Assembly: GCA_963768425.1 (NCBI GenBank)
Contig: CAVYHV010000028.1
Span: forward strand, 1 to 64,000
Reading direction: 5' to 3'
DNA: 64,000 bases
DNA from: Candidatus Bathyarchaeota archaeon
GTDB taxonomy: Archaea > Thermoproteota > Bathyarchaeia > Bathyarchaeales > Bathycorpusculaceae
The position numbers and the translations under genes are program-made. Positions 1 through 64,000 of the stretch are shown one piece after another; within the stretch, counting starts at the first letter, position 1, and the number at the start of each line of letters is the position of its first letter. The notes below the pieces were generated by a model. That model worked only from the letters and a program-made list of their open reading frames with translations, made no database searches and was not told the DNA's origin.

Positions 1-298
1 GAAGTAAGTTAAACTTGTAGGCTAAGCAAACCATATTACTTTTCTTATTTCTATATCTAACAAGTTTATATTTTGTTTAACAACGTTCAACGTTGCAAAA
101 TATGGACAAAAACAAATTGCCTCTTTCTTTTAGATGAAAATAATGAAGTACCTCGACATCCTCAACATACACTGAGGAAATCTTTTTCGCCGAGAGGAAA
201 ACGCGCTAACGAGAAAATGTCTATTAGACTACCTGGACAAAGTGTTAAATGCAAAAGAATAAGAAAATAAATTATAGGGAATCGGTGGAGCAAAGTAA

Positions 299-490
299 AT
301 GCTGGTAAGAAATCATGTGCTATATCCTTACTCAGACTGTGAAGCATGCAAAAGAAGTGGAGACTTACGAATACAAGGCTATAACGAAAAATGTCCCTAT
401 TGCCAAGGACCTGTTGAAGTAATAATCGATGAAACCCATTCAGGAAGAAATGTCTATCCAAGGCCTAGGGAGATAATCAAAATTTGTTAA
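299..490 (+). CDS. small zinc-ribbon protein
   Basis: Two CxxC pairs (CEAC, CPYC) in 63 aa. Confidence 0.5.
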   Translation: MLVRNHVLYPYSDCEACKRSGDLRIQGYNEKCPYCQGPVEVIIDETHSGRNVYPRPREIIKIC

Positions 491-518
491 GGATATAGGT
501 GTTGAGAAAGTAGAGTTA

Positions 519-941
519 ATGCCTGTACCTGACCAAGAAGAGTTTACCAAACTCATTCAACAACATGTGAAAAGATACAGAGAACTTGACCAAATCTACC
601 TTGAGGCAATCGAAAACATCAAGAAAGCTGGGCTATACAGTTTATCGGATGATGAAGTATTGTCTATATGGGAGTTCTATTTGTTGGACTGTGGAAACAT
701 GGGAAGGGTTTTAGGACACAAAGGATGCAGAAGAGCAGCAACAACCACAACAGCCAATATCTCAAGCGGTAGAGAAAAAGACAGGGATAAGCAAAGTATC
801 AAGCTTTCTGGGGAAACGGTAATTGGAGAAGGTGCATAGACTTTTGAATCTATGCCCTATCTGTTTTCGTTCTCTTGGAACAGACGAGAAGAAATGTAAG
901 AATTGCGGTTTCGACATAAAGAAACGAGGTATTAGATGCTA
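519..941 (+). CDS. hypothetical protein; a likely frameshifted C-terminal zinc ribbon (CPIC..CKNC) follows 839
   Basis: ORF 519..839 plus a CxxC..CxxC reading just downstream in another frame. Confidence 0.45.
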
Positions 942-987
942 AGTTTCTTATCCCTATACCGAGTATTTTCTTCTCGGTAACACTTGT

Positions 988-1590
988 TTATTCTACTTTT
1001 AACCAAAGATGTTTGATAACTTTTCTAACTTTCTCTTTCTTTACTTCTTTGTATTCATTACCTATTACAAAGTAGACTAATTCTAAGGGATAACGACCTT
1101 TCTCGTTAGTATTAATTCGGATGCTGCGAAGACCAACATCATCTTTGAAGATTTGTTTCTTAATTTCAAAATGTATACAGCCATACCTATCAACGTACCA
1201 CTGAGAATTTCGATTTGCACTTTTTACGACATAAACGTCAGAAAATGAAAGTTCAGGTAACTTGCCATCGGGCGTTCCGAAACCACAATACCATTCATTC
1301 ATTAGTAGGTTAAGTTTAGGTTTAGCCAAAATAATGATGTCATCTTCAAAATGTGATGGGATAACAAGTTCATCCTTTTCATGGTCTTGCTCATCTTGCT
1401 CGTAATATTTTAGAACAATTCCCATACTCTTGTGAGGAATGAAGAAATGAAAATCCACTGGGTCTTTCATTATTGTTTCGTATTCTTTGTTCTCTACTCG
1501 CCTTTTATACCAAAAATAAACACCATATATTGCACCAGAAAGAACAATCAAAAGAGTAGCTATGTCAACTCCAAGTGTTATTTCTGACAA
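988..1590 (-). CDS. membrane-anchored hypothetical protein
   Basis: 200-aa ORF with N-terminal TM helix followed by KRR. Confidence 0.7.
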   Translation of the reverse strand: MSEITLGVDIATLLIVLSGAIYGVYFWYKRRVENKEYETIMKDPVDFHFFIPHKSMGIVLKYYEQDEQDHEKDELVIPSHFEDDIIILAKPKLNLLMNEWYCGFGTPDGKLPELSFSDVYVVKSANRNSQWYVDRYGCIHFEIKKQIFKDDVGLRSIRINTNEKGRYPLELVYFVIGNEYKEVKKEKVRKVIKHLWLKVE

Positions 1591-1687
1591 GGCTATTACT
1601 CACTTTCCACAAACTAAGTGTTAATGTTATGTGTTATTTTAATAAATCTTAAATCTTTATGCGTAGAAATAGATTCAGGGTGAGAAA

Positions 1688-1909
1688 ATGAGTGTAGACA
1701 ATGAGATTTTAAAGCAATTAAAAACTAAGAAAATACGCATAGAAGCGAACAAAGAAATAATCAGAAATATTGTTAAAGAAAAATTTGGAGTTGAATTACC
1801 ATTTCCAGAAGATGGGAACATATATGATAAAAATAAAACTAAGCTAATTCAAATGATTAATGTTCTCTTTGAGGCATTAGCTGAATCTGCAGAGAAAACA
1901 TCCATTTAA
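1688..1909 (+). CDS. hypothetical protein
   Basis: 73-aa ORF with upstream cttaaa TATA and ggtga SD. Confidence 0.6.
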   Translation: MSVDNEILKQLKTKKIRIEANKEIIRNIVKEKFGVELPFPEDGNIYDKNKTKLIQMINVLFEALAESAEKTSI

Positions 1910-1924
1910 TCAAGTTTCTAATGA

Positions 1925-1946
1925 TCTCGGTAAGCTGGAAACTTGG
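1925..1946 (+). repeat. 22-bp direct repeat copy 1 (TCTCGGTAAGCTGGAAACTTGG)
   Basis: Identical to 3009-3030; intergenic. Confidence 0.85.
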
Positions 1947-1999
1947 GGTGACAACTCTTAAATCTGCATAGCATAGAATAGAAGAGTGGTCCTATTCAA

Positions 2000-2377
2000 A
2001 TGAATAAATTAGTGACAGGAATCGTAATCGGTTTAGTTGTTGGGCTAATTTTAGGATTCGCTGTTAGTACAGTTATCAAGTTACCAACTAGAAGCGGAAC
2101 AGGAACGAATGACCAAGTGCAAGTATCAGGAAATGTACCAGATAAAACAAGCGGTACTTTGTATTTTTCTAATCTAAATGGAACATTTCAAACAAGTGCT
2201 ACAGTTACAAATAGCGGATATAGTGTATTGCTTTTAGGTGGACAATCATATGACGTCAGCGTTCAATCAGGTGGTGGAAATACTATTGATGGTACATTTT
2301 ACCCATACATGAGTTACAATGTATTTTACGTTCCATTGGGTGTCTCCACCTTCACAGAGAACTTAGTGCCTAACTGA
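2000..2377 (+). CDS. membrane-anchored, beta-rich exported protein
   Basis: N-terminal hydrophobic helix; S/T/G/N-rich body. Confidence 0.75.
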   Translation: MNKLVTGIVIGLVVGLILGFAVSTVIKLPTRSGTGTNDQVQVSGNVPDKTSGTLYFSNLNGTFQTSATVTNSGYSVLLLGGQSYDVSVQSGGGNTIDGTFYPYMSYNVFYVPLGVSTFTENLVPN

Positions 2378-2414
2378 TAAGTCTTAAATCTGAAAAGGAA
2401 CAAATGCAAAAACA

Positions 2415-2899
2415 TCATTTGAACAGTTTTATTTTTCCCTGAAGTATTGGGATGGTGATTAACGCATTATATAGTTGCTCAAGCTGATTTTTCTCAGTCC
2501 AAAAATGTTTAGTTCCAGAATTTAAAATGTCAACGTAGATTTCGCTAAGACTTGCATAAGTGCTTTCTCGCATTCTAATCTCTTGTACATCATCATGCGC
2601 TATCGGAAAGAACCTTTGGTCCTTTCGAGTTTTCTCGTTTAATTCTTCCAAATTAATTTTGAATTTGTCACTGTCGTATTGCTTTTCTACCTATTTGCAT
2701 GCATTGCTAACGGCAGATCCTATACCAGCTCCAATCATGCCACCTAAAGCTCCACCAGACTGGGTTGCTGCTAATGCTGTCTTATCCAAAGACCTTATGA
2801 AAATCATATAATTTCCTGTCAAATAGACATCGAATAGTAATTTCCCCAAAAAGTTTTAAACCGTAATCTGCTTACTCTCGTTGCTTCGTTTTCATTCAT
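2415..2899 (-). CDS. hypothetical membrane protein, probably frameshifted (ORF track piece 2415..2651)
   Basis: SD and ATG near 2899, Gly/Ala-rich hydrophobic segment, C-terminal ORF 2415..2651. Confidence 0.4.
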
Positions 2900-3008
2900 T
2901 CTTTCTCACCTCTAAATAATCAATATTGAGCGATTTCAGGTTTAAGTTTTTCTTAAGATTGCAACTGATATGTAATTTTTCCTTTTACTAATTAAGGTGC
3001 TATGATGG

Positions 3009-3030
3009 TCTCGGTAAGCTGGAAACTTGG
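3009..3030 (+). repeat. 22-bp direct repeat copy 2
   Basis: Identical to 1925-1946. Confidence 0.85.
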
Positions 3031-3037
3031 AGATTTA

Positions 3038-3215
3038 TTATTCGGGAAATAGAAGCTTTTCACCGCACATAGGGCATTCACAGGGAATTTGTTTTGGAAG
3101 ACACTAATTCATATGAACAAGCAAAACAGAAGTATATTTGGCATTTAGGGCAGTGTTTACCAGCTCCGCCTATACTCTTTCCGCAAGCATCGCAAGGTCT
3201 CGATAAATCAACCAT
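3038..3215 (-). CDS. small four-CxxC zinc-finger protein (MVDLSRPCDAC..CPKC..CFAC..CPMCGEKLLFPE), with indel(s)
   Basis: Manual translation; absent from the ORF track. Confidence 0.6.
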
Positions 3216-3646
3216 AGAATACACTAAGTTCTCAAACGATTTTTAAAGCAAGTCGTGAAACTACTTTGCAGCACAGTAGAGACCATTTTGAAAGTGATTA
3301 GACAAAGCAAACAAGTTAAGTTTTCAAGAATAGAAGAAATCTACCACTACCAGAAAACAAGTCTAATATACTAAGAGTGATAGTTAAGTAAAATAATGCC
3401 TATTAAGAAGCAGGGGTGCTGGGAGGATAAAAGGGGAGGCTCAGGTGACTTCGAAGAAGCCAAAGCTATAGACCGAATTTACCTCTTTCCCTGCTTTTTC
3501 TTAGGCGATTATTTTACGTGCAACACATATAGCGGAAGTAGTTTTACAGGTTTCCTACAAATAAAATCTATTAAGCGAAAAACGCAATGCTGCGAAAGTT
3601 TTATGAAGCAAAATTAATAAAATAATCTTTAAGGGACAGACGAATT

Positions 3647-4054
3647 GTGACAAAATCAGCGCAGAAGTTTCTGCAAGTTGTGAGGCGTTTAGGGATTGTC
3701 AGCAGAAAGCGTGAATCTCAACTTTTTGAATTGCTATCCAAAAGAGCTCATGTTACACCCGATGTGGCAAAAAGTCTCACTAATGAATTAGTAATTTCTG
3801 GAGCACTGAAATGGAAATTCGATAGTGAAAAAGGGGAATATTCAGTATTTTACGTGGAACAAAATTATAAACCTGAAAGCTCAGAAGTAAGAATTATTTG
3901 CTATTTATTTGATAAAAAAATATCAAATATTACAGGAGATTTAATTGACACTATTGCTTTTGGACCGGCATCAAAACCTAGTGCCGTAACTGTTGCTAAG
4001 CAGCTCAAGGTTTCTAGTGAAAAAGGAACTCGTATTGAAATCAGTGCTTGGTGA
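3647..4054 (+). CDS. hypothetical protein, possible N-terminal winged helix
   Basis: 135-aa ORF with a helix-helix-helix-hairpin-like pattern. Confidence 0.5.
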   Translation: MTKSAQKFLQVVRRLGIVSRKRESQLFELLSKRAHVTPDVAKSLTNELVISGALKWKFDSEKGEYSVFYVEQNYKPESSEVRIICYLFDKKISNITGDLIDTIAFGPASKPSAVTVAKQLKVSSEKGTRIEISAW

Positions 4055-4721
4055 AGAAGTTGTGTACGAATTATCCCAGAATGGAAATGCGTTGGCTAGG
4101 AAATAATATGCGGCAACACGCGCGCTTTATGCGGAAAAAGGAAGAACAGAAATATTTACTGAAAAGCGGTGAATGGAAGACAATAAAAACAGGATTCGGT
4201 CCGAGTCACCCCAGAATCGGAACCCGCCACAATCCTTAGGTATTGCTTCAGCGCGTATTCAAAAGGTAGCCTAGCAGAGCTAAGAAAGCCTTTTCCAGCT
4301 ATAACAGTTGAGAATTTGCTTTGAGTTCGCTTGCATGGCGCGCAGAATCCGCTTCTGCCTATGCTCACGTTATGAGCGACTATGTGGACCCTTACAGTCC
4401 TGCTTGAATCAACATGGTAGCGTTGCATGATTTTTTTCAAAAAACTATGTTACACAAAATTGTAATAATGTGTAATTACGTATTTCGATGTCAAAACCGA
4501 CAATTTTTTAATGGCAGGGAGTAAAGTTGGGTAAAAAATTGTTTTATAACAGAGCTAACGGTTGGTCGAGAGGTCTGGAAAACGCCGTTAAAAATCGTTA
4601 AAAAATTAAAAAATGGTAAAAAATCGTGTATGCATTAAACGCCAAAAATCTCCGATAACTCCCAAGATGTTTTGGAGCAAAGAGAAGAACATTCTCAATT
4701 TGCAATGTTTTTTCTATTGCG

Positions 4722-4841
4722 AAGGGTTTGCTGAGGCTCTGGAAACTAAGGAAGAAAATTTCTTTTTTAGGAGAAAAAAGAAAATGCAAACTCTTCAATT
4801 GCAGCTATCTTGAATGTAACCAGAGCCTTCTCAGCGCCCAT
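4722..4841. repeat. ~120-bp palindromic repeat copy 1
   Basis: Near-identical to 9081-9201 and 13318-13439; ends GCTGAGGCTCTGG / CCAGAGCCTTCTCAGC are complementary. Confidence 0.95.
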
Positions 4842-4915
4842 TATTTTGTTTCTCATTGTTTTTGTTGGGACTAAAAAAAGGGAAAAGGGAATTTTTTGTT
4901 TTCCAACTTTCTTGC

Positions 4916-7694
4916 CTATGGTCGTTTTTTCAGTGTTCGCAGCACAAGCGCGCCAACTATTGTTACTGCGACTATGATGGTGATATGATGGCGATGGCTA
5001 TGTACAGAATGGAATAGCCAATTGGAGATAGCGATAGTGGCGTTGCTGTGGGTGCAATGGCAGGTGATGGTGTCGGAGTTGGACTTGGAGTTGGAGTAGG
5101 CGTTGAAGTCGGTGTTACCGGACCGCGGCTGCTTGGGTGTAGCATGTGATGTTAAGTCTGCCGGACGCAACATAGAGGTCGCCAGCGTATAGGTACAGGT
5201 GTGTTGGTTCGTTGCCAGGGACGATACGATTCTTTTGCTCCAGTGGCAGCGTTAATTACATAGACGTTGAAGGTTTCAGTGACATCATAGAGGTTTCCAG
5301 CGTAGTAGGATAATGGTGGGTCTGATTCTCTGTTAAGATATAGGTTCCAAGTGACGTTGCCGGAAACTGCGTTGAGACAAACGATATCATACCACTCGTT
5401 TAAGTATACGTTGCCTTCTGCATAGAGTACGCCTGCTACGTTTCTGTACCCCATTGGATTGCTGTTCCTGGGTCGTAGTATGCATTGTAAGTCCATTGTA
5501 TTTTTCCAGATGATAGATTCACAGCAAATGTAGCATGGTTGACCTGTTGTACAAAGGCAAGATTGTCTGTTGTGTCGACTGTTACTGGTGACTAGTATCC
5601 CTTCTCCTGTATAAGAAGCGACAGGATTATCCAGCAGCTTTGAATGGGTTCTCGACATAGGGAATTGTTATGTTGGTGATCAGTGTTCCTGTTTGTGCGT
5701 CAAGTTCGTAGAGGAAACCGTTAGGATTGGAGGTGCCCGAACTACCTACAGAACCGTCACCAGTGTCAGGTGCAATAAAGACGATGTTGTTAACGATTGT
5801 CGGTGTTCCGATTAGAGGTGCAGGTTTACCACCATTGTTACCCCAAGTGTACGACCAAATTGTCGCGCCAGTATTTGCATCTAGGCAATAGATGTAGTTG
5901 TTGTCTCCAATGTAAAGGTCGTTGCCTACAATCATCGGCGACGGTGGACCTTGTGTTCCCACGCTTCCAAAGCCGAAATTAGCGGCAACTCCTGCTGGTA
6001 TTGCTACCTTCCAGACTAAGCTGCCTGTAGCTGCGTTTAAGCAGTAGACGTTTCCGTCATCTGCGCCAGTATAGACATAACCGTTCAGTAAATGCGGGTG
6101 TGGAATAGACTGGAGCATTAGTTGTATAGTTCCAAATCACGTCGCCGTTACTTGCATTGAATGCGTAGATGTTCTTGTTTACTGAACCGATATAGCCTAT
6201 GCCATTAGCAAAAACAGGTGAACTTGCAAAAGCTGCTTCGTTGCCTAAGGGTTTATTCCATAGTACTGTTAAGTTTGTTGGTCCTACACCGCTTGAGTCA
6301 TGCGCAGCGTCATTCATGTACATTGGCCAGCTCTGTGATGCTCCATTGCCGATACATTCTACTTCTCCGAGCAATCCGATCCAGTGCCGCCAATTGCGCC
6401 TGTAGCTGTTGAGTACGTGTAACTTCCAGGTGTTGCTGATGAGGTTGTGGGTATCATGTAAAGATTGCCGTAAGCGACGCATTGGGCGTTATTTGGCGCT
6501 CCAGTTGCAATTGGAAGTGACCAAATTTCTGTGCCGTTGTAAGCATTAAAGCATTCAAACTCATTACTCCCATAGGCTCCCGTGTATGGGTTTCGGTATT
6601 GATTGTCTCCCATCTGTGCGTATATGTATCCTCCAGCTATTGTAAAAGTGCCTGAGTATCCGACGCCGTTGTTCGCTATAATGCAACCCAAACTTCTTTT
6701 CCTGTAGTAGCGTTTACCGCGTAGAAGTGTGTATCTTGGTTGTGTCCGTAGATCATTCCGTAGCTTGAACTTAGGCTCCAAGACCAACTGCTGTCAGGTG
6801 TTCCTGGATTAAACTTCCATAGGAGTTGTCCTGTAGTGATGTTCCAAGCATATATCCAGCCGTCTTCTGCTTCCGAAAGCAAAAACGCCGTCAATGGATG
6901 TAGTACCGCAAAATTCACTAAGATGGAACATAGACTGTCCATATATATGCCCCCGTTGCTGCGTTGAACCCACTGAATGTTTGGTCTGCTCCATTGCCAG
7001 AGACTATTACCCCGTCGCCATAATGCTGACACCTCGAAGTCTCTACTACATTTGGTTTTCCAGTATCGTTCCACAAGACTGTGGGTGGCTTGTGCTGGAT
7101 TGGTTAGTTCCCAACCGCATCACTTGCGAAAAACATTGGTGCTGGTAACTACTGGGGTCTGTAACAAGCGCTCCGCCGCCGCTCAGAATTTCTTGCCCTG
7201 CACTAAAAGCCTGCGGGGGCTTTCCAAACAAGTGTTCCTGTGTCAACTGTATAGCAATTTGAACCTAATAGCATGTAGTTGCCGCCTAAGTATAATGGTG
7301 ATCCTTGCAATCCAAAGAAATTAGGAATGGTGTAAACGATGTTTCCTGATCCGCCGTCCAATACAATTGTATCCGTTGTGTTTTCGACAAAGACGTAGCC
7401 ACCAAAAGCCGTCACGTCGCCAAGACTTGGTAATTAACTCCTGGAATATGCGCCGTCCACAATATGTTGTCGTTGTAGGACCTGGTCCTATAGCTGCAAA
7501 GCTTCGACTGTCATTTCCTGCAGGTGAAGCATATATGTCGTTGATTAAGCTTGGGCTAATGGTACTTCCTGAACTGCTTTGTCCCTTAGCGGAAGGAATT
7601 GTGAAGTTTGTATCATAGCTAGCATTGAAATTAACAGCAAAGCACTAATTATTACTGCAGTTGTCGGATTTCCAAGTTTTTTTGTATTTTTCAT
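4916..7694 (-). CDS. PQQ-like beta-propeller repeat surface protein (module 1), multiply frameshifted
   Basis: Signal peptide MKNTKKLG..; repeated 'VYCLNAATGSLVW' blades; P/S/T linker; C-terminal TM plus KKRP; split over many ORFs. Confidence 0.85.
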
Positions 7695-7810
7695 TTTTTC
7701 ACCATAATGCACATTGTACGATACAACAGTTTTATCACCTCTTGGAAAGAGTCCTCTTGCAAAAAGCTTTTAAAAGATAAGCAGGGAGACTTCTATTTGG
7801 TTGCGTAAGA

Positions 7811-8674
7811 TTGGAAAGAGAAAAGCTTGTTGAAAGGCTTTCAGGTTTTCTAACCCCTAATCAAGCGAAGGTCTATTCATATTTATGCGAGGTCCACGTT
7901 GCAACTATCTCCGACATTTCGAAGATAACTGGAATTCACGTTCAAGATGTCTACAAAGTGGTAGCCTCATTGGGAGAAAGAGCTAGCTTGAAGAACGAAA
8001 CACAACCGCTAACAATTGAGGCAATCCCAGTTGAGAAAGCCTTACCAAAGCTAATGAAATCAATTGAATCTAACACTTCTAAAAAAATAGAAAGATTAAA
8101 GATAAACTGTGAAGAAATCCTCGCGGAAAGAAGAAAAAATGTCAAGCCTGACACTCAAAATAAACAGAAAAATAATCCCATTATTGTTTTTTTTGACAAA
8201 GAAGCACCAGAATCAAGAGTCGACTTAGCATTCGACAGCCTGGACAAAGAATATGACTCTTTAATGATCGAGGGGAGTCCAAATTACCGTAAACTTGGTG
8301 TTGATTATGGAGAGGAACAATTTAAGAAACTCGCAAAAAGAGGCGTAAAAATAAGATTTCTGTCGCTCTCTAAAGACAAACGATTTGAAGAAGCAGAAGC
8401 ACTCAAGAAATGGGTCAAGGGAAACTATCAGATAAAAACGCTCACACTCAAAGATATACCTTTTTCACCCATGGCACTCATAGATTTCAACGAACTCTGG
8501 ATAGTCGCTTCATCGTCCACAGGAGAGGAAGGTGCGACGTTCTTAACTAACTTAAGAGAAGTGGTTGAATTGGCTAAATTTCAGTTTGAGGCATTGTGGA
8601 ATAATCCTAATACAAAGAGTATAGCGCAAAATGACTTAAACGGGAGAACCAATCGTAGCTCCAGCAACAAGTGA
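7811..8674 (+). CDS. TrmB-family transcriptional regulator
   Basis: LTPNQAKVY..ISKITGIHVQDVYKVVASL wHTH plus PLD-like effector domain (FEALW). Confidence 0.85.
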   Translation: MEREKLVERLSGFLTPNQAKVYSYLCEVHVATISDISKITGIHVQDVYKVVASLGERASLKNETQPLTIEAIPVEKALPKLMKSIESNTSKKIERLKINCEEILAERRKNVKPDTQNKQKNNPIIVFFDKEAPESRVDLAFDSLDKEYDSLMIEGSPNYRKLGVDYGEEQFKKLAKRGVKIRFLSLSKDKRFEEAEALKKWVKGNYQIKTLTLKDIPFSPMALIDFNELWIVASSSTGEEGATFLTNLREVVELAKFQFEALWNNPNTKSIAQNDLNGRTNRSSSNK

Positions 8675-8878
8675 GCTATTGTTAACTGTATTTAGGTACA
8701 GATAGGGATTACCTGAACCTGTTTCTCGGGGATATTGAACTGCTTCATCATAACTGATTTGAATATAGAAAAGGCCACTATTATTGAAGGATTCTGACAT
8801 TGTACCATAAGCCGATATTGTTATGTCGCTATTTGGAGCAAAATTAGATGCTGAAAACACGGTTAAGTAAATATCCAA
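8636..8878 (-). pseudogene. fragment of an exported protein
   Basis: S/N/Y-rich ORF remnant; upstream part has stops. Confidence 0.3.
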
Positions 8879-9080
8879 ATATTGAAACGTGGACTTGTTG
8901 AGTTCCGTAAAAAGCTATCATGTAGGGCTTTGGGTATTGAGTTTAGACTCATTCGGGTCTCGTTGGGCTGTTTGCGGTTCTGAAGACTTGGCAAAATCTT
9001 CTTTTATAATGTCAGGTGTCAAAATTAAGAAGTTTTTCCCAAAAAAAAGAAAAAAGGAATCGATGAGATGTTAGAGCATT

Positions 9081-9201
9081 AAGGGTTTGCTGAGGCTCTG
9101 GAAACTAAAGGAAGAAAAGTTCTTTTTTTAAGGAGAAAAAAGAAAATGCAAACTCTTCAATTGCAGCTATCTTGAATGTAACCAGAGCCTTCTCAGCCCA
9201 T
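9081..9201. repeat. ~120-bp palindromic repeat copy 2
   Basis: Near-identical to copies 1 and 3. Confidence 0.95.
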
Positions 9202-9282
9202 TCTTTTCATCTCTCCATTTTTTCTGTTTTTTAAAGGACTAAAAAAAGGGAAAAGAGGGTTTTGTGTTTGTCATTTTTTTCC

Positions 9283-11943
9283 TTATGGGTGTTTTCTCGT
9301 GACGAGCATTGCGACTCATGCGTGATGCCTACGATGAGGACGATGATGATGGCGACGATTCCGTACATAACTGTGGTGTTTGAGGCTAGACCTTGAACGG
9401 TGATGCTGTCGGTGCTTATTGTTGTCGAAGGAGCGTTAGCGTAGAAAGCGGATTGAGCGGAAGAGCCATAATATGATTGTGTGCCTGCGAACACTGCGGT
9501 TACAGTATAGTTGCCTGCGTATGTCAGGCTTCCAATTGAAGCTGTAAAAGCCGCTGGCAGTTGGTTGTGGTAGTGCCGATTGACCTGTAGTTGTTGTTAG
9601 AGTCTAAGACGTAAAGTGTCACTGGAACGCCTGTAAGTTGACTGGTTTTGCTTGCTGCTCGTATACATGTTCCATCCAAACTGTCATGCTTGCGTCAAGA
9701 AACGCATGGGAAGCCATGTGGGAAGTTGGCTGCAGCCTGCTTTTGGGTTGCGCCTGCGGAAATGTCCATTACTGTGCCAGTAATTGTGATCAGGTGTGGA
9801 TGTTGTTACTCCAACTCAGGAGCGTTAACTGTGGTATCGCTTGGTCCTTTGCCTGTTACGTAGATTTGGTTGTCGTAGCTGTTAAAGAAAGTCATGTAAC
9901 CGCTTGCGATTGCCGAAGACAAAGAGAAGTAGGAGTTTGTTAGGTCTGAGAGTGCCCAGACTTGTGCTCCAGTGCTAGGATTGAGAGCTGTTACGAGTCC
10001 GCCTTTGTAGATTGGCGTTTCTACTTGGTGTTGGCTTGATACGATGTAGAGTATTCCGTTGCCTACTGCGACTAATGAGTTTGGATACTGACCAGGATAT
10101 GGCAGTCCACTGCTGGTATTGTTGCCTTCTCCGCCGTTACCGTATGTCCAAAGCAGGTTTCCGTTGGATAAATCGTAGCAGTATACAAGTCCTCCTACGC
10201 CGCCAACGTATAGGTTGCCGTAAGCGATTGTTGCTGATTTCTGTGCCATCCAATTATAGTAGTTCATTGGTATTTCGGTGGAGGTTGGACCCCAAAGCTT
10301 CTGGCGTTTGGCCATGCTGTATCCAATGTACTGCATTGTTTGAACGTAATATTCGGTGAAAACCCCGACGCCTTTGTCAGCGGTTGCGTCTGCTCCGTTG
10401 TAGCCAACGGTAAGGTTGCCAGAAGGCGGCTGGACCGCGTTGCTCCAAAGTATGGAGCCTATTGCTCCTTTCGATGGGTTGAGATTAATTGCAAAGTATG
10501 TGTACGGAGAAGTGACTGGTGTAGGTCCATCAAGACTAGGCAAACATTCCTGGAAGGTTGCCTTCCAAGCATAGTAGCATGTTACCGCTAATGGCTTGTA
10601 GGATTGTAGGTGGATAAACCATTGCATTTAATGAGGGTATGGAAATGTTCCAGTTGTACATGATTGGTTCTGAGCCGTCAGTAATAGGGGGCACCACGCT
10701 AATGACTGTTGATGATCCATCGTAGTTGGGTTCCCAAAGTCGTGAGGAATTCCATTGGCTTAGGTAGTAGTTAGGTTCTATGGTGGTTCCATAATTTGTG
10801 AATGAATACGATAGAATTTCACCCATCGGGCAGCAGTTACGCCGCTTGGAATGTTTGTGACGTTGAACAGTGGTGTACCTGTATCCCCGTCAAATGCTTC
10901 CCAAGTTGTGCCTGAAACTGCGAATATCATTGGTGGAAAGACACCATGTTGGTTGGGGTCTTGTACGTCGTAAATGTAGGCGAAGGATGGTGCTGGGCAA
11001 CGTTTGAACTGGACCAGATAACTTTGCCAGTAACTAAGCTGACACAGACCGTTGGGCCATATGGTTGTGGACTCATTGCGTCTGAGACGCCGCCGTACGA
11101 TAATGGAGTAGTGTAGATTAGCATTCCGCTGACGATTATTGGGTTGTTGTATCTGCCGAGGTAAGCTGATCCATCGAAGTATGTGTCGCCTTGTATCGCT
11201 GAGTTGTTTCCGCCTACGACTCCGCCGCTTTGAAGTGGTGTTGTCCACATAATGTGCGCTGTTTGAGACCCGATTGCGTCGCCTGGGTTTCCCACGTCCC
11301 ATCCTTCGTATCCTCCCATGTATCCTGGGTACCCGGTGCCTAGCCAGTTTGAGGCTATGGGTGCCCAATTGGTGTTTTCACCGTAGATTGGGAATGTCCA
11401 GAATGAGGTCGGAAGCGGAGTTTCGGGAGTTGTGCCTGTTGGGGCCTTTTGAACAGTCAGAGTCGTTGTCGATGAACTGGGCATATAAATATCGTTTGTA
11501 TAGGCACTTAGGTCAAAAGGAAACATCCCAACGAAAGTTCCGCTCCAAGTGTAAATCTGTCCAGGATAATTGAAGGTAAAGGTGTAAGTGCCAGTCTGGG
11601 TAGGGCTAAATGAATAAGCTTGGTTTGATGTGGGATCTGACACCACTGCCCAGCTTTCGGTTGTGTTTGTACCATCCGGTGCAGTGATGATGAGTTGATA
11701 GTTGTGTGCTCGAATGTTATTGCTCAAGTCTGCGCCATACATCACTTCATCTATCCACATATAAACGATCACTGTCTGACCCACGCCTACGGGGTTAGGC
11801 GTAGCCTGCACATAGGCTGATGTCGGTATTTGCATTGGGGTGCTTGCGTTAGCGCTTGGTATTAGCAACATTGAAGCAGACATTGAAAACATTAAGAATG
11901 CAGCGATTGCAATAGTCGCAATTCTTTTTCTTAAATTTTTCAT
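9283..11943 (-). CDS. PQQ-like beta-propeller repeat surface protein (module 2), frameshifted
   Basis: Signal peptide; PNPVGVGQ Ig-like N-domain; PLPTSFWT, TAHIMWT motifs; propeller blades; TM plus RKHP. Confidence 0.9.
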
Positions 11944-12146
11944 TTGTTTTTTTTATCTCCTTTAAATTTGATGTTACGCGCTATTATTGCTTCAAATATA
12001 TATCTTTTTCCCAAAAAAAGGTCATTATGTTAAAATAGCTCTAAAAAAAATGTTAAAGATACAGATATTTGCATAGGCAATTCTAAAATAATTAATAAGG
12101 CTTTTTCAAAATACATTAATAAAGCTTTAAGAACAATAAACCCTGA

Positions 12147-13137
12147 ATGTCAATAAAGATTGATCATTTCGATTTGATAATATTAAGAGAACTTCTCCTC
12201 AACGGCTGTAAAACTTTCACTCAAATTGCAAATGAACACAATACAACTAAAGAGATAATCGCTAACCATTTTAAAAAAATGACCAAAAAAGGAGTAATTG
12301 TTGGGTCAAGCATCAGAAACAGTGTTATTTGCTATGGTTGTAACTTTATTGTTCTTATCTTTATTAAGAGTCAACCCCAAAAATTGATTCAAATATGTGA
12401 ATATGTTTCAAAAATTCCAGGGATCAGCGTCGCTTATCCCTATAGAGTTAAGCGAACCTGTTTTGCTGCCGCAGTCCTAAAAAACATAGGGAGCTAATAA
12501 AATAAATTATTTATTAAGAAAAATCCCGTTCATCGAAGAAATGGACACTAGAATCGTAACTGGAATGAGAACCGCTCCCTACAACCTATCAATTTTTCCA
12601 AAAGAAGATAATATCCCCGTTACCAAGCAAAATGAAAATATGGTGCAAAAGGGGAGCGAAGAAATCAAAATCGATGAAACCGATAAAGGTATTATCGAGA
12701 GACTGGCAGCAAATGGGCGCATCCCTTTTAGCAAAATCGCAAAGGACCTAAGTGTTTCGACAAATCATATTGTTAAAAGATACGAAATGCTAAAAAACAA
12801 CGGCGTAATAGTTCCCACTATTCAGATAGATCCAACCAAAATCGGTTACTATAGTTTCGCGTTCATTAGTTTAGCTTTTTCTTCAACGAACCTGCATTCT
12901 GGCTTAGAATTCCTTAAGAAATATCCGGATTTTAATGCTATATACAAGACAAGCGGAAAATTTGACGCTGTCGCAATCTTTATGATTAGAGACCTCGAGC
13001 ACCTGATGAATATGCAAGAAGAAATAATGAATTTACTGGGAGTAACAAATGTGGAAATAGAAGTCACCAGGTTATTCAACGTTTGGCCGCCATCAAGAGA
13101 AACATTTTTGCGTCATAATGAATTAGATTTAGAGTAA
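12147..13137 (+). CDS. tandem-domain Lrp/AsnC-family regulator, frameshifted
   Basis: Two AsnC HTH plus RAM units (IDHFDLIILREL; IDETDKGIIERLAANGRIPFSKIAK). Confidence 0.85.
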
Positions 13138-13193
13138 TTTTTCAGGCTCTAGTTTTTTATGCGAAAAAGGACAGAGATACATCAACAAAAATC

Positions 13194-13289
13194 TCATTCT
13201 TCAGGAAATAGTAGCTTTTCACCGCACATAGGGCACTCCAAAGTTGATTTCTTTTGCAAGTGCACGTACGCTGCTTTTTTCTCCCTCAA
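13194..13289 (-). pseudogene. 3' remnant of a zinc-finger gene (..LECPMCGEKLLFPEE*)
   Basis: 36/39 nt identical to 3041-3079. Confidence 0.6.
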
Positions 13290-13317
13290 AAATCCAGTTT
13301 TGTCTGTCTTGAAAGAA

Positions 13318-13439
13318 AATGGGTTTGCTGAGGCTCTGGAAACTAAGGAAGAAAATTTCTTTTTAGGAGAAAAAAGAAAAATGCAAACTCTTCAATTGCA
13401 GCTATTTTGAATTTAACCAGAGCCTTCTCAGCCCCATTT
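13318..13439. repeat. ~120-bp palindromic repeat copy 3
   Basis: Near-identical to copies 1 and 2. Confidence 0.95.
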
Positions 13440-13514
13440 CTTTTCATCTCTTCATTTTCATGGTTTTAAAGGACTAAAAAAAGGGAAAAGGGGATTTGTT
13501 TTGTTGTTTTTCGT

Positions 13515-16310
13515 TTATGGGTGTTTTCTTGTGACGAGCATTGCGAGTACTGCGCCGATGACGATTATGATGATGGCGATTGCTACGATTCCGTATTCGA
13601 CTGTGGTGTTTGAGGCTAAGCCGTTGAGCGGTGTTGCAGTTGGTGCTGGTGTTGCTGCTGGTGAGCTGGCGTAGAAGTGCTGTTTCAGCGGATGATCCGT
13701 AGTATGCTCCTGTGCCTGCGAAAGTGGCGTAGACTGTGTAGTTGCCTGCGATGTCTGGTGTCCATGTGTAAGCCAAAGTGCCGCTTGCATCAGTGGTTGT
13801 TGTGCCGATTGATCGGTAGTTGTTGTTGCTGTCTAAGACGTAGAGCGTAACTGGAACTCCTGTTATGTTGGTTGGCATTGGCTGTTGCTCATAAACTGCT
13901 TCCATGAACTGTGTCATGCTTGCGTCAGAGACGCATGGTAAACCGTTGGGGAAGTTTGCTGCGACTGCTTCTTGCTATGAGCCGGCAGAGATGTCCATCA
14001 CTGAGCCTGTTATTGTAATTGGTGTAGAAGTTGTCACGCCAATGTTAGGTGCTGTAATAGTGGTTATGCTTGGTCCTATGCCATAACGCGTATATCTGGT
14101 TGTCGTATGAGCTCTCTGTCACCAAAACTCCATCGGAAATAGCTGAACCGCCATCAACGTCAAAAGCCTAATATGCTCCATACTGGTTGTCCATTAGTAA
14201 TGTTTATTGCTAATTTAGCTAGCTCCGCGGAACAGCGGTGGACTGTATTCATGTCCTTCGCCCAGGAATAGCATTCCATCAGCAAGAGCCCCTTGGTTTC
14301 CGAATGGCCAAAGTGGCCATACACCATAAGGGCTGTCAGTTCCGGCAGGACCAGAGATTGCGTTTGTAGTAGTATGCCACAATGATGGTGCCTGTCTTTA
14401 TGTTAAAAGCATATATGTCTCCTCCGAAACCACTTATGTAGAGCATACCGTTGGCAACTTGGCCGTAATAGCTACCAATTGAATTGTAGGAATCAGCGAT
14501 TGGAAGTGTGACTGGTCCCCACAATTGTTTGCCCGTATTGATACTGTAACCATTGCATGCGGCTGTTTCTTGGTTGACTTCAACGTAGACACCATTCGAA
14601 ATCGGCATGAAGTCAACTCTTGAGAAGGGCGCTTCTGTTCGATTGGCTATCCATAGCAGTTGCCCGGTGGTTGTGCTGTAGCCTGCCTCATCTATGAATC
14701 CGCTTTGGTAGAAGGCTCCTGCGGCGTTGTAAGACCATAATAGTATTACACCGCTGTTGATAGGCCCATCCATTCCGTTTCCCCAAGAGCCAAGAGGGGA
14801 GAGTAGCGATGGAAAACTTGTGATGCTTGTATCTAATTGAGTGTTCCAAACTACTCCATCACCGAAAGGAATGATGCCGCCTTGTGGGGGTCTCCACTCC
14901 CACCCTGCGGATTGTGCAGCCCAACTGGCCGCCAAGATACATTCTGTTGAGTTCCACTCATTTAAGGAGGGCCCAGTAGTTGTAACGAGGGTAGGTGCAG
15001 GTCCAATATTAATGTTGATTGTGCCCATCACTGTCTGCGTGCCAGCGGTTTCGTTAACGTAGTAGCCTATTAAGTTTCCATTTGCATCTTCAGTAAGTGT
15101 CATATGCGGTTCCGTCTACAATGCTGAGTATGTATGTTCCAGTCATGGCGTCAAACATGTTCCATGTGCGTTGACTCCATGTGGCAGACGTTAATGCGAG
15201 GACCAGCGGGTGTTCCGGTTGCTCCACAAGTATGCAATAGCCCCGAATTGGTTCGGCGAAACGTAATCGAGCATTTGACCGCACCGTAGAACAGTAACTA
15301 CGCCAGCTGATGTTAGAGCAGTTTGCGGTCGAAGAACCGCCACCGTAGTTGGCGCCATCTGTCAGTCCATATTGTTTTCCCTGTTTTCAGGTTTACGGCA
15401 ACTATGCCTGTTGGAGTTGTTGAACTTCCGGGTATTCTGTGTAGTAGAGAATGCCTTGCATTATTACGGGCGCGAACATTCTTTCATACTGCCTTGTTGA
15501 GTAATAATTGGTTGCTGGGCTGCCGCTTGTGCTGAATTCACCGCCAATAACTCCTCCGAATGCTTCAGGAATAGTCCACAGAATGTGTGCAGTGGTCGGC
15601 GCTGTAGTATATGGATTATAATCTCCACTGGCATTGTACATTCCTGTGTTTGCCTCAAATAGTTCGCCGAGTCCAAGCCAGTTTCCGCTGATAGCGCCCC
15701 ACATGTCGTTGACTGATTCGATTGGTCGCGTCCAGTAGCTTGTCGGGAGCGGAGCTTCCGGAAAAGATGGCGTTGCAGTCTGTTGAACAACGAGTGTTAC
15801 TGCGGTGCTAGTGCTAGGTTCATAATAATCGCCGATAAATGGGACACCGTAGATCAACTGGAAGATATATGCACCACCTGAAGATGGTGGAGCAGGGTTG
15901 TTGCCTGCTAATATCTGCCCTGAAAAGCTCATTTGGAAAGTATAATTTCCGACTGTAGTAGGCGTGTAAGTAGCATGACTTCCTCCTGTATCATCGGATG
16001 TAAAGGGACCTAATGTTTGAGTATTGCCGTTTGGTTCAGTTACTTTCACGGTCATGTTCTGCCATCTGTCACCATATTGACCACTCGCAGTAGGTGGCGG
16101 CTGAGCAAGCCAAAAACCAATGTTAACCGCTTGGCCAAGGCCTGCGGGGCTAGGTGCAACGTTAATGAAAGCATAAGTTGGAATAGATATTTTACCTGGC
16201 GCCAGAGTTACCGCGTTAGCATTTGGTATTGACATCAGTGAACTTGTCATTGACAAAGTTAAGATTGTAGCAATAATAATGGCTATACTTTTATTCTTTA
16301 TTTTTTTCAT
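13515..16310 (-). CDS. PQQ-like beta-propeller repeat surface protein (module 3), frameshifted
   Basis: Signal peptide; PSPAGLGQ, PLPTSYWTRPI, TAHILWT motifs; C-terminal Ig-like domain, TM and RKHP; paralog of module 2. Confidence 0.9.
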
Positions 16311-16478
16311 TTTTTTTCTTTCCTTTTTTTCTGTAAAGAACAAATTGTGGGCTGAAAATTCTTAAAATCGAGTGGTGTATCATCGACCCCGCAGGGCTTT
16401 ATGTTGCAACAATCAGCAATAATAATCGAATATTTTGAAATCAATCTAAGATAAATAGAAGAAAGTGCATCATGATGA

Positions 16479-17331
16479 ATGTCCAAAATGTCGAAGTCAA
16501 ATGACAGTCTATTGGAGAACCTGCAAAAGCTTGGACTAACTATGCTGCAGGCAAAAATCTACACGGTTGTTTTAGATGCAGGGAAAGAAAAAATACAAAC
16601 TATCTCAAAAATTGCAAACGTAGACCGATCAAACACTTATCGAACAATCCTTCACCTACAAAATATTGGTTTAGTCGAAGAAACGTTGGGCTCACCAAAT
16701 ATCTATCAAGCGATTCCTGTCAAAGATGCTGTTTCAATTCTGATAGATCTCAAACAAAACGAATTTGAAAAAATGCAAAAAGTTGCAACAAAATTGATGC
16801 GAAAAGGCTTTCCCAGATGATTCTGGGTTTTTCGGAAAAGAATACGAATTCAAGATACTTAAGATGATGGGACAAAGATCATCAATCAAATTGGTAATTG
16901 ACGTCTGCAGAAGTTCTCATGAAAGTTTCGACCTTGTAAACAACAAACACACATTTTGTGATACTGTGATTGATTTAGCTGAAGAACACTTAACCTGTCT
17001 TAAGCGAGGAATTAAATACCGGATGGTTGTCGAAAAAACATGTTCGAAGCCTATACTAAAAAAACTTGCCATGTTTATGTCGGAACCAAACTTCCGAATT
17101 AGGTTCATTGCCGAGGCGCCTGAGGCAGAAATGGCAATTCTCGACAAAAAGGTTGCCCATGTAGACGTCTTGCCATACTTAACAGCAAAAGGAGGAAGAA
17201 CCCAGCTAATTACTAATCATCCAGCGTTCATAAAAATATTTCAAAATCATTTTGACAAAATTTGGAACGAAGCAGAAGAATACAGCCTCACAAACAATCA
17301 AGCAATTACAAAAAAAGCAGCAAACAAATAA
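16479..17331 (+). CDS. TrmB-family transcriptional regulator, frameshifted
   Basis: LGLTMLQAKIY..ISKIANVDRSNTYRTI wHTH; C-terminal FDKIWNEA. Confidence 0.85.
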
Positions 17332-17801
17332 TGTTGCCACAGAAATTCGAATTAATGACGTTCAGTTCATACATTTACTAGTCAAGATGAGTTCGAATCC
17401 GTTCTCCATGCCTGCCTTCTATCTTATGAGATAAGTCTTTTCGCAATAAGTGCTCACAATCAGGAGCGGTCCGAACCCTACGCGGTTCAAATCCCCCCAG
17501 TCCACTTTAACCAGTTTCGAGTCTCTGCGCCAGAGTAAAATTACACACTTGCTCGTTAAATTTGGGATTCACCTAAATAATCAAGAACATCCCACCGGAC
17601 TCCCCCTTAAGAAACTGGACTGGTTTTGGAAATCCGTTGCTGGAGACATATATCACCCGTTTTTAGGTCCAAAACAACCCATAGGATTACATATTAAAAA
17701 GGAAGATTCTTAAAAATGCAAGAAGCGAACTGACGGTTTAAACGAGAGTTAATGATCTTGAGCGAAACAAGGGTTGTTAAAACCCCACAGTTGCTTGAAA
17801 A

Positions 17802-19163
17802 TTAAGCGCTAATCTTGCTTTGCTCCACTTTTTCTTTCACGTATTTCTCGTATCTCAACTTTTCCAGAAAATCCAGTAACCGCTGAGCGTCGCTTTCCGT
17901 TTCCACAACGTCAGCTAAGTTAACATACTTTAAGAATAAATCAAGGGTGCCTTTAACGGACTTGTAGTCATTTTGTGTTTTTGTTATTTCTTCCTTCTGT
18001 TGGGCTAGTTCCGCCTGGTGTTTGGTTGTTAATTCTGCAAGCTGGCTCTCGGTTCTTTTCAGTTTAACAACTAAATCAGTGGTGACAGATTCTATTTCCT
18101 TAAGCCGCTCACCTTCCTTGTTTGGGGCGTTTATGCTGATTAATTGCTCCCTTTCCATGTACATTTTACGCAAACTGTCGTACTGTACGGTCTTGTACGC
18201 TTCAGCCATTTCACCTATCTCGTGACCTAACCAAAAATCAACAATAGTATCCGGCACACCGCTGTTTATCATTAAAGAGCCAAAACTTTCCCGCAAGCTA
18301 TGAGTACCCAAAGGATTGAAGTCGTTTCCATTGTTTTCTTTTGTTACAAACCCAGACCTTACAACCAATTCTTTCATCATTTCGCAAATGTTGGCCGTTC
18401 TGAGTCTTTTCTTTCCTCTGTCTTGAAGGAAAAGCGGGGTTCTATTGTCAAACTTGACACCTCTGCTTTGCACGTCAGCCAAATAAGCTTTCAAGGCAGT
18501 TATTCCATCTTTGGCTATGAACGTGTAAAACTCTATCCCAGTTTTCACGCGCATAACTTGAATTCTAAGAGGCTCTTCTCCTTTAGCCAATCCTTCCGCT
18601 ATGTCGCCATAATCCAAACTACACATTGTGCTAACATCCATTCCACCTTGAAAATGACAGAGCACAATAGCCCTATCTCTTGGCGTTCGAGCGTTATCCA
18701 CTAATACCTTAACTTTCCAAACATCCTCAGGTTTGAAAATAATGCGTTTATTTTCCACTTTAGACTTAGGAAGCTTGTTTCTCCCCTTCAATTTTACGAC
18801 TATGTCGTACGTAGCATAGAAACTGCGTATGGTGTTAACCCCTAACTCAGCGGACCGCCCTGTCGTGCCTTTTTTGCCTTTGTACTTTCCCAGCTTCTTA
18901 ATGTGGTCATTTTTTAGCCAATTATAAAAACCAATTAGTCTTTTGATAACTAGGTCTTGTCGTTCTCTTGGATCTCGTTTAAAATCCTCTACCGCTTCAT
19001 CGATAAGTGCTGAAGCCGTTTTTCCAGTGTACAATGCATATAAACGATAAGACACTTTGTAGCTTTTGACCGTCTTTTCGTTGGACATTCCGCCGAGCCA
19101 ACGTTGTAACGTAGGGTCATCCCAATCAACTCCATCCTTACCAATTGTCATTCTGGTTACCAA
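17802..19163 (-). CDS. tyrosine recombinase/integrase with C-terminal coiled coil
   Basis: RDRAI, RVKT, HSLRES, LGH, AY motifs; N-terminal SAM-like domain. Confidence 0.92.
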   Translation of the reverse strand: MVTRMTIGKDGVDWDDPTLQRWLGGMSNEKTVKSYKVSYRLYALYTGKTASALIDEAVEDFKRDPRERQDLVIKRLIGFYNWLKNDHIKKLGKYKGKKGTTGRSAELGVNTIRSFYATYDIVVKLKGRNKLPKSKVENKRIIFKPEDVWKVKVLVDNARTPRDRAIVLCHFQGGMDVSTMCSLDYGDIAEGLAKGEEPLRIQVMRVKTGIEFYTFIAKDGITALKAYLADVQSRGVKFDNRTPLFLQDRGKKRLRTANICEMMKELVVRSGFVTKENNGNDFNPLGTHSLRESFGSLMINSGVPDTIVDFWLGHEIGEMAEAYKTVQYDSLRKMYMEREQLISINAPNKEGERLKEIESVTTDLVVKLKRTESQLAELTTKHQAELAQQKEEITKTQNDYKSVKGTLDLFLKYVNLADVVETESDAQRLLDFLEKLRYEKYVKEKVEQSKISA

Positions 19164-19331
19164 TAACTAGTAATACAAAAGTAATATTAAAGTTTTTAAT
19201 CTACAAGTTAAATTTAGTGAAGTAATCCAACTATTTTATTTCAAATTTTTACTGCATCGCTTAGAAACAGTTTAATTCTTAGTCAAGACGGGATGTAAGG
19301 CTTTTTCTGATTAGACCTCCGATAAGCCGTA

Positions 19332-19538
19332 ATGATATTGGAGGTAGGGAATGTGAGTGAGGTAGTGGTTGGTTTGGACGTTCACTTGAAGAATGCTCAG
19401 GTGACCGTCATGAAGTCGAATGGTGAGGTTGTTAAGAAAGAACGAATTAAGACGTGTAAGGCTGAGCTTCGAAGGTCCTTGGAGACTGTGCCAAAGGGAG
19501 GGTTGCGTTGGAGTCTGTATGCGTGTTGGATGACCTAA
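19332..19538 (+). mobile_element. IS110-family transposase N-terminal fragment
   Basis: VVGLDVH RuvC-like first motif; truncated after ~55 aa. Confidence 0.7.
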
Positions 19539-19595
19539 TGGATCGAATACTTCTGCACGTTGCTTGTCCAGCTCAATCTGCTTTTCGTCTTCCAC
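19520..19595 (-). pseudogene. ArsR-family regulator N-terminal fragment
   Basis: RAEVFDPLGHPTRI; abuts the IS110 fragment. Confidence 0.55.
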
Positions 19596-19813
19596 CTTCG
19601 CACATCCTCAAGCGGCCATATTCAACTCATATCTAAAAGCCTATCTAATCCCTCTTTTGTAGACCAATCCGAACGTCAATTAATGCTTAGTCCAGTTTGG
19701 TAGACAAGCGATAAACTTCTTAGGCTTGCCATGTTCTAACATGTAGCATTAAGTAATGCCAAACATTGATTCCGAGATGTTAACGGTAAATTTACAAGAG
19801 CAGGAGAGTTAAG

Positions 19814-21397
19814 GTGAAAAAACAATTAGCAATAGTTTTATCGCTTGTGATAATCACCGTTATTGCAGTTTCATCGTTTGCCGCTATAAAAGATTACCAA
19901 CCTTCTTCCACTTATGTTGCAGTTGATAAGAAGCCATTTTATGTGGGGGTTACATTCGGCGGCGATTCGGTCGCAGATGCGGAGCAATTGATTGATAAAG
20001 TCAAGGATTACACTAACCTGTTTGTATTGGCGTCTGGTCCACTTATGCAAAACGTACCCGCTACAGAACAGATTGGTGATTACGCCGTTAACGCAGGATT
20101 AAATGTAATATTGTATTATGGTAAAAGCGGCGACCCTAGTACTTGTGTGTCTCTGCTCAACCTTGCTAAAGCTCGTTGGGGCAGCCATTTTTTGGGGCTA
20201 TACTACCAGGATGAACCAGGAGGCAACATGCTTGATTCCCAAGTACCGATTAATGGATAAGGTTGGCACACACGCCATTTTTTCACCAAGGACACAAACG
20301 GAACAATTTGGGAAGCAAATAGTTTCTCAGAAGGATCAAATTACACTATGGTCAACGTTTCTTTTCAACCTTCAGGAATAATCAATTTGCAAACCTCAAC
20401 CGCAATATCAACAAACAGTAGTACAACTACAACCCCGCTTCTTCCAGAACCTAACGACTTTCAAATCTTGCCAAATGGAACAATCGTAAATTCCGGTCCC
20501 CCTCCGGGCAACTTCATATCTATTTCAAGCGTTTTGACTTATTACCCTAATGGGACAATTAGCGGCACGTTTGACAACGGCACCTCAACAACAGGACCGC
20601 TAAACTACTTTCCAGATGGGACCGTGCAGTATGAAAACGGCACATACGTGGCTAATGAAGGCAATATTTCTCAATTTGAACCTTACCAGCAACTCTGGGA
20701 TTCTAATCCAATTCAAACCTACACTGAAGCAGCAAACTACTTTGTGAATACCGAGCATGCTGCATTGACTTCGATTTGCAATGAATCAGATGTTAGGCTT
20801 TTCACCTCAGACTATGGTCTCTATTGGTTCGATTACCTTGGAGGCTACAATACTGTGTTTGCTGAGTTGTTTGGGGGGCAAACAGATGCTCAGACCATAG
20901 CCTGCGTTAGAGGTGCCGCCGACATGCAGAATAAAAGTTGGGGAGTGATGCTTGAGCCATCGAGTCAGTTGCCGCTTGCCTTACAAAGTGGAACTCAACT
21001 GTACAATGAATTGGACCAATCTTATTTGAGCGGCGCCGATTATGCTGTAGTATTTAACTACTCGCCGTATGATAACGCCACCGGTCTTTTGCAAGACCAA
21101 CAGTTCTCTACGATTCAAAAGTTCTGGAAGGATGTCGTACAGAATCCTGAAGAAACTAATAACGTGACGGCGCAGGTTGCGTTGATTTTGCCTAATGATT
21201 ACGGTTGGGGTATGCGCAACGAAAATGACACCATATGGGGCATATGGCAACCCGGCACCAGTTCACAACAAATTTGGAACTCAGTGCAACAATCCCTTGC
21301 CCAATATGGTTCAAAACTTGACATCATCTACAATGACCCAGCATACCCAACAGCGGAAAGATACCTGCATGTTTACTATTGGAACCAAACCGTCTAA
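19814..21397 (+). CDS. secreted protein, possible TIM-barrel/glycoside-hydrolase-like fold; frameshifted
   Basis: Signal anchor; FLGLYYQDEPGG and LFTSDYGLYWFDY motifs; ORFs 19814..20260 and 20348..21397. Confidence 0.75.
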
Positions 21398-21654
21398 AGC
21401 GGCTGTGAACGCTTAGCACTGAAGCTTGTGCTTATCTTTCTTTTGTAATCATTTTATCATTGAATTCCTCTTTTGCGGATTTAATGAAAAAATCTTTGAA
21501 TTCTCAGTGGAGTTTTCATGAAGATAGGTCTTAAATCCGCATGACGGAATAACGGGCTAAATATTGAAAAAGAAAAGCGAAGAGAGTAAGAGGAGATAAT
21601 GTAGATCCACAGCCTTGAAAGATCTTATATGCAACTCACTCTGTAAAAATAGGA

Positions 21655-22005
21655 TTGATGGCGAATCGAATGGGAGAAAAAACAATACAATCAATACCTG
21701 TTATGCCCTTCGCATTGATGATAGCTGTTATCTCGGCGGTTATAGGACTAATAATCGGAATCATCTACGCGGGAGTGTTTGGAGTTATACTCTCTACAGT
21801 CTCTCATAATACTGGAGTCGCTGGTCTTGGTTTGCTAGGCATTCTATTTGGTGTAGGGGCAGTAATAATAATGCCAATACTGGGATTCATAGGCGGTCTG
21901 ATACAAGGCATCATAATTGCAGTTCTTTATAATTTTCTTGCACCGAGAATTGGCGGAATCAAACTTCGCTTCAAAGAAGAAGATTACAAACCGCCTCAGC
22001 AATAA
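21655..22005 (+). CDS. small membrane protein (DUF3566-like)
   Basis: Two TM helices; YNFLAPRIGGIKL C-terminal motif. Confidence 0.75.
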   Translation: MMANRMGEKTIQSIPVMPFALMIAVISAVIGLIIGIIYAGVFGVILSTVSHNTGVAGLGLLGILFGVGAVIIMPILGFIGGLIQGIIIAVLYNFLAPRIGGIKLRFKEEDYKPPQQ

Positions 22006-22152
22006 CTTCCCTTCTTTTTCTTTTGCGATTAGCACGAACGGTCAGTAACCCTTCTTTTGTTTTCTTGTTCCCACAAAGTTTCCCGAGTGACAATAACATA
22101 AAAAAAGATTGACTGAAAAATCTTAAACCTGTTTAGCATTGAAATAAGCTAC

Positions 22153-22330
22153 GTGGAAATCGAGTAAGAAACTGTCCTGATTTTTCTGTGAAAATGGAGA
22201 TTAGTAAAATGAATCTTAAAGTTGGCGGATTTATTTTTGGAAGACGGGGAGATATCAATGAAGACACGTTTCCAGCTGTTGTTTATACTTGCCCTTGATG
22301 TGGGAAATTAGAGTTTTTGCCGTGAACAAA
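22153..22330 (+). pseudogene. degraded zinc-ribbon protein gene
   Basis: CPD..KME..VGG..VYTCP*CGKLEF remnants with a stop and frameshifts. Confidence 0.35.
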
Positions 22331-22513
22331 ATCAATGTATGTGTTTGCGGCCATTCAAAAGAGCAGCATCTAAACTGGCAATATAATTGCACTAGGAAAA
22401 TTGCAGTTGCAAGACATACTCATAGCAAGTCTAAGCTGGACTCAGTATTGAATCTGAATAGGTTTCTAAAATCATTTAAGCAAGGTCAAAACAAATACGA
22501 GATTAGTGGAAGC

Positions 22514-22780
22514 ATGAAATCTGAGTTTAAACTAATGATTTTCTTTAACGCCGTGTTTGCAGCGTTCTATTTGCTTTGGAATTGGAATGAATATTCAACA
22601 TTAAGCCCTCTATACCAAGTAGCTATAAGTGCACACTTTCCTTGGTATATTCAGTTTAGTGGCACCCCGGATGGAAATGGTTTAGTGGCGTTTTTTGATG
22701 CTAATTTTGGTCTCTTTATACTCTTATTCGTGATATTCGTAAACCTATGCTTAGCATACAGACTCCAAAAAAGCAAGTAA
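22514..22780 (+). CDS. two-TM membrane protein
   Basis: Likely start MKSEFKL within ORF 22289..22780. Confidence 0.65.
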   Translation: MKSEFKLMIFFNAVFAAFYLLWNWNEYSTLSPLYQVAISAHFPWYIQFSGTPDGNGLVAFFDANFGLFILLFVIFVNLCLAYRLQKSK

Positions 22781-22792
22781 ACAAAAACGAAG

Positions 22793-22838
22793 TTAGTCCA
22801 GAAACTTTGACTAAATCCTGTCAAGAAATCTGAACAAG
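22793..22838. repeat. tandem 8-6-8 palindromes (TTAGTCCA-GAAACT-TTGACTAA; CCTGTCAA-GAAATC-TGAACAAG)
   Basis: Inverted arms read directly; related half-sites elsewhere in the window. Confidence 0.6.
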
Positions 22839-22884
22839 AACGCTTTTATCACTAACATTCTCAGGCAGTCTATAGAGGAATAGT

Positions 22885-24291
22885 ATGCGTAAGAGTTTGG
22901 CTTTAATGGTCACTCTTGTTTTATTTTCTGCTATGTTACTATTGTCGTTGCCAAAAGCAAATGCCCAATCAAGAACTATTATTGTTCCAGATGACTACGC
23001 TACAATAACTGCTGCTATAGGAAACGCAACAGGTGGTGATACCATTCTTGTGCGGTCAGGTACATATGATGGCCCGATCAACAGTACGCTTGTAATCAGT
23101 AAGTCTTTGTCTATTATTGGCGAAAACACTCAAGCAACAATTGTAAATCTTTATCCTGCATATTCCGTTACTTGGATTCTTGACCAGCCTGAGTATAGTT
23201 ACACCGATGCAATTACGATAACAGCTAATTCATGCCTTCTGCAAGATTTGACTCTGCAGATAGCGACTGGTGGATATGTCACTGCTAAAGGAAATCAAAT
23301 TCTTATTGCAAACGACAAAATAATGACTGGCGTAATGGCAGGAGTAAACATCCAAGGTTCTAACTGTAGAGTAACAAATAATGTGATGGATGGAACCATC
23401 CTGGTAACTGGAAACTACAATCAAATTGATGATAACTCTGGATGCTTTATTGACGTAGGGGTTAGTCAAGTTAATGGATCATTGGGTGGTTCCTATAACT
23501 ATGTTGAAGACAACACTTGCACAGGCTTAGCCTTGGGCTATTGCAGCAATAACGCATTTTTCGGAAACAATATTTTAGGTAACTCCTATGAGCCAGCGGG
23601 TATTGACATATCGTGGAGCACTAACAACTTTATTTACGAAAACCAAATAACAGGCCTGATTTATGGTTACGGTTTCAGCTTTTGGCACTCTTCAAATAAC
23701 ACGATCGAAGCAAATGATGTCACAGGCTTTACGGATGCAGGTCTTTGCTTCGCTGCTTCAAGCAATAATTTGTTTACTCTTAACAATTTCTATGGTACTC
23801 CTCATCCGTATATCCCATATGTATATGACCGATCCAGCGACCCAAACTATGCAAGTACAGGAATAACACTTTCAGTAAATATCTGGAACGATAATGGTTT
23901 GGGCAATTATTGGGGTGACTACCTAGCAAAGTATCCTAATGCAACCGAAGTGAACAGCACTGGGGTAGGCAGCATTCCTTACATCATAAACGAGAATAAC
24001 ACCGATTCATATCCCTTAATGACCAACTATGAAATTACAACGGCATCAATCCAACTGCCCGACTGGACAAATCTAACCCTCCCAGACATTATTCAAACTC
24101 CTATTTTTCCTTCGCCACAGCCGAGCACAACTGTCACGCCCCCACCTCTTCTTCTTAATCCAAGACCTTCTTCAACTCCCTCATCAACCTCTGCCGTTCC
24201 AGAGCTATCTTTGTTAGTAATAGTTCCTTTGCTTCTATTCCTCTTCTTTGTCGCTGTCATAGTTAGGCATCGAAAAACCGGTAACTTGTAA
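22885..24291 (+). CDS. NosD/CASH parallel beta-helix surface protein with PEF-CTERM-like sorting signal
   Basis: IIVPDDYATI, GNYWGDY, DSYPL motifs; VPEL-TM-RHRK tail. Confidence 0.9.
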   Translation: MRKSLALMVTLVLFSAMLLLSLPKANAQSRTIIVPDDYATITAAIGNATGGDTILVRSGTYDGPINSTLVISKSLSIIGENTQATIVNLYPAYSVTWILDQPEYSYTDAITITANSCLLQDLTLQIATGGYVTAKGNQILIANDKIMTGVMAGVNIQGSNCRVTNNVMDGTILVTGNYNQIDDNSGCFIDVGVSQVNGSLGGSYNYVEDNTCTGLALGYCSNNAFFGNNILGNSYEPAGIDISWSTNNFIYENQITGLIYGYGFSFWHSSNNTIEANDVTGFTDAGLCFAASSNNLFTLNNFYGTPHPYIPYVYDRSSDPNYASTGITLSVNIWNDNGLGNYWGDYLAKYPNATEVNSTGVGSIPYIINENNTDSYPLMTNYEITTASIQLPDWTNLTLPDIIQTPIFPSPQPSTTVTPPPLLLNPRPSSTPSSTSAVPELSLLVIVPLLLFLFFVAVIVRHRKTGNL

Positions 24292-24343
24292 ATAGCAAAC
24301 GCATGACAAAACTTAAAACGTCATGGAGCAGAAATAACGTTTC

Positions 24344-24547
24344 ATGAACAGCATAATTACGGGCATAGGAATACTGTTGTTCATAGTAGGATTGGTTATG
24401 GGAATTTTTTCTGGAGCAGGCTTAGCACATAACGTTACGTCCGAACCGACTGCCCTTCTCCCAAATTACCTTGGAGACGCGGTAATAGCTATTGCCTTAA
24501 TGGTAATCGGAGTTCTCATGGTTATTTTGGGCATCAAGAAGTTTTAG
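24344..24547 (+). CDS. small two-TM protein
   Basis: Two hydrophobic helices; own TATA. Confidence 0.7.
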   Translation: MNSIITGIGILLFIVGLVMGIFSGAGLAHNVTSEPTALLPNYLGDAVIAIALMVIGVLMVILGIKKF

Positions 24548-24638
24548 GTCTGGTCACTTTGGAAACAGCAAGCGATGGCAAACCTTAAAAATTGAATGCA
24601 GAAAAGTATTACTGATTACAACAGATTGGGATTGAACG

Positions 24639-24872
24639 TTGGATAAGAAAGGTTTTGGTAAAATAATCCTAATTTTAGGAGTCGCTTCACTGCTTTTAGG
24701 GTTCGGTGTCATAACAGGCAGCAGCTTTTTTGGTACTTCGGAATATTATGGAAGCTTTCCTAACTTCATTGTAAATGGCGTACCGATATGGTTCGCAAGT
24801 GTGATTGCCGTAACATTCGGAATTCTTGGATTTGCGCTTATTTATCTTGGAGCAAAAGAGTTAGGCGAGTAA
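24639..24872 (+). CDS. small two-TM protein
   Basis: Two hydrophobic helices; own TATA. Confidence 0.7.
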   Translation: MDKKGFGKIILILGVASLLLGFGVITGSSFFGTSEYYGSFPNFIVNGVPIWFASVIAVTFGILGFALIYLGAKELGE

Positions 24873-25058
24873 GTAGACCTTTTGTCCTGCGACAAGTGAT
24901 TGCAAAAAAGCAAAGGGCAAAAACTTGAAACTGAATGGCGTAGAAATAGCTCGAAAGCTAAAAGGTTAGTCAAGGAACTTTTACGAATTAGCCTTTTATT
25001 TCTAACATTATAATAATATTTACTACACTGTGGCAACGATAGGCAATGCAAACAAGAG

Positions 25059-25760
25059 TTATTGCTTTGGTTTTTCTTGTTTTGGTGTTTTTTCTCTCAG
25101 AATAGGAATTACGAATTCCACAATTACAAGCAACATTATGAGCGCAATTACTAGCGGCAAGCCCCAAGAGCTTTCCTGCATGATCATTGTTATCCAACCA
25201 AAATAGGGAATACGCATAATCACTTTGCCAACAACGAGGTTTTGAGGCACTCCCGGTGGGTTACTAAAGTCCCACTGGTCTTGGCCTGAAGTTGGTGTTT
25301 GGGGCCAGGGGTTGCCGTTTCCGTCGCCTTTGGTTTGGAAGTACATTGTGCCGTTAATGGTTTCTTCTTTGATTATTCGGTGAACAATTAATTCGCCATT
25401 AACTGGACTGTGAAATGTAATTATGTCGCTATGGGGGTAATTGACGTTTAAATCTTTAGCGTTTACACCCTCTATGATTACGATATCTCCTACGTCTAAG
25501 GTTCTTGAGAAAGGATGAGTGAAGCTTATCCAAAGGTTATGTGCCGTCGGAAGGATCTCTCCGGTCTTTGCCTGTCCTACGTAATAGTTACCAGCAGTAG
25601 GTATGTACATGCTTTGACTTATAACTACCAAGGTTGGAGAATTTGTGTGGAGAACTAACTGCGAGCCTAAAAAGAAACCTAAAACTATTGCCACGATAAG
25701 GATGACGGCAACTAGTGTTTTGAAGTAATTGTTTTTCCACATCTTTTTGAGAGCTATCAA
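25059..25760 (-). CDS. signal peptidase I (S26, archaeal/ER type)
   Basis: SQSM, GDIV, IVHR, TKGD motifs. Confidence 0.9.
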   Translation of the reverse strand: MIALKKMWKNNYFKTLVAVILIVAIVLGFFLGSQLVLHTNSPTLVVISQSMYIPTAGNYYVGQAKTGEILPTAHNLWISFTHPFSRTLDVGDIVIIEGVNAKDLNVNYPHSDIITFHSPVNGELIVHRIIKEETINGTMYFQTKGDGNGNPWPQTPTSGQDQWDFSNPPGVPQNLVVGKVIMRIPYFGWITMIMQESSWGLPLVIALIMLLVIVEFVIPILREKTPKQEKPKQ

Positions 25761-26326
25761 GCCTTTTGCCTCAGCAAACGAAAACGTACCTGTTCATAAG
25801 ACGGCCAACGCGTTTTAAAAGTTAACGTTAAAAAAATAAGAAAAAAAAGTTAACGAAAGCCTCAAACAATAAAAGATCCCGAAATAGGAAAGATAAAAAA
25901 TAGGGAAAAGTGTGTTTGGTAGGTCAAAGCACGTTTTGGTCTTGACGCGCAAGGTTCTCAAGTTTGGGCTAAGTAGCCTCCGTGTCCTGCCAATGTTGAC
26001 CCACTCAAACGTTTTCCTTTTTAAGGGAACATTCTTCCCGTTTAACATGTACCAGGATCTTTCGATAAAGGGTTTTTTGATGGTTTTTTTGTACTTCGAA
26101 GTTTAAGGAAATTTATTGCACGAAAAAGCAACCTTAGTTAGACGAGTGACCCTGACCTTCGATGTTAATTTTACTTTTTTAAGGACATGCGTTGCGAAAA
26201 CAAGGCTGTCGTCCAACGTTTGCTTCCTGTAAGTGTCGAATTTTGTGCTTCTTTTTGGAGTTCTGAAAAAACCGTTTCGAATGTTAACCGAAATGCTGAA
26301 TTCTTTCAAGTAACCAAATCAACGCC

Positions 26327-27127
26327 TTATGGCTTGCATGCTTCTGCTTCTAGGCGCTTCATACAAACGTGAACTGTGCCCTCAGCATCTGCCGGGTGCT
26401 CCTTTAGATAGCGTTTAACTATTTGCTCTACGAATTTTGGCTTAAGTTCGGCGGGAAGTTTGTCTGTAAAGGGCAACCATGTTGTCCGTACCCACCCGGC
26501 TAAGCCTTCTGCACCGTTATGCTTCATGTCTTTAGGAAAGAGCTCAACCCGTCCAGCGACTAAGCCAGCTTCCTTCAGGAACGCTTTGTACTCTTCGGGG
26601 TCGTAGAAACCGTAAGGAAACGCCATTTTGCTAAAGAAGCCTTTCCACGGTTCCACATCCGCAAGCTCGTTTATGATGTTTAGAACGTCTTTTGCGTTGC
26701 CTTTGCCCGCCATCTGAAACAGCAATCTGCCGCCTGGCTTTAGGCTTCTTTGAACACCCGCGAGTACTGCTTTTTGATCAACAATCCAGTGAAGTGCAGC
26801 GTTAGAAAACGCCACGTCGAACTCCTCTTGGAAAGTTAGTTTTCTCGCATCCATAACTTGAAAGGACAGGTTCGGGAAGCTACTCAGTGGAAAAGAGGTT
26901 CTTGCCAAGTTTATCATTTTTTCCGAACTGTCAACGCCAGTAGCCCTGCCTTCTGGAAGGCACTCTGCAACTTCCGCCGTGATTTTCCCGTCTCCGCAGC
27001 CAACGTCCAACAGGGCTTCGTTTCCTCGAAGTTTCAGTTTCGGGATCAGCTCCTTTGCCCATTGGAACTGGTTCGCCGAGTTTTTAGCGTAGTCTTGAGC
27101 GTTCCAATTGTAAGGTTGGCTTGCCAT
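26327..27127 (-). CDS. class I SAM methyltransferase, trans-aconitate methyltransferase-like
   Basis: LDVGCGDG and FSNAALHW motifs. Confidence 0.9.
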   Translation of the reverse strand: MASQPYNWNAQDYAKNSANQFQWAKELIPKLKLRGNEALLDVGCGDGKITAEVAECLPEGRATGVDSSEKMINLARTSFPLSSFPNLSFQVMDARKLTFQEEFDVAFSNAALHWIVDQKAVLAGVQRSLKPGGRLLFQMAGKGNAKDVLNIINELADVEPWKGFFSKMAFPYGFYDPEEYKAFLKEAGLVAGRVELFPKDMKHNGAEGLAGWVRTTWLPFTDKLPAELKPKFVEQIVKRYLKEHPADAEGTVHVCMKRLEAEACKP

Positions 27128-27140
27128 CTGCTTCGCCTGC

Positions 27141-27719
27141 TTATTTGAAGGCCATTTGTGAAACGGAGTAGTAGACGATTTCGCCTCGGCGATTCATAAC
27201 TGCGAGGACCATCTCTTTCTTTTGGCTTTGGCACTGCCGCAGCGCATCTGCCATCTGGTCTATACCCAAGGGTTTCCCTTCCTGTATGCTGAGAATAAGG
27301 TAAGGCGCAGTGTCTTTGCCGTAAGCTCCACGTTCGTAAACCCGAAAATCAATGCCGCCGCCAAACCCTTCCCGTGCAACGTAACCTCGGCTTCTCAGGT
27401 CGCGATAAACGATGTAGCTGACCCAAGCGTTCTCGTTTACGGCTTCATAGCAGCGCAGGAGACCTTTGAAATCCACCTTTTTGCCTTTATCGTCTTTGAC
27501 TTCCAGCATCCCCTTGTCCGCAAGGAACAAAGCCTCAAAGAAAGATAGCGTGAAAACCTTGTCCTCCAGCGTGCCGTAACCCCGTGAAGTCAACGCATCA
27601 ATGTTGCTTTGGTCGGCTACGACCACGCCTTTTTTTGCAAGGATACCATTTGTTCGAAATTCGGGAGGAGCAGATTTCTTGTTCTCAGTCATGAGTAAAT
27701 CAACCGCAATAGACTTCAT
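27141..27719 (-). CDS. endA: tRNA-intron splicing endonuclease subunit, probably structural (beta)
   Basis: LSFFEALFL, VYRDLRSRGY, DFRVY motifs; catalytic Tyr and His not conserved. Confidence 0.85.
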   Translation of the reverse strand: MKSIAVDLLMTENKKSAPPEFRTNGILAKKGVVVADQSNIDALTSRGYGTLEDKVFTLSFFEALFLADKGMLEVKDDKGKKVDFKGLLRCYEAVNENAWVSYIVYRDLRSRGYVAREGFGGGIDFRVYERGAYGKDTAPYLILSIQEGKPLGIDQMADALRQCQSQKKEMVLAVMNRRGEIVYYSVSQMAFK

Positions 27720-27829
27720 TTTGGAGTTGTTAACTCTTTAACATTATGCTTTGCTAAAACCCGTTTTTGTGCAAACTGTGAGAAACTGATAAATTAGTTT
27801 GAGCCGTAGCTGAATGTTAAGGTGTTGAA

Positions 27830-29122
27830 TTGGTTTCTGAAAGAATAACACATTTTCATGGTTGTCAATTGGCTACGTCTAAATCCGTGAAGCAGCATAA
27901 GCTTAGAAAGCTTGTTGCGTCGCTTTCAGGGAAAGAGGGAAAGGGAACGGAATTCATCTCACTCTATATTCCTCCAAAGACACCGATCGATCAAGTAGTC
28001 GCAACCCTCAAAGCAGAGTCCGATTCTGCTGATACAAAAAGTGAAAGCCTCAAAGACATTTGGGAACGCCGTCAAGATGCCCTCAAAAATGTAATTCAAC
28101 ACATGAAGCTGCAAAAGGAAATCCCAGAAAATGGGCTCGCACTTTTTGCTGGATCTTTCGCCGCTAACGCTTCGGCAAGCGAATCCATAAACGTCGAAGA
28201 ACTCCTTCCACCTGAGCCGATCACCGCTTATCTTTACGTGGTTGAAAACCATTTTGATTTAGAGCCGCTAAGGGAGATGCTCAGAAACCAAAAAGTGGTG
28301 GGCCTCATCGCCCTGGATTCCAAAGAAGCCAGCTTCGGATTACTCAATGGTGAACGTTTCGAATTTATCGAAAATATCACTTCAGGGATTCCAGGAAAGT
28401 CTGGGAAGGGCGGGTCAAGCCAGAGAAGGTACGAGCGAGAACGTGACATGTCAGTTACCTACTTTTTCCATCGGATCGCGGAGCATGCGGCAGCGGATTT
28501 TCTCGAGAAACACAAAGTTACCGCGTTAGTAATCGGAGGGCCTGGTCCAACAAAACAGGCTTTCGCAGCTGGTGATTACCTTCACTATGAGTTAAAAAAT
28601 GCCATTATAGCCGTAGTTGATACGCAGTCCGCCGGCAAAGAAGGCGTTAGAGAGGTTCTTAACAAATCATCTGAGACAATCAAGAACATGTGTGCGCCCG
28701 AAGAGAAAATGGTTATGCAGCGTCTTCTAGCAGAGATGAACAAAGAAAACGGTTTAGCCACTTATGGATTAGATTCAGTGTTAAATGCACTTGAGAAAGG
28801 TGAAGTTGAAGTAGCGTTGGTTACAGACTCCACAGAAAGGATTGAAATTGTTGCATTGTGCAAAAAATGCGGACAGACAAAGGCAAAGATTGAACACAAA
28901 GCTGAGAAAACTCAAACTGTTCAGGAAATGCTATCGAGCCCCTGTAAAAAATGCGGCGCGTTTGATTATGAGGTGGAGGAGAAAGACATAGTGGATGTCT
29001 TGGAAGATTTGGCTTCACAGACAAACGCAACTGTTGAAGTAATATCTACTGAGTCAGAAGAAAAAGCAAAGTTAGCAGCTTTAGGAGGTCTTGCCGCTGT
29101 CCTGAGATACAGACCAAGATAA
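27830..29122 (+). CDS. prf1: peptide chain release factor aRF1-like protein, divergent motifs
   Basis: GTEFISLYIPP, PENGLALF, GGPGPTK, TYG, VEVISTESEE, LGGLAAVLRY motifs; zinc-ribbon minidomain. Confidence 0.85.
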   Translation: MVSERITHFHGCQLATSKSVKQHKLRKLVASLSGKEGKGTEFISLYIPPKTPIDQVVATLKAESDSADTKSESLKDIWERRQDALKNVIQHMKLQKEIPENGLALFAGSFAANASASESINVEELLPPEPITAYLYVVENHFDLEPLREMLRNQKVVGLIALDSKEASFGLLNGERFEFIENITSGIPGKSGKGGSSQRRYERERDMSVTYFFHRIAEHAAADFLEKHKVTALVIGGPGPTKQAFAAGDYLHYELKNAIIAVVDTQSAGKEGVREVLNKSSETIKNMCAPEEKMVMQRLLAEMNKENGLATYGLDSVLNALEKGEVEVALVTDSTERIEIVALCKKCGQTKAKIEHKAEKTQTVQEMLSSPCKKCGAFDYEVEEKDIVDVLEDLASQTNATVEVISTESEEKAKLAALGGLAAVLRYRPR

Positions 29123-29186
29123 GGCGGAAGGAAACCACGACATGCTCCTCCAGTTTAATTGGAAGAGTAGTTGACACGGAACGCTG

Positions 29187-30215
29187 TCACTTGACTGATG
29201 CCATTTTTTTGAATGAGCCAAAGTCTTTGCTGTAGTAAACTTGGGTTTCGCAGATTATCGCAGATACGTACTTCAGCGGTGTGATGTCGAAGGCTGGATT
29301 CATGACTTTGACGCCGTCAGGCGCAATTTGAACTGAGCCGATATGGGTGACTTCTTCGGGTTTTCGCTCCTCAATAACCACGTCCGACGCCTTATGCGCG
29401 AGGTCGAACGTCGATTTTGGCGCCGCAACAAAAAACGGTATCCCATGCTCATGCGCGAGCACAGCTACTGAGTAAGTGCCGATCTTGTTGACGACGCCGT
29501 CTTGGACAATGCGGTCGGAACCCACGATAACCTTGTCAACGAGACCTTCACTCATAACGTAGCCCGCCATGTTATCGGTTATCAAAGTCACAGGGATCCC
29601 GTCACGCATTAGCTCGTACGCTGTTAGTCGTGCACCCTGAAGTAGCGGTCGGGTTTCGTCGGCGATGACACTGATTTTCTTGCCTTCTTCCCATGCTGCG
29701 CGGATAACGCCAAGCGCTGTTCCGTACTCCACGGTCGCCAACTCGCCTGCGTTGCAATGAGTCAAAATGGTGTCCCCGTCTTCTATAAGCACAGAGCCAT
29801 TTTTGCCGATGGCGCGGTTCTGATCGGCGTCTTCGTCAGCTATTTTTTGCGCTTCCAAAATAGCCGCCTGCTTAACCGCTTCAACGCTGCCCTCTGCGCT
29901 TCGGGCTTTGCCCAACACGCGGTCAACGCCCCAGAAAAGGTTTACAGCTGTGGGACGCTGACGCTTAATGATCGCTCCCGCATCTTCAAGTTCAGAAAGC
30001 AGTTTTTCTCTGTTTTTAGCTTTTGAATGGTAAGCTGCCAACGCGACTCCGAAACCTGCCGCTGCACCCAAAAGTGGAGCGCCTCTTACGCGGAGCGTTT
30101 TTATGGCTTCAGCCATCTGCTCAACCGTTTTGATTTCTAATGTGACTTCTTGAAGTGGAAGCTTGGTCTGGTCAGGCGTAATAACTGTACCGTCTCGCCA
30201 CTGTATCATCCGCAT
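29187..30215 (-). CDS. mtnA: S-methyl-5-thioribose-1-phosphate isomerase
   Basis: VRGAP, RPTAVNL, LTHCNAG, ETRPLLQGARLT, NKIGTY motifs. Confidence 0.95.
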   Translation of the reverse strand: MRMIQWRDGTVITPDQTKLPLQEVTLEIKTVEQMAEAIKTLRVRGAPLLGAAAGFGVALAAYHSKAKNREKLLSELEDAGAIIKRQRPTAVNLFWGVDRVLGKARSAEGSVEAVKQAAILEAQKIADEDADQNRAIGKNGSVLIEDGDTILTHCNAGELATVEYGTALGVIRAAWEEGKKISVIADETRPLLQGARLTAYELMRDGIPVTLITDNMAGYVMSEGLVDKVIVGSDRIVQDGVVNKIGTYSVAVLAHEHGIPFFVAAPKSTFDLAHKASDVVIEERKPEEVTHIGSVQIAPDGVKVMNPAFDITPLKYVSAIICETQVYYSKDFGSFKKMASVK

Positions 30216-30284
30216 TTTCTCTATTCCTCGAATTATGTCGGTTACTGCTTAGTTAGATAAGGCTAAGTTAAAGATTTTCTGTTC

Positions 30285-30676
30285 TTACTGCTTGTTCCGT
30301 TGGACTAAGTCGTAAAGGTTTCCGTAAAGGTCCTCGAAAACAACTTCGACACCCCAAGCCTGCTCCGTAGGTTCATCGTAAAATTTCACGCCTCCCGCTT
30401 TCATGACTTTGTAGTCTCGGAGGCAATCGTCTGTTTCCAAAGTCATAAAAACATGGTCGCCCGCTTGCTTGCCCAGCGCATTCCGTTTCTCCTCGGTATC
30501 TGCCAAAACAAACGTTAACTCGAGATCAGGTTGTTCTTTCGGAGAAACAGTAACCCAACGCATATCTCCCCAAAACTTAGTGTCCTGCCGCTTCACAAAA
30601 CCAAGCTTTTCCACGTAAAATTTTGCGGCTTCATCAAAATCCTTCACTAATAACGTAACGTGACCAATCTTCATCC
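30285..30676 (-). CDS. VOC/glyoxalase family protein
   Basis: HVTLLV..FYVEKLGF..FEDLYGN. Confidence 0.9.
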
Positions 30677-30738
30677 ATATTACTCCTATCTTGCAAATGA
30701 AAAGTTGGTTGCCTAAGCTAAAAAGCTTAAGCCGAGGT

Positions 30739-31491
30739 TTATGCTGAGTTGTCAAATGGCGATTTTAGATGGGTAACAACTTCGACGGGTGACTCTTCCC
30801 CTGACTTCAGACGTTTCTTCCATTCTTCCCCGACTGCGATAAGCGAGAAGATGCCTGAGACCTCAGCTTTCGACTTCTTTACAAGAGTGACTAGAGCTTC
30901 CTGGGTTTCGCCGCTTTTGATCATGTCGTCCACGATCAGTACACTGTCGCGTTTTTTGATGGCTTCTTTGGGGATGTAGAGGGTGACGGTTACTCCTGAA
31001 TCTTTGCCGAGAATATACGTTTCATCAATGAACGCTTTAACTCCGACTTCCTTGTTGCGTTTCGCAACAATTAAGTTCACGCCAAGCGCGTTGGCAACCA
31101 TGGTGGCTAATGGGATACCATCTACAGCGGCGGTTAAAACTTTGGTGACCCGTTTTCCCGCGAAGTTTGCGAGGGCGTGGTTGGCGGCTTGCTGGAGGAT
31201 GTTGTAGTCGCCTACGATTTCGGTATTGTCAAAGTAGCCTGCGTCGTCGAATTTTATTCTGTTTCGCAACTCTGCTTCTAACCCAACCATTTTGTTTAGG
31301 ACACGCCAGAGCTGTTTGGCACGCGCGGTGTTAGGTAAAACGTGGCCTTTTGCATATCGGCTGAGAACGGTGACAGGTAGATCGGTTTTTGAGGCTAGTT
31401 CGCGGTAAGTGATGTTTCGTTTGTATTTTGCAGTGCGCAACAGTTCAATAGTCATTAGCCTTAATTTCAAATCTTCCGCGTGAGTGCTCAA
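30739..31491 (-). CDS. HTH plus phosphoribosyltransferase domain protein (PurR-like)
   Basis: TYRELAS..LSRYAKGHVLP; VLIVDDMIKSGET. Confidence 0.9.
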   Translation of the reverse strand: MSTHAEDLKLRLMTIELLRTAKYKRNITYRELASKTDLPVTVLSRYAKGHVLPNTARAKQLWRVLNKMVGLEAELRNRIKFDDAGYFDNTEIVGDYNILQQAANHALANFAGKRVTKVLTAAVDGIPLATMVANALGVNLIVAKRNKEVGVKAFIDETYILGKDSGVTVTLYIPKEAIKKRDSVLIVDDMIKSGETQEALVTLVKKSKAEVSGIFSLIAVGEEWKKRLKSGEESPVEVVTHLKSPFDNSA

Positions 31492-31704
31492 CTCGACCTT
31501 ATCCCCTTTTGTACATTTACAAGTTAATTAAACGACATTTAGTTAATATCGCAGCTATTGAATTTATGGCTTTCTGTCTAAAGAGGCGGGGCATGAATTC
31601 CCACTCCAAAAAAGTGCAGAAAGACCTGAGGCAGCATACTACGCGTCTTTTACATTAAACTTTTTAGACACCGCGCCAAGTGCTATACCAAAGGGGGACG
31701 AAGC

Positions 31705-32256
31705 ATGCAGAGACTTAATCGACTATTCATAACCGCGCTTTTCGGCTCAATAATCTTCGTCGTCAACGCGTTTTTGCCGCCCCCGATAAACTACGTTCTA
31801 ATCGTTGTTCAGGCAATCGTTCTCGCCTTAAGCGGATTATTCGTCAAAGAATTGGGCGCAACGTACGTCGGTGCGGTCGGCGGACTCTTAACAGCATTGG
31901 GCAGCCCCGCGCTTGGGCCATTCACGTTCCTTTTCTCGTTTCTATTTGGAGCCTTAACCGACGGTTCCCTTCGTCTCTTCAGAATCAACGCAACCTCAGA
32001 GGGCGTTAACCGCAACAGACTCATACTTGCCATGGCGCTGTCAACCATGCTGATCGGGTTAATCAGTTATTCAGCGTTCGCTCTTTTCCCACAGTTCGTT
32101 CCTCTTGCAAGAGAGTTTTCAAGCGTCGGCTTATTCATCCAGAGAAGCACAATGCTCGACATGCTAGTTTTGTTTATCGGTCCAGCCACGGGAATTGTGG
32201 CGGGTTACGCTGCGGCTTATCTATGGAACAAGTACCTGCGCCATATCCGCGTCTAA
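31705..32256 (+). CDS. membrane protein, ECF S-component-like
   Basis: 5-6 TM helices. Confidence 0.7.
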   Translation: MQRLNRLFITALFGSIIFVVNAFLPPPINYVLIVVQAIVLALSGLFVKELGATYVGAVGGLLTALGSPALGPFTFLFSFLFGALTDGSLRLFRINATSEGVNRNRLILAMALSTMLIGLISYSAFALFPQFVPLAREFSSVGLFIQRSTMLDMLVLFIGPATGIVAGYAAAYLWNKYLRHIRV

Positions 32257-32522
32257 AAGCTCATTTGCTTGATTTTTTCGTCAATCAACTTGGCTATCAT
32301 CAGATTGGAGATGAACACGCATTTGACACCCAGCAGCTCTGCCAACTCAGCGGGTTTCTGATCCTCTGTTACTAAAAGCAGCTTGTGTTCGCCCGCATAC
32401 TCCACGATTTCTCGGTCTTTCGCACCCTTCAACCCAGCCTCCTGAGCCGTCAGCACTTCATAGCCCATGGTTTCGAAATACTCTTTGAAGCCAGCGTACA
32501 TCTCATCAAGAAGTAACTTCAT
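32253..32522 (-). CDS. DUF5615/Mut7-C PIN-like protein
   Basis: KLLLDEM..GYEV..D.EI..LVTED. Confidence 0.85.
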   Translation of the reverse strand: MKLLLDEMYAGFKEYFETMGYEVLTAQEAGLKGAKDREIVEYAGEHKLLLVTEDQKPAELAELLGVKCVFISNLMIAKLIDEKIKQMSF

Positions 32523-32659
32523 AACCTACCCATTTCTGTTTCCGCATGAAGTTATTTAGCCTTTGCTAACCCGCGCCTCTCTGAAATAGGCGGACACACA
32601 AAAAATTTAAACAACATGCATCTAGCAATTCAGTCAACACTTCGTTTGAAGATGAGAAT

Positions 32660-34024
32660 ATGGCTAAGCTGTTTGGGAGTTCAGGTGTAAGGGGTTTGAC
32701 AAACGTTGATTTAACCCCCCAGTTAGCTTGCAAAGTGGGCTTGGCAGTTGCCACCTACTGTAAAGCCAAAAAAGTAGTTGTTGCCTGCGATACGCGCGTT
32801 TCAGGGGACATGTTGCGGGACGCATTGGTTTCGGGTTTGCTTTCAAGCGGTACGGACGTATATTTAGCAGGGATTGTTCCTACGCCCGCCTTAGCCTACG
32901 CTACTCTCGCGCTGGGGGCGGACGCGGGATTCATGTTAACGGCTTCACACAATCCGCCTCAGTACAACGGAATAAAAGTGTTCAGAACCGACAGCTTATC
33001 GTACACTGACATTGACCAAGACGCCGTGGAGAAAAACGTGGCTGCCGGGTCCTATGCATTGGCTGATTGGCGCAGATTGGGCAAAAACATTCCAGTTAAC
33101 GCAAGCCAAATCTACCTTGATATGGCGTTGAAAGCTGTTTGCCTCAAACGGAGATGGCGAGTCATCGTTGACCCGGGATGCGGCGCGACCTTCAACGTTG
33201 CCCCAACGCTGCTCAAAACCTTAGGCTGCAAAGTCACAGCCATTAACGCTCAACCCGATGGGCATTTCCCAGCCAGAAAATCCGAGCCCACAGCAGAATC
33301 ACTCAAAGATTTAGCGAGCATCGTCAAGGCACTTGGCGCAGACGTCGGAGTTGCTTTCGACGGCGACGGTGACCGAGTAGCTTTCGTAAATGAGAAGGGC
33401 GCCTTTGTGGATTTCGATCGTTCCCTTGCCGCCTACTCCGCTTACACTCTCAAAGAGGCGGGAGGCGGAACAGTGGTGACCAACGTTGAGGCATCAATGT
33501 GTGTCGAAACGATGGCACAGGCAAATGGTGGAAAAGTCATCCGCACTAAAGTTGGAGACATCTATGTCTCCGAAGCAATCAAACAGTCCGGTGCAATTTT
33601 CGGCGGCGAACCCTGCGGCGCATGGGTCCATCCCAAATTCCATTTTTGCCCTGATGGACCGCTTTCAGCAGCTCTCATGCTCTCTGCTTTGGAAAATCGA
33701 GACGAAACACTGAGCCAATTTATTGCTTCTGTGCCTGAGTACATAACCCGGAGAGAGAACTTTGCAGTGAAGAATGCCCAAAAATACAAGGCGATAGCAA
33801 AACTGGAGTTAGCCCTGAAAAACGCGTTTCCAAACTTCATCGATTTCTCGACAGTTGACGGAGTCCGTTTGGCACTCAAGGAAGGGTGGCTCCTGGTTCG
33901 GGCTTCTGGAACGGAGCCTCTTATCCGTTTGACCGTTGAAGGGAAATCTGTAACCGTGGCAAACGATATAACTCAAAAGGCTACTGCATTAATACTTAAG
34001 CAAGTTGAGGCTGAAGTGACATGA
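32660..34024 (+). CDS. glmM: phosphoglucosamine mutase
   Basis: TASHNP, DGDGDR, RASGTEP motifs; next to glmU. Confidence 0.92.
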   Translation: MAKLFGSSGVRGLTNVDLTPQLACKVGLAVATYCKAKKVVVACDTRVSGDMLRDALVSGLLSSGTDVYLAGIVPTPALAYATLALGADAGFMLTASHNPPQYNGIKVFRTDSLSYTDIDQDAVEKNVAAGSYALADWRRLGKNIPVNASQIYLDMALKAVCLKRRWRVIVDPGCGATFNVAPTLLKTLGCKVTAINAQPDGHFPARKSEPTAESLKDLASIVKALGADVGVAFDGDGDRVAFVNEKGAFVDFDRSLAAYSAYTLKEAGGGTVVTNVEASMCVETMAQANGGKVIRTKVGDIYVSEAIKQSGAIFGGEPCGAWVHPKFHFCPDGPLSAALMLSALENRDETLSQFIASVPEYITRRENFAVKNAQKYKAIAKLELALKNAFPNFIDFSTVDGVRLALKEGWLLVRASGTEPLIRLTVEGKSVTVANDITQKATALILKQVEAEVT

Positions 34025-35322
34025 AAGCTGTATTGTTAGCGGCTGGCGAAGGCGTAAGGCTCCAACCCATAACCGCAACGCGCCCCAAACACCTCATCAA
34101 GGTAGGCGGCAAACCTATCCTGCAGTTCTGCTTGGAAGCGGTAAAGAATGCAGGAATAAGCGAGGCAATTGTCATTACGCATTACATGGGAGACGCTATC
34201 CGAGATTACTTTGGAGATGGCGAAAAACTCGGTTTAAACATAAGCTACTTGGAACAAAAAGAGATTTTAGGCACGGGAAACGCAGCCGCCATGGCTGAGC
34301 CCTATGTAGAAGGGAATTTTGTTCTCGTTTACGGGGACCTTCTTTTCGGAGCAGATGCGGTGAAAAACACGCTTAAAGTGTTTGAGCATGGCAAAACCGC
34401 TGCGGTCGTAGGAGTCGTCCCAGTTGACAACCCGGAGAGCTACGGAATAATCGAGTTGGATCAGAAGAAAAGGGTTAAACGTATAGTTGAGAAGCCTGCT
34501 GCCGCAAAGGCTCCTTCGAATCTTGCTAACGCAGGCGTCTACGTTTTTACTAATGAAGTTTTTGACAAGATACGCCAAACCAAGGCTTCCGCGCGGGGTG
34601 AATGGGAACTTACTGACGCTGTAACGCTTCTTGCAGGCGAAGGCGGAATCGTTCTTGCTGCTGAACTTTCAAAAGATGACTGGTTCGATGTAGGTAGACC
34701 GTGGGATTTGCTCGACGCTAACAACTGGGCGCTCAAACGCATGGACAACAAAGTCTTAGGCACAATTGAGCAGGGAGCCCACCTTATCGGCCAAGTAGCG
34801 GTTGCTGAGTCAGCCCGCATCCGATCAGGCGCCTACATTGAAGGTCCATGCTTTATAGATGAAGAATGCGATATCGGACCGAACTGCTATATTCGCCCTG
34901 GAACAAGCCTCGGCAGAAAAGTCCGCGTCGGAAACGCATGCGAAATCAAAAACTGCATCATCATGGCCAACACACACATCGGGCATCTCTCGTACATTGG
35001 CGACAGTATTTTGGGCGAACACTGCAACTTGGGCGCGGGCACCGTAACAGCTAATTACCGCCTTGACGCAGGCTCAATAAAAATGATGGTCAAAGACAAA
35101 GTTGTAAACACTGGCAGGAGAAAACTCGGAGCAGTCTTCGGCGACAACGTTAAAACGGGGATTAAATCCCTTTTCATGCCGGGCGTAAAAGTCGGCGCGA
35201 ATAGTTGGGTTGGACCTGGTTTCATGGTTGAACGTGACTTGCCGGCCAACACTATGGCAATTTACAAGCAGAATTGCGACATACAAGAAATGAAAACACG
35301 TGTCGTGCCAAAACCTAATTGA
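34021..35322 (+). CDS. glmU: bifunctional sugar-1-phosphate nucleotidyltransferase/acetyltransferase
   Basis: LAAGEGVRL, RPK, HLSYIGDS motifs; hexapeptide repeats. Confidence 0.92.
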   Translation: MKAVLLAAGEGVRLQPITATRPKHLIKVGGKPILQFCLEAVKNAGISEAIVITHYMGDAIRDYFGDGEKLGLNISYLEQKEILGTGNAAAMAEPYVEGNFVLVYGDLLFGADAVKNTLKVFEHGKTAAVVGVVPVDNPESYGIIELDQKKRVKRIVEKPAAAKAPSNLANAGVYVFTNEVFDKIRQTKASARGEWELTDAVTLLAGEGGIVLAAELSKDDWFDVGRPWDLLDANNWALKRMDNKVLGTIEQGAHLIGQVAVAESARIRSGAYIEGPCFIDEECDIGPNCYIRPGTSLGRKVRVGNACEIKNCIIMANTHIGHLSYIGDSILGEHCNLGAGTVTANYRLDAGSIKMMVKDKVVNTGRRKLGAVFGDNVKTGIKSLFMPGVKVGANSWVGPGFMVERDLPANTMAIYKQNCDIQEMKTRVVPKPN

Positions 35323-35446
35323 TTACGTTCGGGCAATTGGCGGTCGGTTATTTTTGCGCTACCGAATCATCCGCCGGTGGTTAAGGAATTTTGTTCCATG
35401 CTTTGCTGTCTCCCAGATCTATTGACCTTTGATTCTTCAGGGTAAA

Positions 35447-37240
35447 TCAGAGATATGCATCCGTCGCGTACCTTCGCATCATCCTATGAGTATTGAAGTA
35501 ATATGCGACTTTTCCTATTGAATTCTTCATCAAATCTATCCATGTGTCCCGCTGCTGGTAAAATTTTGGGATAATGAGATATTCGAGTTTGTTGTAGAGA
35601 TCAGCTGTTTCTCTTTTTCTTGTTTCTTGTTCACTTAGCAATTGATTAGGAGATGGACCTATAGCCCAACCTGTGAGCCCTTCTACACAGCCCTCAATCC
35701 ACCATCCGTCTAAGACGCTAAAGTTAATGACACCATTATGCGCTGCTTTCATGCCGCTTGTTCCAGATGCCTCATAAGGTGGCAATGGTGTGTTTAGCCA
35801 AACGTCAACTCCAGACGTCAATTTTGCTGCTATTTCCATGTTGTAGTTTTCAAGGTAAACGATGTTCAATTCGCCCTTTAAACGGTCTATATATTGGTAG
35901 ATTTCTTTGATGAGGCTTTTTCCAACTTCATCTTTTGGATGCGCTTTTCCCGCAAAAATTAACTGTATCCTGCCTTGGCTCTTGACTTCCTTAAGCTTCT
36001 CGATGTCGGAAAAAATCATCGTTGCTCGTTTGTAAGCTGTAGCTCTCCTAGCAAAACCAATAGTCAAAACGTCCTCATCCATTTGCAGGCCCGAACTGTC
36101 ATGAACAAGGCCGAGTAAATCTCTTTTTGCATTCATATGAGCTTCCCACAACTCCTCGTCAGGTATAGCGTCAACTCTCACAAGAAGTTCAGGCTCGTTA
36201 GCCCACCGAGGAATGTGTTTGTCAAATAGCCTTCTAAAGTAGAAGCATGTCCACGTGTAAGAGTGAACACCATTAGTAATTTCTTGAATATGATATCCTG
36301 GAAAAAGCTTCCGTGAATATTCCATATGAGCCTCTGTTACGCCGTTGGTGTACTTACTCAGATTAAGGGCCAAAAGGGTCATATTCAATTCGTCTTCCCC
36401 ACCATACTTTTTGAGGGTTTCTAAAGATACCTCGGGCTCAAGTAATTGGGAAAGAAGGTCATAGGAGAACTTGTCGAATGCTGCTGCAACAGGTGTATGA
36501 GTTGTGAAAACGCATAAATTCCTGACTTTATCGGCATCCAATTGGTTGTTTTTCAGAAGTTCAAGAGTTAAAAGGCTAGAGTGCCCTTCGTTCATATGAT
36601 ATTTTTTGACATTGATCTGTAATGCATCAAGGAATCGAACTCCCGCTATTCCCAATACAATTTCTTGCTTAAGCCGATATAAGTCGTCTCCGCCATAAAG
36701 AAAATCAGTGATTTGCCTATCTTCTTGGCTGTTACCATCAACATCAGTCGTCAAGAAAAGCACTGGAATTGTGCCGCCGGTTAAACTCTCCTGTTCATAC
36801 ACCCACGCACCTACGTGTACCTCCCTTCCCGAAATCTTAACGGAGACTGTTTGGGGTAACAGTTTCATGAATTTGGAAGGGTTCCAGTCCTCTGGGTACT
36901 CAATTTGCTGTCCATCAAGCGTAATTTTCTGCCTCAAGTATCCTTTTTCGCAGAGTAACGTTATCCCAACTAACGGTATTCTCAAGTCCGCGCTTGATCT
37001 TATAACGTCTCCCGCAAGGATACCGAGTCCTCCGCTGTAGGTGGGCATATCTTTGTTTGCGCCGATTTCCAAAGAGAAGTAAGCGACTTTGGCTCCCTCA
37101 ACAAAGCTGCTGAGGCAGTATTCACTGTCAAAATAGTATTGATTGCCAAGAAACACTGTTTTAAACGGCGTTTTTTCAGGGTCTAAACGCATTCCACAAA
37201 CCGGGTCTTTCACAGACAAGAAAATCCAAGCGTCCTTCAT
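35447..37240 (-). CDS. glgP: alpha-glucan phosphorylase with N-terminal YHS/TRASH domain
   Basis: YSGGLG, HMNEGH, EASGTSGMK motifs; N-terminal DPVCGM..YYF..C. Confidence 0.92.
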   Translation of the reverse strand: MKDAWIFLSVKDPVCGMRLDPEKTPFKTVFLGNQYYFDSEYCLSSFVEGAKVAYFSLEIGANKDMPTYSGGLGILAGDVIRSSADLRIPLVGITLLCEKGYLRQKITLDGQQIEYPEDWNPSKFMKLLPQTVSVKISGREVHVGAWVYEQESLTGGTIPVLFLTTDVDGNSQEDRQITDFLYGGDDLYRLKQEIVLGIAGVRFLDALQINVKKYHMNEGHSSLLTLELLKNNQLDADKVRNLCVFTTHTPVAAAFDKFSYDLLSQLLEPEVSLETLKKYGGEDELNMTLLALNLSKYTNGVTEAHMEYSRKLFPGYHIQEITNGVHSYTWTCFYFRRLFDKHIPRWANEPELLVRVDAIPDEELWEAHMNAKRDLLGLVHDSSGLQMDEDVLTIGFARRATAYKRATMIFSDIEKLKEVKSQGRIQLIFAGKAHPKDEVGKSLIKEIYQYIDRLKGELNIVYLENYNMEIAAKLTSGVDVWLNTPLPPYEASGTSGMKAAHNGVINFSVLDGWWIEGCVEGLTGWAIGPSPNQLLSEQETRKRETADLYNKLEYLIIPKFYQQRDTWIDLMKNSIGKVAYYFNTHRMMRRYATDAYL

Positions 37241-37434
37241 AACAAAAATTGCAGCGGCAAATAATTACTTTCCGTCAAGCCTTTTCAAGAAGACTTTCGC
37301 ATTCGATTTGCCATTGATTCTTTCTCAGTTTGAATCGATGGGTTGACATCGTCTTTCAAACCAGTGCAATGGTGATTGAAGTCAAAATGTTTAAGAATGC
37401 ATTCATTCATTATTTTCTTGGTGGAGGCGAGTTT

Positions 37435-37720
37435 TTGTCAAAAATTAATCCAGGATCAAATTTTAATGAAGACAATGATATTAAAACTGCACGCCCTGGA
37501 GGTTTGCAGGACACTGAAATTATAGAACCTGTAATCGGCGATGATGGCAAACTTCATTGCCCATTGTGCAGTGGAATTTTCAAGTCGAGAGAAGCGTACA
37601 TCAGCCACGCTTTATCCAAGCATCACGCAATGGAGCAAGCTGAAGAGTCAATGGAGAAAGACACAGAGAAGAGGCAGAGAAGGAGCAAATGGAGAAAGGA
37701 ACAGAACCATGGAAATGAGC
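37435..37720 (+). CDS. small C2H2 zinc-finger protein
   Basis: CPLCSGIFKSREAYISHALSKH; boundaries uncertain. Confidence 0.6.
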
Positions 37721-38056
37721 AAAGAGAATATGGAGCAAAACAAAGACGACGCACGCGCCTATTTGGCGCCAGTCCCATACGATCACGGTTTCCACTTCTT
37801 TACTGAGGTAGGTCGATACACGGGAGAAACAGCAATCAGTTTAGCTACATTCGCCAGAGACGTTGAAGTTGCCCCGATTGAGTCAATTAATTTTCATTTC
37901 GCAAGAGCGGACTTTCAAAAGTGGATAGCAGAAACTATTGGAGACGCAGAATTGGCTGCAGCAATCGAAAAGGTTGAAAAAAACCTTGCAGGGGAACCAC
38001 TAAGGCTAAGACTTCTTGAGATCATAAATGCACACGTAAAAGAACTTGAGAGTTAA
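37709..38056 (+). CDS. DUF5752-like protein
   Basis: FHF..GETAISL..SINFH..DFQKWI..GDAELA. Confidence 0.8.
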   Translation: MEMSKENMEQNKDDARAYLAPVPYDHGFHFFTEVGRYTGETAISLATFARDVEVAPIESINFHFARADFQKWIAETIGDAELAAAIEKVEKNLAGEPLRLRLLEIINAHVKELES

Positions 38057-38455
38057 GTATAACCCGAACCAGGTATCGTAAAAATCAAACAAGTAGCTAG
38101 GTTTCTTGATAAATCGGTTTGTTACGTTCCTCAACTTTTTCTTTGCTATCTCAACCAACTGCGATCAAACCGTGATTCGGAGATTCTATAGAGTTCTCTC
38201 CCCCTGAATTTTTGCAGGTCTTGAATCATTTTGAAAAATACCTTAGGTTCAAACGCTTATTAGTCCCTTAGTTAAAATTTATTGATTAATGCTTTTTTGC
38301 AAATTTTGCCAAGGTTTACCACAGCCCGTTCCCATACCTAAAATGGGATTGAGTCTTTTTGCTTACTCGAAGATTAACGCCATTTTCCTAAACCTTAACA
38401 TGGTTTGAAGTCGTTGGGCAATAAACCCCACTATGTTCAGAAGCTTTTTGGGCGC

Positions 38456-38938
38456 TCATTCAGGCAAGAAGAGCATAGGTTCCTTTGTTAAATCTAGCAG
38501 ACAGGCTTGAGCGTGTCCTTCTGGTTTTACTTTTGTGTATATTTTTCTTATGATTCCTTTTTCATCGATTAGAAACGTTGTTCGTTCGGTTCCCATATAT
38601 TTTCTTCCGTAAAGAACCTTCTCTTTCCAAACTCCATATTCGTTTGACACTTTAGCTTCAGGATCACTGAGCAATGTGAACGGCAGTTGATACTTTTCTT
38701 TGAATTTCTGATGAGACGCAACACTATCTTTGCTGATACCCAATATCACGGCACCTTCTTGGGCAAACTGGTCAGCTGCATCTTTAAACTCAAGTGCCTC
38801 AGTCGTGCATCCAGATGTCCCATCCTTAGGATAAAAGTAAAGCACAACTTTTTTACCTCTATAATCTTTTAAGGAAACTTGCCTTTCCTCATCTGTCTCC
38901 AGAGTAAAGTCCGGAGCCTCTTCGCCGACAGCAACCAA
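38456..38938 (-). CDS. bcp: peroxiredoxin Bcp
   Basis: YFYPKDGTSGCTTEA and ERTTFLID motifs. Confidence 0.92.
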   Translation of the reverse strand: MVAVGEEAPDFTLETDEERQVSLKDYRGKKVVLYFYPKDGTSGCTTEALEFKDAADQFAQEGAVILGISKDSVASHQKFKEKYQLPFTLLSDPEAKVSNEYGVWKEKVLYGRKYMGTERTTFLIDEKGIIRKIYTKVKPEGHAQACLLDLTKEPMLFLPE

Positions 38939-39299
38939 TCTTCCACCACACTCAATTTCAAATATTAGGCCCGGTTGCTTAATTGATTTTTGCTTGCTGG
39001 CGATCAGGCATGCTGTCCTTGCTGGCAAGGCACCTGACGGAACGGAATTGTGGTGGCCAGCGATATATTGACGGAGATGATTGCTGCCTACACCAAAGCC
39101 ACTCTCGAAAAAAGTTGACGGGGCGTCATTCCGTGAGCGTCGCGCTTTAATTCCCTGTCTTGTTATCGTGTTTATCTAGTTATAAAAGGTGTCACTCATT
39201 TTTCTAGTAAGGCTCGCTTAAATATTTTGAAAAGGTTTCTGGAATCGAATCTAAAGAAAAAAATTGGCTTAATTTTGTCGATCCCTGCGCTTGGCGGGG

Positions 39300-39509
39300 T
39301 TAGGCTTTCACATAATATCGTCCATCATCTGTCTTGGTTATCCCCTTTTTCTTGCCGATACGCGTTGTTATAAGACGCTCTTCCACATCTAACTCTTTAG
39401 CCGTCTTCGCAGTTTCCGGTGAGATAGCTCCAGCCTCTAACATTTTCTTTTTTGCTTGTTCAATTCGTAAGGCCAATGCGGCCAGTAATGTTGACAATTT
39501 TGCTTTCAC
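39300..39509 (-). CDS. small hypothetical protein
   Basis: GAISPETAKT..EL; SD upstream. Confidence 0.6.
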   Translation of the reverse strand: MKAKLSTLLAALALRIEQAKKKMLEAGAISPETAKTAKELDVEERLITTRIGKKKGITKTDDGRYYVKA

Positions 39510-39672
39510 CTCAGTTAATTGTCTCCATATGGACAGTTATCCAGATAAAGTTATTGCAATGTTGCGAAAGGTGCCCATTAGGAGGCGTACTCATTCTGAG
39601 ATGTTTTTGCGCGCGTATAACGAGGAACCATGCAAGACGCGAAAAACTTTAGCCGCCAACTCCGAGTGTCCG

Positions 39673-40205
39673 TCACCATTTTTCTCGGTGAATCATCTCT
39701 TCCAGCGGTTTTCTTTTAGACGCCCTAACGAATTCTTGCACTTTTTTGCTTCTCTCACCAATCGGCGCAGGGTACCCCAGAGGAGTCAAAGCGACAACCC
39801 TAACATTGGTAGGTATCTCCAAAACTTTCTTGACTTTTTCCTCGTCGAATCCGCTTATCCAGCAGGTTCCAAGCCCCAGATCCGTTGCCGCCAAAACAAG
39901 CTGCTGCATCGATATACCTACGTCAACTAAGTAGTAATCCATGTTGTTGTGTGAACCGGAGCCCTTAGGGTCTATGCATGCGGCTAGAGAACGGGTACCT
40001 CGCTTAGCCAACTGGTGAACCCGAGGGCTATCTCGTTAATTGTAGCCTTGTTCTTTATAACAACGTATTTACAGCCCTGCTTGTTCCCCCACGAAGGCGC
40101 CAGCCTTGCAGCCTCCAAGATTTTCATCAACTTTTCTTCCTCAACCTCTTTGCCTAAAAAATCCCGTACGCTTTTTCGTGAAGTTATAACATCCATGAAT
40201 TCCAT
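39673..40205 (-). CDS. nitroreductase, frameshifted
   Basis: RKSVR, APSWGNKQ, GLGTCWI, LGYP motifs. Confidence 0.9.
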
Positions 40206-40464
40206 GTAGTAGCACCCAAATCAATCTGGCAAACGCTTCCTAATATGACTATCCCAAAAGGACCCGCGAGAAAAAAGCGCGCGTGGTTTTTCCTAAATCA
40301 CTTTGCGAAGCATCTGATGCTTTTTGATTTGGCGTTATTATGAGTGTTGACGGCTGCTTCGGCTATGTCTGCTTAGCATACCTCTTCTTAAATTCACGCT
40401 TAAATATTCGAATGCTCCTACCAAACGGTAATCAACATCCGCACAGCAATCTGGTAATGTTAAA

Positions 40465-41379
40465 TTGATCGACACAGAGAACCTGACTAAGAAATTCGGT
40501 AACCTTACAGCCGTTGAAAGCCTTACGCTACATGTTAACGATGGCGAAGTCTTCGGTTTTCTCGGACCCAACGGCGCTGGAAAAACTACAACTGTCAGAA
40601 TGCTCTGTTGCCTTATATCAAAGACCAGCGGCACTGCGAGGATAGGAAATTACGAAATTGGAAACAGATCTGATCAACAAAAGATAAGACGGATGGTTGG
40701 TCTGCTGACTGAAAATGTCGGGCTCTACGAAGAACTGAGCGCCTATGACAATCTGGATTTTTACGGTCGATTCTACAAGCTGGACTTACAGAAAAGGAAA
40801 GAGCAAATAGAGTACCTTCTCAAGATGCTGGGCCTGTGGGAAAAGAGAAACGTAACAGCAGGAACATTTTCCAAGGGTATGAAGCAGAAACTCGCCATAG
40901 CCCGCGCCCTTATCCATGACCCACAAGTCCTGTTCTTGGATGAGCCAACCGCAAGCCTTGATCCGGAAGCCGCTAAGACGGTTAGAGAATTCATCCTCGA
41001 GTTGAAAAAGGAGAAAAGAACAATCTTCCTAAACACGCATCTTCTGGATGAGGCTGAAAAGATCTGTGACCGAGTTGCGATTCTAAACACTCGACTAATC
41101 GCAACAGGTACCCCGCAAGAGCTGAGGCGTTCGATGTCTGGCAGAAAGATAAAAGTTCAACTTCAGCGCGTTGACGACATAATCGTAGAAGCGGTCAAGA
41201 AAATCGGCTTTCAAATATCAGAGGTAACTAACAATAGCCTTCTTATCGATGTCAATGACCCTGAGAAAGAAAATCCAGCAATTTTAAAGGCGATTGAAGC
41301 TGCGGGCGGGCACGTTCAATTCGTAACAGAGGTCGGGTCAACTCTAGAGGATGTATACCTGAAAATAGTGAAGGGATAA
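40465..41379 (+). CDS. ABC-2 transporter ATP-binding protein
   Basis: GPNGAGKTT, FSKGMKQK, LDEPT motifs. Confidence 0.95.
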   Translation: MIDTENLTKKFGNLTAVESLTLHVNDGEVFGFLGPNGAGKTTTVRMLCCLISKTSGTARIGNYEIGNRSDQQKIRRMVGLLTENVGLYEELSAYDNLDFYGRFYKLDLQKRKEQIEYLLKMLGLWEKRNVTAGTFSKGMKQKLAIARALIHDPQVLFLDEPTASLDPEAAKTVREFILELKKEKRTIFLNTHLLDEAEKICDRVAILNTRLIATGTPQELRRSMSGRKIKVQLQRVDDIIVEAVKKIGFQISEVTNNSLLIDVNDPEKENPAILKAIEAAGGHVQFVTEVGSTLEDVYLKIVKG

Positions 41380-41383
41380 AAAA

Positions 41384-42124
41384 ATGGATCTGCAAAGCGC
41401 TTGGGCAGTTGCCGCAAAAGACTTCAAGATCTTCAAAAGGAAGAGTACAGTCATCTATGCATGTATTGCTATTCCTCTTGTAGTCGGAATTGCGTTCCCA
41501 TTGATTGTTCAGTATGCACTGCACATTGGCAGCGGTCATGGAATAACCGCCTTAACTGTTCCCAGGTACATGGACGCGTTCTCGGTATGGTTTCTCATAG
41601 GAGCAGCCATAATTCCCGCCACTATAGCCTCCTACAGTTTAGTAGGAGAGAAGATCCAAAAGAGCTTGGAACCGCTTCTGGCAACGCCAATGACTGACGG
41701 TGAAATCCTGTTGGGCAAAACTATTTCAGGGCTTGTCGTACCTTTAGCGGCGATCTATGCCGGTTCAGTGTTATACATGTTGCTCATGGATTTGGTGACC
41801 CAAAGCAAACTGGGCTATCTTTACTATCCTAACTGGCATATGGGGGCGATTTTGCTTGTGGCGCCATTGATATGTCTTCTCAGCGTTGAACTAAATATCA
41901 TTATCTCATCTAGAATAGACGATGTGCGAACAGCACAACAAATGGGAATGTTGGCCGCATTCCCCTTCATTGGATTATACGTGGCGTCTGAAGTTGGATT
42001 TTTTGCGTTCAGTGACACGAATCTGCTGATTTTGGCAGGTATTATCTTGGTAATAGATATAGTTGTCTTCTTTGTCAGCAGGGTCACATTCCAGAGGGAG
42101 GAAATACTGACAAAATGGAAGTAA
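41384..42124 (+). CDS. ABC-2 transporter permease
   Basis: GEKIQKSLEPLLATP; six TM helices. Confidence 0.92.
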   Translation: MDLQSAWAVAAKDFKIFKRKSTVIYACIAIPLVVGIAFPLIVQYALHIGSGHGITALTVPRYMDAFSVWFLIGAAIIPATIASYSLVGEKIQKSLEPLLATPMTDGEILLGKTISGLVVPLAAIYAGSVLYMLLMDLVTQSKLGYLYYPNWHMGAILLVAPLICLLSVELNIIISSRIDDVRTAQQMGMLAAFPFIGLYVASEVGFFAFSDTNLLILAGIILVIDIVVFFVSRVTFQREEILTKWK

Positions 42125-42180
42125 AGGCTCTTTATCTTTGCCTAGAAGTGAAAAGCACAATTAATGAGAGGTGGTAGTAA

Positions 42181-42432
42181 ATGACAAAAGCCAAGTTTGA
42201 AATAGGTGAGACTGAAAAACATACCATTATTGTTAATGCGAGCGCGCTTCTAAAATACATCAAGATAGAAGTGGATGGCGAAAAAGTCGTTAATGTAGCA
42301 AACTTTCAGCCATTGTCAAAGAAGTTCCAGTTGGACGTGGGGAATTCCGAAAAGCATCATTTGGAAATCAGCGCTGGGCCGTTCTCGCCTATCAAACTAC
42401 TCGTGGACGGAAAAGAAGTTCAAAAAACCTGA
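42181..42432 (+). CDS. small beta-rich hypothetical protein with internal duplication
   Basis: Repeated GxxEKH..VDG units. Confidence 0.75.
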   Translation: MTKAKFEIGETEKHTIIVNASALLKYIKIEVDGEKVVNVANFQPLSKKFQLDVGNSEKHHLEISAGPFSPIKLLVDGKEVQKT

Positions 42433-42522
42433 AAGTGCATTGCTATCGCAAAAGGTTGAAATTTAGCAACTAACCCTAAAAGTATTAACGTCGTATAACC
42501 TGAGTCATACAGACGAAAAGTT

Positions 42523-43300
42523 TCATCTTTTATTATCTGCACGTCGTCTTCCAAAATACCATTTCAATGGTGCTACGATAGCAATGACAACAATAGTTGC
42601 AACAACGACAATAAGAATATGGGTATCTGTAATCATTTTGTCACCTGCCAACAGCAACAAACATGTCTTTTAAGCCTTATGGAAAAAGGGAAATGCAGAA
42701 ATAAAATTAATGTAAAATTCAGAAGATATTATTTGTCTTATCCAACTTTGACTTCGCTAAATGAAGTGATAACTCATCTAAATGCTACAGGACCGGATAG
42801 CAATACTGCGCCGAAACTTGGCAGGGGAGCTCTAGCTCCAGGCATCGATAATCTTTTGGGGATTGAGTTTTAATAATTTTTGCCACATCAGTCATTCTAA
42901 ATCTTCATACCATTTCGAGAGTTCATCAGCAGTTTTTTTGGAAAACCCAGCATCAGTTACTAATTGCTTAAAACCAGGTTCTGTTTTTTCGAGCTGATGT
43001 TTCGGCGTATTCTTTTTGCCTGAAGAATTGCTAACACCAATGCGTTTGTTTTTCATGTAGATTTCTTCTCTGTAGTTGTGTTCTACAAGAATTCAATATA
43101 TCTTTTTGAGACATATTTCCTTCGTTTTCAATGTGTGCAAACCGCCAGTTAAACCCTCGCACATAATCCAAGCATATCAAAATACACTCAGGAACCTTTC
43201 TTGTCGAACGCAAAAACAAATTGATACATAACACGTTGTTGAGGAACGCGATAATTCAAAGGTAAATGTTGCCCATTAGAAACTGTACAACAAATCCACA
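42523..43300 (-). pseudogene. degraded gene for a secreted, TM-anchored protein
   Basis: C-terminal TM plus RRR remnant near 42520-42620; many stops. Confidence 0.3.
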
Positions 43301-43551
43301 AAAAACGCTGAAAACGCCACTGCAATCCTACTATCGAATCAACCTTCGTGCAAATTCAAACATTATACCAGCGATCACGACAATGTGGCTTATGCTTTCG
43401 CGACCGATGTAAGGGGCCAATTTGGTCGTTAATAAATTGGCAGAGCAAATGTATGTGTGACGTTGCAGTAACAAATGTTTAAACATCAGCGTTTTACTAT
43501 TAACTCAGTATTTTTCTACATTGAATAGTTTTTGAAGGACTTGTTTAATTA

Positions 43552-43947
43552 ATGGCTGAGAATAAGCGTAGCATATTGATCATTGATGACAACCCTTCTA
43601 TTCTGAGAACCATGACTCTAGTCTTGCATAGAGAAGGTTACGATGTTTATTCTGCGCGAACGGGCAAAGAAGCTTCGGAAAAACTGTCGACCAAAACGTT
43701 TGATGTATCCTTGATTGACGTTGGTTTAGGTGAAACGCTAGGTACAGACCTGTTGCCTCTGATGAACAAAGTAGCCCCCAGCATGTTGAAGATTATATTC
43801 ACGGGTACACCCATGTCGGAGGCTACGCGCAACGAGGCGATGAGAGAGGCAGACGTTTTTCTGCTTAAGCCTGTCAAACCAGAAACCCTGATAGGAATCC
43901 TCGAAGAAAAACTCAAAGGGAAAACAAGCAAAATTTCAACGCACTGA
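43552..43947 (+). CDS. single-domain response regulator receiver
   Basis: ILIIDD, LID, FTG, KP motifs. Confidence 0.92.
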   Translation: MAENKRSILIIDDNPSILRTMTLVLHREGYDVYSARTGKEASEKLSTKTFDVSLIDVGLGETLGTDLLPLMNKVAPSMLKIIFTGTPMSEATRNEAMREADVFLLKPVKPETLIGILEEKLKGKTSKISTH

Positions 43948-44234
43948 GATTGCGCTCCACACACATTAGATAGCATGCGCTCATGTGCTTCTGTTAAGTT
44001 CTTAGGGCGATAAATGGTTACGAAGTTAAACGTTTCTTTCATCGCTAATTTATATCTCTCAATAACAGCACCAAAGCAATTTCGTGAATAGTCGTCAAGT
44101 TTGCAGTTTATTTTCAATTCAAAAGAAGAACCCTTTGTCTTGAGTTTGCGATTGAAAATATTATGATCAAGATTATGGAGATAAAGTAGAGTAGCCCAAA
44201 GACGGTTATTGGAATGCGATTAACAGCCTTTCCT

Positions 44235-44552
44235 TCAAGGTTCAAAATTGCCGCGAACAGCAGGTTCATTGCTTCTTGTTTGCCCTCCGCTCCTCTGCAT
44301 TAGCAGTTCGTTTAATTTTTGTTCGAGCTGCTTGATCTTTTTCTGTTGAGCTATAAGTATACTAATCGCCATCGGCTCAAAGATTATAGGTTTGCATGCG
44401 CAGCTGCTCGCTGAAGCAAGATTTCTGCACATATCCATAAGTACATCAAAAGCCTGCATTTCTTCTTCGTTTGGCAGGCCGTTTCGAAAGTTTTTCCATC
44501 TGCCAATTTCGTCTTCCAGAGCCATTCGGTAAGAAGGAACAGTTTTTCCCAT
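44235..44552 (-). CDS. conserved archaeal hypothetical protein (MGKTVPSYRMALE)
   Basis: Coherent ORF ending in a coiled coil. Confidence 0.75.
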   Translation of the reverse strand: MGKTVPSYRMALEDEIGRWKNFRNGLPNEEEMQAFDVLMDMCRNLASASSCACKPIIFEPMAISILIAQQKKIKQLEQKLNELLMQRSGGQTRSNEPAVRGNFEP

Positions 44553-44700
44553 GCTTGCTAAGCCTCCAAGCAACACAATTTCTTTTCCATAGACTTTCAC
44601 GCGAGCTATTGCCTAGAGTTAAACGCTTAAAAACAAAACGTTGAAACTTCATTTTGAAGCAGTGGAGAGGAAGCTGAAAGTGAATCTAAGTTTGCCAAGG

Positions 44701-44979
44701 CTAGGTGGGTTCAAGCGTTACTTCAACGATGCAGCCGGGCAGGCTTGCTCTTTCATCTTCCCAGAGGGATAATGTTGCCTTTTGGATGTATATGCGTCCG
44801 GCTTTTTCCATTTTGGCGTAAAATGACTGCCAGCCTTTGAACCTGTTTGGGATACTGAAATTAACTTTTAGAAGCTGGGAAGGCTCCAACTTGAATTCCG
44901 TTATGATCAATTTTGGAATTTGTACTCTTTCACTTTTCTGAAGTGTCCCTTTGAAGGTTACTTTTCGTGTTAACGTCAT
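44701..44979 (-). CDS. double AbrB/SpoVT-like DNA-binding protein
   Basis: Two swapped-hairpin units (RVQIPK; GRIYIQK). Confidence 0.75.
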   Translation of the reverse strand: MTLTRKVTFKGTLQKSERVQIPKLIITEFKLEPSQLLKVNFSIPNRFKGWQSFYAKMEKAGRIYIQKATLSLWEDERASLPGCIVEVTLEPT

Positions 44980-45000
44980 GTATATTCTTCCTTTTAACTT

Positions 45001-45070
45001 TAAATTGTCTAATAGTGTCTGATAGTGTCTAATTTTGTCTTAAAGTGTCTAATATTGTCTAAGTATGACT
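45001..45070. repeat. 10-bp period tandem repeat (TGTCT core, six copies plus one degenerate)
   Basis: TGTCT ends at 45010, 45020, 45030, 45040, 45050, 45060; TGACT ends at 45070. Confidence 0.9.
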
Positions 45071-45318
45071 CAACCTGCAGATGATTTAAGCTTTTCCACA
45101 GAAAAGCAACCCAAAATACAAACAGAAAAATTTTGTGTCAAAAAATCTGCTGCGTGATTGTTGCTATACTACAACAAATTGTTTTAAGCGCTTGACTGCT
45201 TATGGATTTTACTATCAGCCAATGAGAGACACGCTTGTAGGGAGAGGATGGTTAACACTTTATCTGCTGTCGGAGTCAAAAGAGGAAATTCTGTGTTTTC
45301 TTGCGGGTTTGAAGTTTT

Positions 45319-46257
45319 ATGAGTTCTGAACCTGAGTCACTTAAGGGTTGGGTCACGAGTTTCTGGGGGCACATCGATGAGCTAGTCAGCCGCTTAAAAA
45401 TTGTTCTTGTTGCTCTAATCATCGGCATCGGGGTCGGATGGATTCCTACTACTTTGGCCGGGATCACAAACCCAGTTGGAACCTATCAACCCATGATTGC
45501 GCCTCTAATGGTGCAGTTAAGGAATGAGTTTCTTCCTAAGCAAGCAACTTTGATCGCAGGCGGAATGGCAGACACAGTGTTTGCAATGGCTTACCTATCT
45601 GTGATTGTTGGGATCTTGTTAGCTTCCCCAGTGATATTTTATGAAGTCGTAGCATTCATCAAACCCGCATTATACGACAACGAGAAGAGGGTTCTAGGGA
45701 TTTACTTGGGCTCCTTCATTGGGCTGTTGGTTTTAGGTGTGGTTATGGCTTTCTTTGTTGTTATTCCAATTTCATTTCGAATCTTAATTTACTTCACTAT
45801 CCAAGGAGGCGCCACACCGTCTATCTTCATCAAGGATTTCTACAACTGGATCTACACGATATTTGTTTTATGCGGTGTCTTCTACACCATCCCTATCTTC
45901 GTGGTTATGCTTATCCAGGTTGGAGTTCTCCCCGTTAAATACGTGAGCGGACGCAACAAAATCTTCGCTTACATCGCTCTACTGATGATATTTTGGATAT
46001 TCGGCCCCGACCCCACCCCTGTCACAGGCTTAATCATCATGGCGCCCTTCGTGGTGGTCTTCGAAGTCGCAATCTTTTTCGGCCGAAGAATCGACCGCAC
46101 ACGCAAAAAAAGAAAAGAGGCAGAAGCAACAGGTGGTAGTTATGGAGGGGTAAAAAAAGGTTTCATATCTTTCCCCAAGAACGCCTGCAAATTCTGTAGC
46201 ACCCCCGTTTTAGACGAGGCAGCTTTTTGTCCTGGGTGTCAGCGGGCGATAAAATAA
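45319..46257 (+). CDS. tatC: twin-arginine translocase TatC with C-terminal zinc ribbon
   Basis: FWGHIDELVSRL, FIKPALYDNEK, PDPT motifs; CKFC..CPGC tail. Confidence 0.92.
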   Translation: MSSEPESLKGWVTSFWGHIDELVSRLKIVLVALIIGIGVGWIPTTLAGITNPVGTYQPMIAPLMVQLRNEFLPKQATLIAGGMADTVFAMAYLSVIVGILLASPVIFYEVVAFIKPALYDNEKRVLGIYLGSFIGLLVLGVVMAFFVVIPISFRILIYFTIQGGATPSIFIKDFYNWIYTIFVLCGVFYTIPIFVVMLIQVGVLPVKYVSGRNKIFAYIALLMIFWIFGPDPTPVTGLIIMAPFVVVFEVAIFFGRRIDRTRKKRKEAEATGGSYGGVKKGFISFPKNACKFCSTPVLDEAAFCPGCQRAIK

Positions 46258-46521
46258 GGCATATCTCTCAATTTCTTAACAGAAACCTAACAAGTCGAAG
46301 TTAACAACGCCCAATTTGCGTTTGCAGATTGGATGTTTCGGTTATCGCTGGCAAGGGCAACTATTTTCTGCTGGGGAAGCCTGAAAGTTCCTTAATCGAA
46401 GATCCTGCAAAAAAACCTTGAAACACTCAAGATGAATGATCATACTTGAAAAGTCAGTTAGCTTAAGAAAGTTAGATAATGATAAGGGTTGAAACCCAAG
46501 GTTGTTGAAAGTGGGGTATTC

Positions 46522-46626
46522 TTAATTGAGGGGTTGTGTCCTGAGTTCTAATCTGATGTTGTAAACTACTACAGCTATTGAAGCGAAGATTGCTGCTATT
46601 GAGGCTATATCAATTATTCCAAACAT
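46522..46626 (-). CDS. 34-aa single-TM microprotein (MFGIIDIASIAAIFASIAVVVYNIRLELRTQPLN)
   Basis: GGTGA SD, TATA, upstream motif; paralog at 53146. Confidence 0.7.
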   Translation of the reverse strand: MFGIIDIASIAAIFASIAVVVYNIRLELRTQPLN

Positions 46627-46681
46627 ATTTTCACCATTTTATTTTATAAGTACATACTTGCTCAGCTGAATATAAATATGG

Positions 46682-46697
46682 TTGTGATTTGTTCATA
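46682..46697 (-). promoter_or_regulatory. regulon motif TATGAACAAATCACAA just upstream of a TATA box
   Basis: Five copies at the same spacing from TATA. Confidence 0.75.
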
Positions 46698-46795
46698 ATA
46701 TTTCATAAACACTAAACAACCGTCTAAATCCCAACAGAAAATTTATATGGAATAACAACCATTATAACATCAACTAAAACAGAAGGAAAAATAAA

Positions 46796-47032
46796 ATGAA
46801 AGCCTACATACTCCTAAGCACAAAACCCGGCACTTCACTGGAAGTCGTCCAAAGATTAAAAGAAAAAGTCAAAGAAACAATCACCGCAGACGCCATATTC
46901 GGCCGATACGACGCAATAGTAATATTGGAAGCACCAGCACTCGAAGAAATAAACCAAGTTGTTTACAAAATAATCGAAAAAGACCCCAACGTCATCCGAA
47001 CAGAAACATCCATCGTGCTATCACCAATGTAG
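46796..47032 (+). CDS. stand-alone Lrp/AsnC ligand-binding (RAM) domain protein
   Basis: KAYILL..FGRYDAIV..TETSI; no HTH. Confidence 0.9.
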   Translation: MKAYILLSTKPGTSLEVVQRLKEKVKETITADAIFGRYDAIVILEAPALEEINQVVYKIIEKDPNVIRTETSIVLSPM

Positions 47033-47126
47033 AAGCTAGAATAGAAGACAACCAAAACCCAATTTTTTCTTTTTTAATTTAAAAGACTATTTCTAGAAAA
47101 AATGTTGATAACAAAATTTGAGGTTT

Positions 47127-47426
47127 TCAGCTCCAGTTGTCCTGGAGGAGCTTGGCCATTTCTTCTGGACATTTTGGTCCTTTGTGTGCTTTAAGAACGA
47201 TGGAGCTAACGGTGCTTTTTACGCCTTTTATTTTCATGATTTTGTTTTTGAGGATATCACGGAATTCTTCGATGTCTGCTGCTGATACCAGGGTTACGAT
47301 GTCGAATTCGCCTGTGACTTCGTACAGTTCTTCAAGATGTTCTAGTTGGGCAAGCGAGATTAAGACATTGTCCATTTCTGGGGATTCTACAAATATGTCC
47401 ACGAATGCTAATAGTTTTGGCATATT
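47127..47426 (-). CDS. stand-alone Lrp/AsnC RAM domain protein
   Basis: YEVTGEFDIV..IKGVKST. Confidence 0.9.
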   Translation of the reverse strand, partial: NMPKLLAFVDIFVESPEMDNVLISLAQLEHLEELYEVTGEFDIVTLVSAADIEEFRDILKNKIMKIKGVKSTVSSIVLKAHKGPKCPEEMAKLLQDNWS

Positions 47427-47569
47427 GGTCGTCTTGCTTATCTGAACATGAGTTCGGATATTTATACTTTTCTCGCCATGCAGCACAATTACTTTCATCA
47501 TTGCCCTACAATTGCACAGCAAATCAACTTAATAGTTGGACAATGTTAAAAAAGCTGCCGCTAACATTC

Positions 47570-48080
47570 TTAGCACCAGCGAGCTGAACTCAAAATAGTG
47601 CATCTAACCATTTACCGGTGAAATTACTGTAAACAGAAGGATAATCTTTTATCAGCTGCAAATTAAGTCTGCAAAACGTTAACGTATGGGCTGCCAAAAA
47701 TCCAAAATGTTCCCTGTTGATTCTGATTAACAATGTTTGTTAAAGAAGTCAGCAGAAATACCTGTTGCGTTGCTTATTCCTGGAATCTGCGAATAGGCAT
47801 CTTGAAGCGTGATGTCTGGGTCTACGCCTGATGCGGATGGGATCTGAGGTTTCGTTTCTTGTATGGAAGAAAATGGGCAGAGTGAAGTTTTGCGCTATAA
47901 GGTTTGACCCGACTGTTTGCCCGTTAAGTTTAGCAAGGTCGCCGTTTGCTTGGTTGGGAAAGAAAGCTTGGCCTATGCCTGTGATTAGAAACGGGTAAAG
48001 TAGTCCGCAGATCAGCAGCGAAACCAATGCTAATCCGATGATCGGTTTGAAGTTCCATTTTTCTTTTTGTTTTCAGTCAT
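47570..48080 (-). CDS. kdpC: K+-transporting ATPase subunit C, frameshifted
   Basis: [25 protein letters not shown]; SGVDP. Confidence 0.88.
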
Positions 48081-48091
48081 GTCATTTTCTC

Positions 48092-50267
48092 CTAAACATG
48101 AAATACTCCATGCGAGAAGCAGGTCGATTAGTTTGATTCCGATGAATGGCACGATAACTCCGCCTACACCGTAGATTAAAGTGTTCTTGAGGAACAGCGT
48201 CATGGTGCTGGTTGGTTTGAAGGCGATGCCGCGCATAGCAAGCGGAATCAGAAGCGGAATGATTATTGCGTTAAAGATGAGAGCTGACAACACAGCGCTT
48301 TGCATAAGACCCAAATGCAAGATGTTAAGGCTGCTCAGTTGTGGAATGGCGACTGCGAAGATAACTGGCATGATTGCGAAGTATTTTGACAGTCGTTGGC
48401 GATGCTGAAAGCTGTAACTGCGCCTCTGGTCATCAGCAGTTGTTTTCCCAACATGACAACGTCGATTATTTTTGCTGGGTTAGATTCCAAGTCAACCATG
48501 TTTGCGGCTTCTTTTGCTGCTTCAGTGCCAGAGTTCATTGCTAACCCAACATCTGCAGCTGAAAGTGCTGGCGCGTCGTTGGTTCCGTCGCCAATCATGG
48601 CTACGATTCTGTTTTCAGCCTGCTCTCTTTTAGCTATTTTATATTTGTCTTCAGGTTTAGCTTGAGCAACGTACTCGTCGATTCCAACTTCTGCAGCGAT
48701 GCTTTTTGCAGTAAGCGGCTGGTCGCCAGTAATCATGACGGGGCGAATTCCCATGATTTTGAGCGCTTGAATCTTTTCTTTGATGCCTTCTTTAAGCACA
48801 TCTTTAAGCCTGATTATTCCGATAGCTACGCCGTTTCGCATGATGGCTATGGGGGTTTCTCCAGCTGCAGAAATGCCTTCCACAACTAAATCATAGTTTT
48901 TGGGAACAGTAGTTGACAGTTTTTTGATTGATTCAGGAGCGCCTTTCATAATGTCAATTTCGGGTTCAAGCATGTCAGCTTCAGTTTCTTCCAGCTGCAA
49001 TAGAGGCTTTTCTTCGAATTCGCATTCGCTCTCTTCCTGACTTGTCGCCTTTTGGCAGGGTGAGACCAGATGTGAGTTATTTTTACTCCGCTTGTTCGGG
49101 TGACAGCTGAGAAGGGGTATACTTCTGAGGTTGCAAGTGAGTTTAGTTCTTTTGGCACGAAGCCTTTTTCGTAGGCAAGTTTCAGTATGCTTCGTCCTTC
49201 AGGGGTGTCATCGTGCCAAGAGGACAGGAACGCTGCTTCGCCGACATCTTCTTCCGTGTAGCCTTCAAACGCGAACGAACTCTATGGCTTGTCGGTTGCC
49301 CACGGTGATTGTGCCTGTCTTATCTAAGAGGACAACATCTGCGTCTCCTGCGGTTTCTATGGCTTTGCCTGATTTTGCGATGATTTTGCTTTTGTAGAGT
49401 CGGGACATGCCTGAGAGACCGATGGCTGGCAGCAGGGCGCCTATGGTTGTGGGAAGAAGGCAAACGTAGAGTGCAATGAGCACTGACAAGTCGGCTCCAA
49501 GGCCAAGCGTTACTGATGTGCCAAGCAATGCAACTATGATTATGGTGAATATGGCGGTTAAGCCGATGAGAACCATGGTTATGGCAACTTCGTTTGGAGT
49601 CTTTGGTCGCTTGGAGGATTCCACCATCTTTATCATTTGGTCGATGAAGGTTTCTCCAGGGTTAGTTGTAACCTTCGCCGTCAAAGTGTCGCTGGCAAGA
49701 CGTGAACCTCCGATAAGCGAATCTCCAGGCGCCTTCCTGACAGGGGCTGATTCGCCTGTGACAAGCGACTCATCAACCATCGCAATTCCCTCGATAACAT
49801 CAGCGTCTAAGGGAACAATGTCGCCTGCTTCAATGTGGACCAGGTCGTCTTTTCTAAGCTCAGTTGATTTCACAGTCACTATTTTTCTAGTCCATTCTTC
49901 AGTGATTATTTTCTTGCTGGGCACTTCTGTTTCCAGTTTTCCGAGGCTTCCAGCGGTGCTTTTTGCTTGTTGCTCTGCAAGCGCATCAGAGAGCGTGCTG
50001 AACCAGACTGTGATTAGGAGGATGACGGCGACTTCAATGTAGAAGATTTGCAGGCTGGGGCTAGCTACTGGCACGAATGCTTGTGGGACTATAGCCATCG
50101 CTGCGACGATGAAGAATGTGATTTCAACGATGAACATCACTGGGTTTTTGAGCAGAGATTTAGGATTGAGGCGAACGACAGAGTCAACTAGCACTTTTCT
50201 GGAGAAGGCTGACCGCATTCCAGTGGGCGCCGATTCTTTGCTTTCTCTGAATTCAACGGGTTTTCAT
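48092..50267 (-). CDS. kdpB: K+-transporting P-type ATPase subunit B, frameshifted
   Basis: [35 protein letters not shown] motifs. Confidence 0.95.
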
Positions 50268-51932
50268 TGGCCAAAGCCGTTCACCAATCCTTTGAAGAAT
50301 GATGCTATTGGTCCAATTGCCAGGAACGGGAAGAACGTCAACACCACCAGTATGATGATGCTGGCAACCAAGACTATAGTGAATATCAGCGTGTCAGTTT
50401 TTAGACCCGAAGTTGTTCCGCCGCGTTTTCTGCCAATCATTGAACCTGAAAGCGCCAACAATATGGCTATGGGAGCATAGCGTCCAATGAGCATCACGAT
50501 GGCGGTTGCTATGTTGAAGAACGGCGTGTTTGCTGAGGCACCTAAGAAGTCTGAGCCGTTGTTGGCGGCGGCGCTGGTGAATTCATAGAGAATCTGCGTG
50601 TACCCGACAGAGTTTCCACTCACTCCTATCGCAGATACTGCACCTGACGCGTAGGCTACCACGGTAGGTATAAGTATGATGATTGGATGAATAAGAAACG
50701 CAATCATTACAAGTTTAACGTCGCGTCCTGTGATTTTCATGCCTAAGTATTCAGGGGTTCTTCCCGACATGAAACCGACGATGAAGACTGTTATTATAAT
50801 GTACATGACCATGTACATCATGCCTACGCCTTTTCCGCCTGGAATTGACTGAATAAACATGCCCAAGAAACCCAGAAAGTATCGTCAGAGGATGGTTTCC
50901 CAGTAAAGCTGAGTTCAGCGAGCCTGTTGTAGCGGCGGTTGTTGTGACAGTATAGAAACTGGACATGAAGCCGCCGAACCGGACTTCAATGCCTGGAGCC
51001 ACCAAGGGAAGGGCTGGAATGAACGCTATGACTAAGATTTACTCCGAAGAGAATGTAAGCGCCCCACAGAAGCGGTCTGGATTCGGTTTTTTTGCCAATC
51101 ATTTGTCCGAAAACAAAGATTAACGCTGTGGGAAGCAGAAGCATAAGAGAAATCATGAGGATGTTGGTAATCGGCGAGGGATTCATGAAGGGGTAGGCAG
51201 CGTTTGCCCCGTAGTATCCGCCGCCGTTGGTGCCTATTTGCATGATGGAGTCAAGAGAAGCCACTGGCCCAACAAAAATTGTTTGCGCGGCGCCTTCTAT
51301 GGTTTTTACTGTGGTGTAGCCGTTGAGGGTTTGGGGTACGCCTAAGGCGAGAAAGATTATTGCAGCTATAATGGCAGAGTGGCAGGAAAATTCTTGTTAT
51401 GGATCTGGTGAAGTCAACGTAGAAGTTGCCCATGTCTTTGGAGCCAACGACCAATCCGCGGATAAATGCGATGCCCATGCAAAGTCCCGTTATTGCGGAG
51501 GTAACATTGAAGCCATTGCAGAACGCCCATTTGGCTAAGATATGAAAAAGCGGCTTCGCCACTATAATGCTGCAGATCCGTGTTTGTTGCAAACGAGACT
51601 ACTTGCATGAAGGCAAGGTCAGGATGTATGCCGGGGAAACCCATGGGATTAAGCGGCAAATTGCCTTGGAAGACAAGGATCAGAAAGCCAATAACCATCA
51701 TAACAACGTTTAGCAGCAAGCCTGCAAGGAAGTACTGTTTCCAACCCATCGTCTGCTCTGTGTTTACGCCTGTGATTTTGTAGATGAAGTTCTCGATTGG
51801 ATTGAATATTTTGTCTAGACGGCTTGGTTTTCGCTTAAAGACTCCGGTGATGTAGGGCGCTATAAGCCAAGCTAAGAGTATTGTTACTCCAAGTATAAGG
51901 ATAACTGACAGCGCTTGAACTGCATCGATCAA
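50264..51932 (-). CDS. kdpA: K+-transporting ATPase subunit A, frameshifted
   Basis: [26 protein letters not shown] motifs. Confidence 0.95.
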
Positions 51933-51984
51933 TTAATCCGAAACTCCAAATAACATTTGTGTTCACTATGGCTCCTATCCCCAA

Positions 51985-52272
51985 CTAAGTGGTTGATGTA
52001 ATGTTGGTTTTTTCTTGGCACCTTGGTCCTTTATGAGGCTGCAATATTATAGTGCTTATGGTGCTTTTTACGCCTTTAATTTTCATGATTTGCTTCTGCA
52101 GAATATCTCGAAATTCTTCAAGCGTTGAAGTGCAAACTAGGGTGACGATGTCGTATTCGCCTGCGACTTCGTAGACTTCTTCAATGTTGTTAAGCTTTGA
52201 CAGAGCAGCTAATACATTGTCTATTTGTGTTGACTCGGCGAAGATGTTGACTGAAGCTAAGAAACGGCTCAT
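51985..52272 (-). CDS. stand-alone Lrp/AsnC RAM domain protein
   Basis: Close paralog of 47127..47426 (IMKIKGVKST..HKGP). Confidence 0.9.
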   Translation of the reverse strand: MSRFLASVNIFAESTQIDNVLAALSKLNNIEEVYEVAGEYDIVTLVCTSTLEEFRDILQKQIMKIKGVKSTISTIILQPHKGPRCQEKTNITSTT

Positions 52273-52355
52273 TTTAAGCCGCCTCCATCAACACAACAGA
52301 ACACATTGAAACACAATTTAAGTTGTAACATAATCATCGATTCCGAGGAGAGTTC

Positions 52356-52457
52356 TCATGGAACCTCTTTGAGGTTCTTTCCTATTTTGATAAAGAAGGC
52401 TGAAAAATAGACTGCTTCTTTTGCACTATCAGAGATTTCTGATTTAGAGTATTGCAT
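52356..52457 (-). CDS. putative 33-aa microprotein at the head of the kdp operon
   Basis: AGGAG SD upstream; ATG to TGA. Confidence 0.35.
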   Translation of the reverse strand: MQYSKSEISDSAKEAVYFSAFFIKIGKNLKEVP

Positions 52458-52515
52458 TTAGAGCCTTCTTTTTCTCCTTTTAACATAGGGTATGGAATCC
52501 ATTATTTAAGGTTGA

Positions 52516-52531
52516 TTGTGATTTGTTCATA
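52516..52531 (-). promoter_or_regulatory. regulon motif upstream of the kdp operon TATA
   Basis: Identical 16-mer to 46682-46697. Confidence 0.75.
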
Positions 52532-53054
52532 CTTTCTTAATAATGTCATGAACATTTTGTGAAAATAATTGAAAAAGTTAGAAAAAAAGCATAGACAAAA
52601 GGAACAAACTTGAAAGTTTATTGGTTGAGCTACCTAAATCACTGAACGAAAAACCGTCTTCACAGCACTTTGTTGCGCCATTTTCCAGCATTCAAGTAGT
52701 TTTTGGCGCGTTTGTTTAATGCATGCTCGTGCTGTTCCACTGATATACCAGTGGGTCAGCCATTTTGGCAAAGCACTGTCCAATCTAAAAGGGTCAGGAG
52801 GAGCCAGGCGTTTGTCCGGGCCAATTGGAACTATTAAGGTGGAATTAGTACACGTAAAGATGTTTCAAAGATTTTCTTAGGATGGCACTTCTTTTAGACA
52901 CCATATTTGGAAGAGGAAACTTTACCTCCAATTCGCAAAGGCGATGTGTTTAAATCCAAGAAAGATGTCGACTACAGCACATGTCCAAACAAATCGCAAT
53001 TTCTCAGCCAAACGTCTAAGTTTCTAATTTATCTCTGTCACAGCTTTTTTGTTT

Positions 53055-53081
53055 TTCATAAAAGTTATGAACGATTCACAA
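53055..53081 (+). promoter_or_regulatory. regulon motif (TTCATA-N5-TATGAACGATTCACAA)
   Basis: 5 nt before the TTTATATA box. Confidence 0.75.
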
Positions 53082-53145
53082 TTACATTTATATAGGATGC
53101 TCTATCAATAGAGATTGTTCAATAAAATTTAAATCAGGTGGAAAA

Positions 53146-53241
53146 ATGTTTGGATTATTAGATTTAGTCTGGACATGCGTAATATTAGGGTCAATTGCGA
53201 CGATTGGCTACCAGATTCGTTTACAGCTAAGAATAAAGTAA
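53146..53241 (+). CDS. 31-aa single-TM microprotein (MFGLLDLVWTCVILGSIATIGYQIRLQLRIK)
   Basis: GGTG SD, TATA, motif; paralog of 46522..46626. Confidence 0.7.
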   Translation: MFGLLDLVWTCVILGSIATIGYQIRLQLRIK

Positions 53242-53544
53242 CGCCGTAAAATTCACGCCTTTGTTTACACCTCCAATATTACCATTTTTTATTGAAAAGA
53301 GCCAAAATATGCAATGCGAAGCAGCATAAAATAGCCAATCTTTATGGCAGTTCGAAATGTTTGTGTAAGCGATGGCAAGGCAATAGACCTCAAGGTCATA
53401 GGCCGTTTTAGGTTTTGCTATAGGAAGCGCGTTGTTTTGTCCTCTTTTCTTGCACGTAACTAATTTTTTGTTTGTTCAACAAAAACATCCGTCAATGGTA
53501 TTTTGTACACTAATTTACTGATTTAACCAAAATACTTACAGTTA

Positions 53545-53571
53545 TTCATAATTATTATGAACAAATCTTAA
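53545..53571 (+). promoter_or_regulatory. regulon motif (TTCATA-N5-TATGAACAAATCTTAA)
   Basis: 5 nt before the TTTATAT box. Confidence 0.75.
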
Positions 53572-53626
53572 CCAAGTTTATATTTCCTAGATTTGCTATG
53601 TTGTACTAAAAGTTCGGTGTTACTAG

Positions 53627-53764
53627 ATGAAAAAGGAAATGGAATCTCCAAATGTGAAAAAGACAAGCAGAAAGCACGTCGCATTACTCGTTAAAAAAGG
53701 GAAAAAAGTATTTCCCGCTATTTCCAGCTTGCCATTTAGAGGAGGGAAAATAGATACCTACTGA
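53627..53764 (+). CDS. putative 45-aa basic microprotein upstream of the permease
   Basis: GGTG SD; ATG to TGA. Confidence 0.35.
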   Translation: MKKEMESPNVKKTSRKHVALLVKKGKKVFPAISSLPFRGGKIDTY

Positions 53765-55362
53765 CTCTACAGGTGAACAAACGCAGAAGTCCCCGGCATT
53801 GAAAAAAACTCTCGGCCTCGGAGGCGTTACGATAAACGCCATGGCCTTGATTGCTCCAGGAGCATTCTTATGGCTCACTTTCCAGATAAACGCAGCCCAG
53901 ACCTCGCCGGCTGGCGCTTCAACAGCTAACGACATATTTTTTGGCCTTACAATAGCATTAATTTTGGCGTTCCTAACTGCCGCTTCTTATTCGTGGCTAG
54001 CACAACGTTACCCCGATGCTGGTCCTGGCAGTTCGTATTATTTTGCTCAAAGAGCCTTGCTAGACAACGGAGCCAGCAACACTTCGAGCTAGAAACGCCA
54101 AGTTCGGTGTCGGATGGATTTCTCACCTCTACTACTGGGTTTATCCAGGGGTCATGGTTGCAGCAATGTCTATCCTGCTTACATGGATTTTATCTGTACT
54201 AGGTTTCGGCGTTTCTCCATTAGGCGAAATAGCTATTGCCTGTGTATTTGCAGTCGTTACAGGTGCTATAGCGTACCGCGGGATTCAAGGATCAACGAAA
54301 ACGAACCTTCTTCTCAACGTAGTTCAAATCGGGATGCTTGTCGTCATCACTGGAATGGCATTGGCATTCCGTCTTACGAACCCTCAACATGTAAGCTTCA
54401 CTTTCACTAGCCTTGGCGGAATAGTTACACCTCACGATATCAGCTTCGTGCTATTTCAAGCAACCATCGCTATCTTAGTACTAGTCGGATTCGAATCCGC
54501 AACTGCTTACACCGGAGAAGCCAAAGATCCCAAGGTCGTTCCAAAAGCAATCATCTTGTCATTGATTATTCAAGGAGCCTTCGCGTATCTGTTCGAGTAC
54601 TTCGGAGCTGAGGCATGGATGAACTCCAGCTACACCATAACTTCTGGCGGCAAGATTTATTCAGGATTTGGCGCTGCTGCGGTCTCAAGCGCTCCCATTG
54701 GTGATATGGTTCGCAACCTTGGGAACGTATTCCTCGGAGGCAACGGCTTCACACTAGAGTTAATAATAGCTGCAATCGTGGCCGCTGCAATATTAGGTAC
54801 TACCCTCGCATGCATGAACACTGGTGTTAGAGTAACCTACGCTATTAGCCGAGACACCGAAGTACCTTATCACCTTAGCAAGCTAAACCCAAAATACTCT
54901 ACTCCAGCGATCGGGATCTGGGTAATGACCGCCGTTGCAGCCGCCATAGGATCTTTCGGAGTACTGACGATAACAAACCTAACATCTATTACGTTGCTAT
55001 CTAACTTTGGCACCTTCCTGCTTTACGGACTAACAAACATTGTCGCACTGATCGCCTTCACTAAAGAGAGAGCTTCAATACTAAAACGCAGAGTAATTCC
55101 AATCGCAGGCTTCGCTGCTAACGCAGTCATGATGGCCACTATTGTGTACCTCAGCTTTGCAGGCGGAGGGGCTTCAGCATCAGAAGGAATCTTTGCTATA
55201 GCTGGCACGGCAATATGGTTGGGAATAGGGTTAATCTATTTCCGGTTTAACTCAAAATCAAAGCCTTCCGGTTTGTTTCCGTTCCCAGGCAAAGATGAGG
55301 ACGAAAGCGAGCCAACGAAGGCTGTCAAATCCAGAACCCTAATGTTCTGGAAAAAAGATTAA
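53754..55362 (+). CDS. APC-family permease, frameshifted
   Basis: LKKTLG, YPDAGPGSSY, VGFESA, RVTYAISRD motifs; ~12 TM. Confidence 0.9.
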
Positions 55363-55650
55363 ACCCCATTTTTCCCTTTTTTGTTATATAAGAAGAATAA
55401 CAATGCTCAGCATTTCCAGATTATTGTTGTTCTTCTAAAAAAAGCATTCTTGAATAGAGATAGTGGAGATGCAATCGTATAGGAAATCGGCTTTTCACTC
55501 CCAACTTTATCATTACGGCTGTTACAAACCGCTATTGACTATTTTAGACTCAACCTACAATCAATCCAAAACCCATTTCAAAAGAGCAAACAAAAACACA
55601 AAAAAACTGCCAGCTTACAAATTAGGGGTGCCCTCTGTTTCACTGTTTAC

Positions 55651-55761
55651 TTATTTTTTCCTTAAAATTCTTTTTCGAAAGATGCTGTGCGGTTGTCCTC
55701 GAGAGTCCAGAATAACTTGTTCTTCAACATCTCGTTTTGTCTCTTTGGTAACTTTCTTCAA
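55651..55761 (-). CDS. putative 36-aa basic microprotein
   Basis: GGTG SD, TTG start, TATA and regulon motif upstream. Confidence 0.45.
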   Translation of the reverse strand: MKKVTKETKRDVEEQVILDSRGQPHSIFRKRILRKK

Positions 55762-55816
55762 TTGTAACACCAATTCAAGTTTAGCAATCAAGACGTTAAA
55801 ACAAATATAAACATAG

Positions 55817-55832
55817 TTAATATTTGTTCATA
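55817..55832 (-). promoter_or_regulatory. regulon motif (TATGAACAAATATTAA)
   Basis: Same spacing to the TATA box at 55806-55811. Confidence 0.7.
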
Positions 55833-55919
55833 ACTTTTAAGAGAAATAAAAATTATTTTCAATAAAAACACTAAACTCTAAACATATCATAATATTTTTC
55901 GAAAACTCAAATCCAAAGG

Positions 55920-56843
55920 CTAAAAGCGACCGAGCAACAACCCGATCGAAAAGCTCAACAGCGGAGCCAGCACCCAGCTTAACACAATAATAAGAAACGG
56001 CTTAGCAGAAACGAGCTTGGACTTGTAAGATATCCCTGCACCGAAAACCGACGCAGAAAGCGCCTGTGTGTTAGACAGAGGAATCTTCAGCAGGGTAGCC
56101 GCCTCTACAAGAACCGTGGAAGTCAAAAGAGACACCGTCGCATTCGGGTACCTCATTAGAAAAAGCTCCTCTGAAACCCTACGAATCTCACCGGCACTCA
56201 AAAAGAAAGCACCGATGAAAATTGCAATCACAGCTACTAAAACTAAAGGTAATGAAAACCCGCCTGTGGCGACTATTAAGCCAAGGGTGTTTGCCCCCAA
56301 CACATACGAAGTAGAAAGCGCCAGAGCTATAAGGATAATCTTGTAGATCTGCAGTCTCCGCCAAAAATTCTTCGGTTTACTTCTATTGATGATTCGCAGC
56401 AGGTAAAACGAGAAGGCAATGGCAATCAGAGGAGCAGCAACCCACATAAACGCAACTTCAGCCACATACATGCCGCTACTAAAAGCGCCCTGTGCAACAG
56501 ACAAGCCTGCAAGCATCCCGACGAGCGACATGCTAACAGACATTGGCGCCCTAATCAAGTCGGCGATAATAAAAATCAATGTGGCGACAAGCAAAGCTTC
56601 AGCTCGAAACTGAACAGCGCCGCTTGGCAACAGCAGATTGACTGTTTTTGTCATTCCTGCTCCTTGGGCAATAAGTCCTAGGGAAAAACCAGCGGCGCCA
56701 AGCAACATCCCGAACCGTTTACTTATTATTCTAGAGCCCACAGCGGGACCGACGCATGCAGACAGGTTGTTGCCTGCAACTAGCATAACTGCAACAAAAG
56801 TTAAGAGGACAACTGCCGTGGAGAGCCAAATCATCAGGGTCAC
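55920..56843 (-). CDS. PiT-family inorganic phosphate transporter
   Basis: AGNN, GANT, IPLSNTQ motifs. Confidence 0.9.
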   Translation of the reverse strand: MTLMIWLSTAVVLLTFVAVMLVAGNNLSACVGPAVGSRIISKRFGMLLGAAGFSLGLIAQGAGMTKTVNLLLPSGAVQFRAEALLVATLIFIIADLIRAPMSVSMSLVGMLAGLSVAQGAFSSGMYVAEVAFMWVAAPLIAIAFSFYLLRIINRSKPKNFWRRLQIYKIILIALALSTSYVLGANTLGLIVATGGFSLPLVLVAVIAIFIGAFFLSAGEIRRVSEELFLMRYPNATVSLLTSTVLVEAATLLKIPLSNTQALSASVFGAGISYKSKLVSAKPFLIIVLSWVLAPLLSFSIGLLLGRF

Positions 56844-57522
56844 TTAAGGATTGACGTAACCACAGACACAATCAGAGAGGAAAAGTCTGAGCAGTCGTTT
56901 AAGATGTCTTCGCAATTGTGTAGCATTTTTTCGTAGTGGTAAAATTCCAGGTAATTCAGCTGCGGTGTTATGGCATACAGCCTGTCGAACCCTTGGTCCT
57001 TGATGTCGTCTCCCTGCTCCTCTAAGGTTTGTATATCCTTATGTAGCGTGGAAATCTCTGCCATATCCGAAGAGAGGAGCGCCAGCTTGAGCTTTGCAAG
57101 CGATTTTTCTACAAGTCCAAGCATGATATCATAAACAGAATTCCAGTCGGCATGGTGCATTTCAAGCCCAGCGGAATATGCTACTGCCATTCTATCAGCT
57201 CACGGCTAATGTGAAGACATGTGTGAACAACATCGCCGATTAACGCGGCGCATTTAAGCAGGCTGTCGATGACGTTGGGGCTGACTGCGCCTCCTGTGAT
57301 GTCTTCGCTGACTTTGAAGCCAACTTCACTGGCTTTCTTCTGCAGCGTCTGGACTGCGCGCATGGATTCAGTCAGCTGGCTATTCGTAGGATCCATTTTG
57401 AACATTCTTCCCAGAAGCGCGTTAGCCTCAGTCGCTATGTCAACTATCTGAGATAGCTCGCCAAAAATATTTTTTTCGCCAACAACCAAGATACCCTTGA
57501 GACTCTTCAACCGAAACGCCAC
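56840..57522 (-). CDS. DUF47/PhoU-like regulator, frameshifted
   Basis: LEEQGDDIK; upstream of PiT. Confidence 0.85.
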
Positions 57523-57634
57523 TCCCTTAAAACAATGAAAGCTTAAGCAATATTAAACTTTACAAATTTCGACAATCCCCAAAAACGCGACCTAAGGTAA
57601 AGGCAATAGGAGACGAGTAAAATCAGATTTAACG

Positions 57635-58076
57635 CTATATCACTTTACTATATTCCTTCACGGCGTTGAGTGCCACCAGCGTGGTGGTTCTCTTGATGAA
57701 TTTTTCAGTTAAGAGTTTCTTTAAGAAGGCGTTTAGGGTGGGGTTGTCTTGGAACTTCGCGAAGACGACCGCGTCGTATTCCCCAGTTATGTCGTAAACG
57801 GAGAGTACGTTGCCTTCTTTGGCTATTTGGTCTTCAACTTCTCGAATATGTCCGCCTTCGATTTGGATCATGATTATGGCAGTTAGAGCGTACCCCATTT
57901 TTGCAGAGTCAACGATGGGAATGTACCCAAGTATCACTCCTTTCTGCTCAAGGGCTTGCAGGTGATTATGGAGAATGTTTGGGGTTACACCTACTTTTTG
58001 AGCTAACTTGCGTAGGCTTAGACGTGAATCGTCTTCCAATGTGCGTATTATTTGCATATCGAGAGTGTCTGACATG
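57635..58076 (-). CDS. Lrp/AsnC-family transcriptional regulator (full length)
   Basis: LDMQIIRTLEDDSRLSLRKLAQ HTH plus YDITGEYD. Confidence 0.92.
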
Positions 58077-58659
58077 TTTGTTGGGCTTTTTTTGGGTTTT
58101 AAGCCCAAATTTCTCACGCCCCGTTGGTTTGCTTGACGTTTGTTTAGTAAATCAAGGAATATATAAACATCACCGCACGGAAATTGAAACAATGTAAACA
58201 TTGTTGGAGTTTCAAGAGTGTCAAGTAGACAATCGATGTATGGACGTTTAACGAATGTACAATACTCAGTATAAACCTCTGTGCCGGTTAGACGAAGAGG
58301 TAACTCATGATGGCCCACAGAGGAGGGGCTGAACAGCAGCGTACTGTTAGGTTATTTGTCATAAGCGCCCAAATCTTGAAATAAGCATAAAGCTTCAGGC
58401 GAAAACGAAGGGGGATTAAATTTTGGGCAACGCTCTTCACGAGTGTATCAACAAAGTGTATTGACAAAGTGTATATACATTTGACCGACCGGTCGGCTTG
58501 TACACACAAGAAGGAGGAGGCTTCCTTGTTGACAAATAACTTAAAATTACGGAACAGCTGCAAAGTTTATTTCCTTGCACAGTATAACTTAATAAATCCT
58601 GTCGTAAGTGGGATAATCTATTCAATCCCCAAAAACGGTTTAATCTGATGAATCGCATG

Positions 58660-60150
58660 GCAAACAACAGCGTAGATATAATCTTAACCGCTGACAGAAC
58701 CCTAATGAGCAATTATCACGGCAACCAGTTCTTGGGGTTTGGCACATGTGCGCCATCTAACTTCATCCCAGACGTGCTCTATAGCTACCTGTTTTTTCCG
58801 CCGGTAAAAACAAACAAAGGGCTGCCGACTTCTGCGCCATACGGATTAAGAAAAATTGAAGCTCAACTGCTTAAAGAAGGCTTCAATGTTCTAACAGTCA
58901 GCCCGCAGCATCTTCGAAAATACCTGAACGGGACGCAAAGTCATCGGTATCCACACTATGGACCCATTCGGGTTCGGTCCTGCTTCAACCACTCTCGCGT
59001 CACTTTTCCAAAAAGAACCCTTCCTATCAAGGCACTTCCACAGTTTAGTCACCAGTCCCATCATTAGAGAAGCAAAACAAAATGGAACAAAAGTAGTAGT
59101 AGGCGGTCCCGGCGCATGGCAATTCCGCTACAGACCTCAACTTGTAGAGAAGAAAATCGTCGACTGTGTCATGGAAGGGGAAGCTGAAAACGTAATCGGG
59201 AAACTCTTCAAATCTGCTCTGAACGGCGAGAGCCTTCCGAGCCACTTTGAAGTCCCTGCTAAAGACGTACCCAACATTGGAGGAAATCCCAGATATCGTG
59301 AATCCGTCTGTTAACGGCTTGGTTGAGCTTGGACGGGGATGCTGCAGAGGATGCGAATTCTGCAACGTCACGCTTAAGACCTCTGCGTTGGTACCCGCTT
59401 GAAAAGATCATTCGGGAAATCGCGGTCAACGTGGAAGTGGGCAAACAGAGAGTTATATGCCTGCATTCCGAAGACGTCATGCTGTATGGTTCAAAAAACG
59501 CTGTGCCGGACGATGAAAAACTGCTTAAACTCCACGAAACCGTAATGAGCAAAGTAAAGACGATAAGTTGGAGCCACTGTTCGCTTGCCGCCGTAGCTTC
59601 AAAACCCCAACTTGTAGCTAAACTCTCGGAAATCATTCTTCAAAAGCAGGCGTGGTGGGGAGCCGAAATCGGGCTTGAAACAGGTTCAGCCCAGCTCGCT
59701 AAAAAAATTATGCCTGCCAAAGCTTTCCCTTTCAAAGTTGAAGAGTGGCCTCAGGTTGCGCGCCAAGGTTTCGGGATAATGCATGACCACAAGCTGATTC
59801 CCGCAGCAACACTTATCGTTGGTCTCCCTGAAGAGACAGAGGACGACATCATAAAAACGATGGAATTTTGGACGATGTTAAAGACTGTAGAAGCCTAATC
59901 GTGCCCCTGTACTTTGTTCCGTTGGGCAGATTGAAAAACAAGGAATGGTTCAGGGAAACACAAGTCAACAAGCTTCATGAGGAACTAATGTTTAAATGCG
60001 CAGAGCATTGCCTTCGCTGGGTAGACAACATTCTAGACTATGTCCTTTATGGATAAGGGATATAGGGTTCCGCTCAAGCAAGCTTACAAGGTTTTCGCCG
60101 GATTAATAAAACGGCAAATAAGGCAAGTTGAAGTCACGGAACTCCCCTAA
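58660..60150 (+). CDS. B12-binding-type radical SAM protein, frameshifted
   Basis: SAPYGLRK, VGGPGAWQ, RGCCRGCEFC across a frameshift, GLETGS. Confidence 0.88.
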
Positions 60151-60238
60151 AAATAAATGTCTTCTCAAAATCTATTCTATTCCTTTTTCAAAACTTTAAT
60201 ACTTCATTCCAATTCAGTTTAGGCTGAGGCGCAATATT

Positions 60239-60950
60239 TTGCAAAGCAATTCTGGCGAAAAAGTTGAAGACAAACGCAGCGTTAAAGTAATAAAAAATGG
60301 ATCATACCTAATTGTAGGACCCATACCCCTATTCCCCATGACAATAGCGTGCGACGGAAAAGGAACCCCGATTAAAGTGGGCTATAGGGGACAAGTTCAC
60401 CACGACCCAAAGCTACCTCTTGTGTCGATGCGGACAATCAAACAAAAAACCGTTCTGCGATAGCAGCCACGTAAAAGTCAAATTTGACGGAACGGAAACC
60501 AGCCAAAATGAGCCCTTCGAAAAAATGGCACAGGAAATCGACGGCCCCGAAATGAAGCTTTATGATGCCGTGCCGCTTTGTGCTTCAGCCCGTTTTTGCC
60601 ACAGGGGAGGAGACATCTGGGATGTGATTCATCGCACAGACATGCCTGAGGCAAAGAAAAACGTTGTTGAAAACAGTTCCGACTGCCCTTCTGGCAGACT
60701 TGTGGCTTACGACAAGAAAACCGGAGTGAGGATTGAGCCTGTGTTGGACAAATCGATCGGCGCCATCGAAGACCCGGCCATCGGAACAAGCGGACCGCTT
60801 TGGGTTCGGGGCGGAATTCCAGTTTACTCTGCTGATGGGAAACTCTATGAGATGCGAAACCGCGTGACTCTTTGCCGCTGTGGAAAATCGCAGAATAAAC
60901 CGTTTTGTGACAGCAGCCATTATCCAGAAGAGGATAGAGAGGTGAAATGA
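60239..60950 (+). CDS. CDGSH iron-sulfur domain protein, frameshifted
   Basis: Two LCRCG.S.NKPFCDSSH-type motifs around a central CASARFC..CPSG domain. Confidence 0.92.
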
Positions 60951-61256
60951 ATGGCAGATGACAGTTTTGAGCGAAGTGTGAAGTCTAAGGAGAAGGCGTA
61001 TGTGCTTTTTTATGCTTCATGGTGCCATTTTTCACAAGCGTTCTTGCCGATTTTCAAAGAGTATGCTAAACAACACCCGGATGAATGCATAAGCGTTTTA
61101 ATTGATGATAAGCCAGACGTATGCGACAAATACCAAATTGACTATTACCCGACGGTGCTGCTTTTCAAAAAAGGCAAAGTAGACAAGCGTCTTGACGCTG
61201 AGCCAGGGGAAGGGTTAACAAAGAAGCAGCTAATGCAGCTCACGCAAAGCAAATAA
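60951..61256 (+). CDS. thioredoxin-fold protein (WCHFS)
   Basis: FYASWCHFS and YPTV motifs. Confidence 0.88.
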   Translation: MADDSFERSVKSKEKAYVLFYASWCHFSQAFLPIFKEYAKQHPDECISVLIDDKPDVCDKYQIDYYPTVLLFKKGKVDKRLDAEPGEGLTKKQLMQLTQSK

Positions 61257-61362
61257 GCCGCCTCTTAGGCTGAAACACATCTCAAATATTTTTTCGCTCT
61301 TTTTGAAGGTCAATGGAAAAAACCATATATCCCATGGCAATCCATCAGAAGCAAGTGACTTG

Positions 61363-62496
61363 ATGTATAGGACTGGCGTTGCGAATCTGCCGCTTCACGG
61401 CGGAAAAGCTCCTTCTTGGCTTACAGTGCGAATGCGAAAATTGGCCAAGGAAATTGCTAACATTATGATTGAAGAATATGGCACGGCAACTTTTATTGAA
61501 CGCTTGTCTGACCCTTACTGGTTTCAAGCGTTCGGCTGCGTCTTAGCCTACGACTGGCATAGCAGTGGAGTAACCACAGTCGTCACAGGCATCCTAAAAA
61601 CGGCACTTACGCCTGAAGAGCACGGAATCGCGGTTTGCGGCGGCAAGGGCAAAACATCCAGGAAAACGCCGGGCGACATCGCTTCAGCAGGGGCAAAGTT
61701 CGGTTTTTCTGAAGAAACCGTCGAAACCTTGACTTATAGTAGCAAAATGGCTGCGAAAATTGACAACACTGCCATCCAAGCAGGTTACCAGCTGTATCAT
61801 CATGCTTTTCTTGTCACTCGGGATGAGAAGTGGGCGGTAATCCAGCAGGGCATGAGCGAGAAAGACCGTTCGGCAAGGCGTTTTCATTGGCTGTCCGACA
61901 AAGTAACCGATTTTGTTGTTGAACCTGAAAACGCTATAGTTGGCGATATAAAACGGGAAAGGGCGCTGAATATGGTGGCGAAAGAAAGTGAAGGTTCTCG
62001 CAAAGCATCCGTCGATTTGGCCAAGGAGCCTACACGTAAACTTATGAATCTCATTCAATGCGCGGCAAAACCATTGAACCAATCGTCCCTGCAAAAGTGG
62101 ATGCCACAGACCGACGACCCATGGCTTCAAACCCTAAGTAGCCTCAGCATGCCTCGAAACATAAACTGGGACACACTGAACCGCGTCTACGAGTTCCAAC
62201 CCAAAAACTACGAGGAACTTTTAAGCTTGAAAGGGGTTGGACCAGCCACCGTTCGAGGCTTAGCCCTTGTATCCGAGCTGGTTTACGGCGAAAAGCCAAG
62301 TTGGGAAGACCCAGTCAAATTCAGCTTCGCTTACGGAGGCAAAGACGGCGTCCCCTTCCCAGTAGACCGCAAGGCAATGGACGAATCGATTCAAATCCTT
62401 AGGCAATCCGTGCAGGAAGCAAAAATAGGCGAGAAGGAAAAACTGCAGTCACTTCAAAGGCTAAGACGGTTTGTTCCCGAAAACGCAAATTCATAA
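61363..62496 (+). CDS. DUF763 protein
   Basis: LPLHGGKAP, DWHSSG, FAYGGKDG motifs. Confidence 0.92.
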   Translation: MYRTGVANLPLHGGKAPSWLTVRMRKLAKEIANIMIEEYGTATFIERLSDPYWFQAFGCVLAYDWHSSGVTTVVTGILKTALTPEEHGIAVCGGKGKTSRKTPGDIASAGAKFGFSEETVETLTYSSKMAAKIDNTAIQAGYQLYHHAFLVTRDEKWAVIQQGMSEKDRSARRFHWLSDKVTDFVVEPENAIVGDIKRERALNMVAKESEGSRKASVDLAKEPTRKLMNLIQCAAKPLNQSSLQKWMPQTDDPWLQTLSSLSMPRNINWDTLNRVYEFQPKNYEELLSLKGVGPATVRGLALVSELVYGEKPSWEDPVKFSFAYGGKDGVPFPVDRKAMDESIQILRQSVQEAKIGEKEKLQSLQRLRRFVPENANS

Positions 62497-62570
62497 GCTT
62501 GAACCTTTCTGCAAAAACGAATAACTTTTATTGTTGCGGGTTCACTTATTTGCTTCGACTAGACCACGGT

Positions 62571-62739
62571 GGGGTCGTAGTCCAGCCAGGCTAAGACGGC
62601 GGGCTCCAGAAAGCAAGCAAAGGGTTTGCTGACCGAAAGGGATGACGAATCTCTGGAGCGGTCTTAGAGAAACCCGCAAAGATGAACATAGCGTCGTCTT
62701 GGGTAAAGGTCGTCGGTTCAAATCCGGCCGGCCCCACCA
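62571..62739 (+). tRNA. tRNA-Trp(CCA) with introns at 37/38 (62610-62671) and 43/44 (62678-62706); encoded CCA
   Basis: Acceptor GGGGTCG/CGGCCCC; anticodon CCA at 62606-62608; GGTTCAAATCC T-arm; BHB motifs. Confidence 0.93.
62610..62671 (+). ncRNA. intron-encoded box C/D-type guide RNA
   Basis: D' CTGA and C'-like GATGA; guides GGGTTT and TCTGGAGC complementary to the host pre-tRNA. Confidence 0.7.
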
Positions 62740-63167
62740 AATTATCATAAAACAGTCTAACTCAGAGCATGTCTGATCGGTATCACAGACAGAGACAGAC
62801 GGAGGGGGGTCCCATAATACCCATTTTTCCTAAACAGCGTAGCTTTGCTTGAAAGATTGGCAGCATTTGGAATGTATGTTAAGATTCAAAACGAAATTAC
62901 GGCGACTTTGCAACGTTTGATAAGGACATACCAAAAGAAGGCGACCCAACTGACTTTGCAGGTTATGCACATGTGCTGGCGTTTGTCCAGGTACTTGAAA
63001 AACCCACAACACAGACAAGCCTACAAGAAATGAAACAGATGCTTGCAGAATTCAGCGAAAAATAGTCCTCAAACGGGCATGATAAGATTTGATAAAATTC
63101 TTAGTCAAGTATTCTTAAATTACCCAACTTATCAATATCAACATAGTGTCAAAATGGATGTGATCCT

Positions 63168-64000
63168 GTGAAGTCACTACTAAACACATTCTTAGTAGTG
63201 TCAATAATTATCAGTTTAATGTTAACGGGTAGTTGGAGTTTTGTGGCGGCGCAAAATTCTGCAATTGCTACTCCAACTCCAACGCTGACACCCGTATCTC
63301 AATCTTCATCAACCCCCTTTCAAGATTCCACTCCCATACCTACACCAACTCCTGAATTTCCCATTCGAACCAACGTTAATGGAACAATTAATGCAGACAC
63401 TACATGGACCAAAGCAAATAGTCCTTACAACTTAACTGGACCAGTCACAGTTGATCCTGGGGTAACACTATCAATAGAACCTGGAACCATTGTTGACACT
63501 AGTTATCTGAACTATCTTCTGATAAATGGCACAATAAACGCTCGCGGTACAATCAACGAGCCGATAAACTTCAACGACGGCGCGCCCGTAGGTGTACCAA
63601 ACGGACTCGACCTCCTATTTGGAGATTTTAGTGGCGGGGACGTTATTTTCTCGCCATCAAGTAGTAGGTGGAACCAACAGACGCAGTCGGGCAGCATCAT
63701 TGAAAATGCCGTAATAGAAGACTTGGTAATTAGCGGAGGCGCACCAAAAATAAGCAATGATGCTTTTTTGAACATCGACATTTATGGAGGATCACCCGAA
63801 ATCTCTAACAATAACATTAAGGGTGGAATCGGCGTCTATGCGGGTTCAGCAGCGATTTCTAACAACATGATTTCCCAACAAGCCCATTATCTATGGGGTG
63901 TCTATGCTCAACGTTATGACAGAAATAACGCAGCGATCTTCGTCGGCAACAATGCTTCCGTTATCATATCAAACAACCTATTCAATGGATATGTAAGTCA
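63168..64000 (+). CDS. secreted beta-helix protein, frameshifted and truncated by the window end
   Basis: Signal peptide, PT linker, DTTWTKANSPY..VTLSIEPGT motif. Confidence 0.8.
   Translation, partial: MKSLLNTFLVVSIIISLMLTGSWSFVAAQNSAIATPTPTLTPVSQSSSTPFQDSTPIPTPTPEFPIRTNVNGTINADTTWTKANSPYNLTGPVTVDPGVTLSIEPGTIVDTSYLNYLLINGTINARGTINEPINFNDGAPVGVPNGLDLLFGDFSGGDVIFSPSSSRWNQQTQSGSIIENAVIEDLVISGGAPKISNDAFLNIDIYGGSPEISNNNIKGGIGVYAGSAAISNNMISQQAHYLWGVYAQRYDRNNAAIFVGNNASVIISNNLFNGYVS

Follow-up and report, generated by a model that had tools for sequence, protein, structure and literature searches.

Results

Organization of the Locus

The window, the whole 64-kb stretch of DNA analyzed here, contains three tandem units. 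Each is composed of a short repeat, a surface-protein gene on the minus strand and a divergent regulator on the plus strand (Table 1). This arrangement had been described in a first-pass annotation, and it was confirmed, with exactly three copies of the repeat in the 64 kb searched. Matches to Pfam and NCBIfam likewise support the reported switch of regulator family from unit to unit (TrmB, double Lrp, TrmB), and the tyrosine recombinase said to lie near the last module is indeed found 471 nt away from it.

Table 1. Coordinates of the features in and beside the three units
Feature	Position	Strand	Remarks
RNA copy 1	4724..4839	-	116 nt; CM 60.3 bits, E 2.9e-13
RNA copy 2	9083..9199	-	117 nt; CM 62.9 bits, E 6.3e-14
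RNA copy 3	13321..13435	-	115 nt; CM 71.8 bits, E 3.5e-16
C-run/T-run block, copy 1	4870..4887	-	minus-strand CUUUUCCCUUUUUUUAGU; between stop codon and RNA
C-run/T-run block, copy 2	9238..9255	-	between gene 2 and RNA copy 2
C-run/T-run block, copy 3	13473..13490	-	between gene 3 and RNA copy 3
Surface-protein gene 1	4916..7694	-	stop codon 4916-4918; Pfam PQQ_2/PQQ matches in fragments
Surface-protein gene 2	9283..11943	-	PQQ propeller, Ig-like domain, anchor ...AMLVTRKHP
Surface-protein gene 3	13515..16310	-	N-terminal domain, PQQ propeller, Big_3_5 Ig-like domain, anchor ...AMLVTRKHP
TrmB-family regulator	7811..8674	+	Pfam TrmB 1.8e-06; divergent from gene 1
Two Lrp/AsnC-family ORFs	12147-12497, 12541-13137	+	Pfam and NCBIfam matches
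TrmB-type HTH ORF, then second ORF	16479-16820, 16864-17331	+	Pfam TrmB 2.1e-16, weak TbsP-like match
Tyrosine recombinase	17802-19163		Phage_integrase 1e-13

The product of gene 1 has a signal-like N-terminus, a PQQ-type beta-propeller, a Thr/Pro linker and a membrane anchor ending in ...LKKRP, and its frame map shows at least eight reading-frame pieces. Gene 2 carries at least five frameshifts, one of them within the anchor, with tblastn pieces in frames -2, -1, -3, -1, -2 and -3. Gene 3 also has at least five, and its best relative is 64% identical across 244 amino acids of an unbroken piece. The frameshifts in all three genes may be real or may be assembly errors. They were not remarked on in the first-pass annotation. 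Since the genes are broken, the RNA described below may here have survived the loss of its genes, or the fault may lie in the assembly.

The two Lrp/AsnC ORFs are divergent from gene 2 and convergent with RNA copy 3, and the last two regulator ORFs, which may represent one split regulator, are divergent from gene 3. Lrp genes lie beside the RNA in eight other loci as well. Truncated gene remnants had been suspected to the left of copies 2 and 3. A zinc-ribbon C-terminus resembling positions 3037-3100 is present left of copy 3 (13196-13260), and no support was found for a remnant left of copy 2. The open reading frame at 13159-13410 was rejected as a gene, being a spurious reading of the element itself.

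The left-edge 23-mer of the repeat occurs at 4724, 9083 and 13321 (chance expectation 0.00) and the right-arm 18-mer at 4818, 9180 and 13415 (chance expectation 0.03). A covariance-model search of the window gave no match at E ≤ 10 beyond these three sites. Over about 116 nt, identity is 95.0% between copies 1 and 2, 94.9% between copies 1 and 3, and 92.5% between copies 2 and 3; it is 68–84% in the spacer between repeat and stop codon, and 54%, 54% and 74% in the last 600 coding nucleotides of the surface-protein genes. The repeat is therefore near-invariant beside divergent genes, as first noted (92.5–95% versus 54–74%), and its left edge is sharp, with the boundary at GGG. The description as a palindrome of about 120 bp holds for the ends, which form a 16-bp closing stem with two bulges, and fails for the remainder. 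In a self-blastn comparison, copies 1 and 2 share only the stretch 4722-4931, that is, the element and the spacer.

The copies begin 76–83 nt downstream of the surface-protein stop codons. Within this spacer, the C-run/T-run block is the same 18-mer in all three units; it is a candidate terminator of the gene and/or a candidate TATA-like element for the RNA. A U6–7 run between gene and RNA could end transcription ahead of the RNA. Runs of U6 and U8 occur on the minus strand about 25 nt past the 3' end of copy 2; on the plus strand they appear as A-runs near 9040-9060.

A Structured RNA Family of Bathyarchaeia

The element is a previously undescribed structured RNA family of Bathyarchaeia, encoded on the strand of the preceding surface-protein gene. 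Species-representative genomes were surveyed by one pattern scan, which gave at least 113 loci, and then by a covariance model, R1. Among the matches listed, R1 identifies 97 places in 91 sources, equivalent to 95 distinct copies: three in the window and 92 in 90 loci of at least 39 Bathyarchaeia assemblies. Genomes carry several copies each, up to at least eight, and the record titles place the RNA-bearing metagenome-assembled genomes (MAGs) in peat, fen, bog and soil. On 23 chance bacterial loci from the pattern scan, R1 gave no significant match. Three copies were found by R1 alone and lack the exact search pattern, one of them having a compensatory GGCUUUGG/CCAAAGCC stem change. Because the pattern preset 21 closing-stem bases, ascertainment accounts in part for their invariance across loci, and the family probably extends beyond the copies sampled. 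The element matches no Rfam 15 family at the gathering thresholds, a set that covers tRNA, C/D and H/ACA sRNAs, self-cleaving ribozymes and riboswitches; at E ≤ 10 the best match is PyrR, with 27.4 bits against a threshold of 54, and focused scans of one locus (L070) and of window positions 9000-9300 all remain at or below 22 bits. A literature search found no description of this RNA.

Read from 5' to 3', the RNA opens with the first strand of a closing stem. A hairpin follows whose sequence varies (most commonly CACGAU...AUCGUG), then a second hairpin, which has the loop UUUGCAUU, then a U/C-rich segment and finally the other strand of the stem. The U/C-rich segment is single-stranded and includes CUCCU, which the subtype present in the window places in a hairpin loop. 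In copy 1, read on the minus strand, the 5' arm at 4820-4839 comprises the outer helix, the 4-bp central helix, a 3-nt bulge and the inner 8–9-bp helix; two hairpins and the CUCCU segment follow, and the return arm at 4724-4742 carries an AAA bulge.

In the model-fitted alignment, 93.2% of the pairing cells are paired; in shuffled alignments the figure is 81.3%. Covariation scores 0.225, versus 0.070 for shuffled alignments (reached in none of 500) and 0.02–0.08 for slid controls, and two-sided changes are seen at every pair of the two hairpins, which have 7 and 6 pairs. The unfitted seed of 11 sequences shows double changes at only 3 pairs. The coding strand of the RNA can be deduced from the mismatches. 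When seed alignments made with MAFFT only are read on the plus strand, 17 of 31 non-pairs are A.C; read on the gene strand, they contain 14 G.U cells and only 7 non-pairs. In the two hairpins of the model-fitted set, 89 G.U cells stand against 25 A.C cells. Because G.U wobble pairs prevail over A.C there, we assign the RNA to the gene strand. Complementarity between leader and interior gave no locus-specific signal (own −10.31, cross-locus −10.23 kcal/mol).

Geometry of the Closing Stem

The closing stem is built of an outer helix (GGG/CCC), an inner helix of 8–9 bp and, between them, a central helix, which is GCUG/CAGC in 88 of 95 copies. The 5'-strand bulge has 3 nt in 93 of 95 copies (AGA in 57, AGU in 26, other sequences in 10), the 3'-strand bulge is AAA in 90, and, if the stem is drawn with a 4-bp central helix, the 3-nt/4-bp/3-nt geometry is retained in 92. 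The 4-bp register requires the next base to be paired with the U that follows the inner helix, which occurs as A-U in 79 copies and as G.U in 13. RNAalifold draws an alternative register with a central helix of 5 bp and the bulge moved by one position, which is non-canonical compared with 4 bp; the two registers are equivalent, being interchangeable by bulge migration. Pairing is found in 99.9% of the cells of the inner 8-bp helix and in 81.8% of those of the outer 3 bp, where all three pairs show double changes. Extension of the outer helix by the flanks is no better than chance (−5.55 versus −5.01 kcal/mol).

In the bulge-helix-bulge (BHB) motif of pre-tRNAs with a 37/38 intron, the bulge of either strand follows the central helix on the 3' side. 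Applying this general rule, for which the folds of two local intron-bearing tRNAs gave no clean reference, we find the arrangement on the minus (gene) strand and not on the plus strand. The closing stem looks like a cut signal of the archaeal splicing endonuclease, whose BHB substrates are characterized, in the account of PMC7714728, by opposed 3-nt bulges, a 4-bp central helix and the flanking helices h and h'.

Association with Anchored Beta-Propeller Genes

Flanks of at least 200 nt on either side are available for 87 copies. Of these, 65 have a same-strand anchor-type gene ending 59–95 nt (median 71) upstream, and only 3 have an anchor gene on the opposite strand at their far end. Of 38 long ORFs upstream, 37 encode PQQ beta-propellers. 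The partner family combines the propeller with an Ig-like domain and a C-terminal membrane anchor ending in RK[RKH]P. In 66 of 89 copies, the 140 nt upstream of the RNA include a CnTn block. An upstream anchor gene is lacking in about 21 of the 89, and about a fifth of copies are solitary or in RNA-only tandems. The tandems, at loci L054, L044 and L091, and stand-alone copies with TATA-like boxes 25–55 nt upstream speak for the RNA as an independent unit. The counts for the gene association support one of the two possibilities raised initially, that of a cis element linked to the gene family. Dispersal of the repeat independently of these genes, which the first-pass annotation had named as refuting its proposal, did not emerge from the co-occurrence survey.

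Concerted Evolution of the RNA Interiors

The interior sequences are 0.708 identical within an assembly and 0.588 between assemblies, a difference reached in none of 5000 permutations, and the nearest neighbor comes from the same assembly for 30 of 80 copies, where 2.4 are expected. The distance between RNAs is not predicted by the distance between the proteins (r = 0.095, Mantel 171/2000). At the orthologous loci L031 and L077, the flanks are 85–87% identical on both sides, and the RNA interior is unalignable. Interiors thus track the genome and not the gene, which points to concerted evolution or to cassette-like replacement between conserved stem arms. The near-identity of the window copies beside divergent genes can be understood in the same way, because interiors are homogenized within a genome and replaced between orthologous loci. 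The first-pass proposal of shuffled cassettes stands in one respect, in that RNA interiors are exchanged or homogenized among loci independently of the gene bodies, and is not supported in the other, the use of the repeat as a recombination site.

Discussion

We propose, with modest confidence, that the element is a BHB-type structured RNA placed behind surface-protein genes and excised by the splicing endonuclease. Transcription would either continue into the RNA past the U-run of the gene or start from a TATA-like box; the endonuclease would then cut the RNA out, to judge from the BHB shape, and tRNA ligase would probably circularize it. The product would be a stable RNA of about 100 nt, the amount of which would track the expression of the surface-protein gene. 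More speculatively, its exposed CUCCU segment could pair with purine-rich, Shine-Dalgarno-like sequences. The homogenization of the interiors is most simply ascribed to gene conversion ending in the invariant stem arms, and the neighboring tyrosine recombinase would have no role in it. A bolder version, which we consider quite doubtful, is that of an intron-like, BHB-bounded RNA cassette that the tRNA-splicing machinery cuts out and circularizes and that travels, or is copied, from one surface-gene locus to another via its invariant arms. If so, each genome would possess one homogenized "house" version of the cassette. The surface-protein repertoire would be reported by the circular RNA or be subject to feedback from it, for instance where CUCCU pairs with ribosome-binding sites, and BHB splicing would extend beyond tRNA and rRNA maturation to a mobile regulatory RNA family.

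The constant same-strand position past the stop codon, the very stable 16-bp stem in the 3' region of the transcript and the tolerated replacement of the interior, expected where mainly the stem matters, are also consistent with a purely cis-acting 3' mRNA element. Such an element could be a stabilizer, a terminator or a protein platform, its bulges being structural and the free RNA having no role. However, the copies without an upstream gene and the RNA-only tandems at three loci do not fit this explanation, the UUUGCAUU and CUCCU motifs and the two covarying hairpins surpass the needs of a 3' stabilizer, and the bulge geometry is kept exactly in 92 of 95 copies; we regard this alternative as credible but fairly unlikely. 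The strand assignment bears on a further possibility, that the functional transcript is a small plus-strand RNA, convergent with and partly antisense to the mRNA 3' end. The plus strand folds equally well (z = −3.28, −1.73 and −2.67, versus −3.22, −0.34 and −2.43 for the minus strand), carries AGGAG followed by AUG 7–9 nt later, and has T-rich sequence past the element. Nevertheless, its hairpin mismatches are A.C where the minus strand has G.U, the BHB-register position has A/G opposite an invariant U on the minus strand only, the AUG is not conserved (AUA, ACG and AUG-UAA variants occur), and the bulges are not on the side of the central helix that the tRNA rule given above would require. 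This makes a plus-strand RNA very improbable.

Mobility of the DNA itself has also to be considered. A selfish element spreading among these loci without host benefit, either a MITE/REP-like DNA repeat with terminal inverted repeats or a mobile BHB-intron-like one, would account for conserved terminal arms around a variable interior, for copies more alike within than between genomes, for interior replacement at orthologous loci and for several copies per genome, up to at least eight. We judge it improbable, since no target-site duplication is present (the longest flanking direct repeat over the 95 copies averages 3.66 nt, versus 3.60, sd 1.08, across loci), orientation relative to the gene is fixed (65 against 3 of 87), as is the distance from the stop codon, covariation and the G.U strand bias act at the RNA level, no transposase lies nearby, and phage and plasmid collections gave no match. 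No empty site was seen either, though the sampling was not such as to reveal one. An integron- or Xer-like system, in which the repeats are attC/att sites and the 17802-19163 recombinase excises or reorders gene-plus-regulator cassettes, is suggested superficially by the layout, with near-identical, VCR-like imperfect palindromes ending each unit and a tyrosine recombinase close to the last one. Archaeal integrons are on record, according to PMC9668308. The best NCBIfam match of the recombinase, however, is NF040815 (archaeal XerA/integron-integrase) with 67.1 bits against a cutoff of 220, and no integron-integrase model matches the protein at E ≤ 0.01. Moreover, the units are 4.2–4.4 kb long and contain one gene family with its own regulators, which are non-homologous between units; the sequence is conserved across at least 39 assemblies and behaves like an RNA; and, within 2 kb of the other copies, a recombinase relative occurs at one locus only and is weak. 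The integron explanation is thus largely refuted, and we give it hardly any credence. The earlier suggestion that the repeat is a recombination or end site of mobile cassettes is not supported, in view of the covariation, the strand bias, the lack of target-site duplication and the 67-bit score of the recombinase.

To our knowledge, almost nothing is known of non-coding RNAs in Bathyarchaeia, which are abundant and uncultured. The association with propeller genes and the genome-wise homogenization of the RNA together suggest a circuit by which the cell surface is regulated or its quality controlled. The family also offers a clean natural example of an RNA module that evolves in concert beside the diverging protein genes to which it is joined. 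In annotation, the model sets a real RNA gene apart from repeat or attC-like labels and removes spurious ORFs such as that at 13159-13410. Because the element is short, multicopy and present in peat, fen, bog and soil MAGs, existing metatranscriptomes could be searched for back-splice junctions without cultivation. The family adds a candidate substrate of the splicing endonuclease that is defined in sequence and is neither tRNA nor rRNA. The cases of this kind documented earlier, as given in PMC7714728, are single ones, the cbf5 intron and the HVO_1309 5'-UTR intron.

Comparison with Known Systems

Non-tRNA BHB RNAs cut by the archaeal splicing endonuclease include, in the account of PMC7714728, rRNA processing stems, the Haloferax HVO_1309 5'-UTR intron and the crenarchaeal cbf5 intron. 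The element resembles them in its candidate site, which has opposed 3-nt bulges with helices on both sides and, in one of its two registers, four base pairs between the bulges. Cutting there would free the RNA in between, which might then be circularized; like the HVO_1309 intron, it lies in a non-coding part of a transcript. It differs in being located behind a stop codon or solitary, outside tRNA, rRNA, coding region and 5' UTR, in being multicopy and tied to one protein family, and in enclosing a part with conserved hairpins and motifs of its own.

The integrase of integrons, IntI, is a tyrosine recombinase with an IntI-specific additional domain, and the cassettes are short, mostly promoterless ORFs of unrelated functions, each ending in attC. 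Across hosts, attC sites conserve structure and not sequence, without an RNA-level signal. As in chromosomal integron attC arrays (Vibrio VCR-type, or archaeal as treated in PMC9668308), an imperfect palindrome of about 120 bp ends each tandem unit, and a recombinase is nearby. In contrast, the window recombinase falls below the integron/XerA model cutoff, the units are large and hold a single gene family with its own regulators, and the element is conserved in sequence across species, with covariation and strand bias of the RNA type. Most copies elsewhere are single and beside no recombinase.

With REP/BIME and MITEs, the element shares the character of short intergenic repeats behind genes, with inverted-repeat ends, several copies per genome and greater similarity within genomes. 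Repeats of the MITE/REP type insert at unrelated sites in either orientation and are flanked by target-site duplications. Unlike them, the element keeps one orientation and distance relative to one gene family, has no target-site duplication and few copies per genome, and contains a complex, covarying three-helix interior.

The omega/reRNA of IS200/IS605 tnpB is likewise a structured RNA of about 100–150 nt, on the same strand directly behind a specific protein gene and with many copies per genome. Circular isoforms are reported for archaea in PMC12558985. However, the element has neither a transposase nor a nuclease gene, and no guide segment is evident. Its partner is a secreted, membrane-anchored propeller protein, which is unlikely to bind RNA in the cytoplasm.

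Multicopy RNA genes under concerted evolution are familiar from rRNA operons and tRNA gene families. The element behaves similarly, its copies being alike within a genome while species diverge, with conserved segments that bound the exchange. It differs from these families in having no known RNA function and in the attachment of its copies to divergent protein genes.

RNA Copies and Adjoining Genes

The element occurs three times in the window, no more, and always in the same orientation. The left-edge 23-mer and the right-arm 18-mer recur in each of them (0.00 and 0.03 occurrences expected in the window by chance), and repeat families D1 and D3 of the window correspond to these two edges, of which the left one is sharp. 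The three copies are 92.5-95.0% identical to one another. Identity is 68-84% in the spacer leading to the adjoining stop codon, and 54%, 54%, and 74% in the last 600 coding bases of the adjoining genes. In blastn comparisons, copy 1 shows no similarity to copies 2 and 3 past the stop codon, and genes 2 and 3 have ~800 nt in common at 78%. The near-invariance of the repeat beside divergent genes, described in the first-pass annotation, is therefore borne out. The gene content it reported was also found: minus-strand surface-protein genes with a PQQ-type beta-propeller, Ig-like matches, and a C-terminal membrane anchor (PQQ-anchor genes), separated by regulators (a TrmB, two Lrp/AsnC ORFs, and a TrmB-type HTH ORF), with a tyrosine recombinase nearby. 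All three members of the PQQ-anchor family in the window carry the RNA, and there is no fourth.

Window features and tandem RNA copies at loci returned by the genome scan (L handles)
Feature	Position	Strand	Remark
RNA copy 1	4724-4839	minus	23-mer at 4724, 18-mer at 4818
RNA copy 2	9083-9199	minus	23-mer at 9083, 18-mer at 9180
RNA copy 3	13321-13435	minus	23-mer at 13321, 18-mer at 13415
Gene 1	4916-7694	minus	at least 8 pieces
Gene 2	9283-11943	minus	at least 5 pieces
Gene 3	13515-16310	minus	at least 5 pieces
Lrp/AsnC genes, module 3	12147-13137
Zinc-ribbon C-terminus	13196-13260 and 3037-3100	minus	83-91% nucleotide identity
Tyrosine recombinase	17802-19163
Recombinase surroundings	17450-22780		six ORFs of 87-349 aa without Pfam or PHROGs match
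48-nt A/T-rich repeat	46669-46716, 52503-52550, 55804-55851		intergenic
177-nt repeat pair	47159-47335 and 52008-52184		75% identity
AsnC-type ORF	47127-47522		contains one 177-nt repeat
kdpB	48335-49000 + 49265-50218		in pieces
kdpA	50264-50866 + 51414-51932		in pieces
Intron-bearing tRNA	62571-62736	plus	Rfam, 32.8 bits
Tandem RNAs, L054	1991-2120 + 2256-2359
Tandem RNAs, L044	1986-2096 + 2339-2454
Tandem RNAs, L091	132-253 + 286-404

Genes 1-3 are all broken by many frameshifts, a feature absent from the first-pass annotation. Since kdpA and kdpB at 48.3-51.9 kb are fragmented too, the breaks are not peculiar to the surface-protein modules; ~10 kb of other long genes in the window is intact. 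Homopolymer errors do not explain the frameshifts, because the junctions lie outside long runs and the intact genes elsewhere are richer in runs per kb. The broken surface genes and kdpA/kdpB may be real pseudogenes or may reflect local consensus errors.

Other repeated sequences were observed in the window. A zinc-ribbon C-terminus (...ECPMCGEKLLFPEE) occurs twice, in both cases without an intact ORF, and one occurrence lies just past RNA copy 3. A 48-nt repeat with the core TGTGATTTGTTCATA and a pair of 177-nt repeats are found farther along the contig.

Structure and Strand of the RNA

The element is a structured RNA family encoded on the gene strand. RNAalifold on plain MAFFT alignments recovered the closing stem, the paired arms that bound the RNA interior, and nothing else; two inner hairpins emerge with a hand-drawn seed structure and the covariance model built on it from 11 sequences. 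In the covariation alignment of 96 distinct rows, which is fitted to this model, 93.2% of the pairing cells are paired compared with 81.3% in shuffles, and 19 of 29 pairs show changes on both sides. All pairs covary in both hairpins (7/7 and 6/6) in the model-aligned rows, and the covariation score reaches 0.225, compared with 0.070 for shuffled and 0.02-0.08 for slid partners. The unfitted 11-sequence seed points in the same direction more weakly, with 97.8% paired and three pairs with double changes.

The strand can be deduced from the wobble-pair bias. Of the 31 plus-strand non-pairs in MAFFT-only seeds, 17 are A·C; when these cells are read on the minus strand, 14 are G·U and 7 non-pairs remain. 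Within the two hairpins of the fitted set, G·U outnumbers A·C by 89 to 25. This bias identifies the gene (minus) strand as the RNA strand.

Read on the gene strand, the closing stem comprises an outer helix (GGG/CCC, with covarying outer pairs), a central helix (GCUG/CAGC), and an 8-bp inner helix with an additional closing pair, A-U in 79 and G·U in 13 of 95 copies. A 3-nt bulge interrupts the 5′ strand (AGA in 57/95, AGU in 26/95), and the return strand carries an AAA bulge in 90/95. From 5′ to 3′, the interior consists of a hairpin, a second hairpin with the loop UUUGCAUU, and a U/C-rich stretch containing CUCCU.

The bulge-helix-bulge (BHB), the substrate of the archaeal splicing endonuclease, is defined in PMC7714728 by two opposed 3-nt bulges with four base pairs between them and flanking helices. 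The layout of the closing stem matches this definition, although a 5-bp register of the central helix can be drawn equally well. In pre-tRNA, the bulges typically sit 3′ of their respective central-helix strands; the element obeys this rule on the gene strand only, in agreement with the wobble evidence. Local intron-bearing tRNAs were considered as a BHB reference, and their folds were too ambiguous for this purpose. Rfam identified 3 tRNAs in 15 loci, ARAGORN identified 2 in 60 loci, and in the window ARAGORN detected neither a tRNA nor a tmRNA. It missed the intron-bearing tRNA near the window's end, which is likely tRNA-Trp (anticodon region CCA). Within the intron of this tRNA lies the 12-mer AGGGUUUGCUGA, which matches the plus-strand edge of the element exactly and is complementary to the RNA 3′ end; this may be due to chance (an estimated ~0.03 occurrences expected in the window).

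Several other readings of the element were considered. A small ORF (plus-strand AGGAG followed by AUG, or minus-strand AUG after the leader) does not fit, since neither AUG nor reading frame is conserved. K-turn, C/D-box, H/ACA, and hammerhead motifs, compared by eye with consensus sequences, do not fit either. Pairing between the leader GGAGAAAAG and the interior CUUUUCUCC is not locus-specific: the energies are -10.31 kcal/mol for a copy's own partner, -10.23 across loci, and -8.63 for shuffled sequences, and the complementarity of the CUCCU segment to the purine-rich leader is of a general kind. The flanks did not lengthen the outer helix beyond what cross-locus controls show. No family in Rfam 15 matches the element.

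Distribution and Association with PQQ-Anchor Genes

We scanned genomes with a gapped pattern derived from the two inner stem arms and obtained at least 113 loci. Among the matches listed, 90 loci belong to 39 assemblies labeled Bathyarchaeia or Bathyarchaeota, and the per-assembly maximum is at least 8; the other 23 are GC-rich bacterial and have nothing in common beyond the pattern. The 90 include L050, a 2798-nt contig titled as a Nitrospiraceae MAG, which bears the RNA together with a Bathyarchaeia-typical end of an anchor-type gene and is probably mis-binned. The covariance model recovered all three copies in the window, on the minus strand, with 60-72 bits and gave 97 matches in 91 family sources. 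These correspond to 95 distinct copies once an antisense echo and an overlapping locus are removed; none of the 23 bacterial loci gave a significant match. Because the pattern fixed 21 stem bases, the cross-locus invariance of the stem is in part an ascertainment effect. Three model matches lack the exact pattern, and one of them carries a compensatory stem change.

The RNA family is tied to PQQ-anchor genes. Upstream of 63 of the 89 copies that have 200 nt of upstream sequence (longest-ORF test), or 66/89 when any frame is allowed, is a hydrophobic anchor followed by a basic tail. Window copy 2 fails this test solely because a frameshift sits in the gene 2 anchor. The tails read RKRP (30), RKHP (14), RKKP (7), or KKRP (3), and the gene ends 59-95 nt (median 71) upstream of the stem. 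Known C-terminal sorting-signal models did not match the tail in six intact homologues. With 200 nt available on both sides, the anchor gene is upstream on the RNA's strand in 65 of 87 copies and at the other end in 3. Among the 38 upstream ORFs of at least 300 aa, 37 contain PQQ_2 and 22 contain Big_3_5. In 66/89 copies, the stretch from the stop codon to the RNA contains a conserved block consisting of a C-run, T5-10, and AGUC; this C-run/T-run block is identical across the three window copies.

About 21 of the 89 copies stand alone, with TATA-like boxes identified by eye 25-55 nt upstream. In addition, L054, L044, and L091 contain two RNAs in tandem without a protein gene between them, the second copy in each lacking the exact search pattern. 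The stand-alone copies and gene-free tandems thus show that the RNA is a unit in itself, usually located behind a PQQ-anchor gene.

Two further features were seen around the RNA. Tandem Lrp/AsnC genes adjoin it in eight other loci (L003, L019, L034, L036, L044, L060, L070, L088), convergent in five and divergent in three, an arrangement also present in window module 3; a functional link is not supported, as Lrp genes are dense in the window too (3 in 64 kb) and enrichment is unproven. In L046, L049, L100, L108, L112, L060/L061, L042, L068, and L076, a moderately conserved trailer (UAAAUGCUCUAAGAUGUCACC... followed by a U-run) lies 3′ of the RNA; beyond it comes a convergent tRNA-like gene, 3′ end first, which reaches the Rfam tRNA threshold in L076 alone. 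Window copy 2 has a similar trailer without a tRNA.

Concerted Evolution or Replacement of the Interiors

Within the bounds set by the conserved arms, the RNA interiors evolve in concert or undergo cassette-like replacement. Across 38 loci, distances between the proteins show no correlation with those between the RNAs (Spearman 0.095; Mantel 171 of 2000). Near-identical RNAs lie beside proteins that are 34-53% identical, such as L040/L051 in the same genome (RNA 0.92, protein 0.34) and the tandem L062/L063 (RNA 0.89, protein 0.39). Conversely, proteins that are 90-94% identical accompany RNA interiors with identities of 0.56-0.58 (L063/L077, L031/L077). In the orthologous pair L031/L077, homology of 85-87% is continuous up to where the 5′ stem arm ends, is absent through the interior, and returns 300-800 nt downstream. 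Interior identity is 0.708 within an assembly versus 0.588 between assemblies, a contrast reached in 0 of 5000 permutations, and 30 of 80 copies have their nearest RNA neighbor in the same assembly, where 2.4 are expected. Gene conversion is the simplest cause of the homogenized interiors. This independence from the genes accounts for a repeat that is nearly invariant beside divergent genes.

Proposed Role and Alternatives

We propose that the RNA is transcribed by read-through from the gene or from its own TATA-like box, that the splicing endonuclease would excise it at the BHB, and that the product is probably circularized. More speculatively, it might act through its exposed CUCCU segment. 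A purely cis-acting 3′ structure, which would sit where most copies do, directly behind the gene on its strand, is possible but rather unlikely; the stand-alone copies and gene-free tandems speak against it. We consider a selfish MITE-like or intron-like element improbable: the element shows no target-site duplication, keeps a fixed orientation relative to the gene, and matched nothing in phage or plasmid collections. An RNA on the opposite strand is very improbable given the wobble bias and the bulge-side rule.

The first-pass annotation had suggested, as one reading, mobile or shuffled cassettes beside a recombinase, with the repeat as recombination or end site. Exchange or homogenization across loci is indeed seen for the RNA interiors; nothing ties it to the recombinase. 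The enzyme itself fails the XerA/integron model, with 67 bits where 220 are required, and it has one weak relative in the regions flanking the other loci. An integron-like site is extremely improbable. PHROGs searches of the ORFs around it yielded no phage-family match besides its own two integrase matches. The recombinase carries a ~115-aa C-terminal extension past its catalytic domain.

We found no description of the element or RNA family in the literature searched. Excised BHB-bounded RNAs as a kind are already known, in tRNA, rRNA, cbf5, and one haloarchaeal 5′ UTR (PMC7714728). In contrast to these, the present family is multicopy, linked to a gene family, and evolving in concert, a combination that is, as far as we have checked, new for a BHB-bounded RNA.
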